A DNA stretch of 48,155 nucleotides, taken from the NCBI GenBank assembly GCA_964597675.1, contig CAZQYV010000001.1, positions 10,903-59,057 on the forward strand. The letters run 5' to 3'. Position numbers and translations under genes: made by a program. Within the stretch, counting starts at the first letter, position 1. Each line of letters starts with the position of its first letter. Source of the stretch: an uncultured Candidatus Saccharibacteria bacterium (GTDB lineage Bacteria; Patescibacteriota; Minisyncoccia; Phycocordibacterales; DATDWN01). Under the pieces are notes generated by a model that was not told the DNA's origin, searched no databases, and saw nothing but the letters and a program-made list of their open reading frames with translations. Positions 1 through 48,155 of this stretch are shown here, one piece after another.

Positions 1-824
1 TCGCGGCGAATAGTGGCTAGCATTTTTGAAAACATAGCTTCTTCCTTGTTATCTTCAAGGAGCTTGATTATTCTTGGTTTTATTTCATTCCTTATTTTTG
101 ATTTTTGATTTTTTAATTCTTTGTATATATCATCAATACTTCCAAATTTTACAATCAATTCCTGTGCTGTTTTCTCTCCAATACCTGGGATACCGATAAT
201 ATTATCTGATGGGTCGCCACGAAGCCCTTTGAAATCTGGTAGTAACTCTGGACCAAATCCAAACCTTTCGATGACTGCATCTTCATCATAAACGATAGTG
301 TCTTTGATTCCCTTTTTCAATGTATAGACCTGTACTTTTTTCCCTTGTATGAGTTGCATAGTGTCCATATCTCCAGAAGCAATGACCACATCAAGTGATG
401 CATCATCTTTTACATTTTCAACTATGGTACCCAACATATCATCTGCTTCAAATCCGGGAGATGAGTACATTGGAATATTGAAAGCAGTAAAAATATCTTT
501 TGATCTTTCGAGTTGATGGATCAAATCATCATCAGTCTTTTTGCGCCCTGCTTTGTAGTCTTCGTACAACTTGTGTCGCTCTGTTGGCTCTGGCAAGTCA
601 TAACAAGCCACAATATAATCTGGCCGAATATCTTTGACCAGTTTAATAACCATGGTGCATAGGCCATACAAGGCCCCTGTGGGCTCTCCTGTGGTTGATT
701 TGAAATCTGGCAAGGCATGATACGCGCGATGAAGAATAGCGTGCGTATCAAGAAGGGCTAGTGTTTTGTGTGATTTTCCAGCACTTTTCTCTAACTTTAT
801 TTTAGGTTGTTTCTGGCTCGGCAT
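1..824 (-). CDS. 5'-3' exonuclease / FEN domain protein (DNA polymerase I N-terminal type); C-terminal part runs off the left window edge
   Basis: Not in the ORF track (no stop in window). Hand translation of the minus strand from ATG 824-822 gives MPSQKQPKIKLEKSAGKSHKTLALLDTHAILHRAYHALPDFKSTTGEPTGALYGLCTMVIKLVKDIRPDYIVACYDLPEPTERHKLYEDYKAGRKK...KGLRGDPSDNIIGIPGIGEKTAQELI. This is the Pol I-type 5'-3' exonuclease plus H3TH signature. The start lies 8 nt after the tsaE stop. Confidence 0.8.
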   Translation of the reverse strand, partial: MPSQKQPKIKLEKSAGKSHKTLALLDTHAILHRAYHALPDFKSTTGEPTGALYGLCTMVIKLVKDIRPDYIVACYDLPEPTERHKLYEDYKAGRKKTDDDLIHQLERSKDIFTAFNIPMYSSPGFEADDMLGTIVENVKDDASLDVVIASGDMDTMQLIQGKKVQVYTLKKGIKDTIVYDEDAVIERFGFGPELLPDFKGLRGDPSDNIIGIPGIGEKTAQELIVKFGSIDDIYKELKNQKSKIRNEIKPRIIKLLEDNKEEAMFSKMLATIRR

Positions 825-831
825 ACTAGCA

Positions 832-1266
832 TTATACCACCATTTCGATCTCCCTTCCCTCTTCACCAAAGCTTGCAAATGTGATCTGTATGTGTGGTGG
901 CATAATCTCGGCCACTCGCTCGGGCCATTCGATCAAAATCAGATTATGTGGCTCTGCTGTAATATTATTCCACCCAAGAGATGAAAGTTCGTTAGGGTGG
1001 TCGAGACGATATGCGTCAATATGAATCATGTGTGTAAAACCACTGTGGGCATGAGGCAATGGGTATATTTTTTCAATAACAAATGTTGGACTAACGACAT
1101 GATCAGTAATACCGAGTGCCATTGCCACTCCTTGTGTAAATGAAGTTTTGCCTGCGCCAAGATCTCCGTATAAACCAACAACCGTCGCCTTGTCTGTAGA
1201 GGCAGAAAGTGTTTGTATAAAATCGGCAGCAATTTTTTGTGTCTCTTCTAAATTTTTGGCGCGCAT
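832..1266 (-). CDS. tsaE: tRNA t6A biosynthesis ATPase TsaE (YjeE family)
   Basis: 144 aa with P-loop GDLGAGKTSFTQG and HIDAYRL motif. Size and layout are typical of TsaE. Confidence 0.85.
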   Translation of the reverse strand: MRAKNLEETQKIAADFIQTLSASTDKATVVGLYGDLGAGKTSFTQGVAMALGITDHVVSPTFVIEKIYPLPHAHSGFTHMIHIDAYRLDHPNELSSLGWNNITAEPHNLILIEWPERVAEIMPPHIQITFASFGEEGREIEMVV

Positions 1267-1280
1267 AGAGATATACTAAC

Positions 1281-1441
1281 ATAAAACTATTTACTCAACA
1301 TTTCTTTTTTGGAGCAATCTATCTAGCCCTACTGGGCTAGCGAACTTCTCGTCGTTCAAGAAAACAATGTCGGAATACCTCCTTGTTTTCTAAACTCCTG
1401 CGAAAGGCTCAAAAAAAGAAAAGTTTTCGTCATAGTTTTAT
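1281..1441 (-). repeat. Structured intergenic element, type C copy 1 (sense orientation = minus strand)
   Basis: About 100-nt core is ~96% identical to 46872-47035. Outer helix ATAAAACTA (1281-1289) pairs with TAGTTTTAT (1433-1441). Read on the minus strand: TTTGAGC-CTTTCGCAGG-[GAAAACAA..TTGTTTTC hairpin]-GACGAGAAGTTCG-[CTAGCCC AGTA GGGCTAG]-ATAGATTGCTCC. Confidence 0.8.
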
Positions 1442-1517
1442 TTTAATAGTGAGTTGTTTATATAAAAAATCGGCTACCTCCACAATGGAAGGTAGCCGCA
1501 TGAACAAGCTCGGCGCT

Positions 1518-2207
1518 CTACTGCGCCTGATAAACTTTTTGGAGTTGGACGTCCCAAAAATATGACTGTTTCGCCCGTCCAGACGAAACGTCATAGGCAG
1601 ACAACTGGAACCACTGTGATTTCAGCAGCCCCAAACTTCCGTCAGGGAATCGCCCTTTGGCGCTATATTGGAACTGAATGTAATTAGAATCAGTCCATAT
1701 TTCGCGCGAGCGGAACAGTGTCAGTGCCCCACCTGGACACAGATTGGAGACTATTTCCCCATCCTCGTCCTCGATGCTAATTGGACGAGAATGAATGTTC
1801 GTCACACGCAACTTTACGTGTGACTGGAATGAACGACTACCTGTGGCGCGGGGTGCCACCGAAACCGTACCGGCTTCACAGCCGGTGATCTGCGCATTGA
1901 GTATCGCTCGCGTCTCGAGCTGGGCAGACTCTCGCTCAAATCTTTCCCTCTTCTCCATCACTTGCCGCGCCTTCTTTTCGGAAGGCACCTCGAGTCTGCG
2001 TTTCCGCTCCTCGAGCTTTTTGATCTCCTCGCGGAGCTCAAACTCTCGAGCGAGCAGTTTGATCTCCTGCTCACGCGCCGTCAATTGTGGGTCGTCGGCG
2101 GAAACCCGCTCGATGACTGATTCTTTATTTTGCTTGTCTTTTTTCTCCGCCGATGCGGAGAAGGAAAAAACGAGCACGAAAATGAGGAAAAAGTTGTAGC
2201 GCCGCAT
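1518..2207 (-). CDS. Secreted coiled-coil protein of unknown function, compositionally atypical (GC-rich)
   Basis: Start ATG at 2207-2205 sits 6 nt after GGAGGTGA, with TATAAT just upstream. Signal peptide MRRYNFFLIFVLVFSFSASA, then a K/E/R-rich coiled coil and a beta-rich C-terminal half. My G+C counts for the ten consecutive 60-nt lines from 1501 to 2100 are 27-36 of 60. Confidence 0.7.
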   Translation of the reverse strand: MRRYNFFLIFVLVFSFSASAEKKDKQNKESVIERVSADDPQLTAREQEIKLLAREFELREEIKKLEERKRRLEVPSEKKARQVMEKRERFERESAQLETRAILNAQITGCEAGTVSVAPRATGSRSFQSHVKLRVTNIHSRPISIEDEDGEIVSNLCPGGALTLFRSREIWTDSNYIQFQYSAKGRFPDGSLGLLKSQWFQLSAYDVSSGRAKQSYFWDVQLQKVYQAQ

Positions 2208-2313
2208 GGCGGTCACCTCCACCTTATATTATACACCCAAATGGCTTTTTTGTCAATAGCATCTATTGCTCAATCTTATTTGGTTGTTATACACAAATCA
2301 CTGATAAAAAGGT

Positions 2314-4008
2314 GTGATATACTATGGATATATGGTTATCTTTGACGAAGACAAACAAAATAAGCGTATTGATGAACTCCGTAAAAGAGAGGAGGAGGAC
2401 TTGGCCCAGATGCTGTCTGGCAAGTATGGCGTCCCCTACCTCGATCTAACTGTCACCCCAATCAATATTGATGCCTTGCGTATCACGAGCGAAATTGAGG
2501 CTCGTGAGGGGCAACTTGCTGTCTTTAATGAAGTGAATAAAATCGTCAGTGTTGGTGTCCTATCTCCAAACAACCCTAAAACAAAAGAAATCCTCGGCCA
2601 CATCACCACCAAAGGGTATAAGGTTGATGTGTTTATGGTCTCTCACGCCAGCTTGAATAAGGTATGGGAACGATACAAAGATTTATCGTACTCATTTGAA
2701 ACAAAATCTGGCGCACTTGATATTTCCAACGAGCAAATCACTGAATTTCTTTCCAAAGTGCATACTATTACTGATGTACAAAAACTGATCGGTGATGTAT
2801 TGCAGATGAAAAAAAGTTATCGTATTTCACGAATCCTTGAAATTATTTTGGCTGGTGCGATTGCTTTGAACGCATCTGATGTTCACCTTGAACCAGAAGA
2901 AGAATATGTCCGCTTGCGATACCGTCTCGATGGCATGCTAACCGATATATTGGAATTTGATCGGGAAACATTTAAATTATTGTTGTCACGTATCAAGTTG
3001 GTATCAAATTTGAAAATCAATACAGATGGTGCACAGGATGGCCGTTTTAGTATTAAAATCAGCGACAGTGAGATTGAAATCCGTACATCTATGCTCCCAG
3101 GGGCATATAGTGAATCGGTTGTGTTGCGGGTATTAAATCCAAATGCTATCTCTGTACCTTTTGAAGACTTAGGTATTCATCCTCGACTCCTCAAACTGAT
3201 CGAGCACGAAATGAACAAGCCAAACGGTATGATTCTCAATACCGGTCCAACTGGCTCTGGAAAAACAACAACACTCTATGCTTTTCTGAAAAAAGTGCAC
3301 ACCCCCGAGATAAAGATTATTACTATTGAAAACCCGATCGAGTACCACCTACCAGGTATTGTTCAAACACAGACTGATGAAAAAAAGGAGTACACTTTTG
3401 CAGCGGGACTTCGAAGTGCCTTACGACAAGACCCTGATGTTATTATGGTTGGTGAAATTCGTGATAATGAAACAGCAGAAATTGCTGTAAATTCAGCTCT
3501 GACCGGACACTTGGTTTTCTCGACACTTCACACAAACAATGCAGCCGGTACATTTCCCCGCCTAATCGACCTTGGTATCAACCCAAAAATCCTTTCCTCT
3601 GCTATCAATCTGGCTATGGCACAACGACTTGTCCGAAAAGTATGTCAGTCCTGCAAACAAGAAGTACCACTACAAGGAAAAGATAAGGAAGTAATCACAT
3701 CAATTATTGAAAGTATTACTGACAAAACATACCTCGAAGGTGTACAAACAGATCACACATGGAAAGGTGTTGGGTGTGAAAAGTGTAATTTTACCGGATA
3801 CAAAGGGCGTATTGGTATTTACGAGGCGATCGCTATGACAGAAAATATTGAAAAAGTTGTGAAGGAAAACCCCAGCGAACGTGAAATAAGAAAAGCTTCT
3901 GTCGACCAAGGAATTCTCGATCTACGGCAAGATGGGGTCATTAAAATCCTGCAAGGTACTACAACACTTGATGAATTGTCACGTATTGTTGATGTTGAAG
4001 CAGAATAA
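2314..4008 (+). CDS. pilB: Type IV pilus / type II secretion ATPase (PilB/GspE family)
   Basis: 564 aa. Has a GspE-type N-terminal domain, Walker A GPTGSGKTTT, Walker B DPDVIMVGEIRD and a tetracysteine CQSC...CEKC. Start may be GTG 2314 or ATG 2332. Confidence 0.85.
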   Translation: MIYYGYMVIFDEDKQNKRIDELRKREEEDLAQMLSGKYGVPYLDLTVTPINIDALRITSEIEAREGQLAVFNEVNKIVSVGVLSPNNPKTKEILGHITTKGYKVDVFMVSHASLNKVWERYKDLSYSFETKSGALDISNEQITEFLSKVHTITDVQKLIGDVLQMKKSYRISRILEIILAGAIALNASDVHLEPEEEYVRLRYRLDGMLTDILEFDRETFKLLLSRIKLVSNLKINTDGAQDGRFSIKISDSEIEIRTSMLPGAYSESVVLRVLNPNAISVPFEDLGIHPRLLKLIEHEMNKPNGMILNTGPTGSGKTTTLYAFLKKVHTPEIKIITIENPIEYHLPGIVQTQTDEKKEYTFAAGLRSALRQDPDVIMVGEIRDNETAEIAVNSALTGHLVFSTLHTNNAAGTFPRLIDLGINPKILSSAINLAMAQRLVRKVCQSCKQEVPLQGKDKEVITSIIESITDKTYLEGVQTDHTWKGVGCEKCNFTGYKGRIGIYEAIAMTENIEKVVKENPSEREIRKASVDQGILDLRQDGVIKILQGTTTLDELSRIVDVEAE

Positions 4009-4144
4009 TACTGACTGAAACATAGTAAATTACTTAGCACAAGAGTTGCCACCTATTTTTTTTGAGGTTGTAGTGCAAAAAGTCCTTGCGAAAGACGGTT
4101 GAGTGTGAATAATTATATCTAGAGATTTTTTGGAATAGAAAAAA

Positions 4145-4310
4145 CTCCAAAACATAAATCTCTAAGCAACACTTTTAATAATCGATACCAAAAGCTAAAT
4201 GTTTCGCAAAGGATAGTCCCAGGATATATCATAAAGATATACCCAGAACGTCCTCGCAGAAAAACTCGTAACCCTTACGGGCCAGTTGCTTAGAGATTTA
4301 TATTTTGGAG
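4145..4310. other. 166-nt long-range hairpin (26-bp closing helix) in the 377-bp pilB-ruvB spacer; possible divergent member of the element family or a separate ncRNA
   Basis: CTCCAAAACATAAATCTCTAAGCAAC (4145-4170) is complementary to GTTGCTTAGAGATTTATATTTTGGAG (4285-4310) with one mismatch. That mismatch is C-A on plus and G-U on minus. Interior holds TTCGCAAAGG plus local hairpins (CGTAA CCC TTACG). A CTTGCGAAAG motif lies at 4086-4095. Confidence 0.5.
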
Positions 4311-4385
4311 CAATGGAATTGATACATTACTCACTTTTTTCAAGCTGAGATACGTGCCGGGTAAGTCTAGCATAAAAAACTTTTT

Positions 4386-5393
4386 ATGTCAAGTAAGGCC
4401 ACACAGAAGGATATAATGGAAAATGACAACCTGTTTCTCGATACGACCCTACGTCCATCACGGTGGGATGATTATGTTGGTCAAACAAATATAAAAAGTA
4501 ACCTCCACATACTACTTACAGCCGCACAAGAGAGAAATCACCCCCCTGAACACATCCTTTTTTATGGTCCACCAGGGTTAGGTAAAACTACCTTGGCCCA
4601 CCTTGTAGCAAAAGAAATGCAGGCACAAATGAAGGTTACCTCTGGACCTGCTATCGAAAAGATTGGCGATCTCGCTTCGATTCTGACCAACTTGTCAGCT
4701 GGTGATATTTTGTTTATTGATGAAATCCATCGTCTTAATAAGACAATTGAGGAAGTCCTCTACCCTGCTATGGAATCTGGCTCGCTCGATATTATTATTG
4801 GTAAAGGTCCATCTGCACGAACAATACAACTTGAGCTCCCCCCATTTACACTAATTGGTGCAACCACCCGTATAGCCATGATTTCATCGCCACTTCGATC
4901 AAGATTTTCTGGTGGTATTTTTAAACTTGAATTTTACTCTGAAGCAGAAATACAAAAAATAGTAGAGAGATCTGCAAATATTCTAGGTGTTAATATGCAC
5001 AAAGATGCGGGAGAAGAAATATCTAAACGAAGCCGTTATACACCACGTACTGCAAACTATTTTTTGAAACGCGCGCGTGATTATGCCCAAGTCCATAAAA
5101 CAGATTTAAACAGAACCACAGTCACTGAGGCATTAAAGCTCCTTGGTGTAGATGAAAAGGGGCTGACGTTTGCAGATCGTGAAATTTTGGAAGCAATTAT
5201 AAATAAATTTGGTGGTGGCCCTGTTGGATTAAATACAATCGCATCATCCTTATCTGAAGAAGAGGCAACAATCGAAGAGTTCAACGAGCCATATTTGATC
5301 CAAATCGGCTTTATAGACCGTACACCTCGTGGACGTATAGCTACAGAACATGCCTACCGCCATCTGGGACTGACACCACCGACGTTATTATAA
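4386..5393 (+). CDS. ruvB: Holliday junction branch migration helicase RuvB
   Basis: 335 aa with LRPSRWDDYVGQ, Walker A GPPGLGKTTLA and Walker B LFIDEIHRL. Full-length RuvB layout. Confidence 0.95.
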   Translation: MSSKATQKDIMENDNLFLDTTLRPSRWDDYVGQTNIKSNLHILLTAAQERNHPPEHILFYGPPGLGKTTLAHLVAKEMQAQMKVTSGPAIEKIGDLASILTNLSAGDILFIDEIHRLNKTIEEVLYPAMESGSLDIIIGKGPSARTIQLELPPFTLIGATTRIAMISSPLRSRFSGGIFKLEFYSEAEIQKIVERSANILGVNMHKDAGEEISKRSRYTPRTANYFLKRARDYAQVHKTDLNRTTVTEALKLLGVDEKGLTFADREILEAIINKFGGGPVGLNTIASSLSEEEATIEEFNEPYLIQIGFIDRTPRGRIATEHAYRHLGLTPPTLL

Positions 5394-5430
5394 TCTTGAT
5401 TCTTTACTAGTTATTCTATATTCTGTCACT

Positions 5431-5961
5431 ATGAGCGGACATAACAAATGGTCAAAAATTAAAAGACAAAAAGAAAAAACTGATGGCCAAAAGTCAAAAA
5501 TTTTTGGTAAGTTAGTTAAATTAATCACTGTTGAAGCTAAAAAAGCGGGTGGAAACCTCCAATCTCCTGGGCTTAAAAACGCAATAGAAAAAGCAAAAGC
5601 AGCAAACGTCCCTAATGATAACATTGAGCGTGCAGTCAAAAAATCAACTGAAGGTGGGGCTGCCATGGAATCAATTACCTACGAAGCGTATGGTCCTGGT
5701 GGATGTGGAATTATCATCGAAGCACTGACAGATAACAGAAACAAAGCTGTAGCAGAAATAAAGCATATTCTGTCTAAACATGGTTTTTCTATTGCCAGTA
5801 TTGGATCAGTCACATGGGCATTTGAGCGAACACCTGATATGGAGTGGAATCCAACAACCACTATTCCCCTCTCTGATGAAGATGGAGAGAAGCTTGGTGA
5901 GCTTGTTGATGCTCTCGAGGAAAATGATGAGGTACAGGATGTGTATACAAATGCGGAATAA
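5431..5961 (+). CDS. yebC: YebC/PmpR family protein, unusually short (176 aa)
   Basis: MSGHNKWSKIKRQK...NVPNDNIERAVKK...YEAYGPGGCGIIIEALTDNRNK...DEVQDVYTN matches the YebC signature. The protein is about 60 aa shorter than typical homologues. Confidence 0.85.
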   Translation: MSGHNKWSKIKRQKEKTDGQKSKIFGKLVKLITVEAKKAGGNLQSPGLKNAIEKAKAANVPNDNIERAVKKSTEGGAAMESITYEAYGPGGCGIIIEALTDNRNKAVAEIKHILSKHGFSIASIGSVTWAFERTPDMEWNPTTTIPLSDEDGEKLGELVDALEENDEVQDVYTNAE

Positions 5962-5962
5962 T

Positions 5963-6454
5963 ATGAGGATACTTTCTATTGACCCAGGGTATGAACGACT
6001 TGGTATTGCAATCATAGAAAAAGAACTAAAACAAAAGGAGGTTTTGCTATACTCTGCATGTTTTAAAACTAGTGCACGAATACCCCACCACGAGCGCCTT
6101 GTGTTTATTGGTGATGAAATAAAGAAAATAATAAAAAAATATAAACCAACAGCACTGGCGACTGAAAAATTATTTTTTAGTAAAAACCAAAAAACTGCCC
6201 TATTGGTAGCAGAAGCCCGTGGGGTGATTTTGTACACAGCGAGTGAGGCAGGACTTTCGGTCTTTGAATATACACCTGCAGATATAAAAATAGCAGTGAC
6301 AGGGTATGGTAGAAGTGAAAAGAGACAGATTATTGATATGGTTAAAAAGTTAATTGTTGTCACTTCAAAAACAAATTCGGATGATGAATTTGATGCAATC
6401 GCTATTGGACTAACTCATTTCGCCATCAACCGACCCAGTAAAGTGGAAAAGTAA
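5963..6454 (+). CDS. ruvC: Holliday junction resolvase RuvC
   Basis: The true start is MRILSIDPGYERLGIAIIE at 5963. The track ORF 5780..6454 carries an upstream extension overlapping yebC. 163 aa, with a C-terminal DEFDAIAIGLTH motif. Confidence 0.9.
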   Translation: MRILSIDPGYERLGIAIIEKELKQKEVLLYSACFKTSARIPHHERLVFIGDEIKKIIKKYKPTALATEKLFFSKNQKTALLVAEARGVILYTASEAGLSVFEYTPADIKIAVTGYGRSEKRQIIDMVKKLIVVTSKTNSDDEFDAIAIGLTHFAINRPSKVEK

Positions 6455-6576
6455 AAAACCTCATTGAGCAAGTTGTTTTGGGAGACTTCGCAAGGCCGAC
6501 GGGCCGAGACTTGAGAAATTTTTCAGCAGAAAAATATTCGTGCTCCCAAAACAACTTGGTGAAAAAGAGGTTTTTT
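6453..6576 (+). repeat. Structured intergenic element, type A copy 1
   Basis: Outer helix AAAAAACCTC (6453-6462) pairs with GAGGTTTTTT (6567-6576). Closing helix AGTTGTTTTGGGAG (6471-6484) pairs with CTCCCAAAACAACT (6543-6556). Core: ACTTCGCAAG-GGCC GACG GGCC-GAGACTTGAG-GAAATTTTTC AGCA GAAAAATATTC-GTG. It begins at the ruvC stop codon. Confidence 0.85.
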
Positions 6577-6685
6577 ACTTTTCCACAAAAGCCCTATTTG
6601 CAAAAAAATTATAATCTGGTACAAATATGGAAAATCTATCAAACATTGTTTGGAGATGGTATTACAAGACATTTAAAATATATCT

Positions 6686-6940
6686 ATGGATGATGACGCA
6701 AAAGAGCAAGAGGAAGAATTTGATTTCCCTGGTGAAATAATAAAAAACGGGAAAAAAGGTAAAGGTGGAAGTGTATTACCCCCCGATGATGATCTACCTG
6801 AAGATGAATTAGATCCCGCAGTAGAGGAGCCGATTGACCCAGACCTTGCAGAAGAACCAGAGGAAGAATCTCTTGATAAAATGATCGAAGAAGAACTTGA
6901 TGAAGGAGATGAACCGTATGATGATGTAAGTGATTGGTAG
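6686..6940 (+). CDS. Small, extremely acidic protein (84 aa), function unknown
   Basis: D/E/P-rich throughout and ends in DDVSDW. A clean terminator follows. Coding status is plausible but not provable from sequence alone. Confidence 0.5.
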   Translation: MDDDAKEQEEEFDFPGEIIKNGKKGKGGSVLPPDDDLPEDELDPAVEEPIDPDLAEEPEEESLDKMIEEELDEGDEPYDDVSDW

Positions 6941-6944
6941 TAGT

Positions 6945-6972
6945 AAAAAACCCACTATACAGTGGGTTTTTT
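6945..6972. terminator. Bidirectional rho-independent terminator between convergent genes
   Basis: AAAAAA-CCCACT-ATAC-AGTGGG-TTTTTT. Confidence 0.8.
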
Positions 6973-6973
6973 A

Positions 6974-8200
6974 CTACTTATGTGTAATTTTTACAAAACG
7001 CCGTTTGCCTATTTTATAAACCCCATCTTCTGCCACAACATCAGGATTTGTTACTTTACTATCTGTATCAACATTTGAAATAGCATTATCCAAAACCAAC
7101 CGTCTCCACTCTGTGTTTGAACTAACTGCACCACTCATCTGCACGACCACATCCATAAGTTTTGTTCCCTCTGGCACAATAATTTCTTGAATATTTTCTG
7201 GAACACCTTTTCCGGCAAATGTATTATCAAAATTATTTTTTGCTTTTTCTGCAGATTGTTTACCGTGATATAAAGAAACAATTTCAGATGCCAATTCAAT
7301 CTTTGAATCACGAGGGTTGGCACCAGAGTTAATCTCTGCATGTATTTTTGAAATATGAGATGTAGGTGTTTGGGTCACTAATTCAAATGCAGGAATAATC
7401 ATGTCATCCGTCCAACTCATTACCTTTCCAAACATATCATCTGCTGTCTGATCCAATGAAATCATATTATTTTCAGTCTTTCCCATCTTTTTACCAGATG
7501 AATCAACAAGTAACTTTGTTGTAATAACAAATTTTTCTTTATTTTTAATTATTTTCAATAAATCACGCCCCATCAACATATTAAACATTTGATCATTACC
7601 CCCAATTTCGCCATCAACATCCATAGCAATAGAATCATACCCTTGCATAAGTGGGTACAAAAATTCGTGTATATATACTGGTTTGCCTTCTTTTGCTCTC
7701 TGAACAAACATATCACGTTTGAGCATCTGATCCACAGTTACTAGTGAGGTCAGTTCTAGAACATCAGCAAACGTCATAGGCGACAACCATTTTGCATTAT
7801 ATTTAAAAAGAGCTTTATTTGATCCAGAAAAAGAAATGAATTTTGATGCTTGTTTTTTATATTGGGCGAGATTACTTAAAACCTCTTTTTTAGTCAATTT
7901 CCTACGTGTTGCGCTTTTGTCTGTGGGATCACCAATCATAGCTGTAAAATCACCCATTAAAAGGATTATTTGATGCCCAAGTTTCTGAAATTCTGCCAAG
8001 CGAAGTAGTGGTATAACATGGCCCATATGTAGAGTTGGTCCAGTAGGATCAATACCAAGATAAAGTGTCACTCTCTCTCCTCTCATCATTTTTGATTTCA
8101 CAAAATCTCTACTTGGAAATACGTTCTCAATACCACGAGATAGAAGTTCATCAATCCTTTTTTCATCAATAATAGGTTTTGTTTTTGAAAATCCCAACAT
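6974..8200 (-). CDS. tyrS: Tyrosyl-tRNA synthetase
   Basis: 408 aa. HIGH motif in GIDPTGPTLHMGHVIPL, KMSKS-type motif in KKMGKTE, and a C-terminal S4-like domain. Confidence 0.9.
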   Translation of the reverse strand: MLGFSKTKPIIDEKRIDELLSRGIENVFPSRDFVKSKMMRGERVTLYLGIDPTGPTLHMGHVIPLLRLAEFQKLGHQIILLMGDFTAMIGDPTDKSATRRKLTKKEVLSNLAQYKKQASKFISFSGSNKALFKYNAKWLSPMTFADVLELTSLVTVDQMLKRDMFVQRAKEGKPVYIHEFLYPLMQGYDSIAMDVDGEIGGNDQMFNMLMGRDLLKIIKNKEKFVITTKLLVDSSGKKMGKTENNMISLDQTADDMFGKVMSWTDDMIIPAFELVTQTPTSHISKIHAEINSGANPRDSKIELASEIVSLYHGKQSAEKAKNNFDNTFAGKGVPENIQEIIVPEGTKLMDVVVQMSGAVSSNTEWRRLVLDNAISNVDTDSKVTNPDVVAEDGVYKIGKRRFVKITHK

Positions 8201-8228
8201 ATTATCACTTTACCATATTTGTGATAGT

Positions 8229-10403
8229 ATGGAAATGATGCAAAAAAGAATTGAAAACTTTGTTTTTACTGGTAAAAAGGTAGTTCATCGTCATGGATGG
8301 CGTAATATAACCTTATTTATAGGTGCATGTTGTTTATTTATTGGTGGCCTTGTCCTTTTGTGGGTTTCAACTTTTACCATCCCCTCTCTCGACACACTTG
8401 AACAACGAAAAGTCAGTCAGTCGACAAAAATATACGATAATACAGGCAAAGTCCTTTTGTATGATGTATACCAAACAAAGAAAAGAACTGTCATCCCTTT
8501 TGACAGTATTTCTTCATATATAAAACAAGCAACCCTGTCAATTGAAGATAAGGAATTTTATACACATCATGGTATAAAACCAACCGCTATCATACGCGCT
8601 GTGTTTGTAAACCTTATAACACTGGATTTCACGCAAGGAGGTTCAACGATAACTCAACAAGTTGTTAAAAAAACAATGTTGACTGATGATAAAACCCCAG
8701 CACGAAAATTAAAAGAATGGGTTATTGCTCTCAAACTGGATAGAATGGTTTCAAAAGATGAAATTTTCAATATATACCTAAATGAAATCCCTTATGGTGG
8801 TAGTATTTATGGGGTTGAAGAAGCTAGTGAATCATATTTTGGCAAAAGTGCACAGGATGTCACTATAGCAGAAGCAGCATATCTTGCTTCAATGCCACAG
8901 GCACCAACATATTATTCTCCTTATGGAAAAAATAAAAATAAATTAGACGAGAGAAAAAATGTTGTTTTAAAGGAGATGTTCCGTGATGGAAAAATAAGCA
9001 AGGAAGAATATGACGCTGCTGTTGCAGAAAAAGTAGTCTTTTTAGCAAAAGAAGATAAAGGTATTAAAGCGCCTCATTTTGTTATGTTTGTGAAAGATTA
9101 TCTTGAAAAAAAATATGGACAAGATGTGTTGGAGCAGGGCGGGTTAAAGGTTACCACAACTCTTAATTATGAATTACAAGCTAAAGCAGAGGAGATTGCA
9201 AAGAAGTATGCATTTGAAAACAAAAAAAATTTTAATGGTGAAAATGACGCTTTTGTAGCAATTGACCCAAAAACTGGTGGAATCCTAACCATGGTTGGGT
9301 CCCGTGATTATTTTGATAAAGAAATAGATGGTCAATTTAACGTAACTACTGCTCATAGACAGCCTGGATCTACATTTAAACCATTTGTTTATGCAGAAGG
9401 TTTTTTAAAGGGATATACCCCAGAAACAGTATTGTTTGACTTACACACTCAATTCGCAGCAAAATGCGCAATTGACAATATGACTAGTACAAATGGTTGT
9501 TATGCACCTGAAAATTATGACAATAAATTTAGAGGCCCTATGACCCTCCGTGAGGCCCTTGCTCAATCGATTAACATTCCATCGGTCAAACTCCTATATC
9601 TAGCTGGAATCAAGGATTCAATCAATCTGGCGCGTTCTATGGGTATACAAAGTCTTGGTGATGCAAATCAATATGGTCTAACTCTTGTTCTTGGAGGTGG
9701 TGAGGTATCTCTTTTGGATATGACTTCTGCTTATGGTGTATTTGCAAACGATGGTGTTAGAAATCCATATACCAGTATAGTAAAAGTTGAAGATAAAAAC
9801 GGAAAAATTTTAGAAGAAATATCTCCACGACCAACCGCAGTTCTTGACCCAGAGGCTGCAAGAAAAATATCTGATATATTATCAGACAATGTCGCACGAA
9901 CACCTGGATATGGAGCAAATTCAGTCCTTTATTTCTCTGGTCGTGATGTAGCAGTCAAAACCGGTACCACAAACGATTACAAGGACACGTGGATTATTGG
10001 ATACACTCCAAGTGTTGTTGTTGGTACATGGGCTGGAAATAACAACAACACTTCTATGGAGAAAAAGGTTGCTGGCTTGATTGTTGCGCCGATGTGGCGT
10101 GCTTTTATGGATGAAGTAATAAAAACAATACCTAATGAAACATTTCCAAAACCACAACTTGAAAATTCATATGATATAAAACCAGTATTACGAGGTAAAT
10201 GGCAAGGTGGTGTATCAAATATCCAAAGTGGTGATGCTGGAGAAGCTATAGAAACACTTTCTGGTGGTATACATTCAATTCTTTATTGGGTTGATAGAGA
10301 TAACCCACGTGGTCCACAACCAACAAATCCAAGTAGTGATTCACAATTTGAACGTTGGGAATACCCTATTCGCGTATGGGCACAAAGTCAAGGAATTCAA
10401 TAA
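8229..10403 (+). CDS. Class A penicillin-binding protein (glycosyltransferase GT51 + transpeptidase)
   Basis: N-terminal TM helix. GT51 motifs EDKEFYTHHGI and RKLKEW. Transpeptidase motifs STFKP (SxxK), SIN (SxN) and KTGTT. Confidence 0.9.
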   Translation: MEMMQKRIENFVFTGKKVVHRHGWRNITLFIGACCLFIGGLVLLWVSTFTIPSLDTLEQRKVSQSTKIYDNTGKVLLYDVYQTKKRTVIPFDSISSYIKQATLSIEDKEFYTHHGIKPTAIIRAVFVNLITLDFTQGGSTITQQVVKKTMLTDDKTPARKLKEWVIALKLDRMVSKDEIFNIYLNEIPYGGSIYGVEEASESYFGKSAQDVTIAEAAYLASMPQAPTYYSPYGKNKNKLDERKNVVLKEMFRDGKISKEEYDAAVAEKVVFLAKEDKGIKAPHFVMFVKDYLEKKYGQDVLEQGGLKVTTTLNYELQAKAEEIAKKYAFENKKNFNGENDAFVAIDPKTGGILTMVGSRDYFDKEIDGQFNVTTAHRQPGSTFKPFVYAEGFLKGYTPETVLFDLHTQFAAKCAIDNMTSTNGCYAPENYDNKFRGPMTLREALAQSINIPSVKLLYLAGIKDSINLARSMGIQSLGDANQYGLTLVLGGGEVSLLDMTSAYGVFANDGVRNPYTSIVKVEDKNGKILEEISPRPTAVLDPEAARKISDILSDNVARTPGYGANSVLYFSGRDVAVKTGTTNDYKDTWIIGYTPSVVVGTWAGNNNNTSMEKKVAGLIVAPMWRAFMDEVIKTIPNETFPKPQLENSYDIKPVLRGKWQGGVSNIQSGDAGEAIETLSGGIHSILYWVDRDNPRGPQPTNPSSDSQFERWEYPIRVWAQSQGIQ

Positions 10404-10658
10404 TCAGTGTATATCTACAATTGGAGTTTGTATTTGTGATTTAATTTCTTTTAAAATAATATCTTTATAAATATATAGTTTGTTTTTTAATGCTGGTGAT
10501 CCACTACAAACAACTATACTATTTTTTATTTCTATAGATTGGGGTGGTAGTTGTATACCTGTACATTTTTCAATGCTTTGACAAATTAAATGTATATCTT
10601 TTTCAGAATAATCAACATTTTTTGTTATTTTTTCTAAAAATGATTGTATATTAAACAT
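10404..10658 (-). CDS. Small DUF721/DciA-like protein downstream of dnaN (tentative)
   Basis: 84 aa, lying 10 nt after the dnaN stop. The segment IKNSIVVCSGSPALKNKLYIYKDIILKEI resembles the DUF721 core. Its stop abuts the PBP stop with zero spacer. Confidence 0.45.
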   Translation of the reverse strand: MFNIQSFLEKITKNVDYSEKDIHLICQSIEKCTGIQLPPQSIEIKNSIVVCSGSPALKNKLYIYKDIILKEIKSQIQTPIVDIH

Positions 10659-10668
10659 TATCTAAATA

Positions 10669-11769
10669 CTACTTATTCATCGGCATAGCGAGGTATAAAA
10701 ATGACTTATCACCCACACCACGCACTATCATAGGTCTGTTTACATCTGCAAATGTTAAAGAAACACTATCACTTTCAATTGACTGGAAACAATCAATAAT
10801 ATATTTATAATTAAAACTCATCTGTATATCATCACCTTTTATTACAGCATCAATTGTTTGAATGTTTTCGCCAACATCAAGGTTTTTTGTTGTGATTGTA
10901 AATTGTTTTTGTACTCCAGAAATATTAAAAGTAACCTGACTAAATTTATCTAGAAAAATATTTGATATTTTTAATGATGAAATTAGATCTTGTTTTAATA
11001 CAACAACCTCTGTTTTGTTTTCTTTTGGAATAATTTGTTTGTAATCAGGAAATATACCATCAATCACTCGAGATGTAAGATATATATCCTCATATGAAAA
11101 TGCAATCTGGTTTTGGTTTAAATAAACACTAATATCACCTTTTATATCCTCAATTGTTCGTATAATATCCGGTATATTTTTAAATGGTATTAAAATTTGG
11201 CTAAAATCCTTATTTTTTTTAATATTTACTTTCTTTTCAGCTAAACGAAATGAGTCCGTCGCAACAAAAACAACATGATCTGTATCTGGATATACCAAAA
11301 CACTAGAAAGAACAGGTCTCATTGTTGATGGTGATGCACTATATAAAACTGATTTAAGACCAGTAATAATGTCATGTGTACTAAATGTAATAGGTTTTTC
11401 ATCCTCTATTTTTGAAATAATAGGAAAATCATCCACAGGAGATGCTTTTATAATTGCATATGAATGTTTTGTTGATACTTTTAAATTTCCATCAATAACT
11501 TCCAAGGTTACATTTTTATCATTCTGAAGGTTTGAAATGAAATTATTTAGAACACTACCAGAAACGGCAACACTACCAGCAGTAATCATTTTAACTGGTA
11601 AACTCATTTCAACACCAAGATCTAGATTTGTTGCTTTAATAGTTAGTATAGAATCAGCCACTGTCAGCAATACACAACTCAATACAGGTAGAGTAACATT
11701 TTTACCTGTAATTCTTTCCGCTTTAATTAAAGCTCTCGATAATTTATCTTTTACACATTCTATATGCAT
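10669..11769 (-). CDS. dnaN: DNA polymerase III beta sliding clamp
   Basis: 366 aa, three-domain clamp-sized, MHIECVKDKLSRALIKAERITGK start, C-terminal PMNK, and located directly after dnaA. Confidence 0.9.
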   Translation of the reverse strand: MHIECVKDKLSRALIKAERITGKNVTLPVLSCVLLTVADSILTIKATNLDLGVEMSLPVKMITAGSVAVSGSVLNNFISNLQNDKNVTLEVIDGNLKVSTKHSYAIIKASPVDDFPIISKIEDEKPITFSTHDIITGLKSVLYSASPSTMRPVLSSVLVYPDTDHVVFVATDSFRLAEKKVNIKKNKDFSQILIPFKNIPDIIRTIEDIKGDISVYLNQNQIAFSYEDIYLTSRVIDGIFPDYKQIIPKENKTEVVVLKQDLISSLKISNIFLDKFSQVTFNISGVQKQFTITTKNLDVGENIQTIDAVIKGDDIQMSFNYKYIIDCFQSIESDSVSLTFADVNRPMIVRGVGDKSFLYLAMPMNK

Positions 11770-11993
11770 AATAGTTATTTATTTTTTGATTAAATACTCC
11801 TTTATTATTAGTACTGTGTATATCTGGACTTCTCATAAATATCAACCTGTATAGCCATATATATCATACTCCTACTGTGGATAGACCACCTAAAACTATT
11901 TCACTATACCTGCATTACTCCTCCATCATACACCTATCCACTTTTTAATCCACCACTTATATACATACTTATCTTCATCCTATCCACATACTT
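11770..11993. promoter_or_regulatory. Candidate oriC: DnaA-box cluster plus AT-rich stretch in the dnaA-dnaN spacer
   Basis: DnaA-box-like 9-mers: TGTGGATAG (11876-11884), CTATCCACT (11934-11942), TTAATCCAC (11945-11953) and CTATCCACA (11980-11988). The AT-rich region 11770-11870 is a possible unwinding element. Confidence 0.6.
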
Positions 11994-13337
11994 TTACACA
12001 AGAATAGAACGAAGTTGATTTATTTCTTGAAGCAATGATTCATCGATTTTTAAATCATTTTTAATCTTTTCACATGAATGCATTACTGTTGTATGGTCTC
12101 TACCTCCTAATTTTTCTCCAATTGCTGGATATGATATGTTAAAATCTTCCCGAAGAATATACATTATTACCTGACGAGGTTTAATAATCTCTTTTTTTCT
12201 AGTTTTATCATACACAGACTGCTCTTCTATGTTATAAAATTCTGCAACAGTTTTGACTACTTCTTTTGTTGATACTAATTTTTTTGGTTTTGCACTATTT
12301 TTTACAAAGTTTTTAACTTCAACAAGTGTTAATTCACGTCCTTTAAGTTGAGATTGACACATAATTGAATTAATCACACCCTCAAGCTCTCGTATATTTC
12401 CAGTAACAGAATACGCAATATAATCAATAACTTCTTTGTTTGGTGGGTATTCATGTGTGTCCGTCTTAGTTCGTATAATAGCTGCACGAGACTCATTGTC
12501 TGGGGCAGGGATATCTACAATCATTCCGGCACTAAAACGAGATTTTAAGCGATCCTCAAGGTCTTGGATAAGACTAGGGTGTTTATCAGATGAAAAAATA
12601 ATTTGTTTATTGTTTTCATATAGATGATTAAAGAGATGGAACAGTTCTTCTTGAGTCTTCCATTTATCAGAGAAAAACTGAATATCATCCATAATCAATA
12701 CATCATATTTCCTATACTTCTCTTTAAAAAAGTTAGGTTTATTTGTTTGAATAGCATTGAGGTATTCCTGACCAAATTTTTCAGATGTTGTATAAAACAC
12801 CTTTCGTCCACTAGTGTTTTTTATATAGTTCCCTACTGCTTGAATAAGGTGTGTTTTTCCATGTCCTGTGTTTCCATAAATAAATAATGGATTGTAGACA
12901 ATACCGGGTTTCTTTATCACTGCTTGTGCTGCAGCATGAGCAAACTCATTAAATGGTCCAACAACAAACGTTTCAAATGTGTATCTGGGGTTTAGATTAT
13001 CTTCTTTGTTGATATAAAAATCTTGCATTGGTAACTCCTTGTTTACCAATGGTGTTTTTTCCAAAATTTGTTGTTTTAGTTTAGGTTCATCTTTAGAGAT
13101 GACATATTGGAGTGATTGCACAATTGGAGAAAGAGATCGAAGAGATTTTAAAATAAGGTTGTGAAATTTATGAGAAAGCCAATCTTGGACAAATGTGTTA
13201 GGAACACTAACATATACCGCGCCATCTTCTTGCTTCACAATACATGTATCTTTAAACCATGTATTAAAATTGGGTTTTGATAAGTTCAATTCCATCTCGA
13301 CCAGTACGCTATCCCATAGTTTTTTATTGTCCATCAT
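11994..13337 (-). CDS. dnaA: Chromosomal replication initiator DnaA
   Basis: Walker A GNTGHGKTHL, DDIQFF, RELEGV and a C-terminal DNA-binding domain IGEKLGGRDHTTVMHSCEKI. The likely start is MMDNKKLWD (13337 or 13334) after AGGAG. The track ORF is extended upstream. Confidence 0.95.
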   Translation of the reverse strand: MMDNKKLWDSVLVEMELNLSKPNFNTWFKDTCIVKQEDGAVYVSVPNTFVQDWLSHKFHNLILKSLRSLSPIVQSLQYVISKDEPKLKQQILEKTPLVNKELPMQDFYINKEDNLNPRYTFETFVVGPFNEFAHAAAQAVIKKPGIVYNPLFIYGNTGHGKTHLIQAVGNYIKNTSGRKVFYTTSEKFGQEYLNAIQTNKPNFFKEKYRKYDVLIMDDIQFFSDKWKTQEELFHLFNHLYENNKQIIFSSDKHPSLIQDLEDRLKSRFSAGMIVDIPAPDNESRAAIIRTKTDTHEYPPNKEVIDYIAYSVTGNIRELEGVINSIMCQSQLKGRELTLVEVKNFVKNSAKPKKLVSTKEVVKTVAEFYNIEEQSVYDKTRKKEIIKPRQVIMYILREDFNISYPAIGEKLGGRDHTTVMHSCEKIKNDLKIDESLLQEINQLRSILV

Positions 13338-13452
13338 GACTCCTATTATATAGGAATGAAAAATTATACATACTTGTTTAAAACCATTAAATATGTTAAT
13401 AATATGTGTATAAGGTGTTGAGAACTTTTCCACCGCAATAATCATTCATTTT

Positions 13453-13590
13453 ATGTCTTTCACATACCAACCAAAAAAACGAAAACGAGCAAAAGCACAT
13501 GGTTTTCTCGTTCGTAGCAAGTCAAAAACAGGTAGTAATACCATTCTTCGACGAAGACGAAAAGGTCGTACAAAACTCAGTACAGTCTAA
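13453..13590 (+). CDS. rpmH: Ribosomal protein L34
   Basis: Too short for the ORF track. Hand translation: MSFTYQPKKRKRAKAHGFLVRSKSKTGSNTILRRRRKGRTKLSTV. It sits in the classic position before rnpA. Confidence 0.9.
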   Translation: MSFTYQPKKRKRAKAHGFLVRSKSKTGSNTILRRRRKGRTKLSTV

Positions 13591-13600
13591 TCACCCCCCT

Positions 13601-13942
13601 ATGCTTCCCATAAATAGACGTATTCCACGAAAGGATTTCCCTTTCATACTACAGTCTGGGAGAAGGATAAATAGCCCTCATATATTGGCTTATATATTGA
13701 AAATCGACACAGAAAGCCCAAGTCGATTTTCTTTTTCTGTGTCAAAAAAGGTGGCAATAAATGCTGTTGACAGGAATAAGTACCGAAGACAAGGGTATTC
13801 TATCATTTCCAAACTTACACCACATATACAAGCAGGATACAAGGTTTTTTTCTCTTTTAAAAAAGGAACAGGACAATTTTCCTTTAAAATACTTGAAAGT
13901 GAGGTTATTTCTTTATTAAGAACTAGTGGTGTGATACTATAA
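13601..13942 (+). CDS. rnpA: RNase P protein component
   Basis: Start MLPINRRIPRKDF at 13601, giving 113 aa. Contains the KKVAINAVDRNKYRR motif. The track ORF 13499.. is extended over rpmH. Confidence 0.85.
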   Translation: MLPINRRIPRKDFPFILQSGRRINSPHILAYILKIDTESPSRFSFSVSKKVAINAVDRNKYRRQGYSIISKLTPHIQAGYKVFFSFKKGTGQFSFKILESEVISLLRTSGVIL

Positions 13943-13947
13943 GCCAC

Positions 13948-14679
13948 ATGATTACTTCATTTTTCACTACAACCATTTTTCAGCCTTTATACAACGGTCT
14001 TATTTTCCTTATGGCCAGTATTCCTTTTGCTGATGCTGGGGTGGTTATTATTATTTTTACAATTATTGTAAAACTAGTACTTCTCCCCCTTTCACTCAAG
14101 GCATCTAAGGCGCAAATCGAGATGAAAGCGATTGAGAAAGATCTACAAAAAATAAAAGATACATATAAAGATAATAAAGAGGAATTATCTAAAAAAACAA
14201 TCGAATACTATCAAGAGAAAGGAATCAACCCATTTGCTAGTATTTTAATTTTAATTATTCAACTACCAATTGTTATTGGTCTATACCAAGTTTTCCTTAA
14301 ATCAGGACTGCCAAGTGTTGAAACAACATTGTTGTATACATTCGTCACAGCCCCAGTTGCTATTAATATGATGTTTCTAAATATTATCAATATATCTCAA
14401 AAAAGTGTTGTTTTGGCCATTATTGCGGGCATAACAACATACATGCAAATCAGTTTGGCAAATAATAATCAGCAACAACCATCTGGTAGTGGTATGCAAA
14501 ACGACATTGCACGAGCAATGGCAGTACAAATGAAATATGTTTTTCCTATTATCGTCACCTTTATTTGTTATTCTATCTCTTCTGCATTAGCATTGTATTG
14601 GATTACAAGTAACATTTTTGCTGTTCTCCAAGAAATTTACATAAAGAAAAAATATCACCAGTCTGTTGCGGTGATATAG
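13948..14679 (+). CDS. yidC: Membrane protein insertase YidC (short form)
   Basis: 243 aa, multi-TM, with PLSLKASKAQIEMKAIEKDLQKIK and NPFASILILIIQLPIVIGLY typical of YidC/Oxa1. Follows rnpA. Confidence 0.85.
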   Translation: MITSFFTTTIFQPLYNGLIFLMASIPFADAGVVIIIFTIIVKLVLLPLSLKASKAQIEMKAIEKDLQKIKDTYKDNKEELSKKTIEYYQEKGINPFASILILIIQLPIVIGLYQVFLKSGLPSVETTLLYTFVTAPVAINMMFLNIINISQKSVVLAIIAGITTYMQISLANNNQQQPSGSGMQNDIARAMAVQMKYVFPIIVTFICYSISSALALYWITSNIFAVLQEIYIKKKYHQSVAVI

Positions 14680-14687
14680 TTTTCTAT

Positions 14688-16310
14688 CTATTTTGTAAGG
14701 TCTAATGTCCAAGGGGCACCGTCTCGTTTGTTTATAAAGATCAGATATTGTCCATTATCACTTACTATTGGTTGTGTCACATCAATCGCTTCTCCTGTCT
14801 CATCTACAAGGTTTCCAATAAGTGTAGATGAATTGTCTGATATATCATATTTCCAAATATCATCAGTGTGGGCGGTATACCCTTTATACCAGTCTGTGAG
14901 GCTTGTGGCAGTCAGTAATTCACGTGGTACACCACAATATACTATTGTCGATTCTTTTTTACTCCACGCACATTTTTCTGGAAATGTCACAGGGCCTATC
15001 TGGTTACTTGTTCTATTTGCAATATTATATGTATAAAGTTGGGCACCTGTTACTTGTGATAGGAAAAGGACATTTTTTTCATCAATAGACTCAATCGCAG
15101 ATAGTCCAGCCACAGGCCCTAATATTTTAGTAACCTTACCGGTATTTGTATTTACGTTGTACATATACCCCTTTACGTTTTGATAAGGTTTTGTGACAAG
15201 AGAAACTGTTTTACTACTAACAAATTGTGCCAAAACTTCCTGTAGAGGCGAGGCCCAAATTTGTTTTTTACCAGAACCATCCATTTTTGATACTACTCCA
15301 ATCGATCCAGAACCATTTTTCTTTAGGTAGAATAAGTTACTTCCATATGTTGTAACATCAAAGATATCAGTATCGAGCACAACACCTTTTGTTTTTGCAC
15401 CAATTGTCATACTGTAAGAACTAACAGTGCTGTCATCGTCTCGGACGTATTGAGCAATATATGTTTTTGCACTATCACCCCATACTGCTTTATATATTGT
15501 GGGGATAGTTGTGTTTGAAATACGATCTAGACGTGCTGAAAACATTTCTGCTTCATATACATGACCTGTTGCTCGTTCGATAAAACGCACTGTTGTACCT
15601 TCTGTAGTATCAAATGTCCCTATACCTGCAACCGGCTCGGTCGATAGTTTACGTAGCTTCTGGTCGTAATTAGGGTCAAGGGAAGGATCAATATCTGTCT
15701 GCTCCCCATTGGTTTTTGTTGTGGTTGTAGCGGAGGTGACTGGTGTGTTGTCTGTATTATCTCCTCCAAATGGTAGAAATTGTTTGAAAGAAAAACCTCC
15801 TCCACTATTCCCCCTTGTATTACCAGAACCACCACTTCCTGTTCCCTCACTTCCGGAGTCGGTACCATCAAATATATCAATAAACTCTGTCCATAATTCA
15901 GCTATTTTTTGTGTAATTGTCTTATCAGTACTTTTACTTGTATTATTTCCTGATTGATTGTTTTGAGTGCCACCACTCCCTACACCACCATTTGCTGTAT
16001 CTACTCCTGTGTTGTTTGGGTCCAACGGATTAAATTCCTTGTATCCAGAGTTAGTTGATGTGCTTGTATCTCCAGCATTTATGTCAGTCGTTTCGTCATT
16101 ACTACTCGATGTTTGTGATGAAGATCCGCTTGAGTTTGATCCATTTGTGTTTCCACTGCTGTCTCCAAATAAAAAAAGCTCTTTAAATGAAAATGATCTT
16201 CCGGCAGATTGTGCTTCATTTGATTTGGTAATATACAAAAATACCATGACAAGAATAATCAAAATAATGATCGTTGCAGAAATGATGATAAGTAATTTTT
16301 TACGTGACAT
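14688..16310 (-). CDS. Membrane-anchored protein with long S/G/N/T-rich linker and beta-rich C-terminal domain (unknown function; last gene of the T4SS-like cluster)
   Basis: N-terminal TM helix LLIIISATIIILIILVMVFLYI, about 170 aa of low complexity, then about 320 aa that are beta-rich (propeller-like?). Only 2 nt separate it from the upstream gene. Confidence 0.6.
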   Translation of the reverse strand: MSRKKLLIIISATIIILIILVMVFLYITKSNEAQSAGRSFSFKELFLFGDSSGNTNGSNSSGSSSQTSSSNDETTDINAGDTSTSTNSGYKEFNPLDPNNTGVDTANGGVGSGGTQNNQSGNNTSKSTDKTITQKIAELWTEFIDIFDGTDSGSEGTGSGGSGNTRGNSGGGFSFKQFLPFGGDNTDNTPVTSATTTTKTNGEQTDIDPSLDPNYDQKLRKLSTEPVAGIGTFDTTEGTTVRFIERATGHVYEAEMFSARLDRISNTTIPTIYKAVWGDSAKTYIAQYVRDDDSTVSSYSMTIGAKTKGVVLDTDIFDVTTYGSNLFYLKKNGSGSIGVVSKMDGSGKKQIWASPLQEVLAQFVSSKTVSLVTKPYQNVKGYMYNVNTNTGKVTKILGPVAGLSAIESIDEKNVLFLSQVTGAQLYTYNIANRTSNQIGPVTFPEKCAWSKKESTIVYCGVPRELLTATSLTDWYKGYTAHTDDIWKYDISDNSSTLIGNLVDETGEAIDVTQPIVSDNGQYLIFINKRDGAPWTLDLTK

Positions 16311-16312
16311 AA

Positions 16313-17182
16313 TTATTTTAATCTTATATGGTAGTGTTCTCCTGTTGACTTAGTATTAACCATAATATTTGCTGGATTAACTCCGGCCTTGATAAACTCA
16401 TCCATTTTCGCCTGTGTAGTGACTTCATATTTTGATGAAAGGCCATTTTTTGCAGCTGCATCAGACAGATTATTAATTGATTTAACCAATGACCCCCCAT
16501 CAGTTAGTACTCCGATTGCATCTATACAGGTGCCATTATTATGGCAAGGATCTTGATGAGTACCAGTAGGTGGATATGCTTCAGTTGCATATAATTTTAT
16601 TTGTTGACTTTTTAGATCATTATTAAATGCTGATAATTTTTCACCTAATGATTGAGCAACAAAGCCACCATCCTTAAATCCAATACCGATACTTGAGAGT
16701 GAGGTGCAGTTGGACCCACATGACGTTGCTGTTATACCAACATCTGTTGATGATATGTTTGGACGGATAATATTTAAATTAAATTTCAAAATATCAGGGT
16801 TTATTGTATATAAAATTGCGTATGCCCCAATAACCAATAAAAGCCCATATACTGCATTTTCAATCCTCTCTTTCGCGTTACTTTTTCCTCCAATACCATC
16901 TGTAGTGACATACTGAAATCCAGCGAAACTCAACATAATAAAGGCCAAAACTGCCGAAACTCCAATTGCAAAAGTAAACATACCCTCTAAATAAGTTTTA
17001 AAATTAGTAGTACAGTCTGTTCCAGTAGGACAGCTATTTGTTGTACCAGGAAGTGGTGCAAGGACGGTATAATCTGTTTGTGTGTTTTGAGCATACAAAA
17101 CAGGTGCAGTGTATGCATATGTAAAAAAACAAAACGTCAGTACAGATAATATTTTAATGCTGTAGTGTAATGTTTTTTTCAT
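16313..17182 (-). CDS. VirB2/TrbC-like T4SS pilin fused to a C-terminal domain with LAS (M15/VanY-like) zinc-peptidase-like motifs
   Basis: Signal peptide, then two hydrophobic helices (FAIGVSAVLAFIMLSFAGF; VYGLLLVIGAYAILYTI) separated by a short charged loop, which is the pilin topology. The C-terminal ~150 aa holds CHNNGTCID and GEHYH, resembling the H-x-x-G-x-x-D and E-x-x-H ligand motifs. Confidence 0.55.
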   Translation of the reverse strand: MKKTLHYSIKILSVLTFCFFTYAYTAPVLYAQNTQTDYTVLAPLPGTTNSCPTGTDCTTNFKTYLEGMFTFAIGVSAVLAFIMLSFAGFQYVTTDGIGGKSNAKERIENAVYGLLLVIGAYAILYTINPDILKFNLNIIRPNISSTDVGITATSCGSNCTSLSSIGIGFKDGGFVAQSLGEKLSAFNNDLKSQQIKLYATEAYPPTGTHQDPCHNNGTCIDAIGVLTDGGSLVKSINNLSDAAAKNGLSSKYEVTTQAKMDEFIKAGVNPANIMVNTKSTGEHYHIRLK

Positions 17183-17185
17183 ATA

Positions 17186-18208
17186 TTAAAAATTATTCCG
17201 TATATTTGTTGGAATGACAAATTGTAGATTGAAACTCATTGATGCTGATTGGAGTATTTTTGTTGCGTGACTTATAGAAACACCAATACGCGACGTACCA
17301 CTAGTCCCCTCTTTCTGTCGAAAGATTTGGTTCCTCTGTCCACTATCAACTGGAATTTGATTACCATTAAGGTTCCACACAAACGCTAATTCACCATTAC
17401 TTAAATTCTGTGTACCAAAGAAATATGGCATCGCAATAAGTTCCATCTCGTTTGATGTGTCCATTGTGTACGTATTTCTAATTGCTTTTTCAAACTTAGT
17501 ACCGTATAAAGGGTGTTTTTGATACATAATAACTTCTGGATCTTGAGGTGACACCACCACTTGACCAAATGCAACTCCAGAAGCATCTTTTGATGATACT
17601 TCTACAGAAACATCGAGGGGCCGAGAAATAACCGATGCAATCATGGTGTATGTGTTCATGCCATATCCGGAAAAGTCTGGCAGAGCACTTCCATTTCGTG
17701 TCCATGTATAAACAAGGTTTTTGGCCGGAATTTCTTGTCCATCTACACCGATAATATGTGGGATCGCAATAAAACTAATTTTATTTTGGTGGCTAAATAA
17801 AGCCTTTCCTCTGTAAAAAGGAGGAACGAAACTTTCTGATTGCCATATGAGGTCAACTGTCGCTGGTTGGAAAGAGAGTGTTTTTGTAATTACATTTCCA
17901 TTTATTGGTTGTATAACGATATCAAGTGTTGTTTGGGATCCAGCTTTGCCTGTAGTAAACGTAAATGTTGTTTTTCCTGTTCCAGATTGTGTATTTCCTC
18001 CGTTTACCTTCCATACAATAGACGCTTTGTTTAGATCTGTACTATAACTTTCAAGTTGCACTTGAACTGTTTGGTCAGGACCTGGATTTTCAGGGGTCAT
18101 TTTAACATTCACCACATTTTCTGGTGTCTGGTTAAATTGTGCTTGTGCAATAGAAAAAACGCCACACAGAGAGAAAGCAATCATAAAGACGAGAAGTACC
18201 CTATTCAT
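17186..18208 (-). CDS. Secreted beta-rich protein with two internally similar halves (unknown function)
   Basis: Likely start MNRVLLVFMIAFSLCGVFSIAQA at 18208 (signal peptide). Contains Ig-like beta-rich repeats. Only 3 nt separate it from the pilin gene. Confidence 0.6.
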   Translation of the reverse strand: MNRVLLVFMIAFSLCGVFSIAQAQFNQTPENVVNVKMTPENPGPDQTVQVQLESYSTDLNKASIVWKVNGGNTQSGTGKTTFTFTTGKAGSQTTLDIVIQPINGNVITKTLSFQPATVDLIWQSESFVPPFYRGKALFSHQNKISFIAIPHIIGVDGQEIPAKNLVYTWTRNGSALPDFSGYGMNTYTMIASVISRPLDVSVEVSSKDASGVAFGQVVVSPQDPEVIMYQKHPLYGTKFEKAIRNTYTMDTSNEMELIAMPYFFGTQNLSNGELAFVWNLNGNQIPVDSGQRNQIFRQKEGTSGTSRIGVSISHATKILQSASMSFNLQFVIPTNIRNNF

Positions 18209-18272
18209 TACTAGTATTGTACCATACCACTCTCTTCTCACTACAATTTTTATACACAATTATTAAAAAATC

Positions 18273-18398
18273 ACAAAACTCTTGGCTCGGTATACCTTTT
18301 TTAGAGCACGGATAAATCGTTGCTACGATTTTCCTCAAGTCTCGTGCCGTCGCACTTGCGAAGTCTCCAAAAAAGGTACACCTACGCCGTAGTTTTGT
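18273..18398 (-). repeat. Structured intergenic element, type A copy 2 (sense = minus strand), inside the T4SS-like operon
   Basis: Minus-strand read: ACAAAACT-ACGGCGTA-GGTGTACCTTTTTTGGAG-ACTTCGCAAG-TGC GACG GCA-CGAGACTTGAG-GAAAATCGT AGCA ACGATTTATCC-GTG-CTCTAAAAAAGGTATACC-GAGCCAAG-AGTTTTGT. It starts 10 nt after the virB4-like stop. Confidence 0.85.
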
Positions 18399-18408
18399 GA
18401 GCAAAATA

Positions 18409-20223
18409 CTATTGTCCGCTCTGCTCAAGTTCTGCTTTAGCTTTTTTAATAGAGAGAATTTGTGATGGGTCTGATGTAATGATCTGATCTTCTGTGTAAG
18501 ATGAGATAACTTTGACTGCAACATGCTTTAGTCCTGCAAAGAATATACCCTCACCAACATCTGATTCTAGAAGGAGGTATTTTTCCTCTTCTGTTAGACT
18601 AAAGACTTGTTGGAGACGATCAATCGAGGTTGGAGATTGTTTGAGGAGTATTTGGATAGATGAGTTTGTAATAATTGGCACTCCATATGGAGATTTCATA
18701 AAATCATCCACATCTTGGGTAATTGTTGCTAGTCCAAGGTAGTATTTTCGTCCACGTTTTGCCAAAGAAAGTAGAAATGAAGCCGTATCTTCAGATTTCA
18801 TCATCCACCACGCCTCATCAATTACCAAAAGTCGCTTCTTGAGTTTCTTTCGAATAACATTCCAGATATAGTGAGTGACGATATACATTGCAATCGGTTT
18901 CAACTCATCTTCCATATCGCGCAGAGAAAAGACAACTAATTTTTTGTTTATATCAACATTTGATGGTCGGTTTATAAATCCGGCCCATGTACCACGTGTG
19001 TATTTTGTTAGGCGCTGCGCCAACGACTCCCCCCCTTCCATACCAGAAAGGACTAATTCGAAATCAGACATTAGTGGAGGTTCAACATCTTTGAAATCCG
19101 AATCTGCTGTAATATCTTTCAAGGCATATGTTTCTGTAATTGCTCTGTCAATAATCGCATCTTCTTCTGGGGTTATTCCTCCCATCATGATACGAAATAG
19201 CCCAACAAGATTGATGATGTTTGAACGGAGAATATTTGAAAAAGATTCTCCTTCCCCAGGGGTTGGGAGTTCAAATGGGTTGATATGGTGTTCAGAGTTT
19301 AGGGAAATATTGAAATATCGCCCACCGACTGTCTCTGCTAAATATTCATACTCCCGTTCTGGATCAATAACAATAACATCTGTATCAAACATAAGTGTAC
19401 GGAGAATTTCCAGTTTGGTATTGTATGATTTTCCAGCACCAGATTTTGCAAATGTAATCGAATTGTAGTTTTCCAAAGAAAATCGGTCAAATAAAATAAG
19501 ACTAGAATTATGACGGTTTATACCATACAAAATACCCTTGTTTGATGTAAGATCGAAAGAAATAAAAGGAAAAAGACTGGAAAGTGGCGATGAATTGAGT
19601 TTGCTGTAGACTTTTAGTTCGTCTGTACCGATTGGTATAGTCGTTTTAAATCCTTGTTCCTGTTGAAATAGGGCTGGTTTTACATAAACCATCTTTGCTT
19701 CTAGGATTGATTTTATTTCGGATTCTATTTTATCGAGCTCTGCGTCATCGTTTCCATAGACAGTAAGATATAAACCAACATCAAAAAGCTTTTCCTGTGC
19801 TTGTTGAAGTTGATCGCGGAGGTTTTCTAGGTCTTGGTACGCTGTGTCTAGCATTGGATCACGGACCAACCCTTTTGCTTCTCGGGTATTTATTTGGCTC
19901 TGTACTTCAGCCACTTTTTTCTGAAATGTGCGCAAGACGTCTGATGTCTGTATTGGTTGAATATAAATTGATATATCAAAAATCTTATCTAGATTAATAA
20001 CCGGAGCAAACCAACTTTCTGATAAATATCGCGGGTAGGATATAACAAAAAAACTACGAAGGACTTTTTCTCCAAGATTAATTTCTTTTGGTGTTATATG
20101 GAGAGCGCTCGGAGCAATGATATCTTTTAACTCCAATGAACCTGCATCATATATCTCTTGGGGTAGGATAGATGTTATTTCTGGTTCCTTCTTTTTTGGT
20201 TGTAAAAAATCAAATAGTCCCAT
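18409..20223 (-). CDS. VirB4/TrsE/PrgJ-type type IV secretion ATPase
   Basis: Walker A FAKSGAGKSYNTK and Walker B LLVIDEAWWMM. About 600 aa with a VirB4-type N-terminal domain (YPRYLSESWFAPVINLDKIFDISIYIQP). The likely start MGLFDFLQPKK at 20223 lies 4 nt after the upstream stop. Confidence 0.85.
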   Translation of the reverse strand: MGLFDFLQPKKKEPEITSILPQEIYDAGSLELKDIIAPSALHITPKEINLGEKVLRSFFVISYPRYLSESWFAPVINLDKIFDISIYIQPIQTSDVLRTFQKKVAEVQSQINTREAKGLVRDPMLDTAYQDLENLRDQLQQAQEKLFDVGLYLTVYGNDDAELDKIESEIKSILEAKMVYVKPALFQQEQGFKTTIPIGTDELKVYSKLNSSPLSSLFPFISFDLTSNKGILYGINRHNSSLILFDRFSLENYNSITFAKSGAGKSYNTKLEILRTLMFDTDVIVIDPEREYEYLAETVGGRYFNISLNSEHHINPFELPTPGEGESFSNILRSNIINLVGLFRIMMGGITPEEDAIIDRAITETYALKDITADSDFKDVEPPLMSDFELVLSGMEGGESLAQRLTKYTRGTWAGFINRPSNVDINKKLVVFSLRDMEDELKPIAMYIVTHYIWNVIRKKLKKRLLVIDEAWWMMKSEDTASFLLSLAKRGRKYYLGLATITQDVDDFMKSPYGVPIITNSSIQILLKQSPTSIDRLQQVFSLTEEEKYLLLESDVGEGIFFAGLKHVAVKVISSYTEDQIITSDPSQILSIKKAKAELEQSGQ

Positions 20224-20227
20224 GATA

Positions 20228-20863
20228 TTAATTGAGTTTAATAGGTTTTTCTGAATCTCCCGGATTAAATGTCTTATAGAACAATTCAATCACCTCTTCT
20301 GTCCCAAGTCGAACAACACGAATACCACATCGGACCAATCCTTGTTCGACAACCCCAACACGTTGTTCAAGTTGTGTTCTATTTTCTTCAAATGATGCTT
20401 GTTTCTGTTCGGCAACTTCTTCGTTTGTCTTTTTGAAAAAACTCCCACCTATGCCACCTTTTACATTTAGTAGTGCAGGGTCATATGGCACAACAACAAA
20501 GAAACTTTTAGTCATAATGTTTGTTGTTTCTGTAAATTTTTTAATGAAATCAATATATTCTCGTGTCTGTATTTTCATTAGATCATTCATTTGTTCCTTG
20601 TATCGATCCTCTAAAAGGGCTACATATGGCCGTATATCCAAACGTCGTGACTCGACCGATATTTGAATTGGAAAATCAAGTGAATTTAGAAAATCTTGAA
20701 ACTGGAGGACAATTGCATTGCGTTCATCATCAGATTTGAGAGAAAAGTTGAGAGATGAAGCGAGCACGACTGCACGCATACCGCCGTCTTTTAATGTGAC
20801 GACGCCATCGCGTACATCTTTTATTGGAACAAACTCTTGTGTTGCTTGAGAAGAAACTGCCAT
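20228..20863 (-). CDS. Free-standing protein resembling the N-terminal domain of Gram-positive VirB4 ATPases (tentative)
   Basis: 211 aa. The segment QEFVPIKDVRDGVVTLKDGGMRAVVLASSLNFSLKSDDERNAIVLQFQDFLNSLDFPIQISVES follows the pattern seen at VirB4/TrsE N-termini. No P-loop is present. Confidence 0.5.
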   Translation of the reverse strand: MAVSSQATQEFVPIKDVRDGVVTLKDGGMRAVVLASSLNFSLKSDDERNAIVLQFQDFLNSLDFPIQISVESRRLDIRPYVALLEDRYKEQMNDLMKIQTREYIDFIKKFTETTNIMTKSFFVVVPYDPALLNVKGGIGGSFFKKTNEEVAEQKQASFEENRTQLEQRVGVVEQGLVRCGIRVVRLGTEEVIELFYKTFNPGDSEKPIKLN

Positions 20864-20912
20864 GAGACAATTATAACAGATATTTATAAATTAAAACATA
20901 AATACGAAAATT

Positions 20913-21347
20913 TTACCGTGTATGTGTGCCATCATCTCTTGTAACCGGGTTTGTGTTTTCATTTATATCGAGGTTCCACGACAATTCTTTTAATTTACTC
21001 TCGGATAATCGTGGTACAAACACTTGAGCAGGTTCTGCTTTTTCTGCTTCTTTATGTTCAGGTTTTCGTTCTTGTTTTTTCCAGATATAGAGACGGTCTT
21101 TTGTGTAATATAAAAATCCAGCTTCAAGAAAGTCTATAAACGGCTTGTTGTTGACCTTATAAAATGCCAAAGCAAGCGAAAGTGCGGCGAGAGCCCCAAT
21201 AATAAAAATAGAGATAATGAATGGTAGAAATCGATAGGCAAGGAAAATAAGTCCTGCTCCCCCAGCCAGGTAAATGAACTGTTTGACGGTCAGTGGGCCG
21301 ATGACTTTGTCCTCTATCTCAATAAATTGTGGTACTTGGTATCGCAT
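20913..21347 (-). CDS. PrgI-family (VirB3-like) membrane protein
   Basis: MRYQVPQFIEIEDKVIGPLTVKQFIYL followed by two TM helices. Size is 144 aa, and it lies immediately upstream of the VirB4-type genes. Confidence 0.7.
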   Translation of the reverse strand: MRYQVPQFIEIEDKVIGPLTVKQFIYLAGGAGLIFLAYRFLPFIISIFIIGALAALSLALAFYKVNNKPFIDFLEAGFLYYTKDRLYIWKKQERKPEHKEAEKAEPAQVFVPRLSESKLKELSWNLDINENTNPVTRDDGTHTR

Positions 21348-21348
21348 A

Positions 21349-22569
21349 TTATTCTATAGGTTCTCGATAAGGGTCAGTTGTATATTTTTCAGGTGTGCCT
21401 GTCGGCTTCTCTATTTTAGGCTTAACAACAGAATTTAATTTTGCCTCAATAATATTTTGTGGAGCAGTGTTGTTTTGAGGTACGGTCTGTGCAGGTGTCT
21501 GCTCCTGTGGTATCTCATCGGGTGCTGTTGCGGTAAAACGAGGCACAGGTACGGCGGGTACTTGTATTTCAGTAGGTTGCGACGGCCACACAATATGTGA
21601 AGGTTCTTCCATAACAGGTTTTTGTTCGACAGGAGTTTGTACTGGTGTTTCTGGTGTAGCAGGGGCTTGTTTCATCCATGGTGCTGCTGGTGGCACTGGG
21701 GTTACTGGCGTAGGTGTTTGTATAGCTTGTGGTGCAGGGGCAGGAGCCTTTCGAGTCTCAATAGGTTTCTCTTGAACTTCAATCGCCCCTGGTAAATTCT
21801 CTGGTACAAATGGGGTGGCTTGTTGAGGGATTGGTTTTGACACAAGTGGTTTTTCCTCCCCTCTTTTTTCAATTGTTTTTAGTGCGTAGTCAAAAACGCG
21901 TGTATCAAGATCACTCATAATTTGCTCAGCTAACACATCAGACAAATTTAGATCATTTATTAAAGATCCAAGAAAATCTTCAGGTGTTTCAAGACCAAGT
22001 AGACTTGATAATACCTTATTCTCAAGTTTATCTATCTGGTCAGGTGTTAATGAATATTTTCGTGCAATTTCCCGGACCCGTTCTTTGATAGTTTCATCAA
22101 ATAAACCTTTCAAATTAGCATCATTTGATGCAATATCTTTGATCTTATGTATCAAATCATTCTTATTCCCTAAAGAATCCTCATCTTCAACTGACGCTAA
22201 GTATGATTCAATATCAAAATCATTACCATTTTCCTGTTCAGTGCGTTTTGTGTTTTCGAGTATTTGTCTGAAAAATAGGTCCATTCCATAAAAGAACTTC
22301 TTTTTGATGTCAGAATCAATTTTGGCCGCAATATCATCACCAACACTTAAATCATTTTTTATATTCTCTTTTAATTTGTAAGGATTATCAAATCCCATAA
22401 GTACATACTGTGTGGTTGTATTAAGTGTATTAATCTGGAGTTCTGATAAATGGTATATGTGACCCAGATTTTCTATCTCAGTCGTAAATTCTGCAGATGC
22501 CAAAACTTCTCGCATCTTTCTTGGTAACGAATTATATCTATCCTTAAATTGTTGTGATGAATAATTCAT
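21349..22569 (-). CDS. Protein with two N-terminal helical repeats and a proline-rich C-terminal half (unknown function)
   Basis: ATG at 22569; the track ORF begins at a TTG 12 nt upstream. Contains two ~70-aa similar modules. The C-terminal PAPAPQAIQTPTPVTPVPPAAP-type tract has no TM helix. Confidence 0.6.
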   Translation of the reverse strand: MNYSSQQFKDRYNSLPRKMREVLASAEFTTEIENLGHIYHLSELQINTLNTTTQYVLMGFDNPYKLKENIKNDLSVGDDIAAKIDSDIKKKFFYGMDLFFRQILENTKRTEQENGNDFDIESYLASVEDEDSLGNKNDLIHKIKDIASNDANLKGLFDETIKERVREIARKYSLTPDQIDKLENKVLSSLLGLETPEDFLGSLINDLNLSDVLAEQIMSDLDTRVFDYALKTIEKRGEEKPLVSKPIPQQATPFVPENLPGAIEVQEKPIETRKAPAPAPQAIQTPTPVTPVPPAAPWMKQAPATPETPVQTPVEQKPVMEEPSHIVWPSQPTEIQVPAVPVPRFTATAPDEIPQEQTPAQTVPQNNTAPQNIIEAKLNSVVKPKIEKPTGTPEKYTTDPYREPIE

Positions 22570-22571
22570 AT

Positions 22572-24959
22572 TTATGTCCAATATCCAACTTCAGCTGGTT
22601 GGCTAATATATGCTTTGTGTGCTGCCTGACTTGCATATGGTGCGGCCGTGTTATTTATAACTGCGATAATCTCATCAATTTCAGCTTGGTCTAGATCCCC
22701 GTTTGCTTTCAAATCACGTAAATGTGGAACCGAAAGCCTCTTAATAACTTCTGGATTCTTAATTGCATCAGAAGAAAGGTTTCTAGCCTGTTTTGCTGGT
22801 AGTTTAGGTCCTTTCCCACCAACTGGCCCAATAAGCGTATCAAGTGTTGCTCCTGGTGTAGGTCCTGTACTGCCAGTAGGAATTGTAGGAAGTGAAAGTT
22901 TATTAATATCATCAATAGCTTGTTTGAATTTTTGTTTTCCTTCAGCCTCTCTTTCTTCTTTTTCTGTTTTTTCACGTTCCTCTTGTGAAAGTGATGCTCG
23001 CATTTTATTTCTCAAATCTGTTCCATCAGTTGCATTTTTGACTTTCAGTGGGTCTGCAGGGAGTTTAGATACCTCCTGATCAAGTGCCACACGGTTACGC
23101 GCAGATAATTTTTCATATATAAACTGTTGATCTTTTTCCTCATCGATTTTAGCAAATTCCTCAGCAAAAGCAGTTTGGTTATTTTTGTTTCGGCGAATAA
23201 CAGCCTCCAATTGGTCTTCTCGAGACAAACCTTCACGCATTTTCTTAATAATTTCGTTCCCAGCATCTCCAGGATTTTGTTTTGCTACCTCTCGCTCAAA
23301 TGCATCACGCTCACGAGGTGACAATTTTTCGTATATATATTTTTGTGCAGCACGCTCGCGACCAATAACATCAGTACTTGTAAGATATGTCGCCAAAACT
23401 TCTGGCTTATTTCGATATTTTTTAAGCACCACATCCCCCTCCTTTTTCTTCTTTTCAAGTTTTCTTTCCTTAATACCAGCAATACCACCTTCAGCAAATT
23501 TTTCATTAAATGGAATACCTTTACCTAAATTAACTCCTGTTTGTTTCTGTATCTGTTCACCAACCGAACTGCGTCTCAAATCAAAAGTTGATTCATTCCC
23601 TTTTTTCGCAGTCTTAAGAAGTGCTCGTGCACCAAGTCCTTTAAAACCACTTCCTGTGGCAGCGGCTTCCTGTAATTTTTTATTTTCAGCAATCAGTCCG
23701 GCACCTCTTCCAACCGTGTTTCGGAGTACCCCACCAGCAACACCACCCATAAGTACCCCACCCGCAGCCGCAGTGAGCCAATTTGTGGCGGTACCAAGCA
23801 TACTCGATCCCGCTGTTGCGTATTTTTTTGCCATGCTAATAGACATGATTACAAGTCCAAGCACTACTGCAAGATTTATAACAAGCACAATATTTGCACC
23901 TTTTCCGTTGACCAAGCCCGCCCATCCGGATATATCATTTGTACGAGGAATTATGCCTGTCGCAAGGACAAGTGTCACCCATGTCATAAACATGTAGATT
24001 GGGCCAAAGAGACATTGTCCCATAAGAGTTTTCCACCAATCACTTTGAGATGATTTAATAGAAGGAAACGCATATCCCATAAAAGCAATCGGCGAAAGAA
24101 CCATGAGAATTATAAGGGTAATATACCGAATAAGAAACATGGCACTGACTGCAATAAACGCAATTGCAACGGTTAGAAAGATAAGTGCTCCAAATAAGAC
24201 TAAAATGATACGTGATGTTCTTCCTCCATCTGAAAGATCTCCCGCCACTTTGTTAATTGAATCTTTTCTAAAAAAAGATGTCACATCTAATGTATTCATA
24301 AATGCACTTGAGAGTCCCCCTGTATTTTTATCAAGTGCAATCCCAGTACCACTCGAGTCTTTATTATCAATAGTGGTTGTTAGATCTGCGTTTGTGCCAC
24401 TGACTATTGATTTATAGAAGCCAATCGTAACAATATTTGATGCATCTATAATTACTTTTGTGACAAGGAGACTAAAGTTGAGAAGAAGTGATGTGAGGAT
24501 AATACCAATAACCAATTTTTTTGCATCCCCCCCTAACCCGAGTATTTTCTTCATCCCTTCAAAAATAAGAAGGAATATGAATCCGATATTCATGAGGTCT
24601 CGCATAACCACCCAAACCGTTTTTATACCCTCAATTTTATTTATATTGTCAGAAAATGTAACAACAGTGATTTCTATTACTTTATCGAGGAGGTATCCTG
24701 ACGCCCAGAGAAGCAAACTCATAAGCTGTAATATGAGGTATGCAAAGGGTAGTATAATTCCAGTCAGAATATTATCCCATGCAAAACCAACAAGAGTACC
24801 TCCATACTGCTTGAAAAAAGATTGCCCAGGAAGAAGATTGTCCTTTACTGTTTCGGCTACACTTGGTGGGGTTGCGGGTGTCTGTCCATACACCACAAAA
24901 GGCGAGAAAATCGCCAAGAGGAGAACAAAAATGGTGATGTAAGAGAAAACTTTTTTCAT
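22572..24959 (-). CDS. Large polytopic VirB6/TrbL-like membrane protein with long charged C-terminal tail
   Basis: 795 aa. N-terminal signal/TM and multiple TM helices over roughly aa 60-400 (e.g. IILVLFGALIFLTVAIAFIAVSAMFLIRYITLIILMVLSPIAFMGYAF). The ~370-aa hydrophilic tail contains a tandem repeat (QKYIYEKLSPRERDAFEREV / QQFIYEKLSARNRVALDQEV). Confidence 0.65.
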   Translation of the reverse strand: MKKVFSYITIFVLLLAIFSPFVVYGQTPATPPSVAETVKDNLLPGQSFFKQYGGTLVGFAWDNILTGIILPFAYLILQLMSLLLWASGYLLDKVIEITVVTFSDNINKIEGIKTVWVVMRDLMNIGFIFLLIFEGMKKILGLGGDAKKLVIGIILTSLLLNFSLLVTKVIIDASNIVTIGFYKSIVSGTNADLTTTIDNKDSSGTGIALDKNTGGLSSAFMNTLDVTSFFRKDSINKVAGDLSDGGRTSRIILVLFGALIFLTVAIAFIAVSAMFLIRYITLIILMVLSPIAFMGYAFPSIKSSQSDWWKTLMGQCLFGPIYMFMTWVTLVLATGIIPRTNDISGWAGLVNGKGANIVLVINLAVVLGLVIMSISMAKKYATAGSSMLGTATNWLTAAAGGVLMGGVAGGVLRNTVGRGAGLIAENKKLQEAAATGSGFKGLGARALLKTAKKGNESTFDLRRSSVGEQIQKQTGVNLGKGIPFNEKFAEGGIAGIKERKLEKKKKEGDVVLKKYRNKPEVLATYLTSTDVIGRERAAQKYIYEKLSPRERDAFEREVAKQNPGDAGNEIIKKMREGLSREDQLEAVIRRNKNNQTAFAEEFAKIDEEKDQQFIYEKLSARNRVALDQEVSKLPADPLKVKNATDGTDLRNKMRASLSQEEREKTEKEEREAEGKQKFKQAIDDINKLSLPTIPTGSTGPTPGATLDTLIGPVGGKGPKLPAKQARNLSSDAIKNPEVIKRLSVPHLRDLKANGDLDQAEIDEIIAVINNTAAPYASQAAHKAYISQPAEVGYWT

Positions 24960-24965
24960 GAAATC

Positions 24966-26282
24966 CTATGGGGTTAGTGGTGTTGTGCTTGTCGATGAAT
25001 CATTATATCTATCAGCATATTTCTTTGTTTGAGCGTCAACCTCCTGATCTGTTGGTGGTGTATATACTGGCTGTAATAATTCGACTGGTGTGCTCGATGC
25101 GACTAAATCTCTATTTTTTAAATCTTCACTCGTACTTTCTGGAGATCCGTTTGCCATTTTTTCGATAAGTGATCGTGATGCATTGTCAGCAACACTTTTC
25201 TCTGTGGCACCCTTGAGTCCATTACCGATTCCACCAACGACCATTTGGAAGAGTTGTGTCATCAGGGCACTGACAATTTGGTTTATATCATTAACCAACT
25301 CGAGTTGTGTGACTGAACTACCGATAACTTTATTAAGTTGTGTACCAATAACACTGCCTGGTGTAACCGCTTCCTTGTCCCCTGGTGCACAATCTCCTTG
25401 TCCGAGGCCACTATCAATATATTCAACAGTTGTTTTGTATTTTTTACATTGAGGAGGATTTTTAGTAAAGTCGACTTGCCCCTCTTCACACTCTGTTGTA
25501 GGTGTGGCTGTCAGCTGTCCACTACCCGTCAAGGTTGCTCCTTTTTTACATCTTTCAAATGATAAAAAACCTAGACCACGATTGAGTTGGTCATCATATT
25601 TTTTATTTTGGCTACCAATTTGGACATCAAGGTCACTCTGGGCGTTGATGAGGGCTCCAAACGGGTTGTTCTGGCTATTTTGAGTCATACTAAACCACCC
25701 TTCCCATCCACCCTCATCAAAATTTTTCATAAAAGCATCATAGTTTTTTTCCACGGTCCCAAGTGTACATGCATATTGTGTTTGATCATTGAGATAATTT
25801 TTTGCTAAAGCAAGTCTCACTTGTGCACGAAAAGGTGTACAGAGTTTATTGAGCGCAGAGTTTTCTGACAGCATTTTTGCGGCAACCGTATCCCCAACAT
25901 TGAGGAAAAATTGGTTTGGATCGGTCACAAAGGCAGGATTTCCTTTGAAACCGCTGTTTACCCAGTTGACTGTTTGTGCGGTGATACCACGGATAATTTG
26001 TCGAGCAACAAAAATAGCCAGTGGCTTGCCAATAAATTCTTTTATATTAAGTGTTGTTTGATTTGTGGCGCTAACTACTGTCGCTGGGGCAATTGCACCA
26101 AGGAGAACAGAATTAAGAGCATGGGAACCAGCATTAAAAAGATCAGCAACAGGCAAAAGAGGAATAATAGCTTCTGTTTTTTTTGGTGCTGTAAAAAAGA
26201 AAAGTGGAACGATGAGGAGTATAAAAAGTAAAGCTGATCCAATACGTTTCTTTGATCGTTGTGTATAGTCAAATAGAGGCAT
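24966..26282 (-). CDS. Membrane-anchored/secreted protein of unknown function (T4SS-like cluster)
   Basis: ATG 26282 (MPLFDY...) or GTG 26306. TM helix ALLFILLIVPLFFF followed by a large extracytoplasmic domain with several Cys. 6 nt separate it from the VirB6-like gene. Confidence 0.6.
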   Translation of the reverse strand: MPLFDYTQRSKKRIGSALLFILLIVPLFFFTAPKKTEAIIPLLPVADLFNAGSHALNSVLLGAIAPATVVSATNQTTLNIKEFIGKPLAIFVARQIIRGITAQTVNWVNSGFKGNPAFVTDPNQFFLNVGDTVAAKMLSENSALNKLCTPFRAQVRLALAKNYLNDQTQYACTLGTVEKNYDAFMKNFDEGGWEGWFSMTQNSQNNPFGALINAQSDLDVQIGSQNKKYDDQLNRGLGFLSFERCKKGATLTGSGQLTATPTTECEEGQVDFTKNPPQCKKYKTTVEYIDSGLGQGDCAPGDKEAVTPGSVIGTQLNKVIGSSVTQLELVNDINQIVSALMTQLFQMVVGGIGNGLKGATEKSVADNASRSLIEKMANGSPESTSEDLKNRDLVASSTPVELLQPVYTPPTDQEVDAQTKKYADRYNDSSTSTTPLTP

Positions 26283-26352
26283 GGTAGTGTCTATAGTATA
26301 CACCACCTACTGCAATAAAAACTAGCAATTCTGTTGAAAAGTTTTAGGAAAA

Positions 26353-27162
26353 TTATTGTTTTGAGCGAAAATACATGTCAAGTTCTTTTAGAGCGGATAC
26401 AATGTCTTGGGCATGTTGGTCATATAGACTTAATGCAGAGAAACTTTTGACAGGATCTGAAAGAGAGAGCCGCAACCCTTGGACATTTGCAAGTATATTT
26501 GAGAGTGAATTGAGATATGCAAGGTGAACATCTACCGCATCATGAGGAATTGTCATTGTTTGGAGGTCTTTGACCATATTTTGTAGTAATACGATAATCG
26601 GATCAAGTTTTTTTAGGTCACTTTCTTTTTCAGATTTGACTGCTCTTTCAACAATTACCTGTACACTTTCATATTTTTCTGTCGAATTTCGTAGCATACT
26701 CTGTGTTAGTGCGTTTCGATATGCTATTACAGTTGCATCGTCACTTTTTGCTGATATACGTAGGTTTTTCTCTGTATAGACAGTACCTGTGGCGTGTGTG
26801 TAGTCCCCTGCTGAAAGGGTACTTTCTACAATAGTTGCTGTATCTGTTTCCGTAATTTGCCCATTTTGGTTTTTCAAAATCAAATACTGGGCCATAAAGT
26901 CTTTTGCAAGTTTACCTGTCAGGGTATTGTCATCTGTACTCGGTGCATTTTCATCACTAACTAGGATAATTGTCCTATCACTACTTGTCGCGTCTGACAA
27001 AAGATCCTGCCAGTTGTAGGTGTTGGTGTTTTTTGTTACTTCAGCAATTATAGAATCGGTGCTTTGGGCACCTTTTGTGCTGAATTTGTGGTCAATAATA
27101 TAGACTGAAGCGATAATACCGAGGCAGACGATCAATACCCCAATAATTTTTTTGCTTGGCAT
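26353..27162 (-). CDS. Single-pass membrane protein of unknown function (first gene of the minus-strand T4SS-like string)
   Basis: 269 aa with TM helix IIGVLIVCLGIIASVYII, then a mostly helical ectodomain. Confidence 0.6.
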   Translation of the reverse strand: MPSKKIIGVLIVCLGIIASVYIIDHKFSTKGAQSTDSIIAEVTKNTNTYNWQDLLSDATSSDRTIILVSDENAPSTDDNTLTGKLAKDFMAQYLILKNQNGQITETDTATIVESTLSAGDYTHATGTVYTEKNLRISAKSDDATVIAYRNALTQSMLRNSTEKYESVQVIVERAVKSEKESDLKKLDPIIVLLQNMVKDLQTMTIPHDAVDVHLAYLNSLSNILANVQGLRLSLSDPVKSFSALSLYDQHAQDIVSALKELDMYFRSKQ

Positions 27163-27166
27163 GTGA

Positions 27167-27205
27167 ATAGTATATCATATTCTCTTTTTGGAGATGATAT
27201 ACTAT
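27167..27205. promoter_or_regulatory. Perfect 12-bp inverted repeat spanning the 41-bp divergent spacer (operator and/or mirrored -10 elements)
   Basis: ATAGTATATCAT (27167-27178) and ATGATATACTAT (27194-27205), 15 nt apart. Each arm contains TATACT when read toward its gene. Each arm ends at or within a few nt of the respective start codon (27162 minus, 27204 plus). Confidence 0.45.
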
Positions 27206-28655
27206 GTGTATCATGAAAAAATTATGTTATGCAATCCTAGGAATTTTATTTATTAGTCTTTGTGTTCCATTTTTTGTAAGTGCAGGGCAACTTGCACCTT
27301 CACCATTTAATGCGGGGGGCCAACTTGACGCTGGTTGGGCAAATATGGGTAGTGGAAAATACTACAATAGTACCCTCGGCATATATTCAAACGCAGACGG
27401 TAGTATTCAGAGTTATACATCAGAGATATTTAGTGCAAGTACACAGGGCAATCAAATACAAACTGTGGCTAGCGAGGATACTATGCAAGGAATTTGTATC
27501 TGGAACAACTATGATAAAACATTTCAGCCAGCAAATGATCAAGTTTTTGCAACCAGGGCCGTTGCAGACCAAATGGCACAGAGATTTGGAGGTACAGTAA
27601 TAGAAATTTATTTGAGTACAGATGGTCCATACAGAACGGTCAATATTTGTGCATTTCCTGCTGGGCAGACAACAATTCTCCAAGAAAATCTTGTACCAGA
27701 ATATACAGTAAAAGTAGGAAATTATCGTGGAAATGCGGCCGCAATCAACCATTTATTCCAAACATACCCATATTCAACAGCGTTTGCCATGGTTAAAGCA
27801 GAAATTGATGCTGCAAATAATACAAGCGGAGGAGGTGGTAGTGGTAACGGTGGAGGAGGGTCAGGCACCGGTGGAGGAACAACACCGCCAGTTATAACAT
27901 CAACACAAGGGGCAGCGGTTGAAGTTAAAATAAAAACAATGGCGCAACGAATGGCCAAAGACTACTTCGATGCATATAACAGAGCATCAGGATTGACTCG
28001 CAATACAACTACGATAGGTGGTTCTGGTGGGTTGCCGACTACTTGTCAGAGATTTGATAACAACTTAAAACTTGGAGATACAGGACCTGATGTATTGGCA
28101 CTAACACAAATATTAAAAATGGAGGGGTTATTGAATGAAACAACTGATACTTTTGATCAGACAGTCTTTCGTGCAGTTGTTCTTTATCAAGAACGCTACG
28201 CAGAAGAAATTTTGGTTCCTGCAGGGCTTACAGCAGGTACGGGTCTTGTAGGTACAAATACTCGAGAGCATTTAAACTCATTATGTGAAGAAGTAGATGA
28301 CACGGATAGTGGATCAGTAGGCAATACGGACCCCGTTGTAAATTTGGTGGTTGGAAATAACAATAAAATAGCAATATATAGTGTTGGAGAGACGATTCCA
28401 TATACTGTCACTATGACAAACGTAAATTCAGTCAGTTCTTTTTACAACACTATTCCAAAGGACACATGCGTCGGTGGTTCAACAAATGGCGAACAGAAAC
28501 CATGGATTGTTAGTTTCCCTGTATCAAACAGCGTTTTATCTGAAACAGTCAAATCATGTCAGGCAGGATCAACATATATCATCAGTGTTATAGGTACAAA
28601 TACAACAACAGGAAAGATTAGTGCATCATCTGTTTCGGTTTACATTAGACCATAG
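27204..28655 (+). CDS. Secreted protein with Gly-rich linker and peptidoglycan-binding (PG_binding_1-like) domain
   Basis: Signal peptide MKKLCYAILGILFISLCVPFFVSA and linker SGGGGSGNGGGGSGTGGGTTPP. The segment LKLGDTGPDVLALTQILKMEGLL...FRAVVLYQERY is a PG-binding repeat. The C-terminal part is beta-rich. Confidence 0.65.
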   Translation: MCIMKKLCYAILGILFISLCVPFFVSAGQLAPSPFNAGGQLDAGWANMGSGKYYNSTLGIYSNADGSIQSYTSEIFSASTQGNQIQTVASEDTMQGICIWNNYDKTFQPANDQVFATRAVADQMAQRFGGTVIEIYLSTDGPYRTVNICAFPAGQTTILQENLVPEYTVKVGNYRGNAAAINHLFQTYPYSTAFAMVKAEIDAANNTSGGGGSGNGGGGSGTGGGTTPPVITSTQGAAVEVKIKTMAQRMAKDYFDAYNRASGLTRNTTTIGGSGGLPTTCQRFDNNLKLGDTGPDVLALTQILKMEGLLNETTDTFDQTVFRAVVLYQERYAEEILVPAGLTAGTGLVGTNTREHLNSLCEEVDDTDSGSVGNTDPVVNLVVGNNNKIAIYSVGETIPYTVTMTNVNSVSSFYNTIPKDTCVGGSTNGEQKPWIVSFPVSNSVLSETVKSCQAGSTYIISVIGTNTTTGKISASSVSVYIRP

Positions 28656-28659
28656 TTTT

Positions 28660-28783
28660 ATAAAATTACAGTGAAGGTGTGTCTTTACCCGAACCTTGCA
28701 CAGGCCGACGGGCCGAGCAGAGCAAAAAGCCAGCAGGCTTTTATGTGTGTGAGGGGAAAGACACACCAAGCCAAGAATTTTAT
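28660..28783 (+). repeat. Structured intergenic element, type B copy 1
   Basis: ATAAAATT-ACAGTGAA-GGTGTGTCTTTACCC-GAACCTTGCACA-GGCC GACG GGCC-GAGCAGAG-CAAAAAGCC AGCA GGCTTTTATG-TGTGTGA-GGGGAAAGACACACC-AAGCCAAG-AATTTTAT. It starts 5 nt after the upstream stop. Confidence 0.85.
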
Positions 28784-28829
28784 AAAACTAGTAGAATAAA
28801 TAAAAACACATCTCTGTCACGAGGTGTTT

Positions 28830-29615
28830 TTATTTAAGATTCGAAAGTAGCGAGAACCATGTATCAATTGATATATCCTCTGCCCTACCATGTATATCTA
28901 TACCTGTTTTTTCAAAAGCAGAAAGTAGTTTCTCTTTCGGATACAGCACAGAAAGATTTGGGAGAAGTTGTTTTCTCTTATGAGCAAAACCTGCATGAAT
29001 TAAATCAAAAAAATCTTTTTCCTTTACTCCATTAAATCTATTTTTTGATATATTTTTTATGTGTATTACAGCAGAATCAACCGATGGTGATGGTGTAAAT
29101 GCCCCTTTACCAACTGTCCGCACATATGTCGGTATACCGTATGCTTTGATAGAAAGAGAAAGTAAACTTTCTTTTTTATCACGTGTGACAATTCGATCCG
29201 CAACTTCTTTTTGTACCAGAAGCGTAATTGACGCTGGTTGCTTTTTTGACTCCAGAAAATTTCTAATAATTTGTCCCGTAATATAGTACGGTATATTTGC
29301 AATTAATTTATATTCTCCAATATTAAGATGAGATATTTCTAAAAGTAAAATATCATCATGAATGAGAGTAAGTTTTCCCGATGCAATTTCATTAGGAAAT
29401 TTGTCAGACAAAATAGGAATAAGACGATCGTCTTTTTCTACTGCTATAACTTTGGCACCTGTGGCAAGCAATACTGCAGTCAGAGACCCTTCACCTGGTC
29501 CGATTTCCAAAATAGTATCATCGGCAGTAACCCCGCCAGCGACGACAATATCGTTCAAGATATGAGGCGATTTTAAAAAGTTTTGACCGAGTGATTTTTT
29601 TGCTTTAATACTCAT
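28830..29615 (-). CDS. rsmA: 16S rRNA (adenine1518/1519-N6)-dimethyltransferase RsmA/KsgA
   Basis: KKSLGQNFL start motif and SAM-binding EIGPGEGSLT, 261 aa. Confidence 0.9.
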   Translation of the reverse strand: MSIKAKKSLGQNFLKSPHILNDIVVAGGVTADDTILEIGPGEGSLTAVLLATGAKVIAVEKDDRLIPILSDKFPNEIASGKLTLIHDDILLLEISHLNIGEYKLIANIPYYITGQIIRNFLESKKQPASITLLVQKEVADRIVTRDKKESLLSLSIKAYGIPTYVRTVGKGAFTPSPSVDSAVIHIKNISKNRFNGVKEKDFFDLIHAGFAHKRKQLLPNLSVLYPKEKLLSAFEKTGIDIHGRAEDISIDTWFSLLSNLK

Positions 29616-29632
29616 TGCATGAAAACTATACG

Positions 29633-31555
29633 TTAAAAATCGATATGAAACAATGGTTCCTTTTTTTCACTTCCCACATAAGATTCGTGCACGATATATT
29701 CTGGGCTGATATCGTCGAGAAATTCTGAAGGAGCATTTACTTGCATTGAACCAAAAATAGTTCGTGTTTGTGCATGAGTAAGAAATACCTTTTTCTCTGC
29801 ACGAGTAATTGCGACATAAAATAGACGGCGTTCTTCCTCTGCATCCTCCCCACTTTTTTTCTTATCACCAAAACCTTTATGTGGAAAGAGATCTGCTTCC
29901 ATTCCAGAGACAAATACATAAGAAAACTCGAGCCCCTTTGATGAATGAACTGTCATTAGTTTTACTCCTTGTTTTTTGTCATCGAGTGAGTCTTGGTCGG
30001 ATGCAAGTGCACTGTCTGTCAGAAATTGTTCCATACCCTCTCCAATTAGCAGTTCGTCATAGCGGAGTGAGAGAGATACTAATTCCATAATGTTTTCGAG
30101 GCGTTCAGTGTCTTCTTCAACACCTGTCATATACATTTTTTCCATTCCCGAGCGCTCGATAACATATTTGATAGCCACACTTGGTTTTTCTTCTGCAATT
30201 TTGGTTGAGAATTCAGCTAGCATGCTACGGACATTATTTATCTTGGCTTGGGTTCCCTGAGGCAAAGTTTCTTCCTTACCGTCTTGGATTTTATCAATTG
30301 TCACTTTTCCAATTCCTCTAGTAGGCACATTAACAATACGTGCAAAATCAGCCCTGTTGTCTGGGTTAAGTGATGCACGAATATATGAGATAACATCTTT
30401 TACTTCCCTTCTTTCAAAAAATTTTGTACCTAGCATTTGGTAAGGTACACCAAAAGCCATAAATGCATCCTCCAATGCCCGCGACTGGAAATTTGCTCGA
30501 TACAAGACCGCAATAGATTCTGGTGCAACTCCATTTTCAATTAATTTTTTTGATGTAAGAGCAATAAACTGCGCCTCATCTGTTTCGCTTCGTGCCTCAA
30601 ATAAACCAACCGATTCGCCCAATGCGTTTTCTGTGAATAATTTTTTTGGTATGCGGTACTTATTTTTTTCTATAATTTGATTTGCGACCGCAAGGATTGT
30701 TTTTGTTGATCTATAATTTTGTTCCAAAAATATAGTCTGAGTATCTGGGTATGTTTTTTCAAAATGTAGCATATTTTTTATTTCTGCTCCTCTCCAACTA
30801 TAAATATTTTGGTCAGTGTCCCCCACTACACAGATATTATGGTGTTTCTTTGCCAGCAATTCGACGATTGTGTTTTGTACTGCATTTGTATCTTGATATT
30901 CATCAATATGAATATATTGATACTTATCTTGATATCGTGCCAATACCTCTGGATGTGTTTCAAACAAGCGTTTTGTTTTTAACAACAAATCATCAAAATC
31001 GAGCCCGCCCTCGCGTGCAAGTATTGTTTCGTACATCAGCCAAACCTTTTTCGTTATTTCAGATGTGTAATCGTAAGCCCCTCGTTCGTTGTATATCTGT
31101 GCCGAAGTTCCACTCCCTTTTTCTCGCGATATAATATGTTGTATTTTCTCTAAATGTTCTTTTGGATCAATTCCAATATGAATACAAGCATCCTTTAGGA
31201 TTTTCTTTTGGTCACTTTTGTCAAAGATGGCAAAATGTCGAGGGAGTTTGAGAAGTGGAGCATTGTCTTTTAATACTCGTACTCCAAAAGAGTGAAATGT
31301 AGAAACAAGGGGTATTCGTCGGCTTTCCCCAAGGAGTCCAAGCACCCTATCCCTCATTTCTTTTGCCGCTTTATTTGTAAATGTAATTGCCAGTATCGAC
31401 TCGGCAGGCACCCCTTTTTCTATCAAATGGAGGATACGATGTGTAATTGTTTTTGTTTTACCTGCGCCTGCCCCAGCGACAATTAGGACTGGGCCTTCCG
31501 TAGCATATACTGCACTTTTTTGTTGGTCATTTAAAGCGTCAAGATGAGTCATCAT
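29633..31555 (-). CDS. UvrD/PcrA/Rep-family ATP-dependent DNA helicase
   Basis: Likely start MMTHLDALNDQQKSAV at 31555. Walker A AGAGAGKTKT, motif II HIDEYQDTN, plus VHSSKGLEF and YVAITRAEK. Confidence 0.9.
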   Translation of the reverse strand: MMTHLDALNDQQKSAVYATEGPVLIVAGAGAGKTKTITHRILHLIEKGVPAESILAITFTNKAAKEMRDRVLGLLGESRRIPLVSTFHSFGVRVLKDNAPLLKLPRHFAIFDKSDQKKILKDACIHIGIDPKEHLEKIQHIISREKGSGTSAQIYNERGAYDYTSEITKKVWLMYETILAREGGLDFDDLLLKTKRLFETHPEVLARYQDKYQYIHIDEYQDTNAVQNTIVELLAKKHHNICVVGDTDQNIYSWRGAEIKNMLHFEKTYPDTQTIFLEQNYRSTKTILAVANQIIEKNKYRIPKKLFTENALGESVGLFEARSETDEAQFIALTSKKLIENGVAPESIAVLYRANFQSRALEDAFMAFGVPYQMLGTKFFERREVKDVISYIRASLNPDNRADFARIVNVPTRGIGKVTIDKIQDGKEETLPQGTQAKINNVRSMLAEFSTKIAEEKPSVAIKYVIERSGMEKMYMTGVEEDTERLENIMELVSLSLRYDELLIGEGMEQFLTDSALASDQDSLDDKKQGVKLMTVHSSKGLEFSYVFVSGMEADLFPHKGFGDKKKSGEDAEEERRLFYVAITRAEKKVFLTHAQTRTIFGSMQVNAPSEFLDDISPEYIVHESYVGSEKKEPLFHIDF

Positions 31556-31784
31556 GCTAGTATAGCAATCCACCTCGTCTATTGACCAGAGGATAAGAAA
31601 AAGTATAATAAACAAGGTAATCTACAGATATGCCCATGGCTTAGTTGAGCCACATTTCAGTTTTCAGACTATAAATTAACATCGGCTTATTTTGGGTCAA
31701 CAACATGATCCTCATTCCAAGCACGGTCTAAAAATCACTCCACATGGTATTGGAGTGGGATCGGGCAAGATTGAGGTGACCATA

Positions 31785-32792
31785 GTGACACGTTATAGTA
31801 TTGGTTTTATTCTCTTAGTGTCACTTTTTACTCCGCTTTATGCACGTGCGGGTGTTTTTTCGTTTTTCGCAGACCTGTTTTCGTCAGACAAGGTAGAGGC
31901 CGATGGTGTAATGCCAAATTCACAAAATATGGCACTTTTGCAAGCGTCCCTTTCACCAGACCCATCAGCTTCTTCGACAGAGGGAGATGTTTTGATTGTC
32001 GACGGGTCTTCTTTATCCCCCGAGACACAGAGTGCGTCGCTTGATGGTAAAGATCATAGTATGTCTTCCGACCAGATTAGCATTTACGTTGTTCGTAAGG
32101 GAGACACACTGCCCGCTATTGCAAAAATGTTTGGAGTTTCAGTAAACACGATTGTATGGGCCAATGATTTGAAAGGGCGTGTAATTACTCCAGACCAAAC
32201 ATTGGTTATTTTGCCTATTTCTGGCGTCCAACACATTGTTAAAAAAGGAGATTCTCTAAAAAGCATTACAAAACAGTACAAGGCAGATTTGGACGAAATT
32301 TTACAATACAACAACCTAGCATTGGACTCAAAATTGGCAATTGGTGATGAAATCGTTATTCCTGATGGTGAAATTACTCCTCAGCAGTCATCAGTAAAGC
32401 CAAGTAATACCGGTGTTGGTGTAAAAGGATCGCTAACTCCAACATATAATGGCTATTATATGAGACCAATTATTGGCGGTATAAAAACACAAGGTATTCA
32501 TGGTCACAACGGTGTCGATTTGGCATCTTCATACGGCTCAAACATTCTTGCTGCCGCATCAGGTAAGGTTTTGATTGCAAAAGGATCTGGCTGGAATGGT
32601 GGCTACGGATCATATGTGGTTATTAGTCATGCGAATGGTACGCAAACACTGTACGGTCATTTGAGTTCTGTAGAAGTTTCTGCAGGAGACAATGTTTCCC
32701 AGGGTCAAGTGATTGGACATATGGGCAGTACCGGTAAATCAACCGGTGTCCACCTCCACTTTGAGATCCGTGGTGCTAAAAACCCATTCTAG
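31785..32792 (+). CDS. LysM-domain M23 metallopeptidase (cell-wall hydrolase)
   Basis: Probable GTG start at 31785, 5 nt after GAGGTGA, followed by a signal peptide. LysM repeats (YVVRKGDTLPAIAKMFGVSVNTIVWAN; HIVKKGDSLKSITKQYKADLDEILQYN). M23 motifs HNGVDL and GSTGKSTGVHLHFEIR. Confidence 0.85.
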   Translation: MTRYSIGFILLVSLFTPLYARAGVFSFFADLFSSDKVEADGVMPNSQNMALLQASLSPDPSASSTEGDVLIVDGSSLSPETQSASLDGKDHSMSSDQISIYVVRKGDTLPAIAKMFGVSVNTIVWANDLKGRVITPDQTLVILPISGVQHIVKKGDSLKSITKQYKADLDEILQYNNLALDSKLAIGDEIVIPDGEITPQQSSVKPSNTGVGVKGSLTPTYNGYYMRPIIGGIKTQGIHGHNGVDLASSYGSNILAAASGKVLIAKGSGWNGGYGSYVVISHANGTQTLYGHLSSVEVSAGDNVSQGQVIGHMGSTGKSTGVHLHFEIRGAKNPF

Positions 32793-32820
32793 ATTTTTTA
32801 ATATCTTTTAAAATACATTT

Positions 32821-33402
32821 ATGACATTTGAAAGTAGTCCAGTTGTTACAAATACTGAAGTGAGCGAAGGAATTTCAGAAATTGAAACCAGTACACTAGG
32901 TAAAGAATTTGATGAAAAAGAGACGATACCTGATAAAGACATTGATTCAGTACTTGAAGGTATTGCAGAAGCATCTGGTCTACACACTGATAATGATTTG
33001 AAAAAAGAAATTCCACTTCCTAAGCCAGAAAAGGTAACTCTAGGAAAACAGATATTATCGAACTATGGATTTGAAATGTCTAGCTATATTATTGATAGAC
33101 GCGGTTTACCAGAAAATGTAGAAATTGAAGATAAGACCGATACAGAATTTCCTATATATTTTCTCACTGGACTTATGGAAAGAGTTTTTAAAATCTTGCA
33201 AAAAAATGACGATTATAAAGAAATTGCAAAAACATTTAATCCTAAAAATATAGAAAAGATTGTTATTTCTGAACCAGAACTAGATAATTACAGTTTTCTA
33301 ACATTTGAAGTATCAGTAATTGAAAATAAATGGTTTCATACTAAAAAACATATCATCAATTTCAATCTAGATCTTTTAGGTAAAATCAATATTTTAAATT
33401 AA
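32821..33402 (+). CDS. Acidic hypothetical protein (193 aa)
   Basis: Clean ORF that does not overlap its neighbours and has no recognisable motif. Confidence 0.5.
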   Translation: MTFESSPVVTNTEVSEGISEIETSTLGKEFDEKETIPDKDIDSVLEGIAEASGLHTDNDLKKEIPLPKPEKVTLGKQILSNYGFEMSSYIIDRRGLPENVEIEDKTDTEFPIYFLTGLMERVFKILQKNDDYKEIAKTFNPKNIEKIVISEPELDNYSFLTFEVSVIENKWFHTKKHIINFNLDLLGKINILN

Positions 33403-33407
33403 GTTTT

Positions 33408-34979
33408 CTATGTCAGCTGTTTTGGTCTGTATTGTAATGCCTCTAGAATATGGAGTTCCTCTATTTCATCGCTCCCCGCGAGGTCTGCAATTGTTCGTGC
33501 CAGTTTTATAACACGGTGGTACGCTCTGGCTGATAAATCAAGTTTTTTGGCTGATACATTGAGTATATTTTTTACAACATCTGAAATTTGTATATGTGCC
33601 ACAAGATCCTTTGGAGACAATTCGGCATTTGTCTGAATTTTTAATTTTGCCTGTGTGTATCTATTTTTCTGTATTTCTCTGGCCTTTTCTACACGCGGTT
33701 GTATAATATCTGTCCCCTCGTGTTTACTTCGCGCATCTGTAAGTCGTTCATGATCAACCTTTGAAACTTCTACCCACATGTCGATACGGTCAACGATCGG
33801 CCCAGATAATTTGCGTTTGTATCTTTCCAAATCTTTTGCACTGCAGGTACACTCTTTGCCTTTAACATTAAAATTTCCGCAAGGACAAGGATTCATGGTG
33901 GCTATGAGAACAAAACTTGCTGGATAGCGAACAGATCCTTTTGCCCGTGATACAGTCACCACCCTATCTTCAAGGGGTTGTCGTAATGTTTCAAGTACTT
34001 TTGTATCAAATTCTGGAAACTCATCAAGAAATAAAACACCTTTATGTGCTAGTGTTACCTCTCCCGGTTTCAAATTAGATCCACCTCCGACGAGAGAAAC
34101 ATATGACGCAGTGTGATGTGGTGCGCGAAACGGCGGGTGCTCGATTAAACCTTCTGATAAAAGTCCACCAATAGAATATATTGATGTCACTTCAAGCATG
34201 TCATCAAATGATAGTGGTGGCAGTAGATGTGTAAATGCACGAGCAAGCATTGTTTTTCCTGTCCCTGGTGGGCCGTACATTATTATATTGTGTCCTCCTG
34301 CCGCAGCTATTTCTAGTCCACGTTTTGCAGATTCTTGCCCTTTAACATCAGCAAAATCGATATCAATTTCTCGTGATATCACCTTCTTTTTTATCCTAGT
34401 GTAGGGAAGGATTTCTATATTATGTACACACATCTTTGAGTCATCGGCATCATCATATTTCTTTGTATTAATATGTTGGAGAACCTCAAGAAGGTTGTGT
34501 GCTCCAAAGACCGTCATACCTTCAATATTGCTCGCCTCCTCTGCATTTTGAATTGGCAGAAATATCTCTGTGAAACCTTCCTTCTGGGCTTTTCGGGTTA
34601 TTGGCAAAGCCCCCTTTATCGGTCGCAATTCCCCATCGAGTGAAAGCTCGCCAACAAAAATTCTATTTTTTGTATCAGCTTTTATATCCTCGCTTGCAAG
34701 GAGATAACCGACAGCAATTGGTAAATCAAAAAGCGGACCCTCTTTTTTGATGTCCGCCGGAGCGAGTGATACCACAATTTTTTGATTTTTGTTCTTTGGA
34801 GATTTGAAACCAGTATTTTTTATTGCTGCACCAACGCGATCTTTTGATTCATTGACTGATGTGTCTGCAAGTCCGACAATAGAAAATGAGTGTAGCCCTT
34901 TGGACAGATCAACTTCTATATCAATAATTTGAGCAGAGAGAAGTGTAGTCTGCGCGCTGTAGATTTTTGAAACAGCCAT
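33408..34979 (-). CDS. comM: YifB/ComM-family Mg-chelatase-like AAA+ ATPase
   Basis: 523 aa. Lon-like N-domain, Walker A GPPGTGKTMLA, Walker B VLFLDEFPEF, a CPCG...C zinc motif and a C-terminal ARAYHRVIKLARTIADL. Confidence 0.9.
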   Translation of the reverse strand: MAVSKIYSAQTTLLSAQIIDIEVDLSKGLHSFSIVGLADTSVNESKDRVGAAIKNTGFKSPKNKNQKIVVSLAPADIKKEGPLFDLPIAVGYLLASEDIKADTKNRIFVGELSLDGELRPIKGALPITRKAQKEGFTEIFLPIQNAEEASNIEGMTVFGAHNLLEVLQHINTKKYDDADDSKMCVHNIEILPYTRIKKKVISREIDIDFADVKGQESAKRGLEIAAAGGHNIIMYGPPGTGKTMLARAFTHLLPPLSFDDMLEVTSIYSIGGLLSEGLIEHPPFRAPHHTASYVSLVGGGSNLKPGEVTLAHKGVLFLDEFPEFDTKVLETLRQPLEDRVVTVSRAKGSVRYPASFVLIATMNPCPCGNFNVKGKECTCSAKDLERYKRKLSGPIVDRIDMWVEVSKVDHERLTDARSKHEGTDIIQPRVEKAREIQKNRYTQAKLKIQTNAELSPKDLVAHIQISDVVKNILNVSAKKLDLSARAYHRVIKLARTIADLAGSDEIEELHILEALQYRPKQLT

Positions 34980-35060
34980 AAAATTAAAAAGTAATGAGTA
35001 AATATTTCTAATAAAACAATTTTATCACATAAAACAAAAGACGCACATAAAGTGAGCCTT

Positions 35061-35408
35061 TTATAATTTAAACAATAGAACTTGTCCCCAATGCCTTATA
35101 CAATCGTTCTCATAAGATGTTTCTCCACCAGTATATTTTTCTTCAAGTTTATTTCCAAACTCTGTGAGTTCTTTAAATATATTAATTATATTTTTTTTAT
35201 TTTCTCCTTTGTTAACAGCATCTAAAATTTTTAATTTTGTTTCTGTTAGTTTTTCAAATAACATCCTATATGCTTCTGGTTCGATATCTTGTAATCTGGG
35301 AGAAAAAGATTTTTTGCCCTCTCTAACTTCTTTTTTATGATCAAGAATATCTTCCTCATTTCTCTCTAATAATTCTAAAATAATACTGTTTCCTGGTATT
35401 TTTTCCAT
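35061..35408 (-). CDS. Hypothetical helical protein (115 aa)
   Basis: ORF only, K/E-rich with no motif recognised. Confidence 0.4.
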   Translation of the reverse strand: MEKIPGNSIILELLERNEEDILDHKKEVREGKKSFSPRLQDIEPEAYRMLFEKLTETKLKILDAVNKGENKKNIINIFKELTEFGNKLEEKYTGGETSYENDCIRHWGQVLLFKL

Positions 35409-35449
35409 ATCATTTTGCTAATTAATAAATTTAATATTCTCATCAAAAA

Positions 35450-35597
35450 GTAAAATTTATTTTTTCGCGCCCCCGCAGTCGCAAAGCATTGTTTCGTCAA
35501 TGACCCGAGTTAAGCGAGGGCTCTTGACGAATTTGCGACGAGGACAGCCGAGAGCTTCGCTGGAAGCTTGAGGGGAGCAAAGAAAAATATCTTTTAC
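35450..35597 (+). repeat. Structured intergenic element, type D (more distant relative of types A-C)
   Basis: GTAAAAT...CGCGCCCC-CGCAGTCGCAAAG...[CGTCAA..CCC..GGG..TTGACG]..TTTGCGAC-GAGGACAGCCGAG-AGCTTC GCTG GAAGCT-TGAG-GGGAGC-AAAGAAAAATAT-CTTTTAC. The 3' end overlaps the pnp stop codon (35594-35596). Confidence 0.6.
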
Positions 35598-37726
35598 TTC
35601 ACTTTATCAAACCACTCCGGATCAATTTCTTTTACCGAGAGTTTCAATCGTCCACGTTCATCAACTTCTTTCACCACAACCGGTACAGTGTCTCCAACTT
35701 TTAGTAATTCATCTACAGTCTTTATTCTTTTTGGAGAAATTTCTGAAATATGAAGCAAACCTTCAGTCCCACCATTAATTCGTACAAAAGCACCAAATTC
35801 TGTTATTTTTACCACTTCACCTCGGAATCTGTCCCCCACTTTTGCTTCCCATGTCATATTTTCTATAATTTTCTTCGTCTCTTCACACCCCTCTTTTTTG
35901 CCAGTAATGTAAACTGTACCGTCGTCTTCAATATCAATTTCTGCTCCCGTTTTCTCTTTGATCTCTTTGATTGTCTTCCCGCCTGTGCCAATAATCAATC
36001 CAATTTGATCTGGCTTGATTGAAATTGAAATAATATGTGGCGCATATTCAGAAATACTCTCACGTGGCGTGGCAATCGCCTCGGTTATGACTTTTAGAAT
36101 TTGTAATCTTGCAATTCTGGCTTTTTCAAATGCTTCTTTCAGGATATGGAGAGGAACTCCGGAAATTTTAACATCCATTTGGACAGCAGTTATCCCTGTT
36201 TCTGTTCCTGCTACTTTGAAATCCATATCGCCATGGTGGTCCTCTGGCCCTTGAATATCTGTCAGGATTACGTAATTTTGATCCTGAGCGGAGTCTACGG
36301 ATCTTGCTTTGCTCGACATCATTAATCCACTTGCAATTCCAGCCACAGGCCGAGCGATCGGCACTCCACCGTCCATTAATGCCAAAGTACCTGCACAGAC
36401 TGATGCCATCGAGGTTGACCCGTTTGAGGCCATCGATTCTGCAACAAGGCGTATTGTGTATGGAAATGCTTCTTTGTTTGGCAGTACTGGGACAAGAGCT
36501 TTTTCAGCTAGTGCTCCATGCCCGACCATTCGGCGATTTGTGCCCCCCATTCTACCCACCTCTCCTGTTGAATATGGCGGAAAGTTGTAGTGGAGCATAA
36601 ATCGCTTATGACCAGATTGAACTTCCATAGTATCTATTAGTTGTGCATCCCCTGGTGCACCAAGTGTTAGTACGGACAGAACATGTGTTCCTCCACGATA
36701 AAACGTGCCTGCCCCGTGCAATATTTTTGAAATTCCACCGACACGTGCAACAAGTGGGCGAATCTCGTCTAGTCCTCTTCCGTCCGGCCGTCTTTTATTT
36801 TGTATAGCTTCTGTATGGATTACCTCATCAATTTTTTCTTGTAACAAATTGTCTGCCTGTGTGGTATCAGTTCCATCTGGCAAGTTTTTGATTTCGTCTT
36901 CCCATATTTCTTCAAGGGCGGTCAAATCACTTTTTCCAGCCGTGCCAGAAAAAACTTTGTCCATCAAAATTGGTTGAATTTTTTCCTCAAATAAAGTCAG
37001 AACCTCTGGCGAGACAGTTGGTTTTGAGACAACAACTTTTTCTTTCCCAATTTCATTTATGATTTGTGTCTGGAAATCTTGCATTTTTGCAAGTTCTTTT
37101 TGGGCCATCTCCATTCCAGCAAGGACAACATCTTCTCCCACCTCACTACTTCCCACTTCAATCATATTTATTTCTTTTCCAGTACCACAGACCAGTAAAT
37201 CCAAAGCATAGGCATCGGTATTTCTCTGTGTGTATGTTGGATTGATTTCGAAATTAGCATTTTTCCCTATTCTAACTGCAGAGACTGGGCCATTCCATGG
37301 AATATGTGATGTACTGAGCGCGATAGATGCTCCGAGGACGGCAAGAATATCAGGATCATCTTCCCCGATGGACAAGACAGTGATAACAACCTGAACATCA
37401 TGTCGAATCCATTGGTCAAACAAGGGTCGAATTGTTCGATCGACGATACGGCCAGAGAGAATTGCTTCGTCTGTTGGCCGTCCCTCACGTTTTTGAAAAC
37501 GGCTACCGAGAATTTTCCCAGTAGCATAAAATTTTTCTTCAAAATCAACAGTCAAAGGAAAAAAATTAGCCCCATCCTTTGCTTGTTTTGACATAACTGC
37601 AGTAGCGAGCACAACAGTATCGCCATATCGTACTAGACATGACCCATGTGCCTGTTCTACCAAGTCACTAAATTCAATCTCAAGTGTTCGTCCACCGTAC
37701 TCTGTCGAAAAAGTTTTTGTTTTCAT
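35594..37726 (-). CDS. pnp: Polyribonucleotide nucleotidyltransferase (PNPase)
   Basis: 710 aa with two RNase PH domains, a KH domain (GLIIGTGGKTIKEIKEKTGAEIDI) and an S1 domain (GDRFRGEVVKITEFGAFV). Confidence 0.95.
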   Translation of the reverse strand: MKTKTFSTEYGGRTLEIEFSDLVEQAHGSCLVRYGDTVVLATAVMSKQAKDGANFFPLTVDFEEKFYATGKILGSRFQKREGRPTDEAILSGRIVDRTIRPLFDQWIRHDVQVVITVLSIGEDDPDILAVLGASIALSTSHIPWNGPVSAVRIGKNANFEINPTYTQRNTDAYALDLLVCGTGKEINMIEVGSSEVGEDVVLAGMEMAQKELAKMQDFQTQIINEIGKEKVVVSKPTVSPEVLTLFEEKIQPILMDKVFSGTAGKSDLTALEEIWEDEIKNLPDGTDTTQADNLLQEKIDEVIHTEAIQNKRRPDGRGLDEIRPLVARVGGISKILHGAGTFYRGGTHVLSVLTLGAPGDAQLIDTMEVQSGHKRFMLHYNFPPYSTGEVGRMGGTNRRMVGHGALAEKALVPVLPNKEAFPYTIRLVAESMASNGSTSMASVCAGTLALMDGGVPIARPVAGIASGLMMSSKARSVDSAQDQNYVILTDIQGPEDHHGDMDFKVAGTETGITAVQMDVKISGVPLHILKEAFEKARIARLQILKVITEAIATPRESISEYAPHIISISIKPDQIGLIIGTGGKTIKEIKEKTGAEIDIEDDGTVYITGKKEGCEETKKIIENMTWEAKVGDRFRGEVVKITEFGAFVRINGGTEGLLHISEISPKRIKTVDELLKVGDTVPVVVKEVDERGRLKLSVKEIDPEWFDKVK

Positions 37727-37772
37727 TCCGTTAAAAATTATTTTATATTCAGATTATTTCGATTCGTAGTCT

Positions 37773-37897
37773 ACAAAATTACGGCGAGATCGTATCTCTT
37801 GTGGAGACTTCGCAAGGCGGGTAGCCGAGACTTGAGCGATTTTTCAGCATAAAAATACGCGTGCTCCACAAGAGATAGGATGAGCCAAGAATTTTGT
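37773..37897 (+). repeat. Structured intergenic element, type A copy 3
   Basis: ACAAAATT-ACGGCGAGATCG-TATCTCTTGTGGAG-ACTTCGCAAG-GCG GGTA GCC-GAGACTTGAG-CGATTTTTC AGCA TAAAAATACG-CGTG-CTCCACAAGAGATA-GGATGAGCCAAG-AATTTTGT. Both flanking genes are on the minus strand. Confidence 0.85.
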
Positions 37898-37910
37898 AAT
37901 GTACAATTAA

Positions 37911-38273
37911 CTAATCATTCATATGCATCTTGCAGGTTTTCGCTGCAGGATTTGCTTCCAAACGGTCACTTTCAATTGGCTGTTTACATGTCTCGCACAT
38001 GCCGTAGGTGGAGTGTTCAATTTTATCCAAGGCAACAATAACCTCATTTAAACGAGTTTCAAGTTGTTCTAAAATTCCTTTGTTGTTCTCATACTCCTCT
38101 ATACCATCTGCGACGACATTTTCATCAGCCGCATCAACATCAATATCTGGCTCTGTTGCCTCCCAATCAGCAGAATTTGCTGGGTTTTTTCTGCCCAATG
38201 TAGCGAGTTCACCCTCTAGTACTTTTTTCTCCTCTTCGAGTAATGACTTAAATTGTTGTGTATTTAATTCCAT
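37911..38273 (-). CDS. DksA/TraR-family C4 zinc-finger protein
   Basis: 120 aa with an acidic coiled-coil N-terminal part and CETCKQPIESDRLEANPAAKTCKMH. Confidence 0.8.
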   Translation of the reverse strand: MELNTQQFKSLLEEEKKVLEGELATLGRKNPANSADWEATEPDIDVDAADENVVADGIEEYENNKGILEQLETRLNEVIVALDKIEHSTYGMCETCKQPIESDRLEANPAAKTCKMHMND

Positions 38274-38304
38274 GGCGACATTATATCACCACACTGTAGC
38301 CCTG

Positions 38305-39213
38305 TCACCTTGTAGTGTGTCCTGTTAGATATTTACCTAGAAGCGCATTAAATATGGCTTCATGCGAGGTAATAAGTATTGTGTTTTTGTCTATAAATGA
38401 ATACAACAAGATAGTTTTTCCTATTTCATCAGTCACAATTCGAAGATCTTTGTTTCGAAGTTCCTCGTCTGTAAAGGTGTATGGTGTGGATGTGCTCCTG
38501 ATACCAAATATTGGGGCAAGATCTGTAACCATCTCTTTTTCCCATGAAAGCATACCCGCGTAGCCAAGGGCCGAGTCTTCGGTAGTCAGAATGATAAATG
38601 GTTCATTTGTACTAAACGAGTATATACCAACCATGTATGGGCTAGTCAGTGTACGAGACAGACTATCTGGCATATGGGGTCCAAATAGACTAGCAACTTT
38701 TCTTGCGGTTGTTCCTGTAGCAGTTGTGCCAGAACCAATGATATTAAAATATAAAACCGAATTTACTGGTTGTTTAAAATCGCGTACACCGAAACGAATA
38801 GTTTCGGCGAATTGTTCATATGACACACTGTCTTGTATTGTTTGACTGTGTGAAAAACTAATTATTGTCTCTTTCTTTATTACCTCAATTTTTTTATTAT
38901 TTTGCGAAACAGAATAATACACTCCACCGATAGCACTAATACCAAGTATGAGTAGTAGTGTACCAACAAGACCGAATAATCTGTTTTTAGCACCAGTAGG
39001 TATAGTGTCTCCTATTTGTGGTTCTGGTTGTGCTAATCGTCTTTTTTGTTCAGCAACAGCAATAGTTGTTATAGAAGTATTAGTATGTGAAATCGCTTCA
39101 GCAACATCACCTTCGTATGTACGAAGTGATTTTAGACGAATATGTTGCTCTGGCGAGACGGATGGAGAATGCTCGCCTTGAGGTTCCTGTGATGGTACAT
39201 TATTTTCTTCCAT
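38305..39213 (-). CDS. Single-pass membrane protein of unknown function (302 aa)
   Basis: About 90-aa cytoplasmic N-terminus, TM helix LFGLVGTLLLILGISAIGGVYY, then about 190 aa extracytoplasmic. Confidence 0.55.
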   Translation of the reverse strand: MEENNVPSQEPQGEHSPSVSPEQHIRLKSLRTYEGDVAEAISHTNTSITTIAVAEQKRRLAQPEPQIGDTIPTGAKNRLFGLVGTLLLILGISAIGGVYYSVSQNNKKIEVIKKETIISFSHSQTIQDSVSYEQFAETIRFGVRDFKQPVNSVLYFNIIGSGTTATGTTARKVASLFGPHMPDSLSRTLTSPYMVGIYSFSTNEPFIILTTEDSALGYAGMLSWEKEMVTDLAPIFGIRSTSTPYTFTDEELRNKDLRIVTDEIGKTILLYSFIDKNTILITSHEAIFNALLGKYLTGHTTR

Positions 39214-39255
39214 ATATTATAAGTGTAACAAAATACAACAAAGGAAAACAAATTT

Positions 39256-39378
39256 ACAAAACAACGGTGAAGGAATATCGTTTTTGGAGACTTCGGAGCT
39301 CGACGGAGCGAGATTGAGCGAATGTCTAGCAAGACATATCGCGTGCTCCAAAAAGGATATTCCGAGCCAGTGTTTTGT
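39256..39378 (+). repeat. Structured intergenic element, type A copy 4
   Basis: ACAAAACA-ACGGTGAA-GGAATATCGTTTTTGGAG-ACTTCGGA-GCTC GACG GAGC-GAGATTGAG-CGAATGTCT AGCA AGACATATCG-CGTG-CTCCAAAAAGGATATTCC-GAGCCAG-TGTTTTGT. Confidence 0.85.
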
Positions 39379-39383
39379 AAGAA

Positions 39384-39935
39384 CTATACATGATCTACTT
39401 GTCCGCGAGGTCGTTTGTTTTGAGGGCGAAAACCGAGTAAATATTTCCGTGGGTTTTCATCCAAATCAATAAAGTCGTCGGAGACCTCGATCAATTTGCT
39501 AGATGATGATTTACCAAAAGACATCACTTCTACCTGACAACCCTCATTCACCTGTAAATATTCTACCAATGGAACAAAGTCGCCATCACCAGAAATAATA
39601 ATCACCGCATCAAGTTTTGGTGCAAGTTTAATCGCATCAACCGCAAGTCCAACATCCCAGTCTGCTTTTTTTGCTCCTCCAGCAAATATTTGGAGGTTTT
39701 TTGTTTTTGTTTCTATTCCCACTTTTTCTAGTGCTTCAAAAAAACTTTTTTCTTCTCCTGATTCTGTGGTGATAACATATGCCACGGCACGAATAAGAGA
39801 TCGTCCCGCTAGACCATCTTTGACCACTTGGTCAAAATTAACTTTTGCACCATATATGTTTTTTGCACAGTGGTAGAGATTTTGCGTATCTATAAAAATA
39901 CCCACGCGCTGATTTTTGTGTTTTATAACTGCCAT
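39384..39935 (-). CDS. NYN-domain (LabA/DUF88-like) predicted ribonuclease
   Basis: RVGIFIDTQNLYH...AVIIISGDGDFVPLVEYLQ...GCQVEVMSF, the typical NYN/LabA acidic-residue pattern. Confidence 0.8.
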   Translation of the reverse strand: MAVIKHKNQRVGIFIDTQNLYHCAKNIYGAKVNFDQVVKDGLAGRSLIRAVAYVITTESGEEKSFFEALEKVGIETKTKNLQIFAGGAKKADWDVGLAVDAIKLAPKLDAVIIISGDGDFVPLVEYLQVNEGCQVEVMSFGKSSSSKLIEVSDDFIDLDENPRKYLLGFRPQNKRPRGQVDHV

Positions 39936-39961
39936 AATAAATAATTAAAATATAAAAATGT

Positions 39962-40085
39962 ACAAAATTACTTACTCAGTATGTCTTTCTCCTCACACAC
40001 ATAAAAGCCTGCTGGCTTTTTGCTCTGCTCGGCCCGTCGGCCTGCGCAAGGTTCGGATAAAAACATACTTTCGCTGTAATTTTGT
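39962..40085 (-). repeat. Structured intergenic element, type B copy 2 (sense = minus strand)
   Basis: The core matches B1 except for one substitution (GCGCA versus GCACA). Closing helix AGTATGTTTTTATCC / GGAGAAAGACATACT. Outer helix ACAAAATTA (39962-39970) / TAATTTTGT (40077-40085). Confidence 0.85.
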
Positions 40086-40171
40086 TATGAAGTGACTCAA
40101 TAAGAAAGAACCTATCAATAAGTATACCAAACAATAGAAAAATAATCGCCTTAAGCGATTATTTTTAGAGA

Positions 40172-40438
40172 TTATTTCTTGAGGCCAAGTTTTTTAATCA
40201 GAACAGCATATCGTTTTGGGAATTTCTTTTCGAGGTATTTTAGATGAGTTTTTCTATCTGCAACCATTTGCAACAGTCCTCGGCGAGAGTGATTATCCTT
40301 AGCATTTTTCTTTAAATGTGAGGCAAGCTCGTCTATTCGCTTGGTCAAGACAGCAATTTGCACCTCAGGAGAGCCAGTATCTGTCTCATGAATCTGAGTT
40401 TCTTTGATAACCTTTGTTTTTTTGGTTTTCGTAAGCAT
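40172..40438 (-). CDS. rpsO: Ribosomal protein S15
   Basis: Start MLTKTKKTKVIKE at 40438. GSPEVQIAVLTKRIDELASHLKKNAKDNHSRRGLLQMV is the S15 signature. Confidence 0.9.
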   Translation of the reverse strand: MLTKTKKTKVIKETQIHETDTGSPEVQIAVLTKRIDELASHLKKNAKDNHSRRGLLQMVADRKTHLKYLEKKFPKRYAVLIKKLGLKK

Positions 40439-40563
40439 TGACACTAGGATAGCATAAAAGATCACTCCATGCAAGGGCTACAGTGTAAATGCCATAATCA
40501 GGTATAAAATCCGCAAAACAGCCACACCGCAGTGTCGCACAATAATTATGATATAATTTACCC

Positions 40564-41496
40564 ATGGCTTCTCTCAAAAAACTTAAACAGCAGTTTCTAG
40601 AGTATATTGAAATCGAAAAGGGTCGCTCGGTAAATACTGTAGAGAATTATGACCGCTACCTCACTCGTTTTTTGGAATATATTAAAAATGATTCTCCTGC
40701 TGATATTACAGATACATCAGTACGGGAGTTTCGACTTTGGCTTAATCGACAGCCACTAAAAAACCTCGGTAAACTGAACGAAACACTAAGCAAAAAAACA
40801 CAGAATTATTATTTGATCGCCATTCGGGCATTTCTCAAATATATGGCACGTCAGGAGGTCAAAACCCTGCCTGCAGAGAGGATTGAGCTTGCAAAAGTAC
40901 AGGAGCGATCTCTAGATTTGATCACTGAGCCAGAATTGAAGCGACTACTGAATGCTCCAAATGGAGATAGTCTCAAGGATTATCGGGATCGTGCTATACT
41001 TGAGCTTCTTTTTTCTACTGGGTTACGTGTGTCAGAGCTATGTTCCCTATCTCGTGATATCGATTTGCACTCCGATGAAATTTCTATTCGTGGTAAAGGA
41101 GGAAAAGTACGAGTGGTTTTTGTTTCTGACAAGGCCAAGAAGGTTGTAAAAGACTATTTATCAAAAAGAAAAGATATGGATGATGCTTTGTTTATAAAAT
41201 TAGCCGAGAATTTGCCTAAAACAATGGGTAGAAAAGGAGAAAATTTGGGCTTAACAAAACGCTCTATCGAGAGGATAGTCAAGGAATTAGCTATTAAAGC
41301 GGGTATATCTAAAAAGGTTACTCCCCATATGATGCGCCATCTTTTTGCTACCGATCTACTTTCCAATGGAGCAGATCTTCGTTCAGTTCAGGCCTTGTTG
41401 GGTCACGCAAATATTGGCACTACCCAGATCTATACACACGTAACCGATAAACATCTCCGTGATGTTCATAAAAAATTTCACAACAAAAGTGAATAA
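40564..41496 (+). CDS. XerC/XerD-type tyrosine recombinase
   Basis: 310 aa with an SAM-like N-domain, R..LLFSTGLRVSEL, and HMMRHLFATDLLSNGADLRSVQALLGHANIGTTQIYTHV (R-H-R-Y catalytic pattern). Confidence 0.85.
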   Translation: MASLKKLKQQFLEYIEIEKGRSVNTVENYDRYLTRFLEYIKNDSPADITDTSVREFRLWLNRQPLKNLGKLNETLSKKTQNYYLIAIRAFLKYMARQEVKTLPAERIELAKVQERSLDLITEPELKRLLNAPNGDSLKDYRDRAILELLFSTGLRVSELCSLSRDIDLHSDEISIRGKGGKVRVVFVSDKAKKVVKDYLSKRKDMDDALFIKLAENLPKTMGRKGENLGLTKRSIERIVKELAIKAGISKKVTPHMMRHLFATDLLSNGADLRSVQALLGHANIGTTQIYTHVTDKHLRDVHKKFHNKSE

Positions 41497-41497
41497 A

Positions 41498-41529
41498 ACA
41501 AAAAACACCCTCTAGAGAGGGTGTTTTTT
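41498..41529. terminator. Bidirectional rho-independent terminator
   Basis: AAAAAA-CACCCTC-TAGA-GAGGGTG-TTTTTT between convergent genes. Confidence 0.8.
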
Positions 41530-41541
41530 GTTATAAGTCTA

Positions 41542-41799
41542 TTATGACAAATGCTTTGAAAGCAATTTTGTCATTTCAAACATATTTACCACTGCTTTGC
41601 CATCAAAGATCTTTTTAAGATTTTCGTCAGCAACAATGTTGCGCTTATTTTTTGGATCCTGAAGATCGTGTTTTTTAATATACTCCCAGATCTTCTTTGA
41701 AACTTCTGATCGAGGCATTGGGCCTTTGCCAATAACGACAGCTAAGTCTTCACTCACTGTCATCGGCTTCATAAACGCTGAATTTGTCTTTGTAGGCAT
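41542..41799 (-). CDS. SWIB/MDM2-domain protein
   Basis: 85 aa. The segment LAVVIGKGPMPRSEVSKKIWEYIKKHDLQDPKNKRNIVADENLKKIF matches the SWIB fold signature. Confidence 0.8.
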   Translation of the reverse strand: MPTKTNSAFMKPMTVSEDLAVVIGKGPMPRSEVSKKIWEYIKKHDLQDPKNKRNIVADENLKKIFDGKAVVNMFEMTKLLSKHLS

Positions 41800-41894
41800 A
41801 ATATTTTGTTACGTATAAAATAAGATATGTGTATTATACCACCATATAGGATGATGTACACCACATACCTTTTCAGTATGGTACACTAGAACCA

Positions 41895-42692
41895 ATGAAA
41901 ATCATATCATGGAACGTAAATGGGCTTCGAGCAGTTCACAAAAAAGGGCTGTTTTTACCCTTTCTAAAAGAGCATAATCCAGATATATTATGTCTCCAAG
42001 AAATAAAATCTAAAAAGGATCAAAATGAAATCGATTTACCAGAATATACAGAGTTTTGGAACCCTGCCACACGTGCGGGATACAGTGGCACGGCAATATT
42101 TACAAAGCAAAAACCGGTGTCTGTTTCACATAATTTGCCAGAGGCAATATGTGCAAAATATGGCTTAGATAAAGACCAATTTGGAGATCCAAACACAGAG
42201 GGGCGTGTTTTAACTCTCGAATATGAAACATTTTTTCTGGTCACTGTATATACACCAAATTCTAAAAGAGAATTGACTCGACTTACCCTAAGACACAAAC
42301 AGTGGGATCCTGCATTTCTGGCATATGTTGATGAATTACAGAGACAAAAACCAATCATTTTTTGTGGTGATTTAAATGTTGCACACACAGCAGATGATTT
42401 GGCTAATCCAAAACAAAATGAAGGTGAACATGGGTACACAAAAGAAGAGCGAGAGGGTGTGGATAACATTATAAAAAAGGGCTTTGTCGATACTTTTCGT
42501 CACTTTATTTCAGGCAATGGCCACTATACATGGTGGACTCATTGGCAAAATGCGCGCGAGAGAAATGTTGGGTGGCGCATCGATTATTTTTTCATAAGCA
42601 ACACTCTCCTCTCCTGTCTAAAGAGTGCACGTATTCTTGCAAATGTAATGGGGTCAGATCATTGTCCTGTAGAAATTGAAATAGAAAAATAA
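41895..42692 (+). CDS. xth: Exodeoxyribonuclease III (AP endonuclease)
   Basis: MKIISWNVNGLRA, LCLQEIK, GDLNVAH and SDHCPV motifs, 265 aa. Confidence 0.9.
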   Translation: MKIISWNVNGLRAVHKKGLFLPFLKEHNPDILCLQEIKSKKDQNEIDLPEYTEFWNPATRAGYSGTAIFTKQKPVSVSHNLPEAICAKYGLDKDQFGDPNTEGRVLTLEYETFFLVTVYTPNSKRELTRLTLRHKQWDPAFLAYVDELQRQKPIIFCGDLNVAHTADDLANPKQNEGEHGYTKEEREGVDNIIKKGFVDTFRHFISGNGHYTWWTHWQNARERNVGWRIDYFFISNTLLSCLKSARILANVMGSDHCPVEIEIEK

Positions 42693-42716
42693 GGACTTAT
42701 CCACAGATTTGTCCTT
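42691..42716. promoter_or_regulatory. Perfect DnaA box presented in a hairpin loop
   Basis: AAGGAC-TTATCCACA(42697-42705)GATTT-GTCCTT, lying directly after the xth stop. Confidence 0.4.
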
Positions 42717-43003
42717 GAAGTCCTTTACATGACTTTTATGACTGATATACTACATACAGATCACAGGTGGAATGTCCGATAATAAGACGGACAATAAACC
42801 TGAATTTGTTCATTGTAATAAGATGTACTTTGGGACTCGGCCGGTCCCCTATTAGAAGGTAACTTGGTTTTAGCATAGTGAGGTGATCAAAATATCCTCA
42901 ACTATCTACTATTTATTTTTATTTTTGTGATATTGTATCCAACTATTGTTATTGCTGTGTTACTCTTCTCCCCAAATCGCTCGTCAGTGTGTATTGTGAA
43001 ATA

Positions 43004-43027
43004 CGCTCATGACTGAGCGGTTTTTTT
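43004..43027 (+). terminator. Rho-independent terminator at the end of an orphan 377-bp spacer
   Basis: CGCTCA-TGAC-TGAGCG-G-TTTTTTT. A longer alternative stem is possible with 42978-42989. Confidence 0.7.
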
Positions 43028-43069
43028 ATAATAAAAATTCTCTGAAAGTATCAAGGTTTTGCATAAATC

Positions 43070-44542
43070 TTATTTAACCCAATGTTTTCCACGTATTTTT
43101 TTGACCTCTTGTTCGTCTGCTTCTGCTTTTGTTTCCTTACCCTCCTCGCCAAGTCGTTTTAGTTCATCAAAAGGCAAAGCAACCAATTCTCGCGCCCTTT
43201 TTTCAAGATATTCTTCTGTATTTTTAGTTGGATCCTCTAGTACTTCCTCAAGTAGTGCGTGTAGTGTGAATCCAATAACCGGTCCAGGAGTAATTCCGAG
43301 CTTTTCCATCATTGTTTTCCCATTTATTTTCAACATACCAACCGAGATTGGGTCTCGGAGTGCCTCTTCGATCATGGCATGATATTTTCGTAGACGATAT
43401 GGGTCTTCTTTAGGCCTACCAGTCCCTATACGGTCGCATATGCGTACATTCATCAAATCCCATATATTATCGCGTCCGACATTTACAATCATTCTACGGA
43501 CCGCAGAGAGCGTTATTTGCTCGGTGTCAGAAAAGAACATGTGCCATCGGACTAGTTTTGTTACCTTCTCTATAATTTTTGTTGGATATTTTAAATCTGT
43601 TAGTATTTTTTTTGCAGTACGTGCACCCAGAACCTCGTGACCATAAAAAGTCCACTGGTTTTGTTCCTTTCCCCATCTTCGTGACGCTGGTTTTGAAATA
43701 TCATGAAACAAAGCTGTTAAACGTATCTCCAGCGGATAATCTTTGTCCGCTGCATGCTGGACACTACGGAGCAAATGCTCCCAAACATGATACGAATGGG
43801 CTTTGTTTTGTTCCACCCCAATCGTTTCCTCTAGTTCAGGCACAACATACGAGAGTAAACCGCATTTCTGCATTGCAAGGAGACCCCCCATAGGGTCTCG
43901 AGACATAACTAATTTCGTAAATTCATCGCGAATTCGCTCACGAGATATGTTTTCTAAGAGGTGGCCATTTTCAAGAATTGATTTTTCTGTTTCTGGTGCA
44001 ATATCAAAACCAATATCTGCTTTGAAACGTATTGCTCGTAGAATACGGAGTCCATCTTCAGTAAAACGACTATCTGGGTTCCCCACTGTACGTATCACTT
44101 TGTCCTTTATATCCTGCTGACCTCCATAAAGGTCAATTACTTTTTTGTCAGAGACAGAGTAGGCCAGCGAGTTCATAGTAAAATCGCGTCGTTGCAGATC
44201 ATCCTCAATTTTTTGGCTAAAAATAACGGTATCTGGGTGTCTGTTATCAGAATAGTCTGATTCTATTCTGTATGGAGTGACTTCAACCACTTTTAGATTC
44301 GGGTTTTCAGTTTCCTTGTTTACAATACCAACAGTACCAAACTTGTTTTCGTAGAAGGTTTCGGTAAAAAGAGAGATAATCTGCTCAGGGACTGCATTTG
44401 TTGTCACATCCCAATCCTTTGGTTCCCTGTCAAGGATCATGTCTCGGACACAGCCCCCAACCAAAAATGCCTCAAAACCTGCCTTTTCGAGTGTCTCTGT
44501 TACATATGAAACTTCCTGAGGTATGGAGAAATCTGTTTTCAT
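43070..44542 (-). CDS. cca: CCA-adding enzyme / tRNA nucleotidyltransferase with HD domain
   Basis: FLVGGCVRD...DWDVTT nucleotidyltransferase motif, HD domain (ALFHDISKP), 490 aa with a charged C-terminal extension. Confidence 0.85.
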   Translation of the reverse strand: MKTDFSIPQEVSYVTETLEKAGFEAFLVGGCVRDMILDREPKDWDVTTNAVPEQIISLFTETFYENKFGTVGIVNKETENPNLKVVEVTPYRIESDYSDNRHPDTVIFSQKIEDDLQRRDFTMNSLAYSVSDKKVIDLYGGQQDIKDKVIRTVGNPDSRFTEDGLRILRAIRFKADIGFDIAPETEKSILENGHLLENISRERIRDEFTKLVMSRDPMGGLLAMQKCGLLSYVVPELEETIGVEQNKAHSYHVWEHLLRSVQHAADKDYPLEIRLTALFHDISKPASRRWGKEQNQWTFYGHEVLGARTAKKILTDLKYPTKIIEKVTKLVRWHMFFSDTEQITLSAVRRMIVNVGRDNIWDLMNVRICDRIGTGRPKEDPYRLRKYHAMIEEALRDPISVGMLKINGKTMMEKLGITPGPVIGFTLHALLEEVLEDPTKNTEEYLEKRARELVALPFDELKRLGEEGKETKAEADEQEVKKIRGKHWVK

Positions 44543-44652
44543 GGGAGTAAATAGTTACTTGTGGTCTCGATAATTTTCTCGCCGCCGCTCAAAAATTTCT
44601 ACGACCCCAGGACTCGCCTATTTTTTCTGGGGAAAAAATATGGCTGTGTCCC

Positions 44653-44700
44653 GCACAAGTCTTAAAAAATCTAAAGCAGTTTAGATTTTTTAGCTTGTGC
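44653..44700 (-). terminator. Long hairpin immediately 3' of tRNA-Arg that overlaps the last 3 nt of the tRNA
   Basis: Plus-strand read: GCACAAG-TCTT-AAAAAATCTAAA-GCAG-TTTAGATTTTTT-AG-CTTGTGC. The inner stem is 12 bp and perfect. Confidence 0.55.
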
Positions 44701-44769
44701 GCCCGGCAGGAATCGAACCCACATCCACGGTTCCGAAGACCGGTACTCTATCCGTTGAGCTACGGGCGC
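44698..44769 (-). tRNA. tRNA-Arg (anticodon TCG), no encoded CCA
   Basis: Hand fold: GCGCCCG TA GCTC AACGGATA GAGT A CCGGT CTTCGGA ACCGT GGAT GTGGG TTCGATT CCTGC CGGGCGC A. There is one mismatch at the top of the anticodon stem. Confidence 0.8.
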
Positions 44770-44782
44770 ATTAATTTTACTG

Positions 44783-44853
44783 TGCGGGTACCGGGAATCG
44801 AACCCGAATCTCGTCCTTGGCAAGGACGTGTTCTACCATTAAACCATACCCGC
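44783..44853 (-). tRNA. tRNA-Gly (anticodon GCC), no encoded CCA
   Basis: Hand fold: GCGGGTA TG GTTT AATGGTA GAAC A CGTCC TTGCCAA GGACG AGAT TCGGG TTCGATT CCCGG TACCCGC A. Confidence 0.85.
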
Positions 44854-44931
44854 ATTGGTAAACATCATTGATATTACACTATGCAATATAAAAATGCAAA
44901 ATAAAGTCTTGTCATGAAAGACGCCCAAAAC

Positions 44932-44952
44932 TGTGGATAAGTCTGTGGACAT
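44932..44952. promoter_or_regulatory. Two tandem DnaA boxes (one perfect) in the tRNA-Gly / yraN spacer
   Basis: TGTGGATAA (44932-44940, reverse complement of TTATCCACA) and TGTGGACAT (44944-44952). Confidence 0.4.
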
Positions 44953-45193
44953 GGGGATTAAGGACAGTCTTTGATTGACGTCAAAAATAATGGTCATTTC
45001 AGTGTCTATTGAAAAAATATGGCTTTAAATATGGGTGTATTAAAAACAGACAGTCCATTCAATGTCTGTTTTATAGGTTTTTGAAAAGTGTTTCACGTGA
45101 AAACATGGATTTATGTTCCACATGTAACATAATTGCTGGCTTCATACTTTGTACACCACTTCGTCTATCCAAACATGTCTAACATGATAGAAT

Positions 45194-45631
45194 ATGTATA
45201 TGTTTCCGAAGAAACCGACTCAAAAGCAAGTGGTGGGGAGGGCTGGAGAGGATTGTGCTTGTGAGTACTTGAGAAAAAATGGCTATACGATAGTTGATCG
45301 TAACTATTTGAGAAAATGGGGTGAAATTGATATTGTGGCTAAAAAAGGAGGGCATATTCACTTTGTAGAGGTCAAAACTGTTTCTCGTGAAATATCAGAT
45401 TCGACTGATTTTGGTGTTACACATGGAACAGTTGGTCAAAAAGGGGAGTATAGACCAGAAGATAACATGCATCCATGGAAATTGCAGAGGTTGGGGAGGG
45501 TCATACAGTCATATCTATTGGACAAAGATGTTTCAGATGAAACAGAATGGCAGTTTGATGTGGCAACAGTATATGTTGATATGGAAAGGAGAGTGTCTCG
45601 AGTATATATCCTTGATGACATTGTCCTATAG
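45194..45631 (+). CDS. yraN: YraN-family (UPF0102) endonuclease-like protein
   Basis: GRAGEDCACEYLRKNGYTIVDRNY..WGEIDIVAKKGGHIHFVEVKT, a PD-(D/E)xK-like YraN signature, with an insertion before the C-terminal strand. Confidence 0.8.
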   Translation: MYMFPKKPTQKQVVGRAGEDCACEYLRKNGYTIVDRNYLRKWGEIDIVAKKGGHIHFVEVKTVSREISDSTDFGVTHGTVGQKGEYRPEDNMHPWKLQRLGRVIQSYLLDKDVSDETEWQFDVATVYVDMERRVSRVYILDDIVL

Positions 45632-45676
45632 ATTTTGATATTAAAATATATTATGATACACTTCATTTTGTAATAA

Positions 45677-45747
45677 CGGGGTGTAGTATAGCGGTAGTAT
45701 TCATGATTTGGGATCATGCGGCCCGAGTTCGATTCTCGGCACCCCGA
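45677..45747 (+). tRNA. tRNA-Pro (anticodon TGG), no encoded CCA
   Basis: Hand fold: CGGGGTG TA GTAT AGCGGTA GTAT T CATGA TTTGGGA TCATG CGGC CCGAG TTCGATT CTCGG CACCCCG A. Confidence 0.85.
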
Positions 45748-45793
45748 CAGATACAGAAGAAACCTCACTCGAGGTTTTTTCTGTATCTGTCGG
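45744..45793 (+). terminator. 23-bp hairpin overlapping the last 4 nt of tRNA-Pro
   Basis: CCGACAGATACAGAAGAAACCTC-ACTC-GAGGTTTTTTCTGTATCTGTCGG, with one G-U. The inner part (AACCTC/GAGGTT followed by a T-run) looks like a terminator. Confidence 0.6.
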
Positions 45794-45903
45794 GAGTGAA
45801 CAAAGTCATAGTATGACTCTGTGTCCGAAATCGAAAAGCGGAGCGGGGCAGGTTTACTTTTTATAGATATTGGTATAATCTTTCGTCAGAAAGGGTTTTT
45901 GTT

Positions 45904-46461
45904 ATGAGAAAACAGGTAACTGGATGGGGTAATCTGAGTGCTGATGTAACGGGGTTGAGACGTAAAGTCAAAAAACTTAAGGAAATGATCGAGTATGTTT
46001 CGAGTCAAGATAAAGGGGTTACGGAGTTAATTAGTGACTTGAATATGAAAAGGAGAGGACGGACTATTACTCTTCTTGAGTCGAGGAATGAAGCTATTTG
46101 TCTAACTCATTCAATTGTTTTTAGAGGTTCATCACCTTTGGATCTATTGGTCCATAAAGACCATGTTAAGGTAGTTAGACTAAATAAGGCGTGGACAGAA
46201 AGCTATAGATGTTATGATAGTGACGCTGTATACACGTCTTGTAGTGGTTCAAGCTGCACAATTGCTTGTACTCGCTGTTGTGATGTGTTGTCTCATTCTT
46301 CGGTTATGGATGAGTACGGAAATAGTTATTCATTAGGTACTGACGACTTGCCATTAAATATCGAGTTCGGATCATTTTATTCTACGGAGACTATCGATCT
46401 TATCTCCGAGAAATGTTTTGGGATGGTTCCTGTCACCATGGATAACATCCTCAGTCTGTGA
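45904..46461 (+). CDS. Cys-rich cytoplasmic hypothetical protein (185 aa)
   Basis: Preceded by TATAAT (about 45873) and AAAGGG. Contains a Cys cluster CSGSSCTIACTRCC. No motif recognised. Confidence 0.5.
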   Translation: MRKQVTGWGNLSADVTGLRRKVKKLKEMIEYVSSQDKGVTELISDLNMKRRGRTITLLESRNEAICLTHSIVFRGSSPLDLLVHKDHVKVVRLNKAWTESYRCYDSDAVYTSCSGSSCTIACTRCCDVLSHSSVMDEYGNSYSLGTDDLPLNIEFGSFYSTETIDLISEKCFGMVPVTMDNILSL

Positions 46462-46560
46462 AGTTATTGCAGTATAAATGCGATGGGTTGGACCTAGCGC
46501 ATTTTCTTTTTATATAGAATTTCGTGATAGTATCAGTTTGAGTATATAATAATACGATAT

Positions 46561-46869
46561 ATGTCATCTCAATTTATAAAAAATAAAGAAAATTTTGTCT
46601 GTGAAAAGTGTGGTGCAAAGGTAGAGGGAAATGGATATACAAACCACTGTCCAGAGTGTTTGTGGTCAAAACATGTTGATGTTTTCCCTGGGGATCGGGC
46701 AGGGGACTGTGGTGGAATGATGGAGCCGGTTAGAATTGAAAAGAAAGGTAAAGAATATAATATAATCCACAAATGTCGCACCTGTGGCATTGAAAAGCCG
46801 AATAAAGCCGTGCCAGAAGATAATTTTCAAATGATTGTTCAGATTAGTGCGGAGTATGGTAACAAATAG
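46561..46869 (+). CDS. RNHCP-domain zinc-ribbon protein
   Basis: FVCEKCGAKV...YTNHCPECLWSKHVD...HKCRTCG, the RNHCP-type motif with two CxxC pairs. Confidence 0.75.
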   Translation: MSSQFIKNKENFVCEKCGAKVEGNGYTNHCPECLWSKHVDVFPGDRAGDCGGMMEPVRIEKKGKEYNIIHKCRTCGIEKPNKAVPEDNFQMIVQISAEYGNK

Positions 46870-46871
46870 GT

Positions 46872-47035
46872 AAAAAAATTTCTCGCTCAGTGTATTTTTT
46901 CTGGCGCAATCTATCTAGCCCTACTGAGCTAGCGAACTTCTCGTCGTTCAAGAAAACAATGTCGGAATACCTCCTTGTTTTCTAAACTTCTGCGAAAGGC
47001 GCCAGTCAAAACACACCTTCACAAGGAATTTTGTG
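46872..47035 (-). repeat. Structured intergenic element, type C copy 2 (sense = minus strand)
   Basis: The core is ~96% identical to 1281-1441. The closing helix changes compensatorily (CTGGCGC/GCGCCAG here versus TTGAGC/GCTCCAA in copy 1). Hairpin CTAGCTC AGTA GGGCTAG has a U-G only on the minus strand. Confidence 0.8.
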
Positions 47036-47049
47036 ACAAGTATTTAAGG

Positions 47050-47173
47050 ACAAAACCTCTTGCTCAGTACATCTTTTACCTCACACACATAAAAGCCTGC
47101 TGGCTTTTTGCTCTGCTCGGCCCGTCGGCCTGCGCAAGGTTCGTCAAAAGACGTACTTTCGCCAAAGTTTTGT
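47050..47173 (-). repeat. Structured intergenic element, type B copy 3 (sense = minus strand), in tandem with type C copy 2
   Basis: The core is identical to B2. Closing helix AGTACGTCTTTTGAC / GGTAAAAGATGTACT has two G-U pairs on the minus strand only. Outer helix ACAAAAC (47050-47056) / GTTTTGT (47167-47173). Confidence 0.85.
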
Positions 47174-47191
47174 ATAAGAGATGGGAGGAGA

Positions 47192-48155
47192 TTATTTCTT
47201 TAACTCATCAATAATTATTTTGGAAAGGGTAGGGGCGATTGTTGTGTTGAAAATACGACTAACCTCGTCGGGATTTTGTGAGAGAAGGTCAGAGAGATTA
47301 CCGGTTGTTTCTTCTAGGAGACTGCGGTTTATGTGAGAGAGTGTAATTGCTCGCAGATCACGGTCACTCGTTTCTTTTCCATCAGAGCTAGTCGTAATAA
47401 TACCAATCAGTTTATTGTCACCGTCCACCACTGCACCGCCAGATGCACCTTTTTGTGATACGACAGTGCCGGGTACTGAAATAAGATCAACAGTATTTTG
47501 CTTATAGGTATATATTTTTTTAATTGTTGTGATTGCGGTTGTGATATTGAGATCTTGCAAGACTGAAAGCCCACCAAGAAAGCCAGCGGGGTAGGAGGCG
47601 AGTAGGACTGGGTCACCTTCAGCTGTGATTTCTTGTGTATTTGGAGCAATATAATTAAATGTCGGTAGAGGTTCCTTGTTTATACTATTTGTTATTCTAA
47701 GGAGGGCAAAATCGTGTTCACCTGTGCCCTGCGGGTTACTTTGCTTTAGTAAGTCTTTATTTGATTCGACCCAACGCGGTGAAATATACATTAGTTCGAC
47801 GTTGTATCGTGGGTAGGCAGGGCTTCCTGTACGTACAATACAATGGACATAATTTTTTTCTCTAAAATCTTGAACTAAAAAATACTGACCAATATGTGCG
47901 TTCGTTAGGATAATGCCACGGGCATCAATAATAACACCGGTGCCGGTGATGGGGGAGAGTTCACCTCCTTTTGTGGTGCAGAGAATATTGACCACTGATT
48001 TTCTGCTGGTCTCATTGATTTTAACAAAGTCTGGTGTGGGTTTTTGTACGACAGGTGTCTGTACCACAATCGTCGTTGTACTTGTTACTTCTGGGATTGG
48101 TTTTTTAACCACCTTTTTAACTGGTGTGGTGGTTGAGGTTTGTTTGACTAGGACA
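47192..48155 (-). CDS. Trypsin-like (S1 family) serine protease, N-terminus runs off the right window edge
   Basis: GTGVIIDARGIILTNAHI (His), DFALLRI (Asp) and GASGGAVVD (Ser). The reading frame stays open upstream of the track start (48112) all the way to the window end. Confidence 0.8.
   Translation of the reverse strand, partial: VLVKQTSTTTPVKKVVKKPIPEVTSTTTIVVQTPVVQKPTPDFVKINETSRKSVVNILCTTKGGELSPITGTGVIIDARGIILTNAHIGQYFLVQDFREKNYVHCIVRTGSPAYPRYNVELMYISPRWVESNKDLLKQSNPQGTGEHDFALLRITNSINKEPLPTFNYIAPNTQEITAEGDPVLLASYPAGFLGGLSVLQDLNITTAITTIKKIYTYKQNTVDLISVPGTVVSQKGASGGAVVDGDNKLIGIITTSSDGKETSDRDLRAITLSHINRSLLEETTGNLSDLLSQNPDEVSRIFNTTIAPTLSKIIIDELKK

Follow-up and report, generated by a model that had tools for sequence, protein, structure and literature searches.

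The window analysed here, that is, the whole stretch of 48,155 nt, carries a dnaN, dnaA, rnpA and yidC cluster at 10669-14679, which suggests that a replication origin lies within it; most genes to the right of this cluster (14.7-26.3 kb) are on the minus strand. Three closely related elements, referred to as type B and numbered B1 to B3, were seen on inspection of the sequence at the positions and on the strands of Table 1, where the sequence-only reading had placed them. Open reading frames (ORFs) and Pfam matches put each of them shortly after a gene on the same strand: B1 starts 5 nt beyond the stop codon of a 483-aa gene (28655 to 28660), the edge of B2 at 40085 lies 86 nt beyond the rpsO stop (40172), and the edge of B3 at 47173 follows the protease stop (47192) by 18 nt. 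Measured between the termini A(C/T)AAAA...TTTT(G/A)T, every copy has the 124 nt first reported, and the three closing helices read exactly as they had been quoted. The core, GAACCTTGC(A/G)CAGGCCGACGGGCCGAGCAGAGCAAAAAGCCAGCAGGCTTTTATGTGTGTGAGG, is 64 nt long and differs among the copies only at the A/G position, as had been described. In a repeat search, the copies were 85-88% identical over 106-124 nt, and the 12-mer GGCCGACGGGCC was found four times against 0.02 expected, the fourth occurrence being in type A, at 6494. B1 has a folding energy of -58.1 kcal/mol (z = -8.2 against shuffles), and its palindrome reaches beyond the 124 nt (28653-28790), taking in the TAG stop codon of the 483-aa gene. 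An extra helix, P2a (CU(U)GC/GCAG), surrounds the GGCC hairpin.

Table 1. Family members, arms of B1 and neighbouring terminators in the window; scores are those of covariance model R1.
Feature	Position	Strand	Remarks
Type B copy 1 (B1)	28660..28783	+	89.0 bits, E 5.6e-30
B1 P2a/P2 arm	28695..28720	+	C-U-(U)-G-C / GCA / GGCC-GACG-GGCC (28703-28714) / GA / GCAG; resembles 23S rRNA helix 86
B1 P3 arm	28722..28746	+	GCAAAAAGCC-AGCA-GGCUUUU-A-UGU; loop AGCA 28732-28735; bulged A 28743
Type B copy 2 (B2)	39962..40085	-	91.4 bits; between rpsO terminator and NYN-domain gene
Type B copy 3 (B3)	47050..47173	-	91.7 bits; 18 nt past trypsin-like protease gene stop
Type A copy	6443..6586, core 6470-6557	+	56.5 bits, E 4.5e-18; stem overlaps ruvC stop codon
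Type A copy	18271..18400, core 18292-18379	-	48.4 bits; P2 = GUGC-GACG-GCAC
Type A copy	37772..37898, core 37792-37878	+	37.2 bits; antisense to dksA-like and pnp neighbours; P2 loop diverged
Type A copy	39254..39380, core 39275-39360	+	50.2 bits; antisense to neighbours; P2 = GCUC-GACG-GAGC
Type C copy	1274..1448, R1 match 1312-1410	-	16.4 bits; 36.5 bits for 1300-1422; outline as in the other types, 46-nt hairpin replaces short P2
Type C copy	46872..47034 (approximate ends), R1 match 46902-47003	-	15.1 bits; directly downstream of B3
Canonical intrinsic terminator hairpin	28797..28836 (scan 28808-28827)		between B1 and ksgA; separate from element
Canonical rpsO terminator	40138..40166	-	upstream of B2; separate from element

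A covariance model built from type B only (R1) and run with filters off returned nine family members in the window: the three type B copies, four of type A and two more, here called type C. The family in the window is thus not confined to types A and B. Type B scored 89-92 bits and type A 37-56 bits; since a model made from type B alone matches all four type A copies (E 4e-10 to 3e-17), the two types can be aligned under one covariance model and share their architecture, as proposed. The 46-nt insert of type C (1340-1385, 46930-46975) is a hairpin itself, GAAAACAAGGAGGUAUUCCGACAUUGUUUUC, and holds a Shine-Dalgarno-like AAGGAGG. All types in the window genome agree in their termini, ACAAAAyTAC...GTrATTTTGT, and in the small internal loops, rich in G and A, of the basal stem, so that the nine copies (124-175 nt) are small, non-coding, multi-copy and bounded by terminal inverted repeats, as are miniature inverted-repeat elements (MITEs). 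A relative, L055, has other subtypes that retain only the P3 arm with its ANYA loop and bulged A; its termini are again genome-specific and common to its subtypes (AAATCTCGTCGA...GAGAAAGAGATTT).

The window holds other structured palindromes. One of them, at 4145-4310 (-) in the 378-nt spacer from the T2SSE ATPase gene to ruvB, is closed by 26-nt arms (96% complementary) around a multi-branch core; its minus strand folds at -80.8 kcal/mol (z -12.3), and R1 does not match it. Another, G+C-rich, occupies 35448-35599 between a 115-aa gene and the pnp stop codon, has a folding energy of -56 to -57 kcal/mol whichever strand is taken (z about -4), and has a core unlike types A, B and C. The minus-strand region 35594-40474 (rpsO, NYN, a 302-aa gene, a dksA-like gene and pnp) houses four elements, namely B2, A2, A4 and the 35448 palindrome; pnp is missing from the rpsO-NYN block in the relatives examined. 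There is also a 24-bp hairpin, 96% complementary, at 45743-45794; its beginning overlaps the last bases of the tRNA at 45677-45747.

Beyond the window, an exact scan for the 21-mer GGCCGACGGGCCGAGCAGAGC, with one genome per species, gave 39 loci: 32 are clear homologues in metagenome-assembled genomes (MAGs) of Patescibacteria (Nomura-, Taylor-, Vogel-, Azambacteria, Paceibacterota, Parcubacteria), four are Stahlbacteria 23S rRNA, and three are chance matches in high-G+C actinobacteria. R1 also matches about 45 further copies in Parcubacteria/Patescibacteria genomes and metagenomes. The three 124-nt copies are thus members of a large family of hairpin repeats dispersed in the small genomes of Patescibacteria (CPR). 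Proteins named Zambryskibacteria, Parcubacteria or Patescibacteria match the window's KsgA at 63-68% identity, and the window itself therefore derives from an organism of this kind, a Zambryskibacteria-like Parcubacterium. Several MAGs labelled "Candidatus Saccharibacteria" have near-identical flanks or synteny in common with loci labelled Parcubacteria or Nomurabacteria (L002 vs L009/L031), and the flanks of L021, which bears the same label, are nearly identical to those of the Parcubacteria RAAC4_OD1 locus L004. In these MAGs, the label is probably generic and unreliable, and we therefore do not claim that the family reaches Saccharimonadia. Rfam 15 at the gathering threshold found three tRNAs only in the window and, at E up to 10 on 28600-28850, nothing that covers the element core. 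Open-access full text, searched for the core sequence, CPR structured RNAs or RNA motifs and CPR MITEs, together with one Patescibacteria review, yielded no description of the family, which is absent from Rfam 15 and belongs to the interspersed palindromic repeats of bacteria.

Each element forms a hairpin of about 125 nt whose inverted termini are specific to the genome, whose basal stem is interrupted by small internal loops rich in G and A, and whose apical junction is conserved. In the family fold predicted by RNAalifold, the basal stem (about 30 bp) continues into P1, which leads to a three-way junction from which the P2a/P2 and P3 arms branch off; the P2a/P2 arm reads CU(U)GC-GCA-GGCC-GACG-GGCC-GA-GCAG, and P3 has 10 bp, an ANYA loop and a bulged A. 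The consensus of 35 copies, aligned gaplessly with MAFFT, runs: variable stem, CCUUGCGCA, GGCC-GACG-GGCC, GAGCAGAGCAA, 7-bp variable stem, AGCA, stem', A, UGYGUGC, stem'. Covariation was assessed on 54 matches aligned to R1, an alignment that is model-fitted and hence somewhat favours the fold. Standard pairs fill 95.7% of its cells (71.6% in shuffles), 24 of the 26 pairs have changes on both sides, and the covariation score is 0.643, as compared with 0.185 in shuffles (reached in 0/500) and 0.06-0.12 for slid partners. All ten P3 pairs have double compensatory changes, with 99.1% of cells paired. The gapless MAFFT alignment agrees with this result, and in it RNAalifold finds six P3 positions with double changes only. 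The three-way fold is thus strongly supported, and the structure is conserved in every copy found outside the window, where its absence would have spoken against the first proposal.

P2 itself covaries outside the exact-match set (GGCC, GGUC/GACC, GCUC/GAGC, GUGC/GCAC, GCGC) around a constant GACG loop, and C35-G60 turns three times to A-U (CG 50, AU 3), which favours the CU(U)GC/GCAG register of P2a. An alternative pairing of the core, GCRCA with UGYGU, was rejected, for A64-U84 at the base of P3 becomes G-C in three sequences with A42 unchanged. The G+C content of the matches ranges from 0.42 to 0.74 across hosts, yet the unpaired core nucleotides are the same to the base. Such highly conserved junction nucleotides, together with the lack of matches to known families, could also belong to an independent small RNA, a new self-cleaving ribozyme or an element with an RNA intermediate, the three-way junction then serving as a catalytic or reverse-transcriptase-binding core; hammerhead and twister ribozymes are likewise multi-copy and dispersed. 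We regard this as highly improbable, given that no conserved promoter or flank was seen (promoter matches within the termini are no commoner than in shuffles), that no reverse transcriptase lies nearby in the window, and that the exact 21-nt core was not found in viral contigs.

The closing helices had been proposed as part of the element, with the proviso that they might turn out to be unrelated, pre-existing terminator stems. Additional type B copies of the same lineage, taken from a metagenome scan, bear the proposal out: in L049, L051 and L052 the helices are homologous to those of the window and differ from them by double substitutions (e.g., AGTACGTC/GATGTACT vs GGCACATC/GATGTGCC), which shows them to be part of the element and to change in a compensatory manner. 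The further claim that the substitutions are G-U-compatible in one orientation only was correct in direction and overstated in degree, since the preference amounts to about 2:1 (57 G.U vs 30 A.C in the basal arms, p = 0.005). In 46 of 47 copies, folding is more stable on the sense strand (mean -55.3 vs -48.5 kcal/mol), and the basal stems are approximately 94% Watson-Crick and 6% G.U. The strand asymmetry is, in short, real but moderate.

Gene context was scored from simple ORF calls around 47 copies, of which 14 have convergent neighbours, 15 are sense and eight antisense in tandem spacers, and four have divergent neighbours. The family is accordingly enriched at gene 3' ends, with an orientation that is not tied to transcription. 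The initial impression that each copy starts just after a same-strand gene thus survives as an enrichment; as a rule it fails, because of the antisense copies in tandem spacers and the antisense type A copies 37792 and 39275, and it must also accommodate the copies inside ORFs and the empty orthologous sites of B1 and B2 described below. B1 lies between a stop codon and a separate canonical terminator, that is, within the 3' UTR, and B2 follows the terminator that rpsO has of its own and precedes the NYN gene by 26 nt. An intrinsic-terminator scan called these separate terminators (28808-28827 and 40166-40138) and none for the elements, which are therefore not the terminators themselves. An elaborate intrinsic terminator, or a pre-existing terminator stem with an inserted core, might have been expected from copies 5-86 nt past stop codons, often between convergent genes, and from a very stable hairpin with a U-rich 3' terminus (AAUUUUGU). 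It is nonetheless the least credible of the explanations considered: the strong stem has no U-tract directly after it, canonical terminators adjoin B1 and B2, the closing helices are homologous among copies, and copies occur also in divergent promoter regions and inside ORFs.

The long, almost wholly Watson-Crick stems let both strands fold, and copies occur in both orientations, features that would suit a host signal at the DNA level, i.e., a cruciform or single-stranded hairpin used in recombination, replication, segregation or DNA uptake, on which Patescibacteria depend. Such a role is nevertheless improbable, as the conserved core is non-palindromic and strand-specific, the nine copies of the window (four on + and five on -, mixed on both sides) have no orientation bias with respect to the dnaA-dnaN region, and a number that ranges among relatives from none to nine copies per 20-48 kb is unfit for an essential chromosomal signal.

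This variation in copy number was traced in relatives in which the rpsO-NYN-uvrD-ksgA-type IV secretion gene block is syntenic. The B2 site is empty in L044, where the rpsO-NYN spacer is 106 nt long and has no element, and the B1 site is empty in L046, where ksgA and the homologous convergent gene are only 10 nt apart. With R1, two copies were found in L046, three in L055 and none in L042-L045, L054 and L056; two relatives are together free of copies over about 41 kb of syntenic DNA, and a third relative has two. Contig L053, 92-98% identical to window 39912-48155, has orthologues of B2 and B3 and lacks the type C copy that adjoins B3. Its junction shows no clean duplication when compared with the window, and a deletion between similar 3' termini is equally possible as an insertion. 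Insertion polymorphism between related genomes, as known for MITEs, is thus seen in the empty sites, in an insertion within an ORF and in the type C copy missing from L053. Some positions are nevertheless retained across species, with flanks in common among L002/L009/L031 and between L004 and L021.

Copies are also found inside genes that stay open. The uvrD gene of L046 carries an antisense copy that leaves the ORF open and adds an insert of about 51 aa exactly at the R1 match, so that its UvrD has 698 aa instead of the 642-660 aa of orthologues, three of which are without the insert; the same copy is present in an independent assembly (L047). Likewise, the phospho-sugar mutase gene of L016 has an antisense copy in frame in the domain I-II linker, in the same relative frame as the uvrD copy, and the protein has extra residues between the matches to domains I and II. 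In-frame insertions of this kind recall the Rickettsia-type palindromic elements (RPE). Other insertions have been observed in the same region. L056 has a uvrD of 1036 aa with Hint/intein domains (5548-8658) and a TraG-like ATPase gene with a LAGLIDADG-bearing intein (17739-19475), which means that the same syntenic genes host other selfish insertions. In L053, an extra 150-aa ORF of about 460 nt lies between tRNA genes and the CCA-adding enzyme gene (4988-5440, vs window 44542-44772); it has CxxC and H-N-H-like motifs and no Pfam match, and by its appearance would encode a mobile endonuclease.

Neither a target-site duplication nor a shared target motif was seen around six copies whose flanks were compared, or in the filled/empty comparison of window and L053. 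The 48-kb window encodes no transposase (Y1 transposases included), reverse transcriptase or HUH enzyme, and contains no transposase-bearing autonomous partner with the same termini. Its sole integrase is Xer-like, and one is found beside rpsO also in L054, which has no element. Integron attC sites were considered and rejected, since the termini are without GTTRRRY and the copies are dispersed among housekeeping genes.

The P2a/P2 arm resembles helix 86 (H86) of 23S rRNA. E. coli 23S 2347-2370 reads CUGC-GA-GCGU-GACG-GCGC-GA-GCAG, then one nucleotide, then helix 87; the element reads CU(U)GC-G(C)A-GGCC-GACG-GGCC-GA-GCAG, then A, then P3. Loop, bulge purines and closing helix are the same, the 4-bp stem differs by compensated pairs, and in both a one-nucleotide linker leads to a second hairpin; the element differs in two extra pyrimidines on the 5' strand, and its P3 far exceeds H87 in length and carries another loop. 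The four Stahlbacteria 21-mer loci fall in 23S helix 86, with the exact 21-mer present; R1 gives 20-22 bits on their H86-H87, a circular score because these loci were found by means of that 21-mer. In the E. coli 23S fragment, R1 scores highest at precisely 2347-2370, although weakly (9.4 bits, E 0.43). No patescibacterial 23S rRNA was present among the fetched loci, and a literature search for proteins contacting H86 identified no partner. We take the resemblance as a real lead rather than established mimicry. It is rather doubtful that the apical junction would be a functional mimic of H86-H87, recruiting a ribosomal protein or assembly factor to many transcripts or using it for its own propagation; if true, the family would be a mobile structured RNA element of a new class, one confined to ultra-small bacterial symbionts.

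On the best reading, the family is comparable in its behaviour to mobile DNA and not to a signal fixed at gene ends: its copy number varies patchily, its sites are polymorphic, its copies take either orientation and have termini in common within a genome, and some of them lie in frame inside genes. We put at somewhat better than even (about 0.55) the probability that it is a selfish, non-autonomous palindromic element whose folded strand is recognised by a trans-acting enzyme; selection would act on the fold of its single strand. Copies would spread at the DNA level through this enzyme, encoded elsewhere, for which the apical junction of the folded single strand may be the recognition module; the stems would stay complementary because the substrate is a hairpin, and insertions would persist chiefly in the stretch just beyond stop codons, the place where damage is smallest. 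From there, passive transcription would carry them into mRNA as a very stable stem-loop, which could block 3' exonucleases or be cut by RNase III, and the arm resembling helix 86 could serve as a binding site for an RNA-binding protein of the host. The part kept across hosts, to the base and with covariation, is the interior fold and not the termini; this suggests a conserved partner that acts on the single strand when folded. Against mobility stand the absence from the window of a mobilising enzyme, the lack of a target-site duplication or consistent target, and the fact that the sole clean polymorphism, the type C copy by B3, could be a deletion. Moreover, one would seldom expect purely selfish DNA to keep its unpaired core unchanged at every base from host to host, which suggests a cellular partner that is itself conserved, and the sense wobble bias and better sense folding fit an RNA role as well as a single-stranded DNA role.

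These last points bring in the main rival, a cis-acting RNA that benefits the host, which is possible if on balance unlikely. Its junction, especially the H86-like P2 arm, would bind a ribosomal or other conserved RNA-binding protein on many mRNAs and control decay, processing or translation coupling, and the multiplicity of copies would reflect many regulated transcripts. Loop and junction nucleotides that are the same in every copy within a strongly covarying fold agree with it, as do the sense bias in folding (46/47) and wobble (57:30), the CUGC/GCAG helix, GA bulge, 4-bp stem and GACG loop in common with E. coli H86, the enrichment at gene 3' ends, and the location of B1 in a 3' UTR between stop codon and terminator. 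It accounts less well for the third or so of tandem-gene copies that are antisense, as are the two in-ORF copies, and for the empty orthologous sites of B1 and B2 and the relatives with no copies in 20 kb; the flanking genes are without common function, and the independent match to E. coli H86 is weak. The two readings are compatible.

Patescibacteria have genomes of roughly a megabase, thought to be streamlined, yet the nine family elements and two other structured palindromes of the window add up to about 1.6 kb, or some 3% of 48 kb that hold dnaA, rpsO, pnp and ksgA. The interest of the family derives from its breadth, its density in a minimal genome and its rRNA-like arm: selfish-repeat behaviour combined with the conservation and covariation of a functional RNA makes it a tractable case of how a repeat recruits or imitates a core cellular RNA. 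From a practical point of view, a covariance model would prevent misannotation of the copies as ORF extensions, protein insertions or terminators, and would give a marker of strain-level variation in metagenome-assembled genomes.

Among known systems, ERIC, RPE and MITEs appear to be the closest analogues. REP/BIME sequences are also extragenic palindromes gathered after stop codons and possible stabilisers of mRNA 3' ends, and both might plausibly be recognised in folded, single-stranded form; REPs, however, are 20-40 nt long, with a GTAG head and a RAYT gene, whereas the present elements have 124 nt and no GTAG terminus, and no RAYT gene was seen in the window. ERIC (or IRU) sequences of Enterobacteriaceae and Vibrio are 127-bp imperfect palindromes, with dozens to hundreds of intergenic copies in transcribed regions and in both orientations; they have no known transposase, are conserved in sequence across distant hosts, and have not been reported in frame inside ORFs. 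The family is similar in its length of about 125 nt, single long imperfect hairpin, multiple copies in both orientations, conservation of sequence between distant hosts and lack of a known transposase, and differs in its unrelated sequence and host group and in a covarying apical three-way junction on variable stems. RPEs are palindromic repeats of about 100-150 bp in reduced, host-dependent genomes, both intergenic and in frame in protein genes, as here; they have no sequence relationship with the family and are confined to one genus, whereas the present core occurs in many Parcubacteria lineages with a conserved junction fold. MITEs such as Correia elements (Neisseria), RUP and BOX (pneumococcus) and bcr1 (Bacillus cereus) are likewise small, non-coding and multi-copy, with terminal inverted repeats common within a genome, presence/absence polymorphism and co-transcription with neighbours. 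No target-site duplication or parent insertion sequence was found for the family, unlike MITEs, and it conserves its interior while its termini vary by host, the reverse of a typical MITE.

Follow-up and report, generated by a model that had tools for sequence, protein, structure and literature searches.

Rickettsia palindromic elements (RPEs) are non-coding repeats, palindromic and about 100-150 nt long, which form a long hairpin and are present in many copies in the reduced genome of a host-dependent bacterium. They are located between genes but also occur in frame within conserved protein genes, and no transposase is known for them. RPE-1 to RPE-8 were reportedly described by Ogata and colleagues in 2000. 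Among bacterial MITEs, those that target TA and act as RNA hairpins include Correia/NEMIS in Neisseria, ERIC/IRU in enterobacteria and the pneumococcal BOX/RUP; what defines a MITE is its conserved terminal inverted repeats, to which a transposase binds.

The window (the whole stretch of 48,155 nt analyzed here) contains an element whose closest analogues are the Rickettsia palindromic elements together with structured MITEs. Like RPEs, it is a palindromic hairpin repeat of the 100-150-nt class with multiple copies, intergenic as well as in frame in protein genes. It differs from them in coming from another phylum, the Patescibacteria, in having at its apex, on a copy-specific stem, a three-way junction that is conserved in sequence and tolerates G:U on one strand, and in having cores that are identical across CPR classes and families that are modular and chimeric. 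Since sequence homology to RPE-1 to RPE-8 is unlikely given the phylum, we treat the element as one that may work like an RPE in kind, not as a member of that group. With MITEs it shares the small size, the non-autonomous, multi-copy and intergenic nature, the position after genes in either orientation, a hairpin comprising the whole element, TA at both ends in about half of the copies and a modularity like that of BOX. In contrast to MITEs, the center of the element is its most conserved part and the termini are the least conserved, and a scan of 40 window ORFs brought up no parent IS. The preliminary description of the locus had likewise set it apart from a classic TIR-defined MITE, in agreement with these poorly conserved termini.

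Copies in the window and their fold

The copy under study, A3 (37772-37898, plus strand), ends in CAAAATT...AATTTTG with TA directly outside each end. It scores 129 bits with a covariance model built from 35 copies and is antisense to both of its neighbors, pnp (35594-37726, minus) and a dksA-like gene (37911-38273, minus). A1 (6443-6586, plus, with the core element at 6453-6576; 123.5 bits) is flanked by TA on both sides of AAAAACCTC...GAGGTTTTT. A2 (18271-18400, minus; 116 bits) contains two G-U pairs in its closing helix P1 and is in sense orientation between an ORF (17186-18259, minus) and a TraG/VirB4-like ATPase gene (18409-20289, minus). A4 (39255-39379, plus; 108.5 bits) is of the subtype with CGGAGCTCGACGGAGCGAGA-TTGAG and is antisense to an ORF (38305-39213, minus) and an NYN gene (39384-39935, minus). 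All four type-A copies listed in the preliminary description were thus recovered where and on the strand it had placed them, with the motifs it had reported, and they score 108-129 bits.

Its count of four is correct for type A; the superfamily has at least four further copies in the window, as the model recovered three type-B relatives and one type-C relative in addition. In B1 (28653-28790, plus; 57 bits) the lower stem, the GGCCGACGGGCC hairpin, the AGCA-loop hairpin and the bulged A are like those of type A, whereas the junction strands differ. B2 (39962-40085, minus; 58 bits) is located between rpsO (40172-40474, minus) and the NYN gene, and B3 (47050-47173, minus; 57 bits) was absent from the earlier type-A listing. 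The type-C relative (1274-1447, minus; TTTTTTTGAGCCTTTCGCAGG...GATTGCTCCAAAAAAG; 41.6 bits) has internal hairpins that match those of L035 at 1887-2062. The sequence GGAGACTTCG occurs exactly four times, and allowing up to one mismatch gives six matches versus 1.4 expected by chance. Among the seven copies, strand showed no consistent relation to fork direction. The origin is located near 13.5 kb, judged by the position of dnaA and dnaN.

In A3, the outer helix is formed by ACAAAATT (37773-37780, plus) and AATTTTGT (37890-37897). It is followed by an internal loop with ACGGCGAGA on the 5' side (37781-37789, plus) and GAGCCAAG on the 3' side (37882-37889), within which GGC of the 5' side pairs with GCC of the 3' side. 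The 5' arm of the closing helix P1, TCGTATCTCTTGTGGAG followed by AC (37790-37808, plus), pairs with 37861-37880, and the top of P1, GGAGAC/GUgCUCC, is invariant throughout type A. The P2 domain (37813-37834, plus) consists of P2a, CAAG/CUUG, around P2b, GGC-GGGUA-GCC, with an invariant CGAGA on the 3' side, and the P3 hairpin (37836-37860, plus; GCGAUUUUU-cAGCAu-AAAAAU(A)CGC) has AGCA as its loop and, at 37857, the conserved bulged A. The P1 top, P2 with CGAGA and P3 with its AGCA loop and bulged A make up the three-way-junction core, which is the sequence-conserved apex of each element; the stem is variable and copy-specific.

Minimum free energy folds of the four type-A copies reproduce the outer helix, the internal loop, the closing helix and the three-way junction (z = -6.2 to -8.4), and the opposite strands fold strongly, too (z = -6.5 to -9.4). 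A1 contains neither the ACAAAAY outer helix nor the ACGGYGA/GAGCCARG loop and has AAAAAACCTC/GAGGTTTTTT in their place; its palindrome reaches 6443-6586 and takes in the ruvC stop codon. Element ends are given as approximate, since no two full-length copies were seen to be identical, and ends set by the outermost RNAfold pair are over-extended and unreliable. The helix sequences quoted earlier are correct apart from a G-G mismatch in the closing helix of the copy at 39256, and both non-Watson-Crick pairs of the copy at 18273 are indeed G-U on the minus strand.

Across the 35 copies, 94.8% of the paired cells were complementary compared to 74.8% in shuffles and 39-50% in slid controls, and 233 cells were changed on both sides versus 62 in shuffles. 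Compensatory changes were found in 21 of 33 RNAalifold pairs. G:U pairs outnumber A:C on the element strand 55:7 (binomial 2e-10), and the bias is also present in copies antisense to flanking genes (7:2). P2b covaries within type A, where eight of the ten P3 pairs change on both sides, and P2a varies between subfamilies (CAAG/CUUG, UGC/GCA, AGC/GCU, AGU/ACU, CUCUC/GAGGG; covariation judged by eye). The bulged A of P3 and the asymmetric junction strands are kept across subfamilies, and the unpaired junction nucleotides are invariant while P2 and P3 covary between them. Since pairing is above that of shuffles, many changes are two-sided and G:U is in excess on the element strand, the three-way-junction fold is real; it is conserved and selected on one strand.

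A selected fold with conserved junctions had been proposed from the four copies, and the strong covariation of P2b and P3, that of P2a by eye and the large excess of G:U over A:C agree with it; with the 35 copies of the covariance model, pairing and two-sided changes stay above those of shuffles. The helices had also been called compensatory, which holds for P2b and P3. Variation of the closing helix is weak evidence for RNA selection, because stems are largely unrelated even between copies whose cores are identical or match to 97-100%, and such stems have not diverged by slow compensatory substitution in place. Within the window, type-A cores are 70% identical, every helix differs and pairing is kept.

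Distribution, turnover and in-frame copies

A strict core pattern matched 65 stretches of the genome collection, about 35 of them titled as Patescibacteria lineages or unclassified 'bacterium'; 32 of the stretches have the full core with GTGCTC, several MAGs have three to six matches, and the matches in other phyla look like chance matches. The element is restricted to Patescibacteria and patchy, with seven strong model matches (57-129 bits) in the 48-kb window versus 11 in 797 kb of syntenic relatives. The family is large and apparently undescribed. In those relatives that were folded, the spacers corresponding to A3, A4 and B2 are short or unstructured or contain a simple hairpin only, and in L073 the NYN-p302 and dksA-pnp spacers are -3 nt and 20 nt, respectively. 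At strain level no empty site was found for A3, which is carried by all nine contigs that encode an identical DksA-like protein. Orientation relative to genes is random (++ 11, -- 16, +- 13, -+ 9), and elements in either orientation adjoin the stop codon of the upstream gene.

An identical 65-nt core was found in seven copies from six MAGs, labeled Saccharibacteria, Parcubacteria, Zambryskiibacteriota and Minisyncoccia, and the stems of these copies are different. In four MAGs of one core subtype, cores are 95-100% identical, arms 50-67% and outer flanks 20-56%; overall, identity is 37% in the outer flank versus 79% in the core. Chimeric and nested forms exist, showing that elements recombine into chimeras. 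Long-form copies share only about 8 terminal nt, CAAAAYNC/GNRTTTTG, which the perfect-stem copies L013, L055 and L047 do not have. TA is present at both ends in 14 of 29 copies and, being self-complementary, fits a direct or an inverted repeat; other flanks are inverted (CA/TG, TT/AA) and not direct. Comparison of filled and empty yceG-mnmA alleles showed no clear TSD.

In L031, a type-A copy is located in frame inside mnmA, as comparison with PDB 2der shows. The same hot spot is occupied in L155, L156 and L157 by different superfamily members in both orientations, and L157 has a second copy elsewhere in mnmA. In-frame copies were thus found in four genomes; the other mnmA homologues are empty at the hot spot. 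Sense-orientation copies lie within an intact, in-frame mnmA ORF in L031, L155 and L157. The L031 junction fits AG-TA-[element]-TA-AT, and no pre-existing palindrome is evident at the empty mnmA sites of the distant homologues L158 and L159. In L039, L001 and A1 the palindrome continues into flanking sequence peculiar to that copy, and at the mnmA site even native codons are drawn into it.

The sister genomes JBCLGS and JBCLGT are 96.9% identical over 2.1 kb and differ by several elements through gain or loss: a 262-nt element, an in-frame element of about 100 nt and about 256 nt downstream of mnmA. At each of these sites, insertion and deletion are alike possible without an outgroup. Orthologous sites both acquire and lose superfamily elements. 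The four window copies are probably not fixed RNA genes, because members of the family insert intergenically and, in relatives, also within genes without breaking the frame.

Known families and competing explanations

Rfam 15 returned only three tRNAs for the whole window at gathering, only spurious matches of 13-17 bits at E<=10 for the region 37600-39600, and only tRNAs for twelve related loci, in line with the earlier remark that no known family was recognized. Viral contigs scanned with the core pattern gave 0 matches, blastn against phage and plasmid collections gave none, and literature searches by topic and by sequence string retrieved nothing relevant. A plain terminator had been rejected from the beginning; such a terminator has a G+C-rich stem with a U tract immediately behind it, and the terminator-like scan placed none at A1, A3, A4 or B2.

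As with integron attC sites, the CTX-phi attP, IS200/IS605 ends and REP/REPIN-RAYT systems, a folded single strand would be what is recognized. Stem structure kept over sequence, bulged bases, an internal loop near the base, a strand-specific constraint and a site just after stop codons are further likenesses. The element differs from attC in that it has no RYYYAAC/GTTRRRY boxes (in its ends, ACAAAAC...GTTTTGT, only AAC/GTT fits), no cassette array and no intI, in that its apex is conserved whereas that of attC is variable, and in that its copies lie scattered, in either orientation, among housekeeping genes such as ruvC, pnp and rpsO. REP units are 20-40 nt long, carry a GTAG/CGTC tag and go with a RAYT (TnpA-REP) gene. 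The unit studied here has 115-140 nt and a three-way junction, and the 40 window ORFs that were scanned include no transposase, RT or Y1/HUH gene; the sole recombinase among them is an Xer-like integrase-family gene conserved in synteny. Hammerhead and twister-sister ribozymes are similar in their three-way junction, conserved junction strands, covarying helices, arbitrary closing stem and multiple copies. In contrast to these, the ACUUCG/CGAGAYUUGAG/GUG strands of the element are without the CUGANGA, GAAA and UH motifs and without an Rfam match, and sense copies are tolerated in an essential mRNA.

A small-ribozyme-like architecture (three-way junction, conserved strands, covarying helices), a constraint that is strand-specific and independent of host context, and a multi-copy, patchy occurrence would also fit an RNA-level mobile element with a new self-cleaving or catalytic RNA as its core, comparable to retrozymes or hammerhead-bearing repeats, copied to DNA by an RT. 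This is very unlikely: no Rfam ribozyme matched even at E<=10, the hammerhead core is absent, the scanned ORFs encode no RT, there is no poly-A or other retroelement hallmark, and efficient self-cleavage of the sense copies in L031, L155 and L157 would destroy the mnmA mRNA. Functional structured RNAs selected by the host, either trans-acting small RNA genes or cis-acting mRNA elements with a junction that binds a protein or ligand, agree with the covariation and the G:U excess on one strand, with the invariant junction nucleotides and the bulged A kept across subfamilies, with window copies that diverged in all helices and still pair, and with the presence of A3 in 9/9 public contigs with the identical DksA-like protein. 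They are nevertheless unlikely, as the distribution is patchy with empty orthologous sites, orientation is random and the promoter scan found no consistent promoter upstream of the copies, the G:U bias holds in copies antisense to their operon, mnmA carries in-frame copies in both orientations, turnover is fast between 97%-identical genomes and identical cores occur across CPR classes. The discrete functional RNA gene implied by the preliminary description conflicts with the same patchiness, empty spacers, random orientation, mnmA copies and turnover.

That the elements adjoin stop codons in both orientations and fold strongly on both strands could point to bidirectional RNA hairpins exapted by the host as terminators, RNase III sites or 3' stabilizers, with the core being incidental. 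Outer helices that are A-run/T-run pairs (e.g., AAAAAACCTC...GAGGTTTTTT), T runs after some copies (L060, L083) and simple long bidirectional terminator palindromes elsewhere in the genome (I7, I12, I13, I19) fit this as well. We regard it as improbable, because the terminator scan finds none at the elements, the internal loop separates the U-tract from the strong helix, intragenic copies exist, several copies are in operon-like arrays (rpsO-NYN-p302-dksA-pnp) where termination would be harmful, and the conserved asymmetric core with its G:U strand bias would be left unexplained. Finally, complementarity could be a pure by-product of quasi-palindrome correction at the DNA level (template switching, snap-back synthesis), without any selected fold. 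Some copies, L060 and L041, have perfect copy-specific stems of 25-29 bp with a consensus-like 5' arm and a 3' arm that is its exact complement (by eye), L013, L047 and L055 also have perfect copy-specific stems, and palindromes run into copy-specific flanks and native mnmA codons. Taken alone this explanation is disfavored and highly improbable, since template switching would erase bulges and internal loops while the bulged A of P3 and the asymmetric junction strands are conserved, no preference for G:T over A:C would be expected where 55:7 is seen, and P2 and P3 covary between subfamilies around invariant unpaired junction nucleotides.

Proposed mode of spread

All evidence is computational and comes largely from MAG contigs. 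It makes it rather probable that the four copies belong to a large, modular superfamily of mobile or selfish DNA repeats which is specific to Patescibacteria and whose members are small (about 115-265 nt), palindromic and non-coding. Several points count against this reading: the scanned window ORFs gave no mobilizing enzyme, the flanks do not establish a target-site duplication, the sister-genome differences could be insertions or deletions, the window copies differ in every helix and still pair, which would also fit selection on each copy in place, and the core, including the P3 stem sequence, is conserved to an extreme that is unusual for a passenger repeat. In a mobile repeat, the three-way-junction core would be a cis-acting structure that a putative trans-acting enzyme recognizes on a folded single strand, either ssDNA at the fork or a transcript. 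Selection would then act on propagating lineages and not on each resident copy. The long stem would only need to pair, and palindrome processes at the DNA level (arm-to-arm templating, extension into flanks) could keep or make stems complementary. Resident copies are probably passengers, and the hairpins they form in RNA may have incidental effects on termination or on the processing of mRNA.

A more far-reaching proposal, which we consider rather unlikely, is a new kind of prokaryotic mobile element that spreads via a strand-specific folded single strand, has a junction that is recognized by an enzyme or is itself catalytic, and moves horizontally across CPR classes. Its point of entry would be the center of a palindromic or AT-rich site, copy-specific inverted flanks would arise on insertion or through snap-back synthesis afterwards, and proteins would be remodeled by in-frame insertion.

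For the mobile-repeat superfamily, a partner enzyme, if found, could reveal a new structure-guided mechanism of DNA or RNA mobilization, and the repeat is a tractable example of conservation in a folded junction and not in the termini. Some of the protein insertions that are specific to lineages of these organisms, here in mnmA, have a concrete origin in this family, and the elements may add to contig breaks in Patescibacteria MAGs. Cores that are identical from class to class mark recent horizontal exchange between CPR lineages. CPR/Patescibacteria genomes are usually called streamlined and poor in mobile DNA; related genomes carry these elements inside an essential gene, mnmA, and the window has about one element per 6-7 kb.

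Fold and strand bias of the type-A copies

The four type-A copies were found in the window with the coordinates, strands and motifs assigned to them in a preliminary description: A1 at 6453-6576 (+), A2 at 18273-18398 (-), A3 at 37773-37897 (+) and A4 at 39256-39378 (+). The helix sequences quoted there are correct, including the two G-U pairs of A2; for A1, position and motifs stood, and the base had to be corrected to AAAAAACCTC/GAGGTTTTTT. All four copies are intergenic: A1 is located 3' of ruvC, A2 has a TraG/VirB4-like ATPase gene on one side and the next ORF on the other, A3 is flanked by pnp and a dksA-like gene, and A4 by an ORF of 302 aa (p302) and an NYN-domain gene; A3 and A4 run antisense to the genes of the rpsO-to-pnp array. 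The A1 palindrome reaches 6443-6586 and includes the ruvC stop codon. A2 lies within a cluster (about 14688-27162 (-)) of T4SS pilin-like, TraG/VirB4-like ATPase and PrgI-like genes and several large ORFs without Pfam hits, which is a Patescibacteria type IV secretion-like locus. The motif GGAGACTTCG occurs exactly four times in the window, and six times with up to one mismatch (1.4 expected by chance).

The MFE fold of each copy consists of an outer helix, a purine-rich internal loop, the closing helix P1 (14-18 bp) and a three-way junction with two hairpins, P2 and P3 (z = -6.2 to -8.4). The complementary strands fold too, as expected of any near-palindrome. RNAalifold predicted 33 pairs on a MAFFT alignment of 35 copies, 21 of them with compensatory changes. 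Paired cells amount to 94.8% in the three-helix structure, compared to 74.8% in column shuffles and 39-50% with slid partners; both sides change in 233 cells (62 in shuffles), a value that no shuffle out of 500 attained. In P3, eight of ten pairs show both-side changes, and the bulged A three base pairs from the P3 base is retained in types A and B and in the majority of distant types. P2a covaries between subfamilies as judged by eye (CAAG/CUUG, UGC/GCA, AGC/GCU, AGU/ACU, CUCUC/GAGGG).

Counted on the strand of the element itself, all helices together have 55 G:U against 7 A:C (binomial 2e-10), and P1 and P3 alone 39 against 6; 28 of 43 copies contain a G:U and 6 of 43 an A:C. A structure-blind alignment gave about 25 to 2 for P1 by our own count. 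Covariation and G:U excess show that one particular strand is selected to fold, so the earlier claim of a selected fold holds.

Relatives, chimeras and identical cores

A covariance model of 138 positions, built from 35 copies, scores the four type-A copies at 108-129 bits. It also detects the type-B relatives B1, B2 and B3 at 28654-28790 (+), 39955-40091 (-) and 47043-47179 (-) (57-58 bits each) and a type-C relative at 1274-1447 (-) (41.6 bits), a long palindrome with a multi-way junction whose internal hairpins match 1887-2062 of the locus L035. The type-B elements themselves span 28653-28790 (+), 39962-40085 (-) and 47050-47173 (-). The 48-kb window contains at least eight superfamily members. 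Types A and B share the lower stem ACAAAAYN-ACRGYGAR...AGCCAAG, the GGCCGACGGGCC hairpin and the AGCA-loop hairpin with its bulged A, and differ in the P1 top and the junction strands; the three type-B cores are near-identical among themselves. Another long palindrome with a multi-way junction, its 26-nt arms showing 96% complementarity, lies at 4145-4310 and includes GTTTCGCAAAGG.

In other loci, the model found more copies and longer variants of 176-265 nt, which hold an extra module (GTGAGAAGTGAT..ATCACTTCGCAAGACCTTGAGC..GGTGTAC..) within P2 or P3 and are chimeras of different families. Weaker matches in metagenome loci have the shared plan with other junction strands, making up a wide superfamily. 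Locus L005 carries an inverted pair spaced just 7 nt (5339-5475 (+) and 5483-5619 (-)), and L047 three copies in 1.7 kb (2820-2960, 3015-3152 and 4348-4484); these clusters suggest insertion adjoining or into existing copies.

One scan of a species-representative genome collection with the core pattern GGAGACTTCG-N10-20-CGAGA-N0-1-TTGAG returned 65 stretches, 32 of which have the full core followed by GTGCTC. The record titles of about 35 name Patescibacteria lineages (counted as Parcubacteria/Paceibacterota, Zambryskiibacteriota, Saccharibacteria, Minisyncoccia and 'Patescibacteria group') or an unclassified 'bacterium'; the remainder, from GC-rich genomes, look like chance matches within genes. 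One core of 65 nt is shared without any change by seven copies, and the six MAGs they come from carry the labels Saccharibacteria, Parcubacteria, Zambryskiibacteriota and Minisyncoccia. Among four MAGs with copies of one core subtype, cores are 95-100% identical, variable arms 50-67% and outer flanks 20-56%; core identity is 70-74% in the mixed-subtype sets of the window and of JBCLGS.

Occurrence and turnover at orthologous sites

The elements do not behave as fixed RNA genes: they are patchy and randomly oriented, orthologous sites are empty, coding copies are in frame, and sister MAGs show turnover. In a synteny set of 80 metagenome loci (797 kb; cca, an exo/endonuclease-phosphatase gene, xer-like, rpsO, NYN, p302, dksA-like, pnp) the model gave 11 hits, versus seven strong hits in the 48-kb window. 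The spacers in L073 are -3 nt (NYN|p302), 48 nt (p302|dksA) and 20 nt (dksA|pnp), and are short or unstructured in other relatives; their window counterparts measure 170-236 nt and are made up mostly of A4, A3 and B2. At 35594-40474 (-), the rpsO ... pnp array is broken up by the NYN gene, the 302-aa ORF and the dksA-like gene, with elements in three of four spacers; relatives vary in gene order, many having NYN-pnp-p302-dksA. Public contigs of the same species begin 57 nt (L147, L148) or 76 nt (L150) 5' of the p302 start codon. In window coordinates these starts map inside A4, so metagenome assemblies appear to be broken by the repeats.

In L031, a type-A copy is located in frame within mnmA (4180-5598 (-)), between GHY and KDQSYF, adding about 43 residues compared to E. 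coli MnmA (2der). This hot spot is occupied by a different type-A copy in another reading frame in P0002/L155 (1501-2775), by an antisense relative from another subfamily in P0005/L156 (153-1415) and by an antisense type-A-like copy in P0079/L157 (301-1638), and is empty in the homologues P0003, P0010 and P0043. The L157 gene contains a second copy elsewhere, in sense and with a perfect 25-bp stem. Structured palindromes number at most two per gene; they preserve the reading frame, occur in both orientations and are read in differing frames of the same element. The MnmA homologues range from 356 to 472 aa. The type-A consensus is stop-free in one sense frame (…LFWRLRKAGSRDLRNFSAEKYPCSKK…) and one antisense frame; its GGGTAG loop is a stop in another sense frame, and the intragenic L031 copy reads GGGCAG there.

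Contigs of the sister MAGs JBCLGS (L031, JBCLGS010000001.1) and JBCLGT (L160, JBCLGT010000011.1) are 96.9% identical over 2.1 kb, gap-free. They differ in a 262-nt element between yceG and mnmA, an about 100-nt four-way-junction element in frame within mnmA, about 256 nt 3' of mnmA, and, at the hot spot, the flanks and lower stem of the type-A copy. The empty yceG|mnmA allele reads AAATAA|TTTGTTTTCGTG; the filled allele contains a palindrome with 28-bp arms, whose 5' end AACAAAC is complementary to native TTTGTT across the site.

Among 53 copies, 11 are sense to the flanking genes, 16 antisense, 13 convergent and 9 divergent, and the upstream gene's stop codon adjoins the element in either orientation. 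Since orientation is random and the G:U excess is still 7:2 in antisense contexts, the fold is not selected by host transcripts. In the window, dnaN (10669-11769 (-)), dnaA (11994-13445 (-)), rnpA (13499-13942 (+)) and yidC (13948-14679 (+)) probably place the chromosomal origin near 13.45 kb; the elements are not consistently oriented with respect to the direction of the fork.

Probable palindrome dynamics, proposed propagation and alternative explanations

P3 covaries between subfamilies yet is identical among copies with unrelated stems, so slow compensatory substitution in the same time span cannot account for the divergence of the stems. Among perfect stems of 25-29 bp, those of L060 and L041 have, by eye, a consensus-like 5' arm and a 3' arm that is its exact complement, not the consensus 3' arm. 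Many palindromes run on into copy-specific flanks (17 bp in L039, 10-12 bp in A1), and native sequence next to the mnmA hot spot and to the yceG|mnmA site is complementary to sequence across from it. Perfect copy-specific stems, flank extension and pairing with native sequence point to palindrome dynamics at the DNA level. Candidate processes are that elements insert into the middle of existing palindromes, that they are extended by snap-back once inserted, and that the 'empty' allele arises from imprecise hairpin deletion. Template switching by itself leaves the conserved bulge, the asymmetric junction strands and the G:U bias unexplained.

Long-form copies end in CAAAAY...RTTTTG. TA, which is self-complementary, is found at both ends of 14 of 29 copies, including A1, A3, A4 and B1, and the L031 junction reads AG-TA-[element]-TA-AT; non-TA flanks are inverted (CA/TG, TT/AA), not direct. 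The end sequences are compatible with a possible TA duplication of the Tc1/IS630 kind.

We regard as established that the element folds with a bias for one strand, that it is gained and lost at orthologous sites, that copies lie in frame inside genes and are randomly oriented, that chimeras occur and that different classes share identical cores. On balance we favour a non-autonomous selfish repeat family, in which propagation would take place on a folded single strand and need the three-way-junction core as its cis-acting structure; the stem would only have to pair. A trans-acting enzyme would recognise the junction, and the intermediate would be single-stranded, either ssDNA or RNA; the origin of the palindromic flanks is likewise a presumed part of this reading. 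No transposase, RT or HUH genes were detected among the 40 window ORFs scanned, where the sole recombinase is the Xer-like gene conserved in synteny.

A covarying fold could also belong to host-selected RNA genes or cis-elements, which the patchiness and empty sites make unlikely. The adjoining stop codons might fit hairpins exapted for bidirectional termination or processing; the element is without a terminator signature, and we consider such exaptation improbable. An RNA-level retroelement bearing a ribozyme is more improbable still: it is disfavoured by the sense copies within the intact mnmA reading frame, and the element has neither ribozyme motifs nor an Rfam hit. The perfect stems would suit palindrome maintenance purely at the DNA level; set against selection on one strand, we give this explanation very little credence, the least of all.

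Nearest in kind to the selfish repeat family favoured here are the Rickettsia palindromic elements and structured bacterial MITEs (Correia, ERIC, BOX), and attC-type folded-ssDNA sites are a mechanistic parallel. The element has no TIR conserved in all copies and at most a candidate TSD; it also lacks the attC boxes or arrays of integrons and the size or tag of REP. Rfam contains no family matching the element, and viral contigs, phage records and plasmid records yielded no match either. Its inverted conservation (structured centre conserved, ends free) together with strand-specific selection and cross-class identity is unusual. No description was found in the searchable literature, whose coverage is incomplete, which weakly suggests that the family is undescribed so far.

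The window also contains long, near-perfect palindromes at 6939-6978, 28797-28836, 41493-41535 and 45743-45794, with arms of 16-24 nt and loops of 2-8 nt. Three have the order A-run/stem/loop/stem/T-run at gene ends, and at 45743-45794 there is just a T run, on the 3' arm; these palindromes look like bidirectional terminators overlapping stop codons.

Follow-up and report, generated by a model that had tools for sequence, protein, structure and literature searches.

Structured palindromic elements between an RNHCP gene and a protease gene: likely members of an interspersed repeat family of Patescibacteria

Two structured elements, termed type C and type B, fill the spacer at 46870-47191 of the window, by which we mean the whole stretch of 48,155 nt analysed here. 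On balance we regard them as two independent neighbouring copies of one family, the members of which are non-coding palindromic interspersed repeats of Patescibacteria and fall into several subtypes (A, B and C). The family itself is best read, with moderate confidence, as a group of mobile and recombining palindromic repeats that are selected for their structure, and it is apparently undescribed so far. No description of it was found in the literature, which was searched by topic and by sequence string, and no element matched any of the 4227 models of Rfam 15 at E values up to 1 for the whole window and up to 10 across 46800-47250. The only matches at gathering score within the whole window were three tRNAs.

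The spacer comprises 322 nt and is flanked by a gene for an RNHCP-domain protein of 102 aa on the plus strand (46561-46869; PF12647 is on record for the identical protein) and by a gene for a trypsin-like serine protease on the minus strand (47192-48112; a listed ORF, with PF00089 and PF13365 in the orthologue of strain L001). An earlier note on this DNA had placed a type C element (46872-47035) and a type B element (47050-47173) head-to-tail on the minus strand, 14 nt apart, and these positions as well as the size of the spacer hold. The type C element, copy 2 of the window, extends over 46868-47036 on the minus strand (core 46895-47011) with a length of 164-169 nt, the inner bounds being 46872-47035, and was recovered by the covariance model R2 with 124.3 bits (E 2.6e-29). 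RNAfold assigned -59.9 kcal/mol to its minus strand and -42.8 kcal/mol to its plus strand. It is composed of P1, i.e. the long closing outer stem that unites both ends of an element, the junction CUUUCGCAG, an enlarged arm P2, the junction CGACGAGAAGUUCGC, the hairpin P3 and the junction AGAUAGAUUGC. The 3' end of the element nearly coincides with the stop codon of the RNHCP gene on the opposite strand, at a distance of a few nucleotides at most. By direct reading of the sequence, types C and B are separated by an AT-rich linker of about 13-14 nt (47037-47049), to which no strand is assigned.

The type B element, copy 3 of the window, covers 47050-47175 on the minus strand (core 47070-47153; inner bounds 47050-47173; length 124-126 nt) and was found by the covariance model R1 with 90 bits (E 1e-23). 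P1 is followed by the junction CUUGCGCAG, P2 with the sequence GCC-GACG-GGC, the junction CGAGCAGAGCA, P3 with the sequence AAAAGCC-AGCA-GGCUUUU and the junction AUGUGU. The element begins 17 nt past the stop codon of the protease gene, on the same strand as this gene, and is kept in the strains L001 and L002 with 97% identity. Types B and then C would provide the protease transcript with a highly stable structured 3' end between two convergent genes. If transcription reads through, both elements would make up the 3' untranslated end of the protease transcript and could there terminate transcription or stabilise the 3' end, as has been reported as a secondary effect for REP, ERIC and Correia elements.

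Repeat finding and inspection yielded ten elements with long hairpins in the window. At least nine copies of the superfamily are present, two of type C, three of type B and four of type A, which together amount to about 1.2 kb of the 48 kb, or about 2.5% of the window. With RNAfold, the window elements obtain z-scores between -5 and -8, and in each case the assigned strand has the lower energy. The other type C element, copy 1 (1274-1448, minus strand, core 1303-1419; R2 124.6 bits), sits between two minus-strand genes, of which the downstream one is tsaE (832-1266, Pfam). Copy 1 of type B (28653-28790, plus strand, core 28680-28763; R1 93.6 bits; inverted repeats I1 and I8) overlaps the stop codon of the gene at 27204-28655. 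Copy 2 of type B (39962-40085, minus strand, core 39982-40065; R1 92.8 bits) is flanked by a gene encoding an NYN-domain protein and by rpsO, and is 99% identical in strain L001. The first type A element (6453-6574, plus strand, core 6471-6556; R1 49.8 bits, E 6e-12; inverted repeat I12) contains within its P1 the final codons and the stop codon (6452-6454) of ruvC (5780-6454, Pfam). The second is located at 18271-18400 on the minus strand (core 18293-18378; R1 43.4 bits), with a fold of -58.2 kcal/mol and a z-score of -8.0. Antisense to both of their neighbours are the third (37772-37898, plus strand, core 37793-37877; R1 45.8 bits), which lies between pnp and a dksA/traR-like gene (Pfam), and the fourth (39255-39380, plus strand, core 39276-39359; R1 44.2 bits).

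For the definition of the family, R1 was built from 92 relatives of type B and R2 from 48 copies of type C. R1 recovered the three type B copies with 90-94 bits and the four type A copies, in which the junctions are altered, with 43-50 bits. R2 recovered both type C copies with 124 bits and, weakly, types B and A with 15-29 bits; all matches of both models lay on the strands assigned previously. The scores of 124 bits for type C and 90-94 bits for type B exceed by far what chance would produce. Since each model cross-matches the other types on the same strands, types A, B and C were united into one superfamily, and the two elements of the spacer are indeed different members of one structured family, as had been proposed. 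The element at 4145-4310 was matched by neither R1 nor R2 and was dismissed as a family member. All three types share one plan, namely P1, a conserved junction strand, P2, a second conserved junction strand, P3 with a loop of AGCA type and a third junction strand. On a single strand, type C reads P1 / CUUUCGCAG / long P2 capped with G-UAnU-C / CGACGAGAAGUUCGC / P3 / AGAYAGAUUGC, a pattern present at 46895-47011 and 1303-1419 (R2 124 bits each). Types A and B read P1 / CUUGCRCAG / P2 of 3 bp with a GAC(U)G loop / CGAGCAGAGCA / P3 of 8 bp with an AGCA loop and a bulged A / GYGU, and this pattern is present at 47070-47153 (R1 90 bits). In all window copies a long stem is bordered by ACAAAA at the start and UUUUGU at the end, or by similar sequences.

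The anatomy of the elements is that of a nested palindrome, in which a conserved outer stem, which is interrupted by an internal loop and may be missing, is followed by a copy-specific stem and by a nearly invariant core with a three-way junction. In the core, two covarying hairpins are accompanied by about 20-35 unpaired bases that are fixed. A kink-turn, in which a 3-nt bulge is followed by tandem G-A / A-G pairs between the C and NC stems, was considered for the outer stem and discarded: the internal loop has 3 nt (GWA) on one side and 2 nt (GA) on the other, so that its asymmetry is 1 and not 3, and in the window sequences the GA of the non-bulged strand is present and that of the bulged strand absent.

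The conservation of the helices was already visible from the two type C copies of the window. In accordance with the earlier description of the second copy (1281-1441), the cores are identical at 91 of 93 positions (97.8%; BLAST 96.2% over 104 nt). The cores differ at CAGAAG/CAGGAG and at CTAGCTC/CTAGCCC; the latter, in agreement with the earlier note, gives a U-G that exists on the minus strand alone. In the closing helix, CUGGCGC/GCGCCAG is replaced by UUUGAGC/GCUCCAA, with two pairs changed on both sides (C-G to U-A and C-G to A-U) and one pair turned into a U-C mismatch.

The same was seen on a larger scale in an alignment of 49 type C sequences, i.e. the two window copies and 47 from other genomes. 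The consensus fold contains 46 pairs with 95.8% of the cells paired, and 29 of the 46 pairs show changes on both sides; slid alignments reached 37-50% paired, and none of 500 shuffles attained the observed values. In 92 type B copies pairing amounted to 93% in P2, 97.5% in P3 and 82% in P1, the covariation score was 0.78 compared to 0.23 in shuffles, and the column pairs 66:91 and 32:97 covaried cleanly. A pairing of GCRCA with UGYGU in type B was ruled out by 17 A-C combinations, column 91 covarying with column 66 instead. The claim that the helices are kept by compensatory change is thus borne out by both types. The junction strands are essentially invariant, including positions outside the search patterns, although these patterns in part impose the invariance. 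A test for pseudoknots revealed no long-range covariation among unpaired columns.

G-U and U-G exceed A-C and C-A in the variable pairs of type C (76:21, p 2e-8) as well as of type B (94:55, p 0.002), and three G-U pairs of type C never vary. This excess implies that the fold is selected on one strand in single-stranded form, either RNA or ssDNA, and together with the better RNAfold energy of the named strand it upholds the minus strand as the structured one at this locus. As far as can be judged from sequence comparison, selection maintains the fold of one defined strand, with which both RNA and ssDNA are compatible.

The distal part of arm P2 deserves separate treatment, because the earlier note had seen AAGGAGGT displayed in a loop there as a Shine-Dalgarno-like sequence. 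In the fold supported by covariation it is base-paired instead and forms one strand of the distal stem of the arm. The segment AAGGAGGU (46969-46976, minus strand) constitutes the 5' strand of this stem; GG pairs with CC, GA faces GA in an internal loop and the cap is UAUU. Nine of the 49 type C copies (both window copies and seven others) carry AAGGAGGT and 40 do not, GAGG being present in 24 and absent from 25. Alternative segments are accompanied by matching changes on the opposite strand (ACAAUGGU/CCAUUG, ACAAUUGU/CAAUUG, AUAAAGU/CUUUAU and AAAGCAGU/CUGCUU), and conservation in distal P2 is limited to the stem, its closing G-C and the UAnU loop. Of the conservation to be looked for in other type C copies, that of the helices was found in the form of double changes, whereas that of the Shine-Dalgarno-like loop was not (9/49). 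The string AAGGAGGU would be a by-product of the stem variant with GA/GA plus GG/CC. Because AAGGAGGT is paired and occurs in only nine of 49 copies, the idea of a Shine-Dalgarno or anti-Shine-Dalgarno decoy fails.

Comparison of contigs that encode the identical RNHCP protein enabled us to follow gain and loss at the spacer itself. L003, L004 and L007 have the same spacer with types C and B as the window, and L001, L002, L005 and L006, which are about 3% diverged in DNA from the window, have a spacer of 144 nt with type B only. Presence or absence of type C concerns a block of about 174 nt, i.e. the whole element with its own stem. No clear direct repeat was recognised on comparison of the filled and the empty site, and the empty site is not clearly palindromic. 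The view that both elements form one functional unit, a module of the 3' UTR, is at odds with the four contigs that hold type B alone. Related loci amounting to about 1.1 Mb contained no other tandem of types C and B, the sole other close pair being two copies of the B family in opposite orientation and 32 nt apart (L134). In L008 the same type C core is joined to a different flank, which is due either to a third copy or to the assembler having jumped across the repeat.

Near-identical copies at unrelated places were also detected. L063 and L123, compared over more than 10 kb, have in common only an element of 99 nt with 99% identity; L037 and L042 are 98.7% identical over 157 nt, and L022 and L033 95.6% over 159 nt, each of these two pairs representing two loci of one MAG. 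No direct repeats were present at the ends in the three pairs. The bases just outside the shared unit pair within each copy and differ between copies, and they extend the palindrome by 2-8 bp (ATTGC/GCAAT, an AT-rich extension of 8 bp, GCAC/GUGC and 2-3 bp in L042). For L022/L033 the extension is less clear, with 2 bp in L022 and none in L033. Such palindromic flanks would be expected if elements inserted into the middle of short palindromes or if the palindrome grew outwards, as far as three pairs of copies can tell. Classical MITEs are not resembled, as there is no direct target duplication, there are no classical terminal inverted repeats and the terminal stems vary by copy.

In many other pairs a core of 56-100 nt is 95-100% identical and P1 is unrelated. 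The 48 type C copies contain 39 variants of distal P2 and 30 variants of P3 in 46 combinations, and one P3 sequence occurs with six different P2 tips. Identical cores on unrelated P1 stems and the free assortment of P2 and P3 indicate that copies recombine or exchange cores. On the evidence of these alignments, whole elements are gained and lost as discrete DNA units, near-identical copies reside at unrelated loci and modules reassort.

The family is not confined to the window. A scan for type C with the two junction strands fixed and arm P2 left free, performed on one representative genome per species, resulted in 49 loci, of which 46 are true copies and three are chance matches in GC-rich genomes. 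The hosts are MAGs labelled Paceibacterota, Nomurabacteria, Zambryskibacteria, Minisyncoccia, Parcubacteria, Patescibacteria and in some cases Saccharibacteria; almost all named genomes with type C belong to the Patescibacteria. The pattern of type B was found in at least 120 stretches of metagenomes, about 95 being true among the matches listed. These derive from groundwater and other metagenomes and include contigs named Hain- and many JGI contigs, and one of the loci (L080) shares its JGI sample of origin with the sister-strain contig L002. Neither pattern was detected in the viral contigs of IMG/VR. Type C loci of several MAGs also hold copies of type A or B. Seeded copies excluded, the density of the three types elsewhere is about one per 60 kb, so that the window with nine copies in 48 kb is unusually rich.

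The genes dnaN, dnaA, rnpA and yidC are clustered at 10.7-14.7 kb, and the window therefore probably spans the replication origin. A rule that ties the elements to the replicating strand was rejected, as their orientations are mixed on both sides of dnaA/dnaN. The remaining gene content comprises a T4SS-like block and many proteins without Pfam match, at a GC content of 30-43%. Together with the named hosts of type C, these features suggest that the window stems from a Patescibacteria genome of the Paceibacteria type. The window contains only one integrase-family gene (40564-41496), which has Phage_integrase Pfam domains and is read as putative Xer-like.

For the genomic context long ORFs were used as gene proxy and only copies with both neighbours were considered. 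The 43 type C copies are distributed over tandem co-oriented (14), tandem antisense (9), divergent (11) and convergent (9) positions, and the 82 type B copies over the same classes with 14, 32, 15 and 21 copies, respectively. The antisense excess of type B is nominally significant (p about 0.01), and the trend of type C is opposite; placement and direction with respect to genes look nearly random. The 3' ends of type B face the 3' end of a neighbouring gene in 53 of 82 cases. Mostly the elements fill the spacer, with gaps to the genes that are usually below 30 nt, and sometimes include the final codons and the stop codon of a neighbour. An all-vs-all comparison of 271 flanking ORFs brought up no recurrent linked gene family, the clusters having at most four members, all of them housekeeping; by reading of the protein sequences, these ORFs include EF-P-, TrmD-, MreC-, RelA- and superoxide-dismutase-like proteins. 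The about 40 proteins of the window (Pfam) include no transposase, reverse transcriptase or HUH/Y1 enzyme, and none recurs beside the copies among the flanking ORFs.

One spacer could be followed across species. Between genes for a superoxide-dismutase-like and a ComEC-like protein (named by sequence reading), type C is present in four species, one of which has it in inverted orientation. Between species, the proteins encoded next to it are 64-84% identical, and the type C core is nearly unchanged. An extended -10 box and a start that seems to be leaderless follow immediately downstream of type C in this spacer. That a type C core is kept at an orthologous spacer in diverged species suggests a function at the level of the host or concerted evolution rather than pure selfishness.

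Several known systems resemble the family in part. With the REP, BIME and REPIN sequences of Proteobacteria, which are mobilised by RAYT (Y1/HUH) transposases, it has in common that short non-coding palindromic repeats fill spacers singly or in clusters, that hairpins are selected on one strand, that copies are gained or lost between strains with no direct target duplication and that stabilisation or termination of transcripts may occur as a side effect. REPs are about 35 nt long, have a conserved head of the GTAG type and are rare between divergent genes. The units of Patescibacteria, in contrast, have 90-175 nt, a core with a three-way junction and copy-specific stems, and divergent genes often flank them, as is the case for 11 of 43 copies in type C and 15 of 82 in type B. 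No RAYT-like gene and no Y1/HUH domain was present in the about 40 window proteins or the 271 flanking ORFs.

BOX (boxA-boxB-boxC), RUP and SPRITE of Streptococcus pneumoniae, ERIC/IRU of enterobacteria and Correia/NEMIS of Neisseria are likewise modular, about 100-170 nt long and stably folded, occur in either orientation beside unrelated genes and are often co-transcribed. The subtypes A, B and C have a common scaffold, as BOX modules do. We know of no sequence relationship of the family to BOX, RUP, SPRITE, ERIC or Correia, and its unpaired junction bases are far more conserved across species than in this group. Correia elements have fixed terminal repeats of 26 bp and a TA duplication, whereas the terminal stems of our family vary and no duplication was seen. 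Copy-specific inverted flanks are reminiscent of palindrome-targeting insertion sequences (IS1397 and ISKpn1 into REP loops, the IS110 family into REP-like sites); those are autonomous and carry a transposase gene, whereas the elements described here have no ORF and the rule rests on three pairs of copies.

The orientation of IS200/IS605-derived PATE follows the direction of replication, and they insert 3' of a fixed tetra- or pentanucleotide with TnpA/TnpB nearby. This origin was rejected on account of the mixed orientations around dnaA-dnaN, the lack of a common flanking tetranucleotide in the copy pairs and the failure to find TnpA or TnpB. Integron attC sites possess R''/R' boxes (RYYYAAC / GTTRRRY) and are arranged in one-directional cassette arrays with intI nearby; they were rejected as well, given the ends ACAAAAY / RTTTTGT, the mixed orientations and the housekeeping neighbours. 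Altogether, the family differs from REP/REPIN, BOX, ERIC and Correia by its invariant three-way-junction core, by copy-specific stems, by the lack of avoidance of divergent spacers and by palindromic flanks in place of direct duplications.

If the elements are mobile repeats, they may spread or be exchanged via a single-stranded intermediate, ssDNA or RNA, and the folded core could act as recognition platform for a putative trans-acting protein. They would land in, or create, short palindromic contexts and not direct target duplications. Evidence against mobility consists in the missing transposase-type enzyme, in the window and as a recurrent neighbour, in the lack of classical terminal inverted repeats and direct target duplications and in the combination of invariant G-U pairs with conserved tetraloops (AGCA, GACG and UAnU), which is more typical of functional RNAs. 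Furthermore, copies within one genome usually share the core and not P1, a finding that is better explained by old copies under purifying selection or by exchange of cores than by a recent burst.

The main rival is provided by independently expressed, trans-acting structured small RNAs that bind a protein or are catalytic, e.g. a new class of self-cleaving ribozymes, in which case the copies would represent multi-copy genes and DNA mobility would be secondary. We consider this rather unlikely, although it accounts well for near-invariant junctions next to covarying stems across order-level divergence, for the three invariant G-U pairs, the tetraloops and the clear strand asymmetry, for the retention of type C in four species and for a location as independent of orientation and context as that of tRNA-like genes; the type B 3' ends facing those of neighbours would fit, too. 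Structured RNA motifs such as the bacterial hammerhead, twister and pistol ribozymes and the Rfam motifs reportedly described by Weinberg et al. are similar in having covarying stems, invariant junctions, many copies and no fixed gene association, but our family matches none of the 4227 Rfam models, including ribozymes and sRNAs at E up to 10, and no consensus of a catalytic core is recognisable. The rival is weakened above all by the promoter side: -10 boxes are not enriched upstream of the structured strand compared to the opposite side, the tight packing leaves no room for a promoter, and in the divergent superoxide-dismutase-like/ComEC-like spacer type C fills the space between two gene promoters. 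Long-range covariation among unpaired positions, as mentioned, is missing. With regard to expression, no RNA sequencing runs matching the window locus or L082 (9.4 kb, a Hainich contig) were listed. A type C copy from L053 matched seven runs of the RNA search, with assembled contigs of 156-462 nt that contain type C cores of other organisms. Two of the runs (X23 and X25) are labelled metatranscriptomic, which speaks for the rival and demonstrates presence in the libraries only; the flanks of the contigs are long and unlike each other, and carry-over of DNA is possible.

A combination of both ideas is conceivable, if doubtful: the cores of types A/B and C may represent a new and widespread class of functional RNA of Patescibacteria, e.g. 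a self-cleaving ribozyme or the RNA partner of a putative protein, carried by a mobile scaffold, itself palindromic, for which the apex of other palindromes is the insertion site. The elements would then be small RNA-based mobile genes and not inert repeats.

Improbable, in our view, are bidirectional terminators or insulators encoded by the host, i.e. large hairpins of A-tract, stem and U-tract that evolve by local duplication and gene conversion. The A-rich 5' and U-rich 3' ends of the window copies around their long stem, the filling of spacers directly past stop codons, the extended -10 box that downstream genes seem to own right after the element and the position of the pair between two convergent genes at 46870-47191 would all be in line with this function. 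Yet a scan with a terminator consensus across 46400-47400 flagged no element, the copies in divergent spacers need no terminator, an invariant three-way-junction core of 60-93 nt is superfluous for termination, and type C is lacking from this spacer in the sister strains. A cis-acting 3' UTR module, the type C arm of which shows a Shine-Dalgarno mimic as ribosome or anti-Shine-Dalgarno decoy, is hardly credible: the locus is co-oriented with the protease gene and the string recurs in the nine copies, with GAGG in 24, but the segment is paired, most copies lack AAGGAGGT and 25 lack even GAGG, many copies are antisense to or outside any mRNA, and type C is dispensable at this spacer.

Patescibacteria (candidate phyla radiation) have tiny and gene-dense genomes, and to our knowledge almost nothing is known on their non-coding content. 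The family recurs in many of their species and in metagenomes from groundwater, wastewater and soil, and its covariation is among the clearest obtainable. For annotation it follows that such spacers should be regarded as repeat elements and not as gene-specific regulatory sites, and that the Shine-Dalgarno-like string should not be annotated as a ribosome-binding site. If, as we prefer to think, the elements are mobile repeats, they would serve as strain markers, would explain assembly breaks, such as the one core joined to the flank of another copy in L008, and would point to an enzyme that mobilises them and recognises both structure and palindromes. Should the core be a functional RNA, a major uncultivated lineage would have yielded a new RNA class.

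Genes located immediately 3' of the repeat elements appear to be leaderless, as seen at window positions 1266-1290 and at two other loci which carry repeat copies (L049, 880-910; L053, 6290-6320). These genes seem to have an extended -10 box which lies 6-7 nt ahead of the start codon, for example TGTTAGTAT-N6-ATG and TGGGTATAAT-N7-ATG, and the -35 position of the gene directly 3' is contained in the outer arm of the element.

A 166-nt hairpin element apart from the A/B/C family is located at 4145-4310 and is structured on the minus strand, antisense to which both flanking genes (pilB-like and ruvB) are oriented. Its closing stem comprises 26 bp and is near-perfect, and the minus strand adopts a multi-branched fold of -78 kcal/mol (z -10.9). 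Neither the covariance models of the repeat family (R1 for type B relatives, R2 for type C copies) nor Rfam matched this element, and no relatives were found among the fetched loci.

The genes dnaN (-), dnaA (-), rnpA (+) and yidC (+) are grouped at 10669-14679 and the window therefore probably spans the chromosomal replication origin; at a resolution of 2 kb, no clear switch of the GC skew was seen. The block of minus-strand genes at 14688-26306 includes genes for a TraG/VirB4-like ATPase (18409-20289, minus strand) and a PrgI-like protein (20913-21347, minus strand), and has the appearance of a cluster for DNA uptake or for a type IV secretion-like system. Most of the neighboring genes within this block were without a Pfam match.

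The sister strain (L001) differs from the window in two further regions. At 45677-45794 of the window, a 24-bp palindrome comes directly after tRNA-Pro, and its 5' arm is the tRNA-Pro 3' end. In the corresponding region of the sister strain (6830-7040) there is an extra, different palindrome of 30 bp, which likewise starts in the tRNA-Pro 3' end, and about 80 more nt besides. The second difference is a region which is about 460 nt longer in the sister strain (5176-5865, versus 44543-44771 in the window) and includes a 150-aa ORF without a Pfam match, adjoining the gene for the CCA-adding enzyme and a tRNA-Arg/tRNA-Gly pair; it counts as a second indel between strains in the same 9 kb.

Three sequencing runs (X21, X22, and X23) of differing studies and years share one type C copy, down to its flanks; two of these runs are from one coded organism and one is a mosquito metagenome. 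This suggests that a single Patescibacteria strain recurs in these runs as an associate or contaminant. On a 901-nt contig (L008), the type C core has the RNHCP flank on one side, whereas the flank on the other side is unrelated and the closing stem does not match. The contig either represents a third copy in the genome or arose when the assembly jumped across the repeat, and joins of this kind can in practice mislead binning and assembly.

Besides the C and B elements of the window, the only other close pair in approximately 1.1 Mb of loci consists of two B-family copies in opposite orientation, separated by 32 nt (L134, 366-564). A further subtype was detected at three loci (L023, 4590-4760; L029, 5880-6050; L045, 3820-3990), in which a type A/B-like P3 hairpin and 3' junction are joined to a different 5' half, GAGCGAAGCGAGUUUGCG...UUGUUUUCUUGAUUGCCGAGC. 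This mixing of halves suggests that module combinations exist beyond types A, B, and C.
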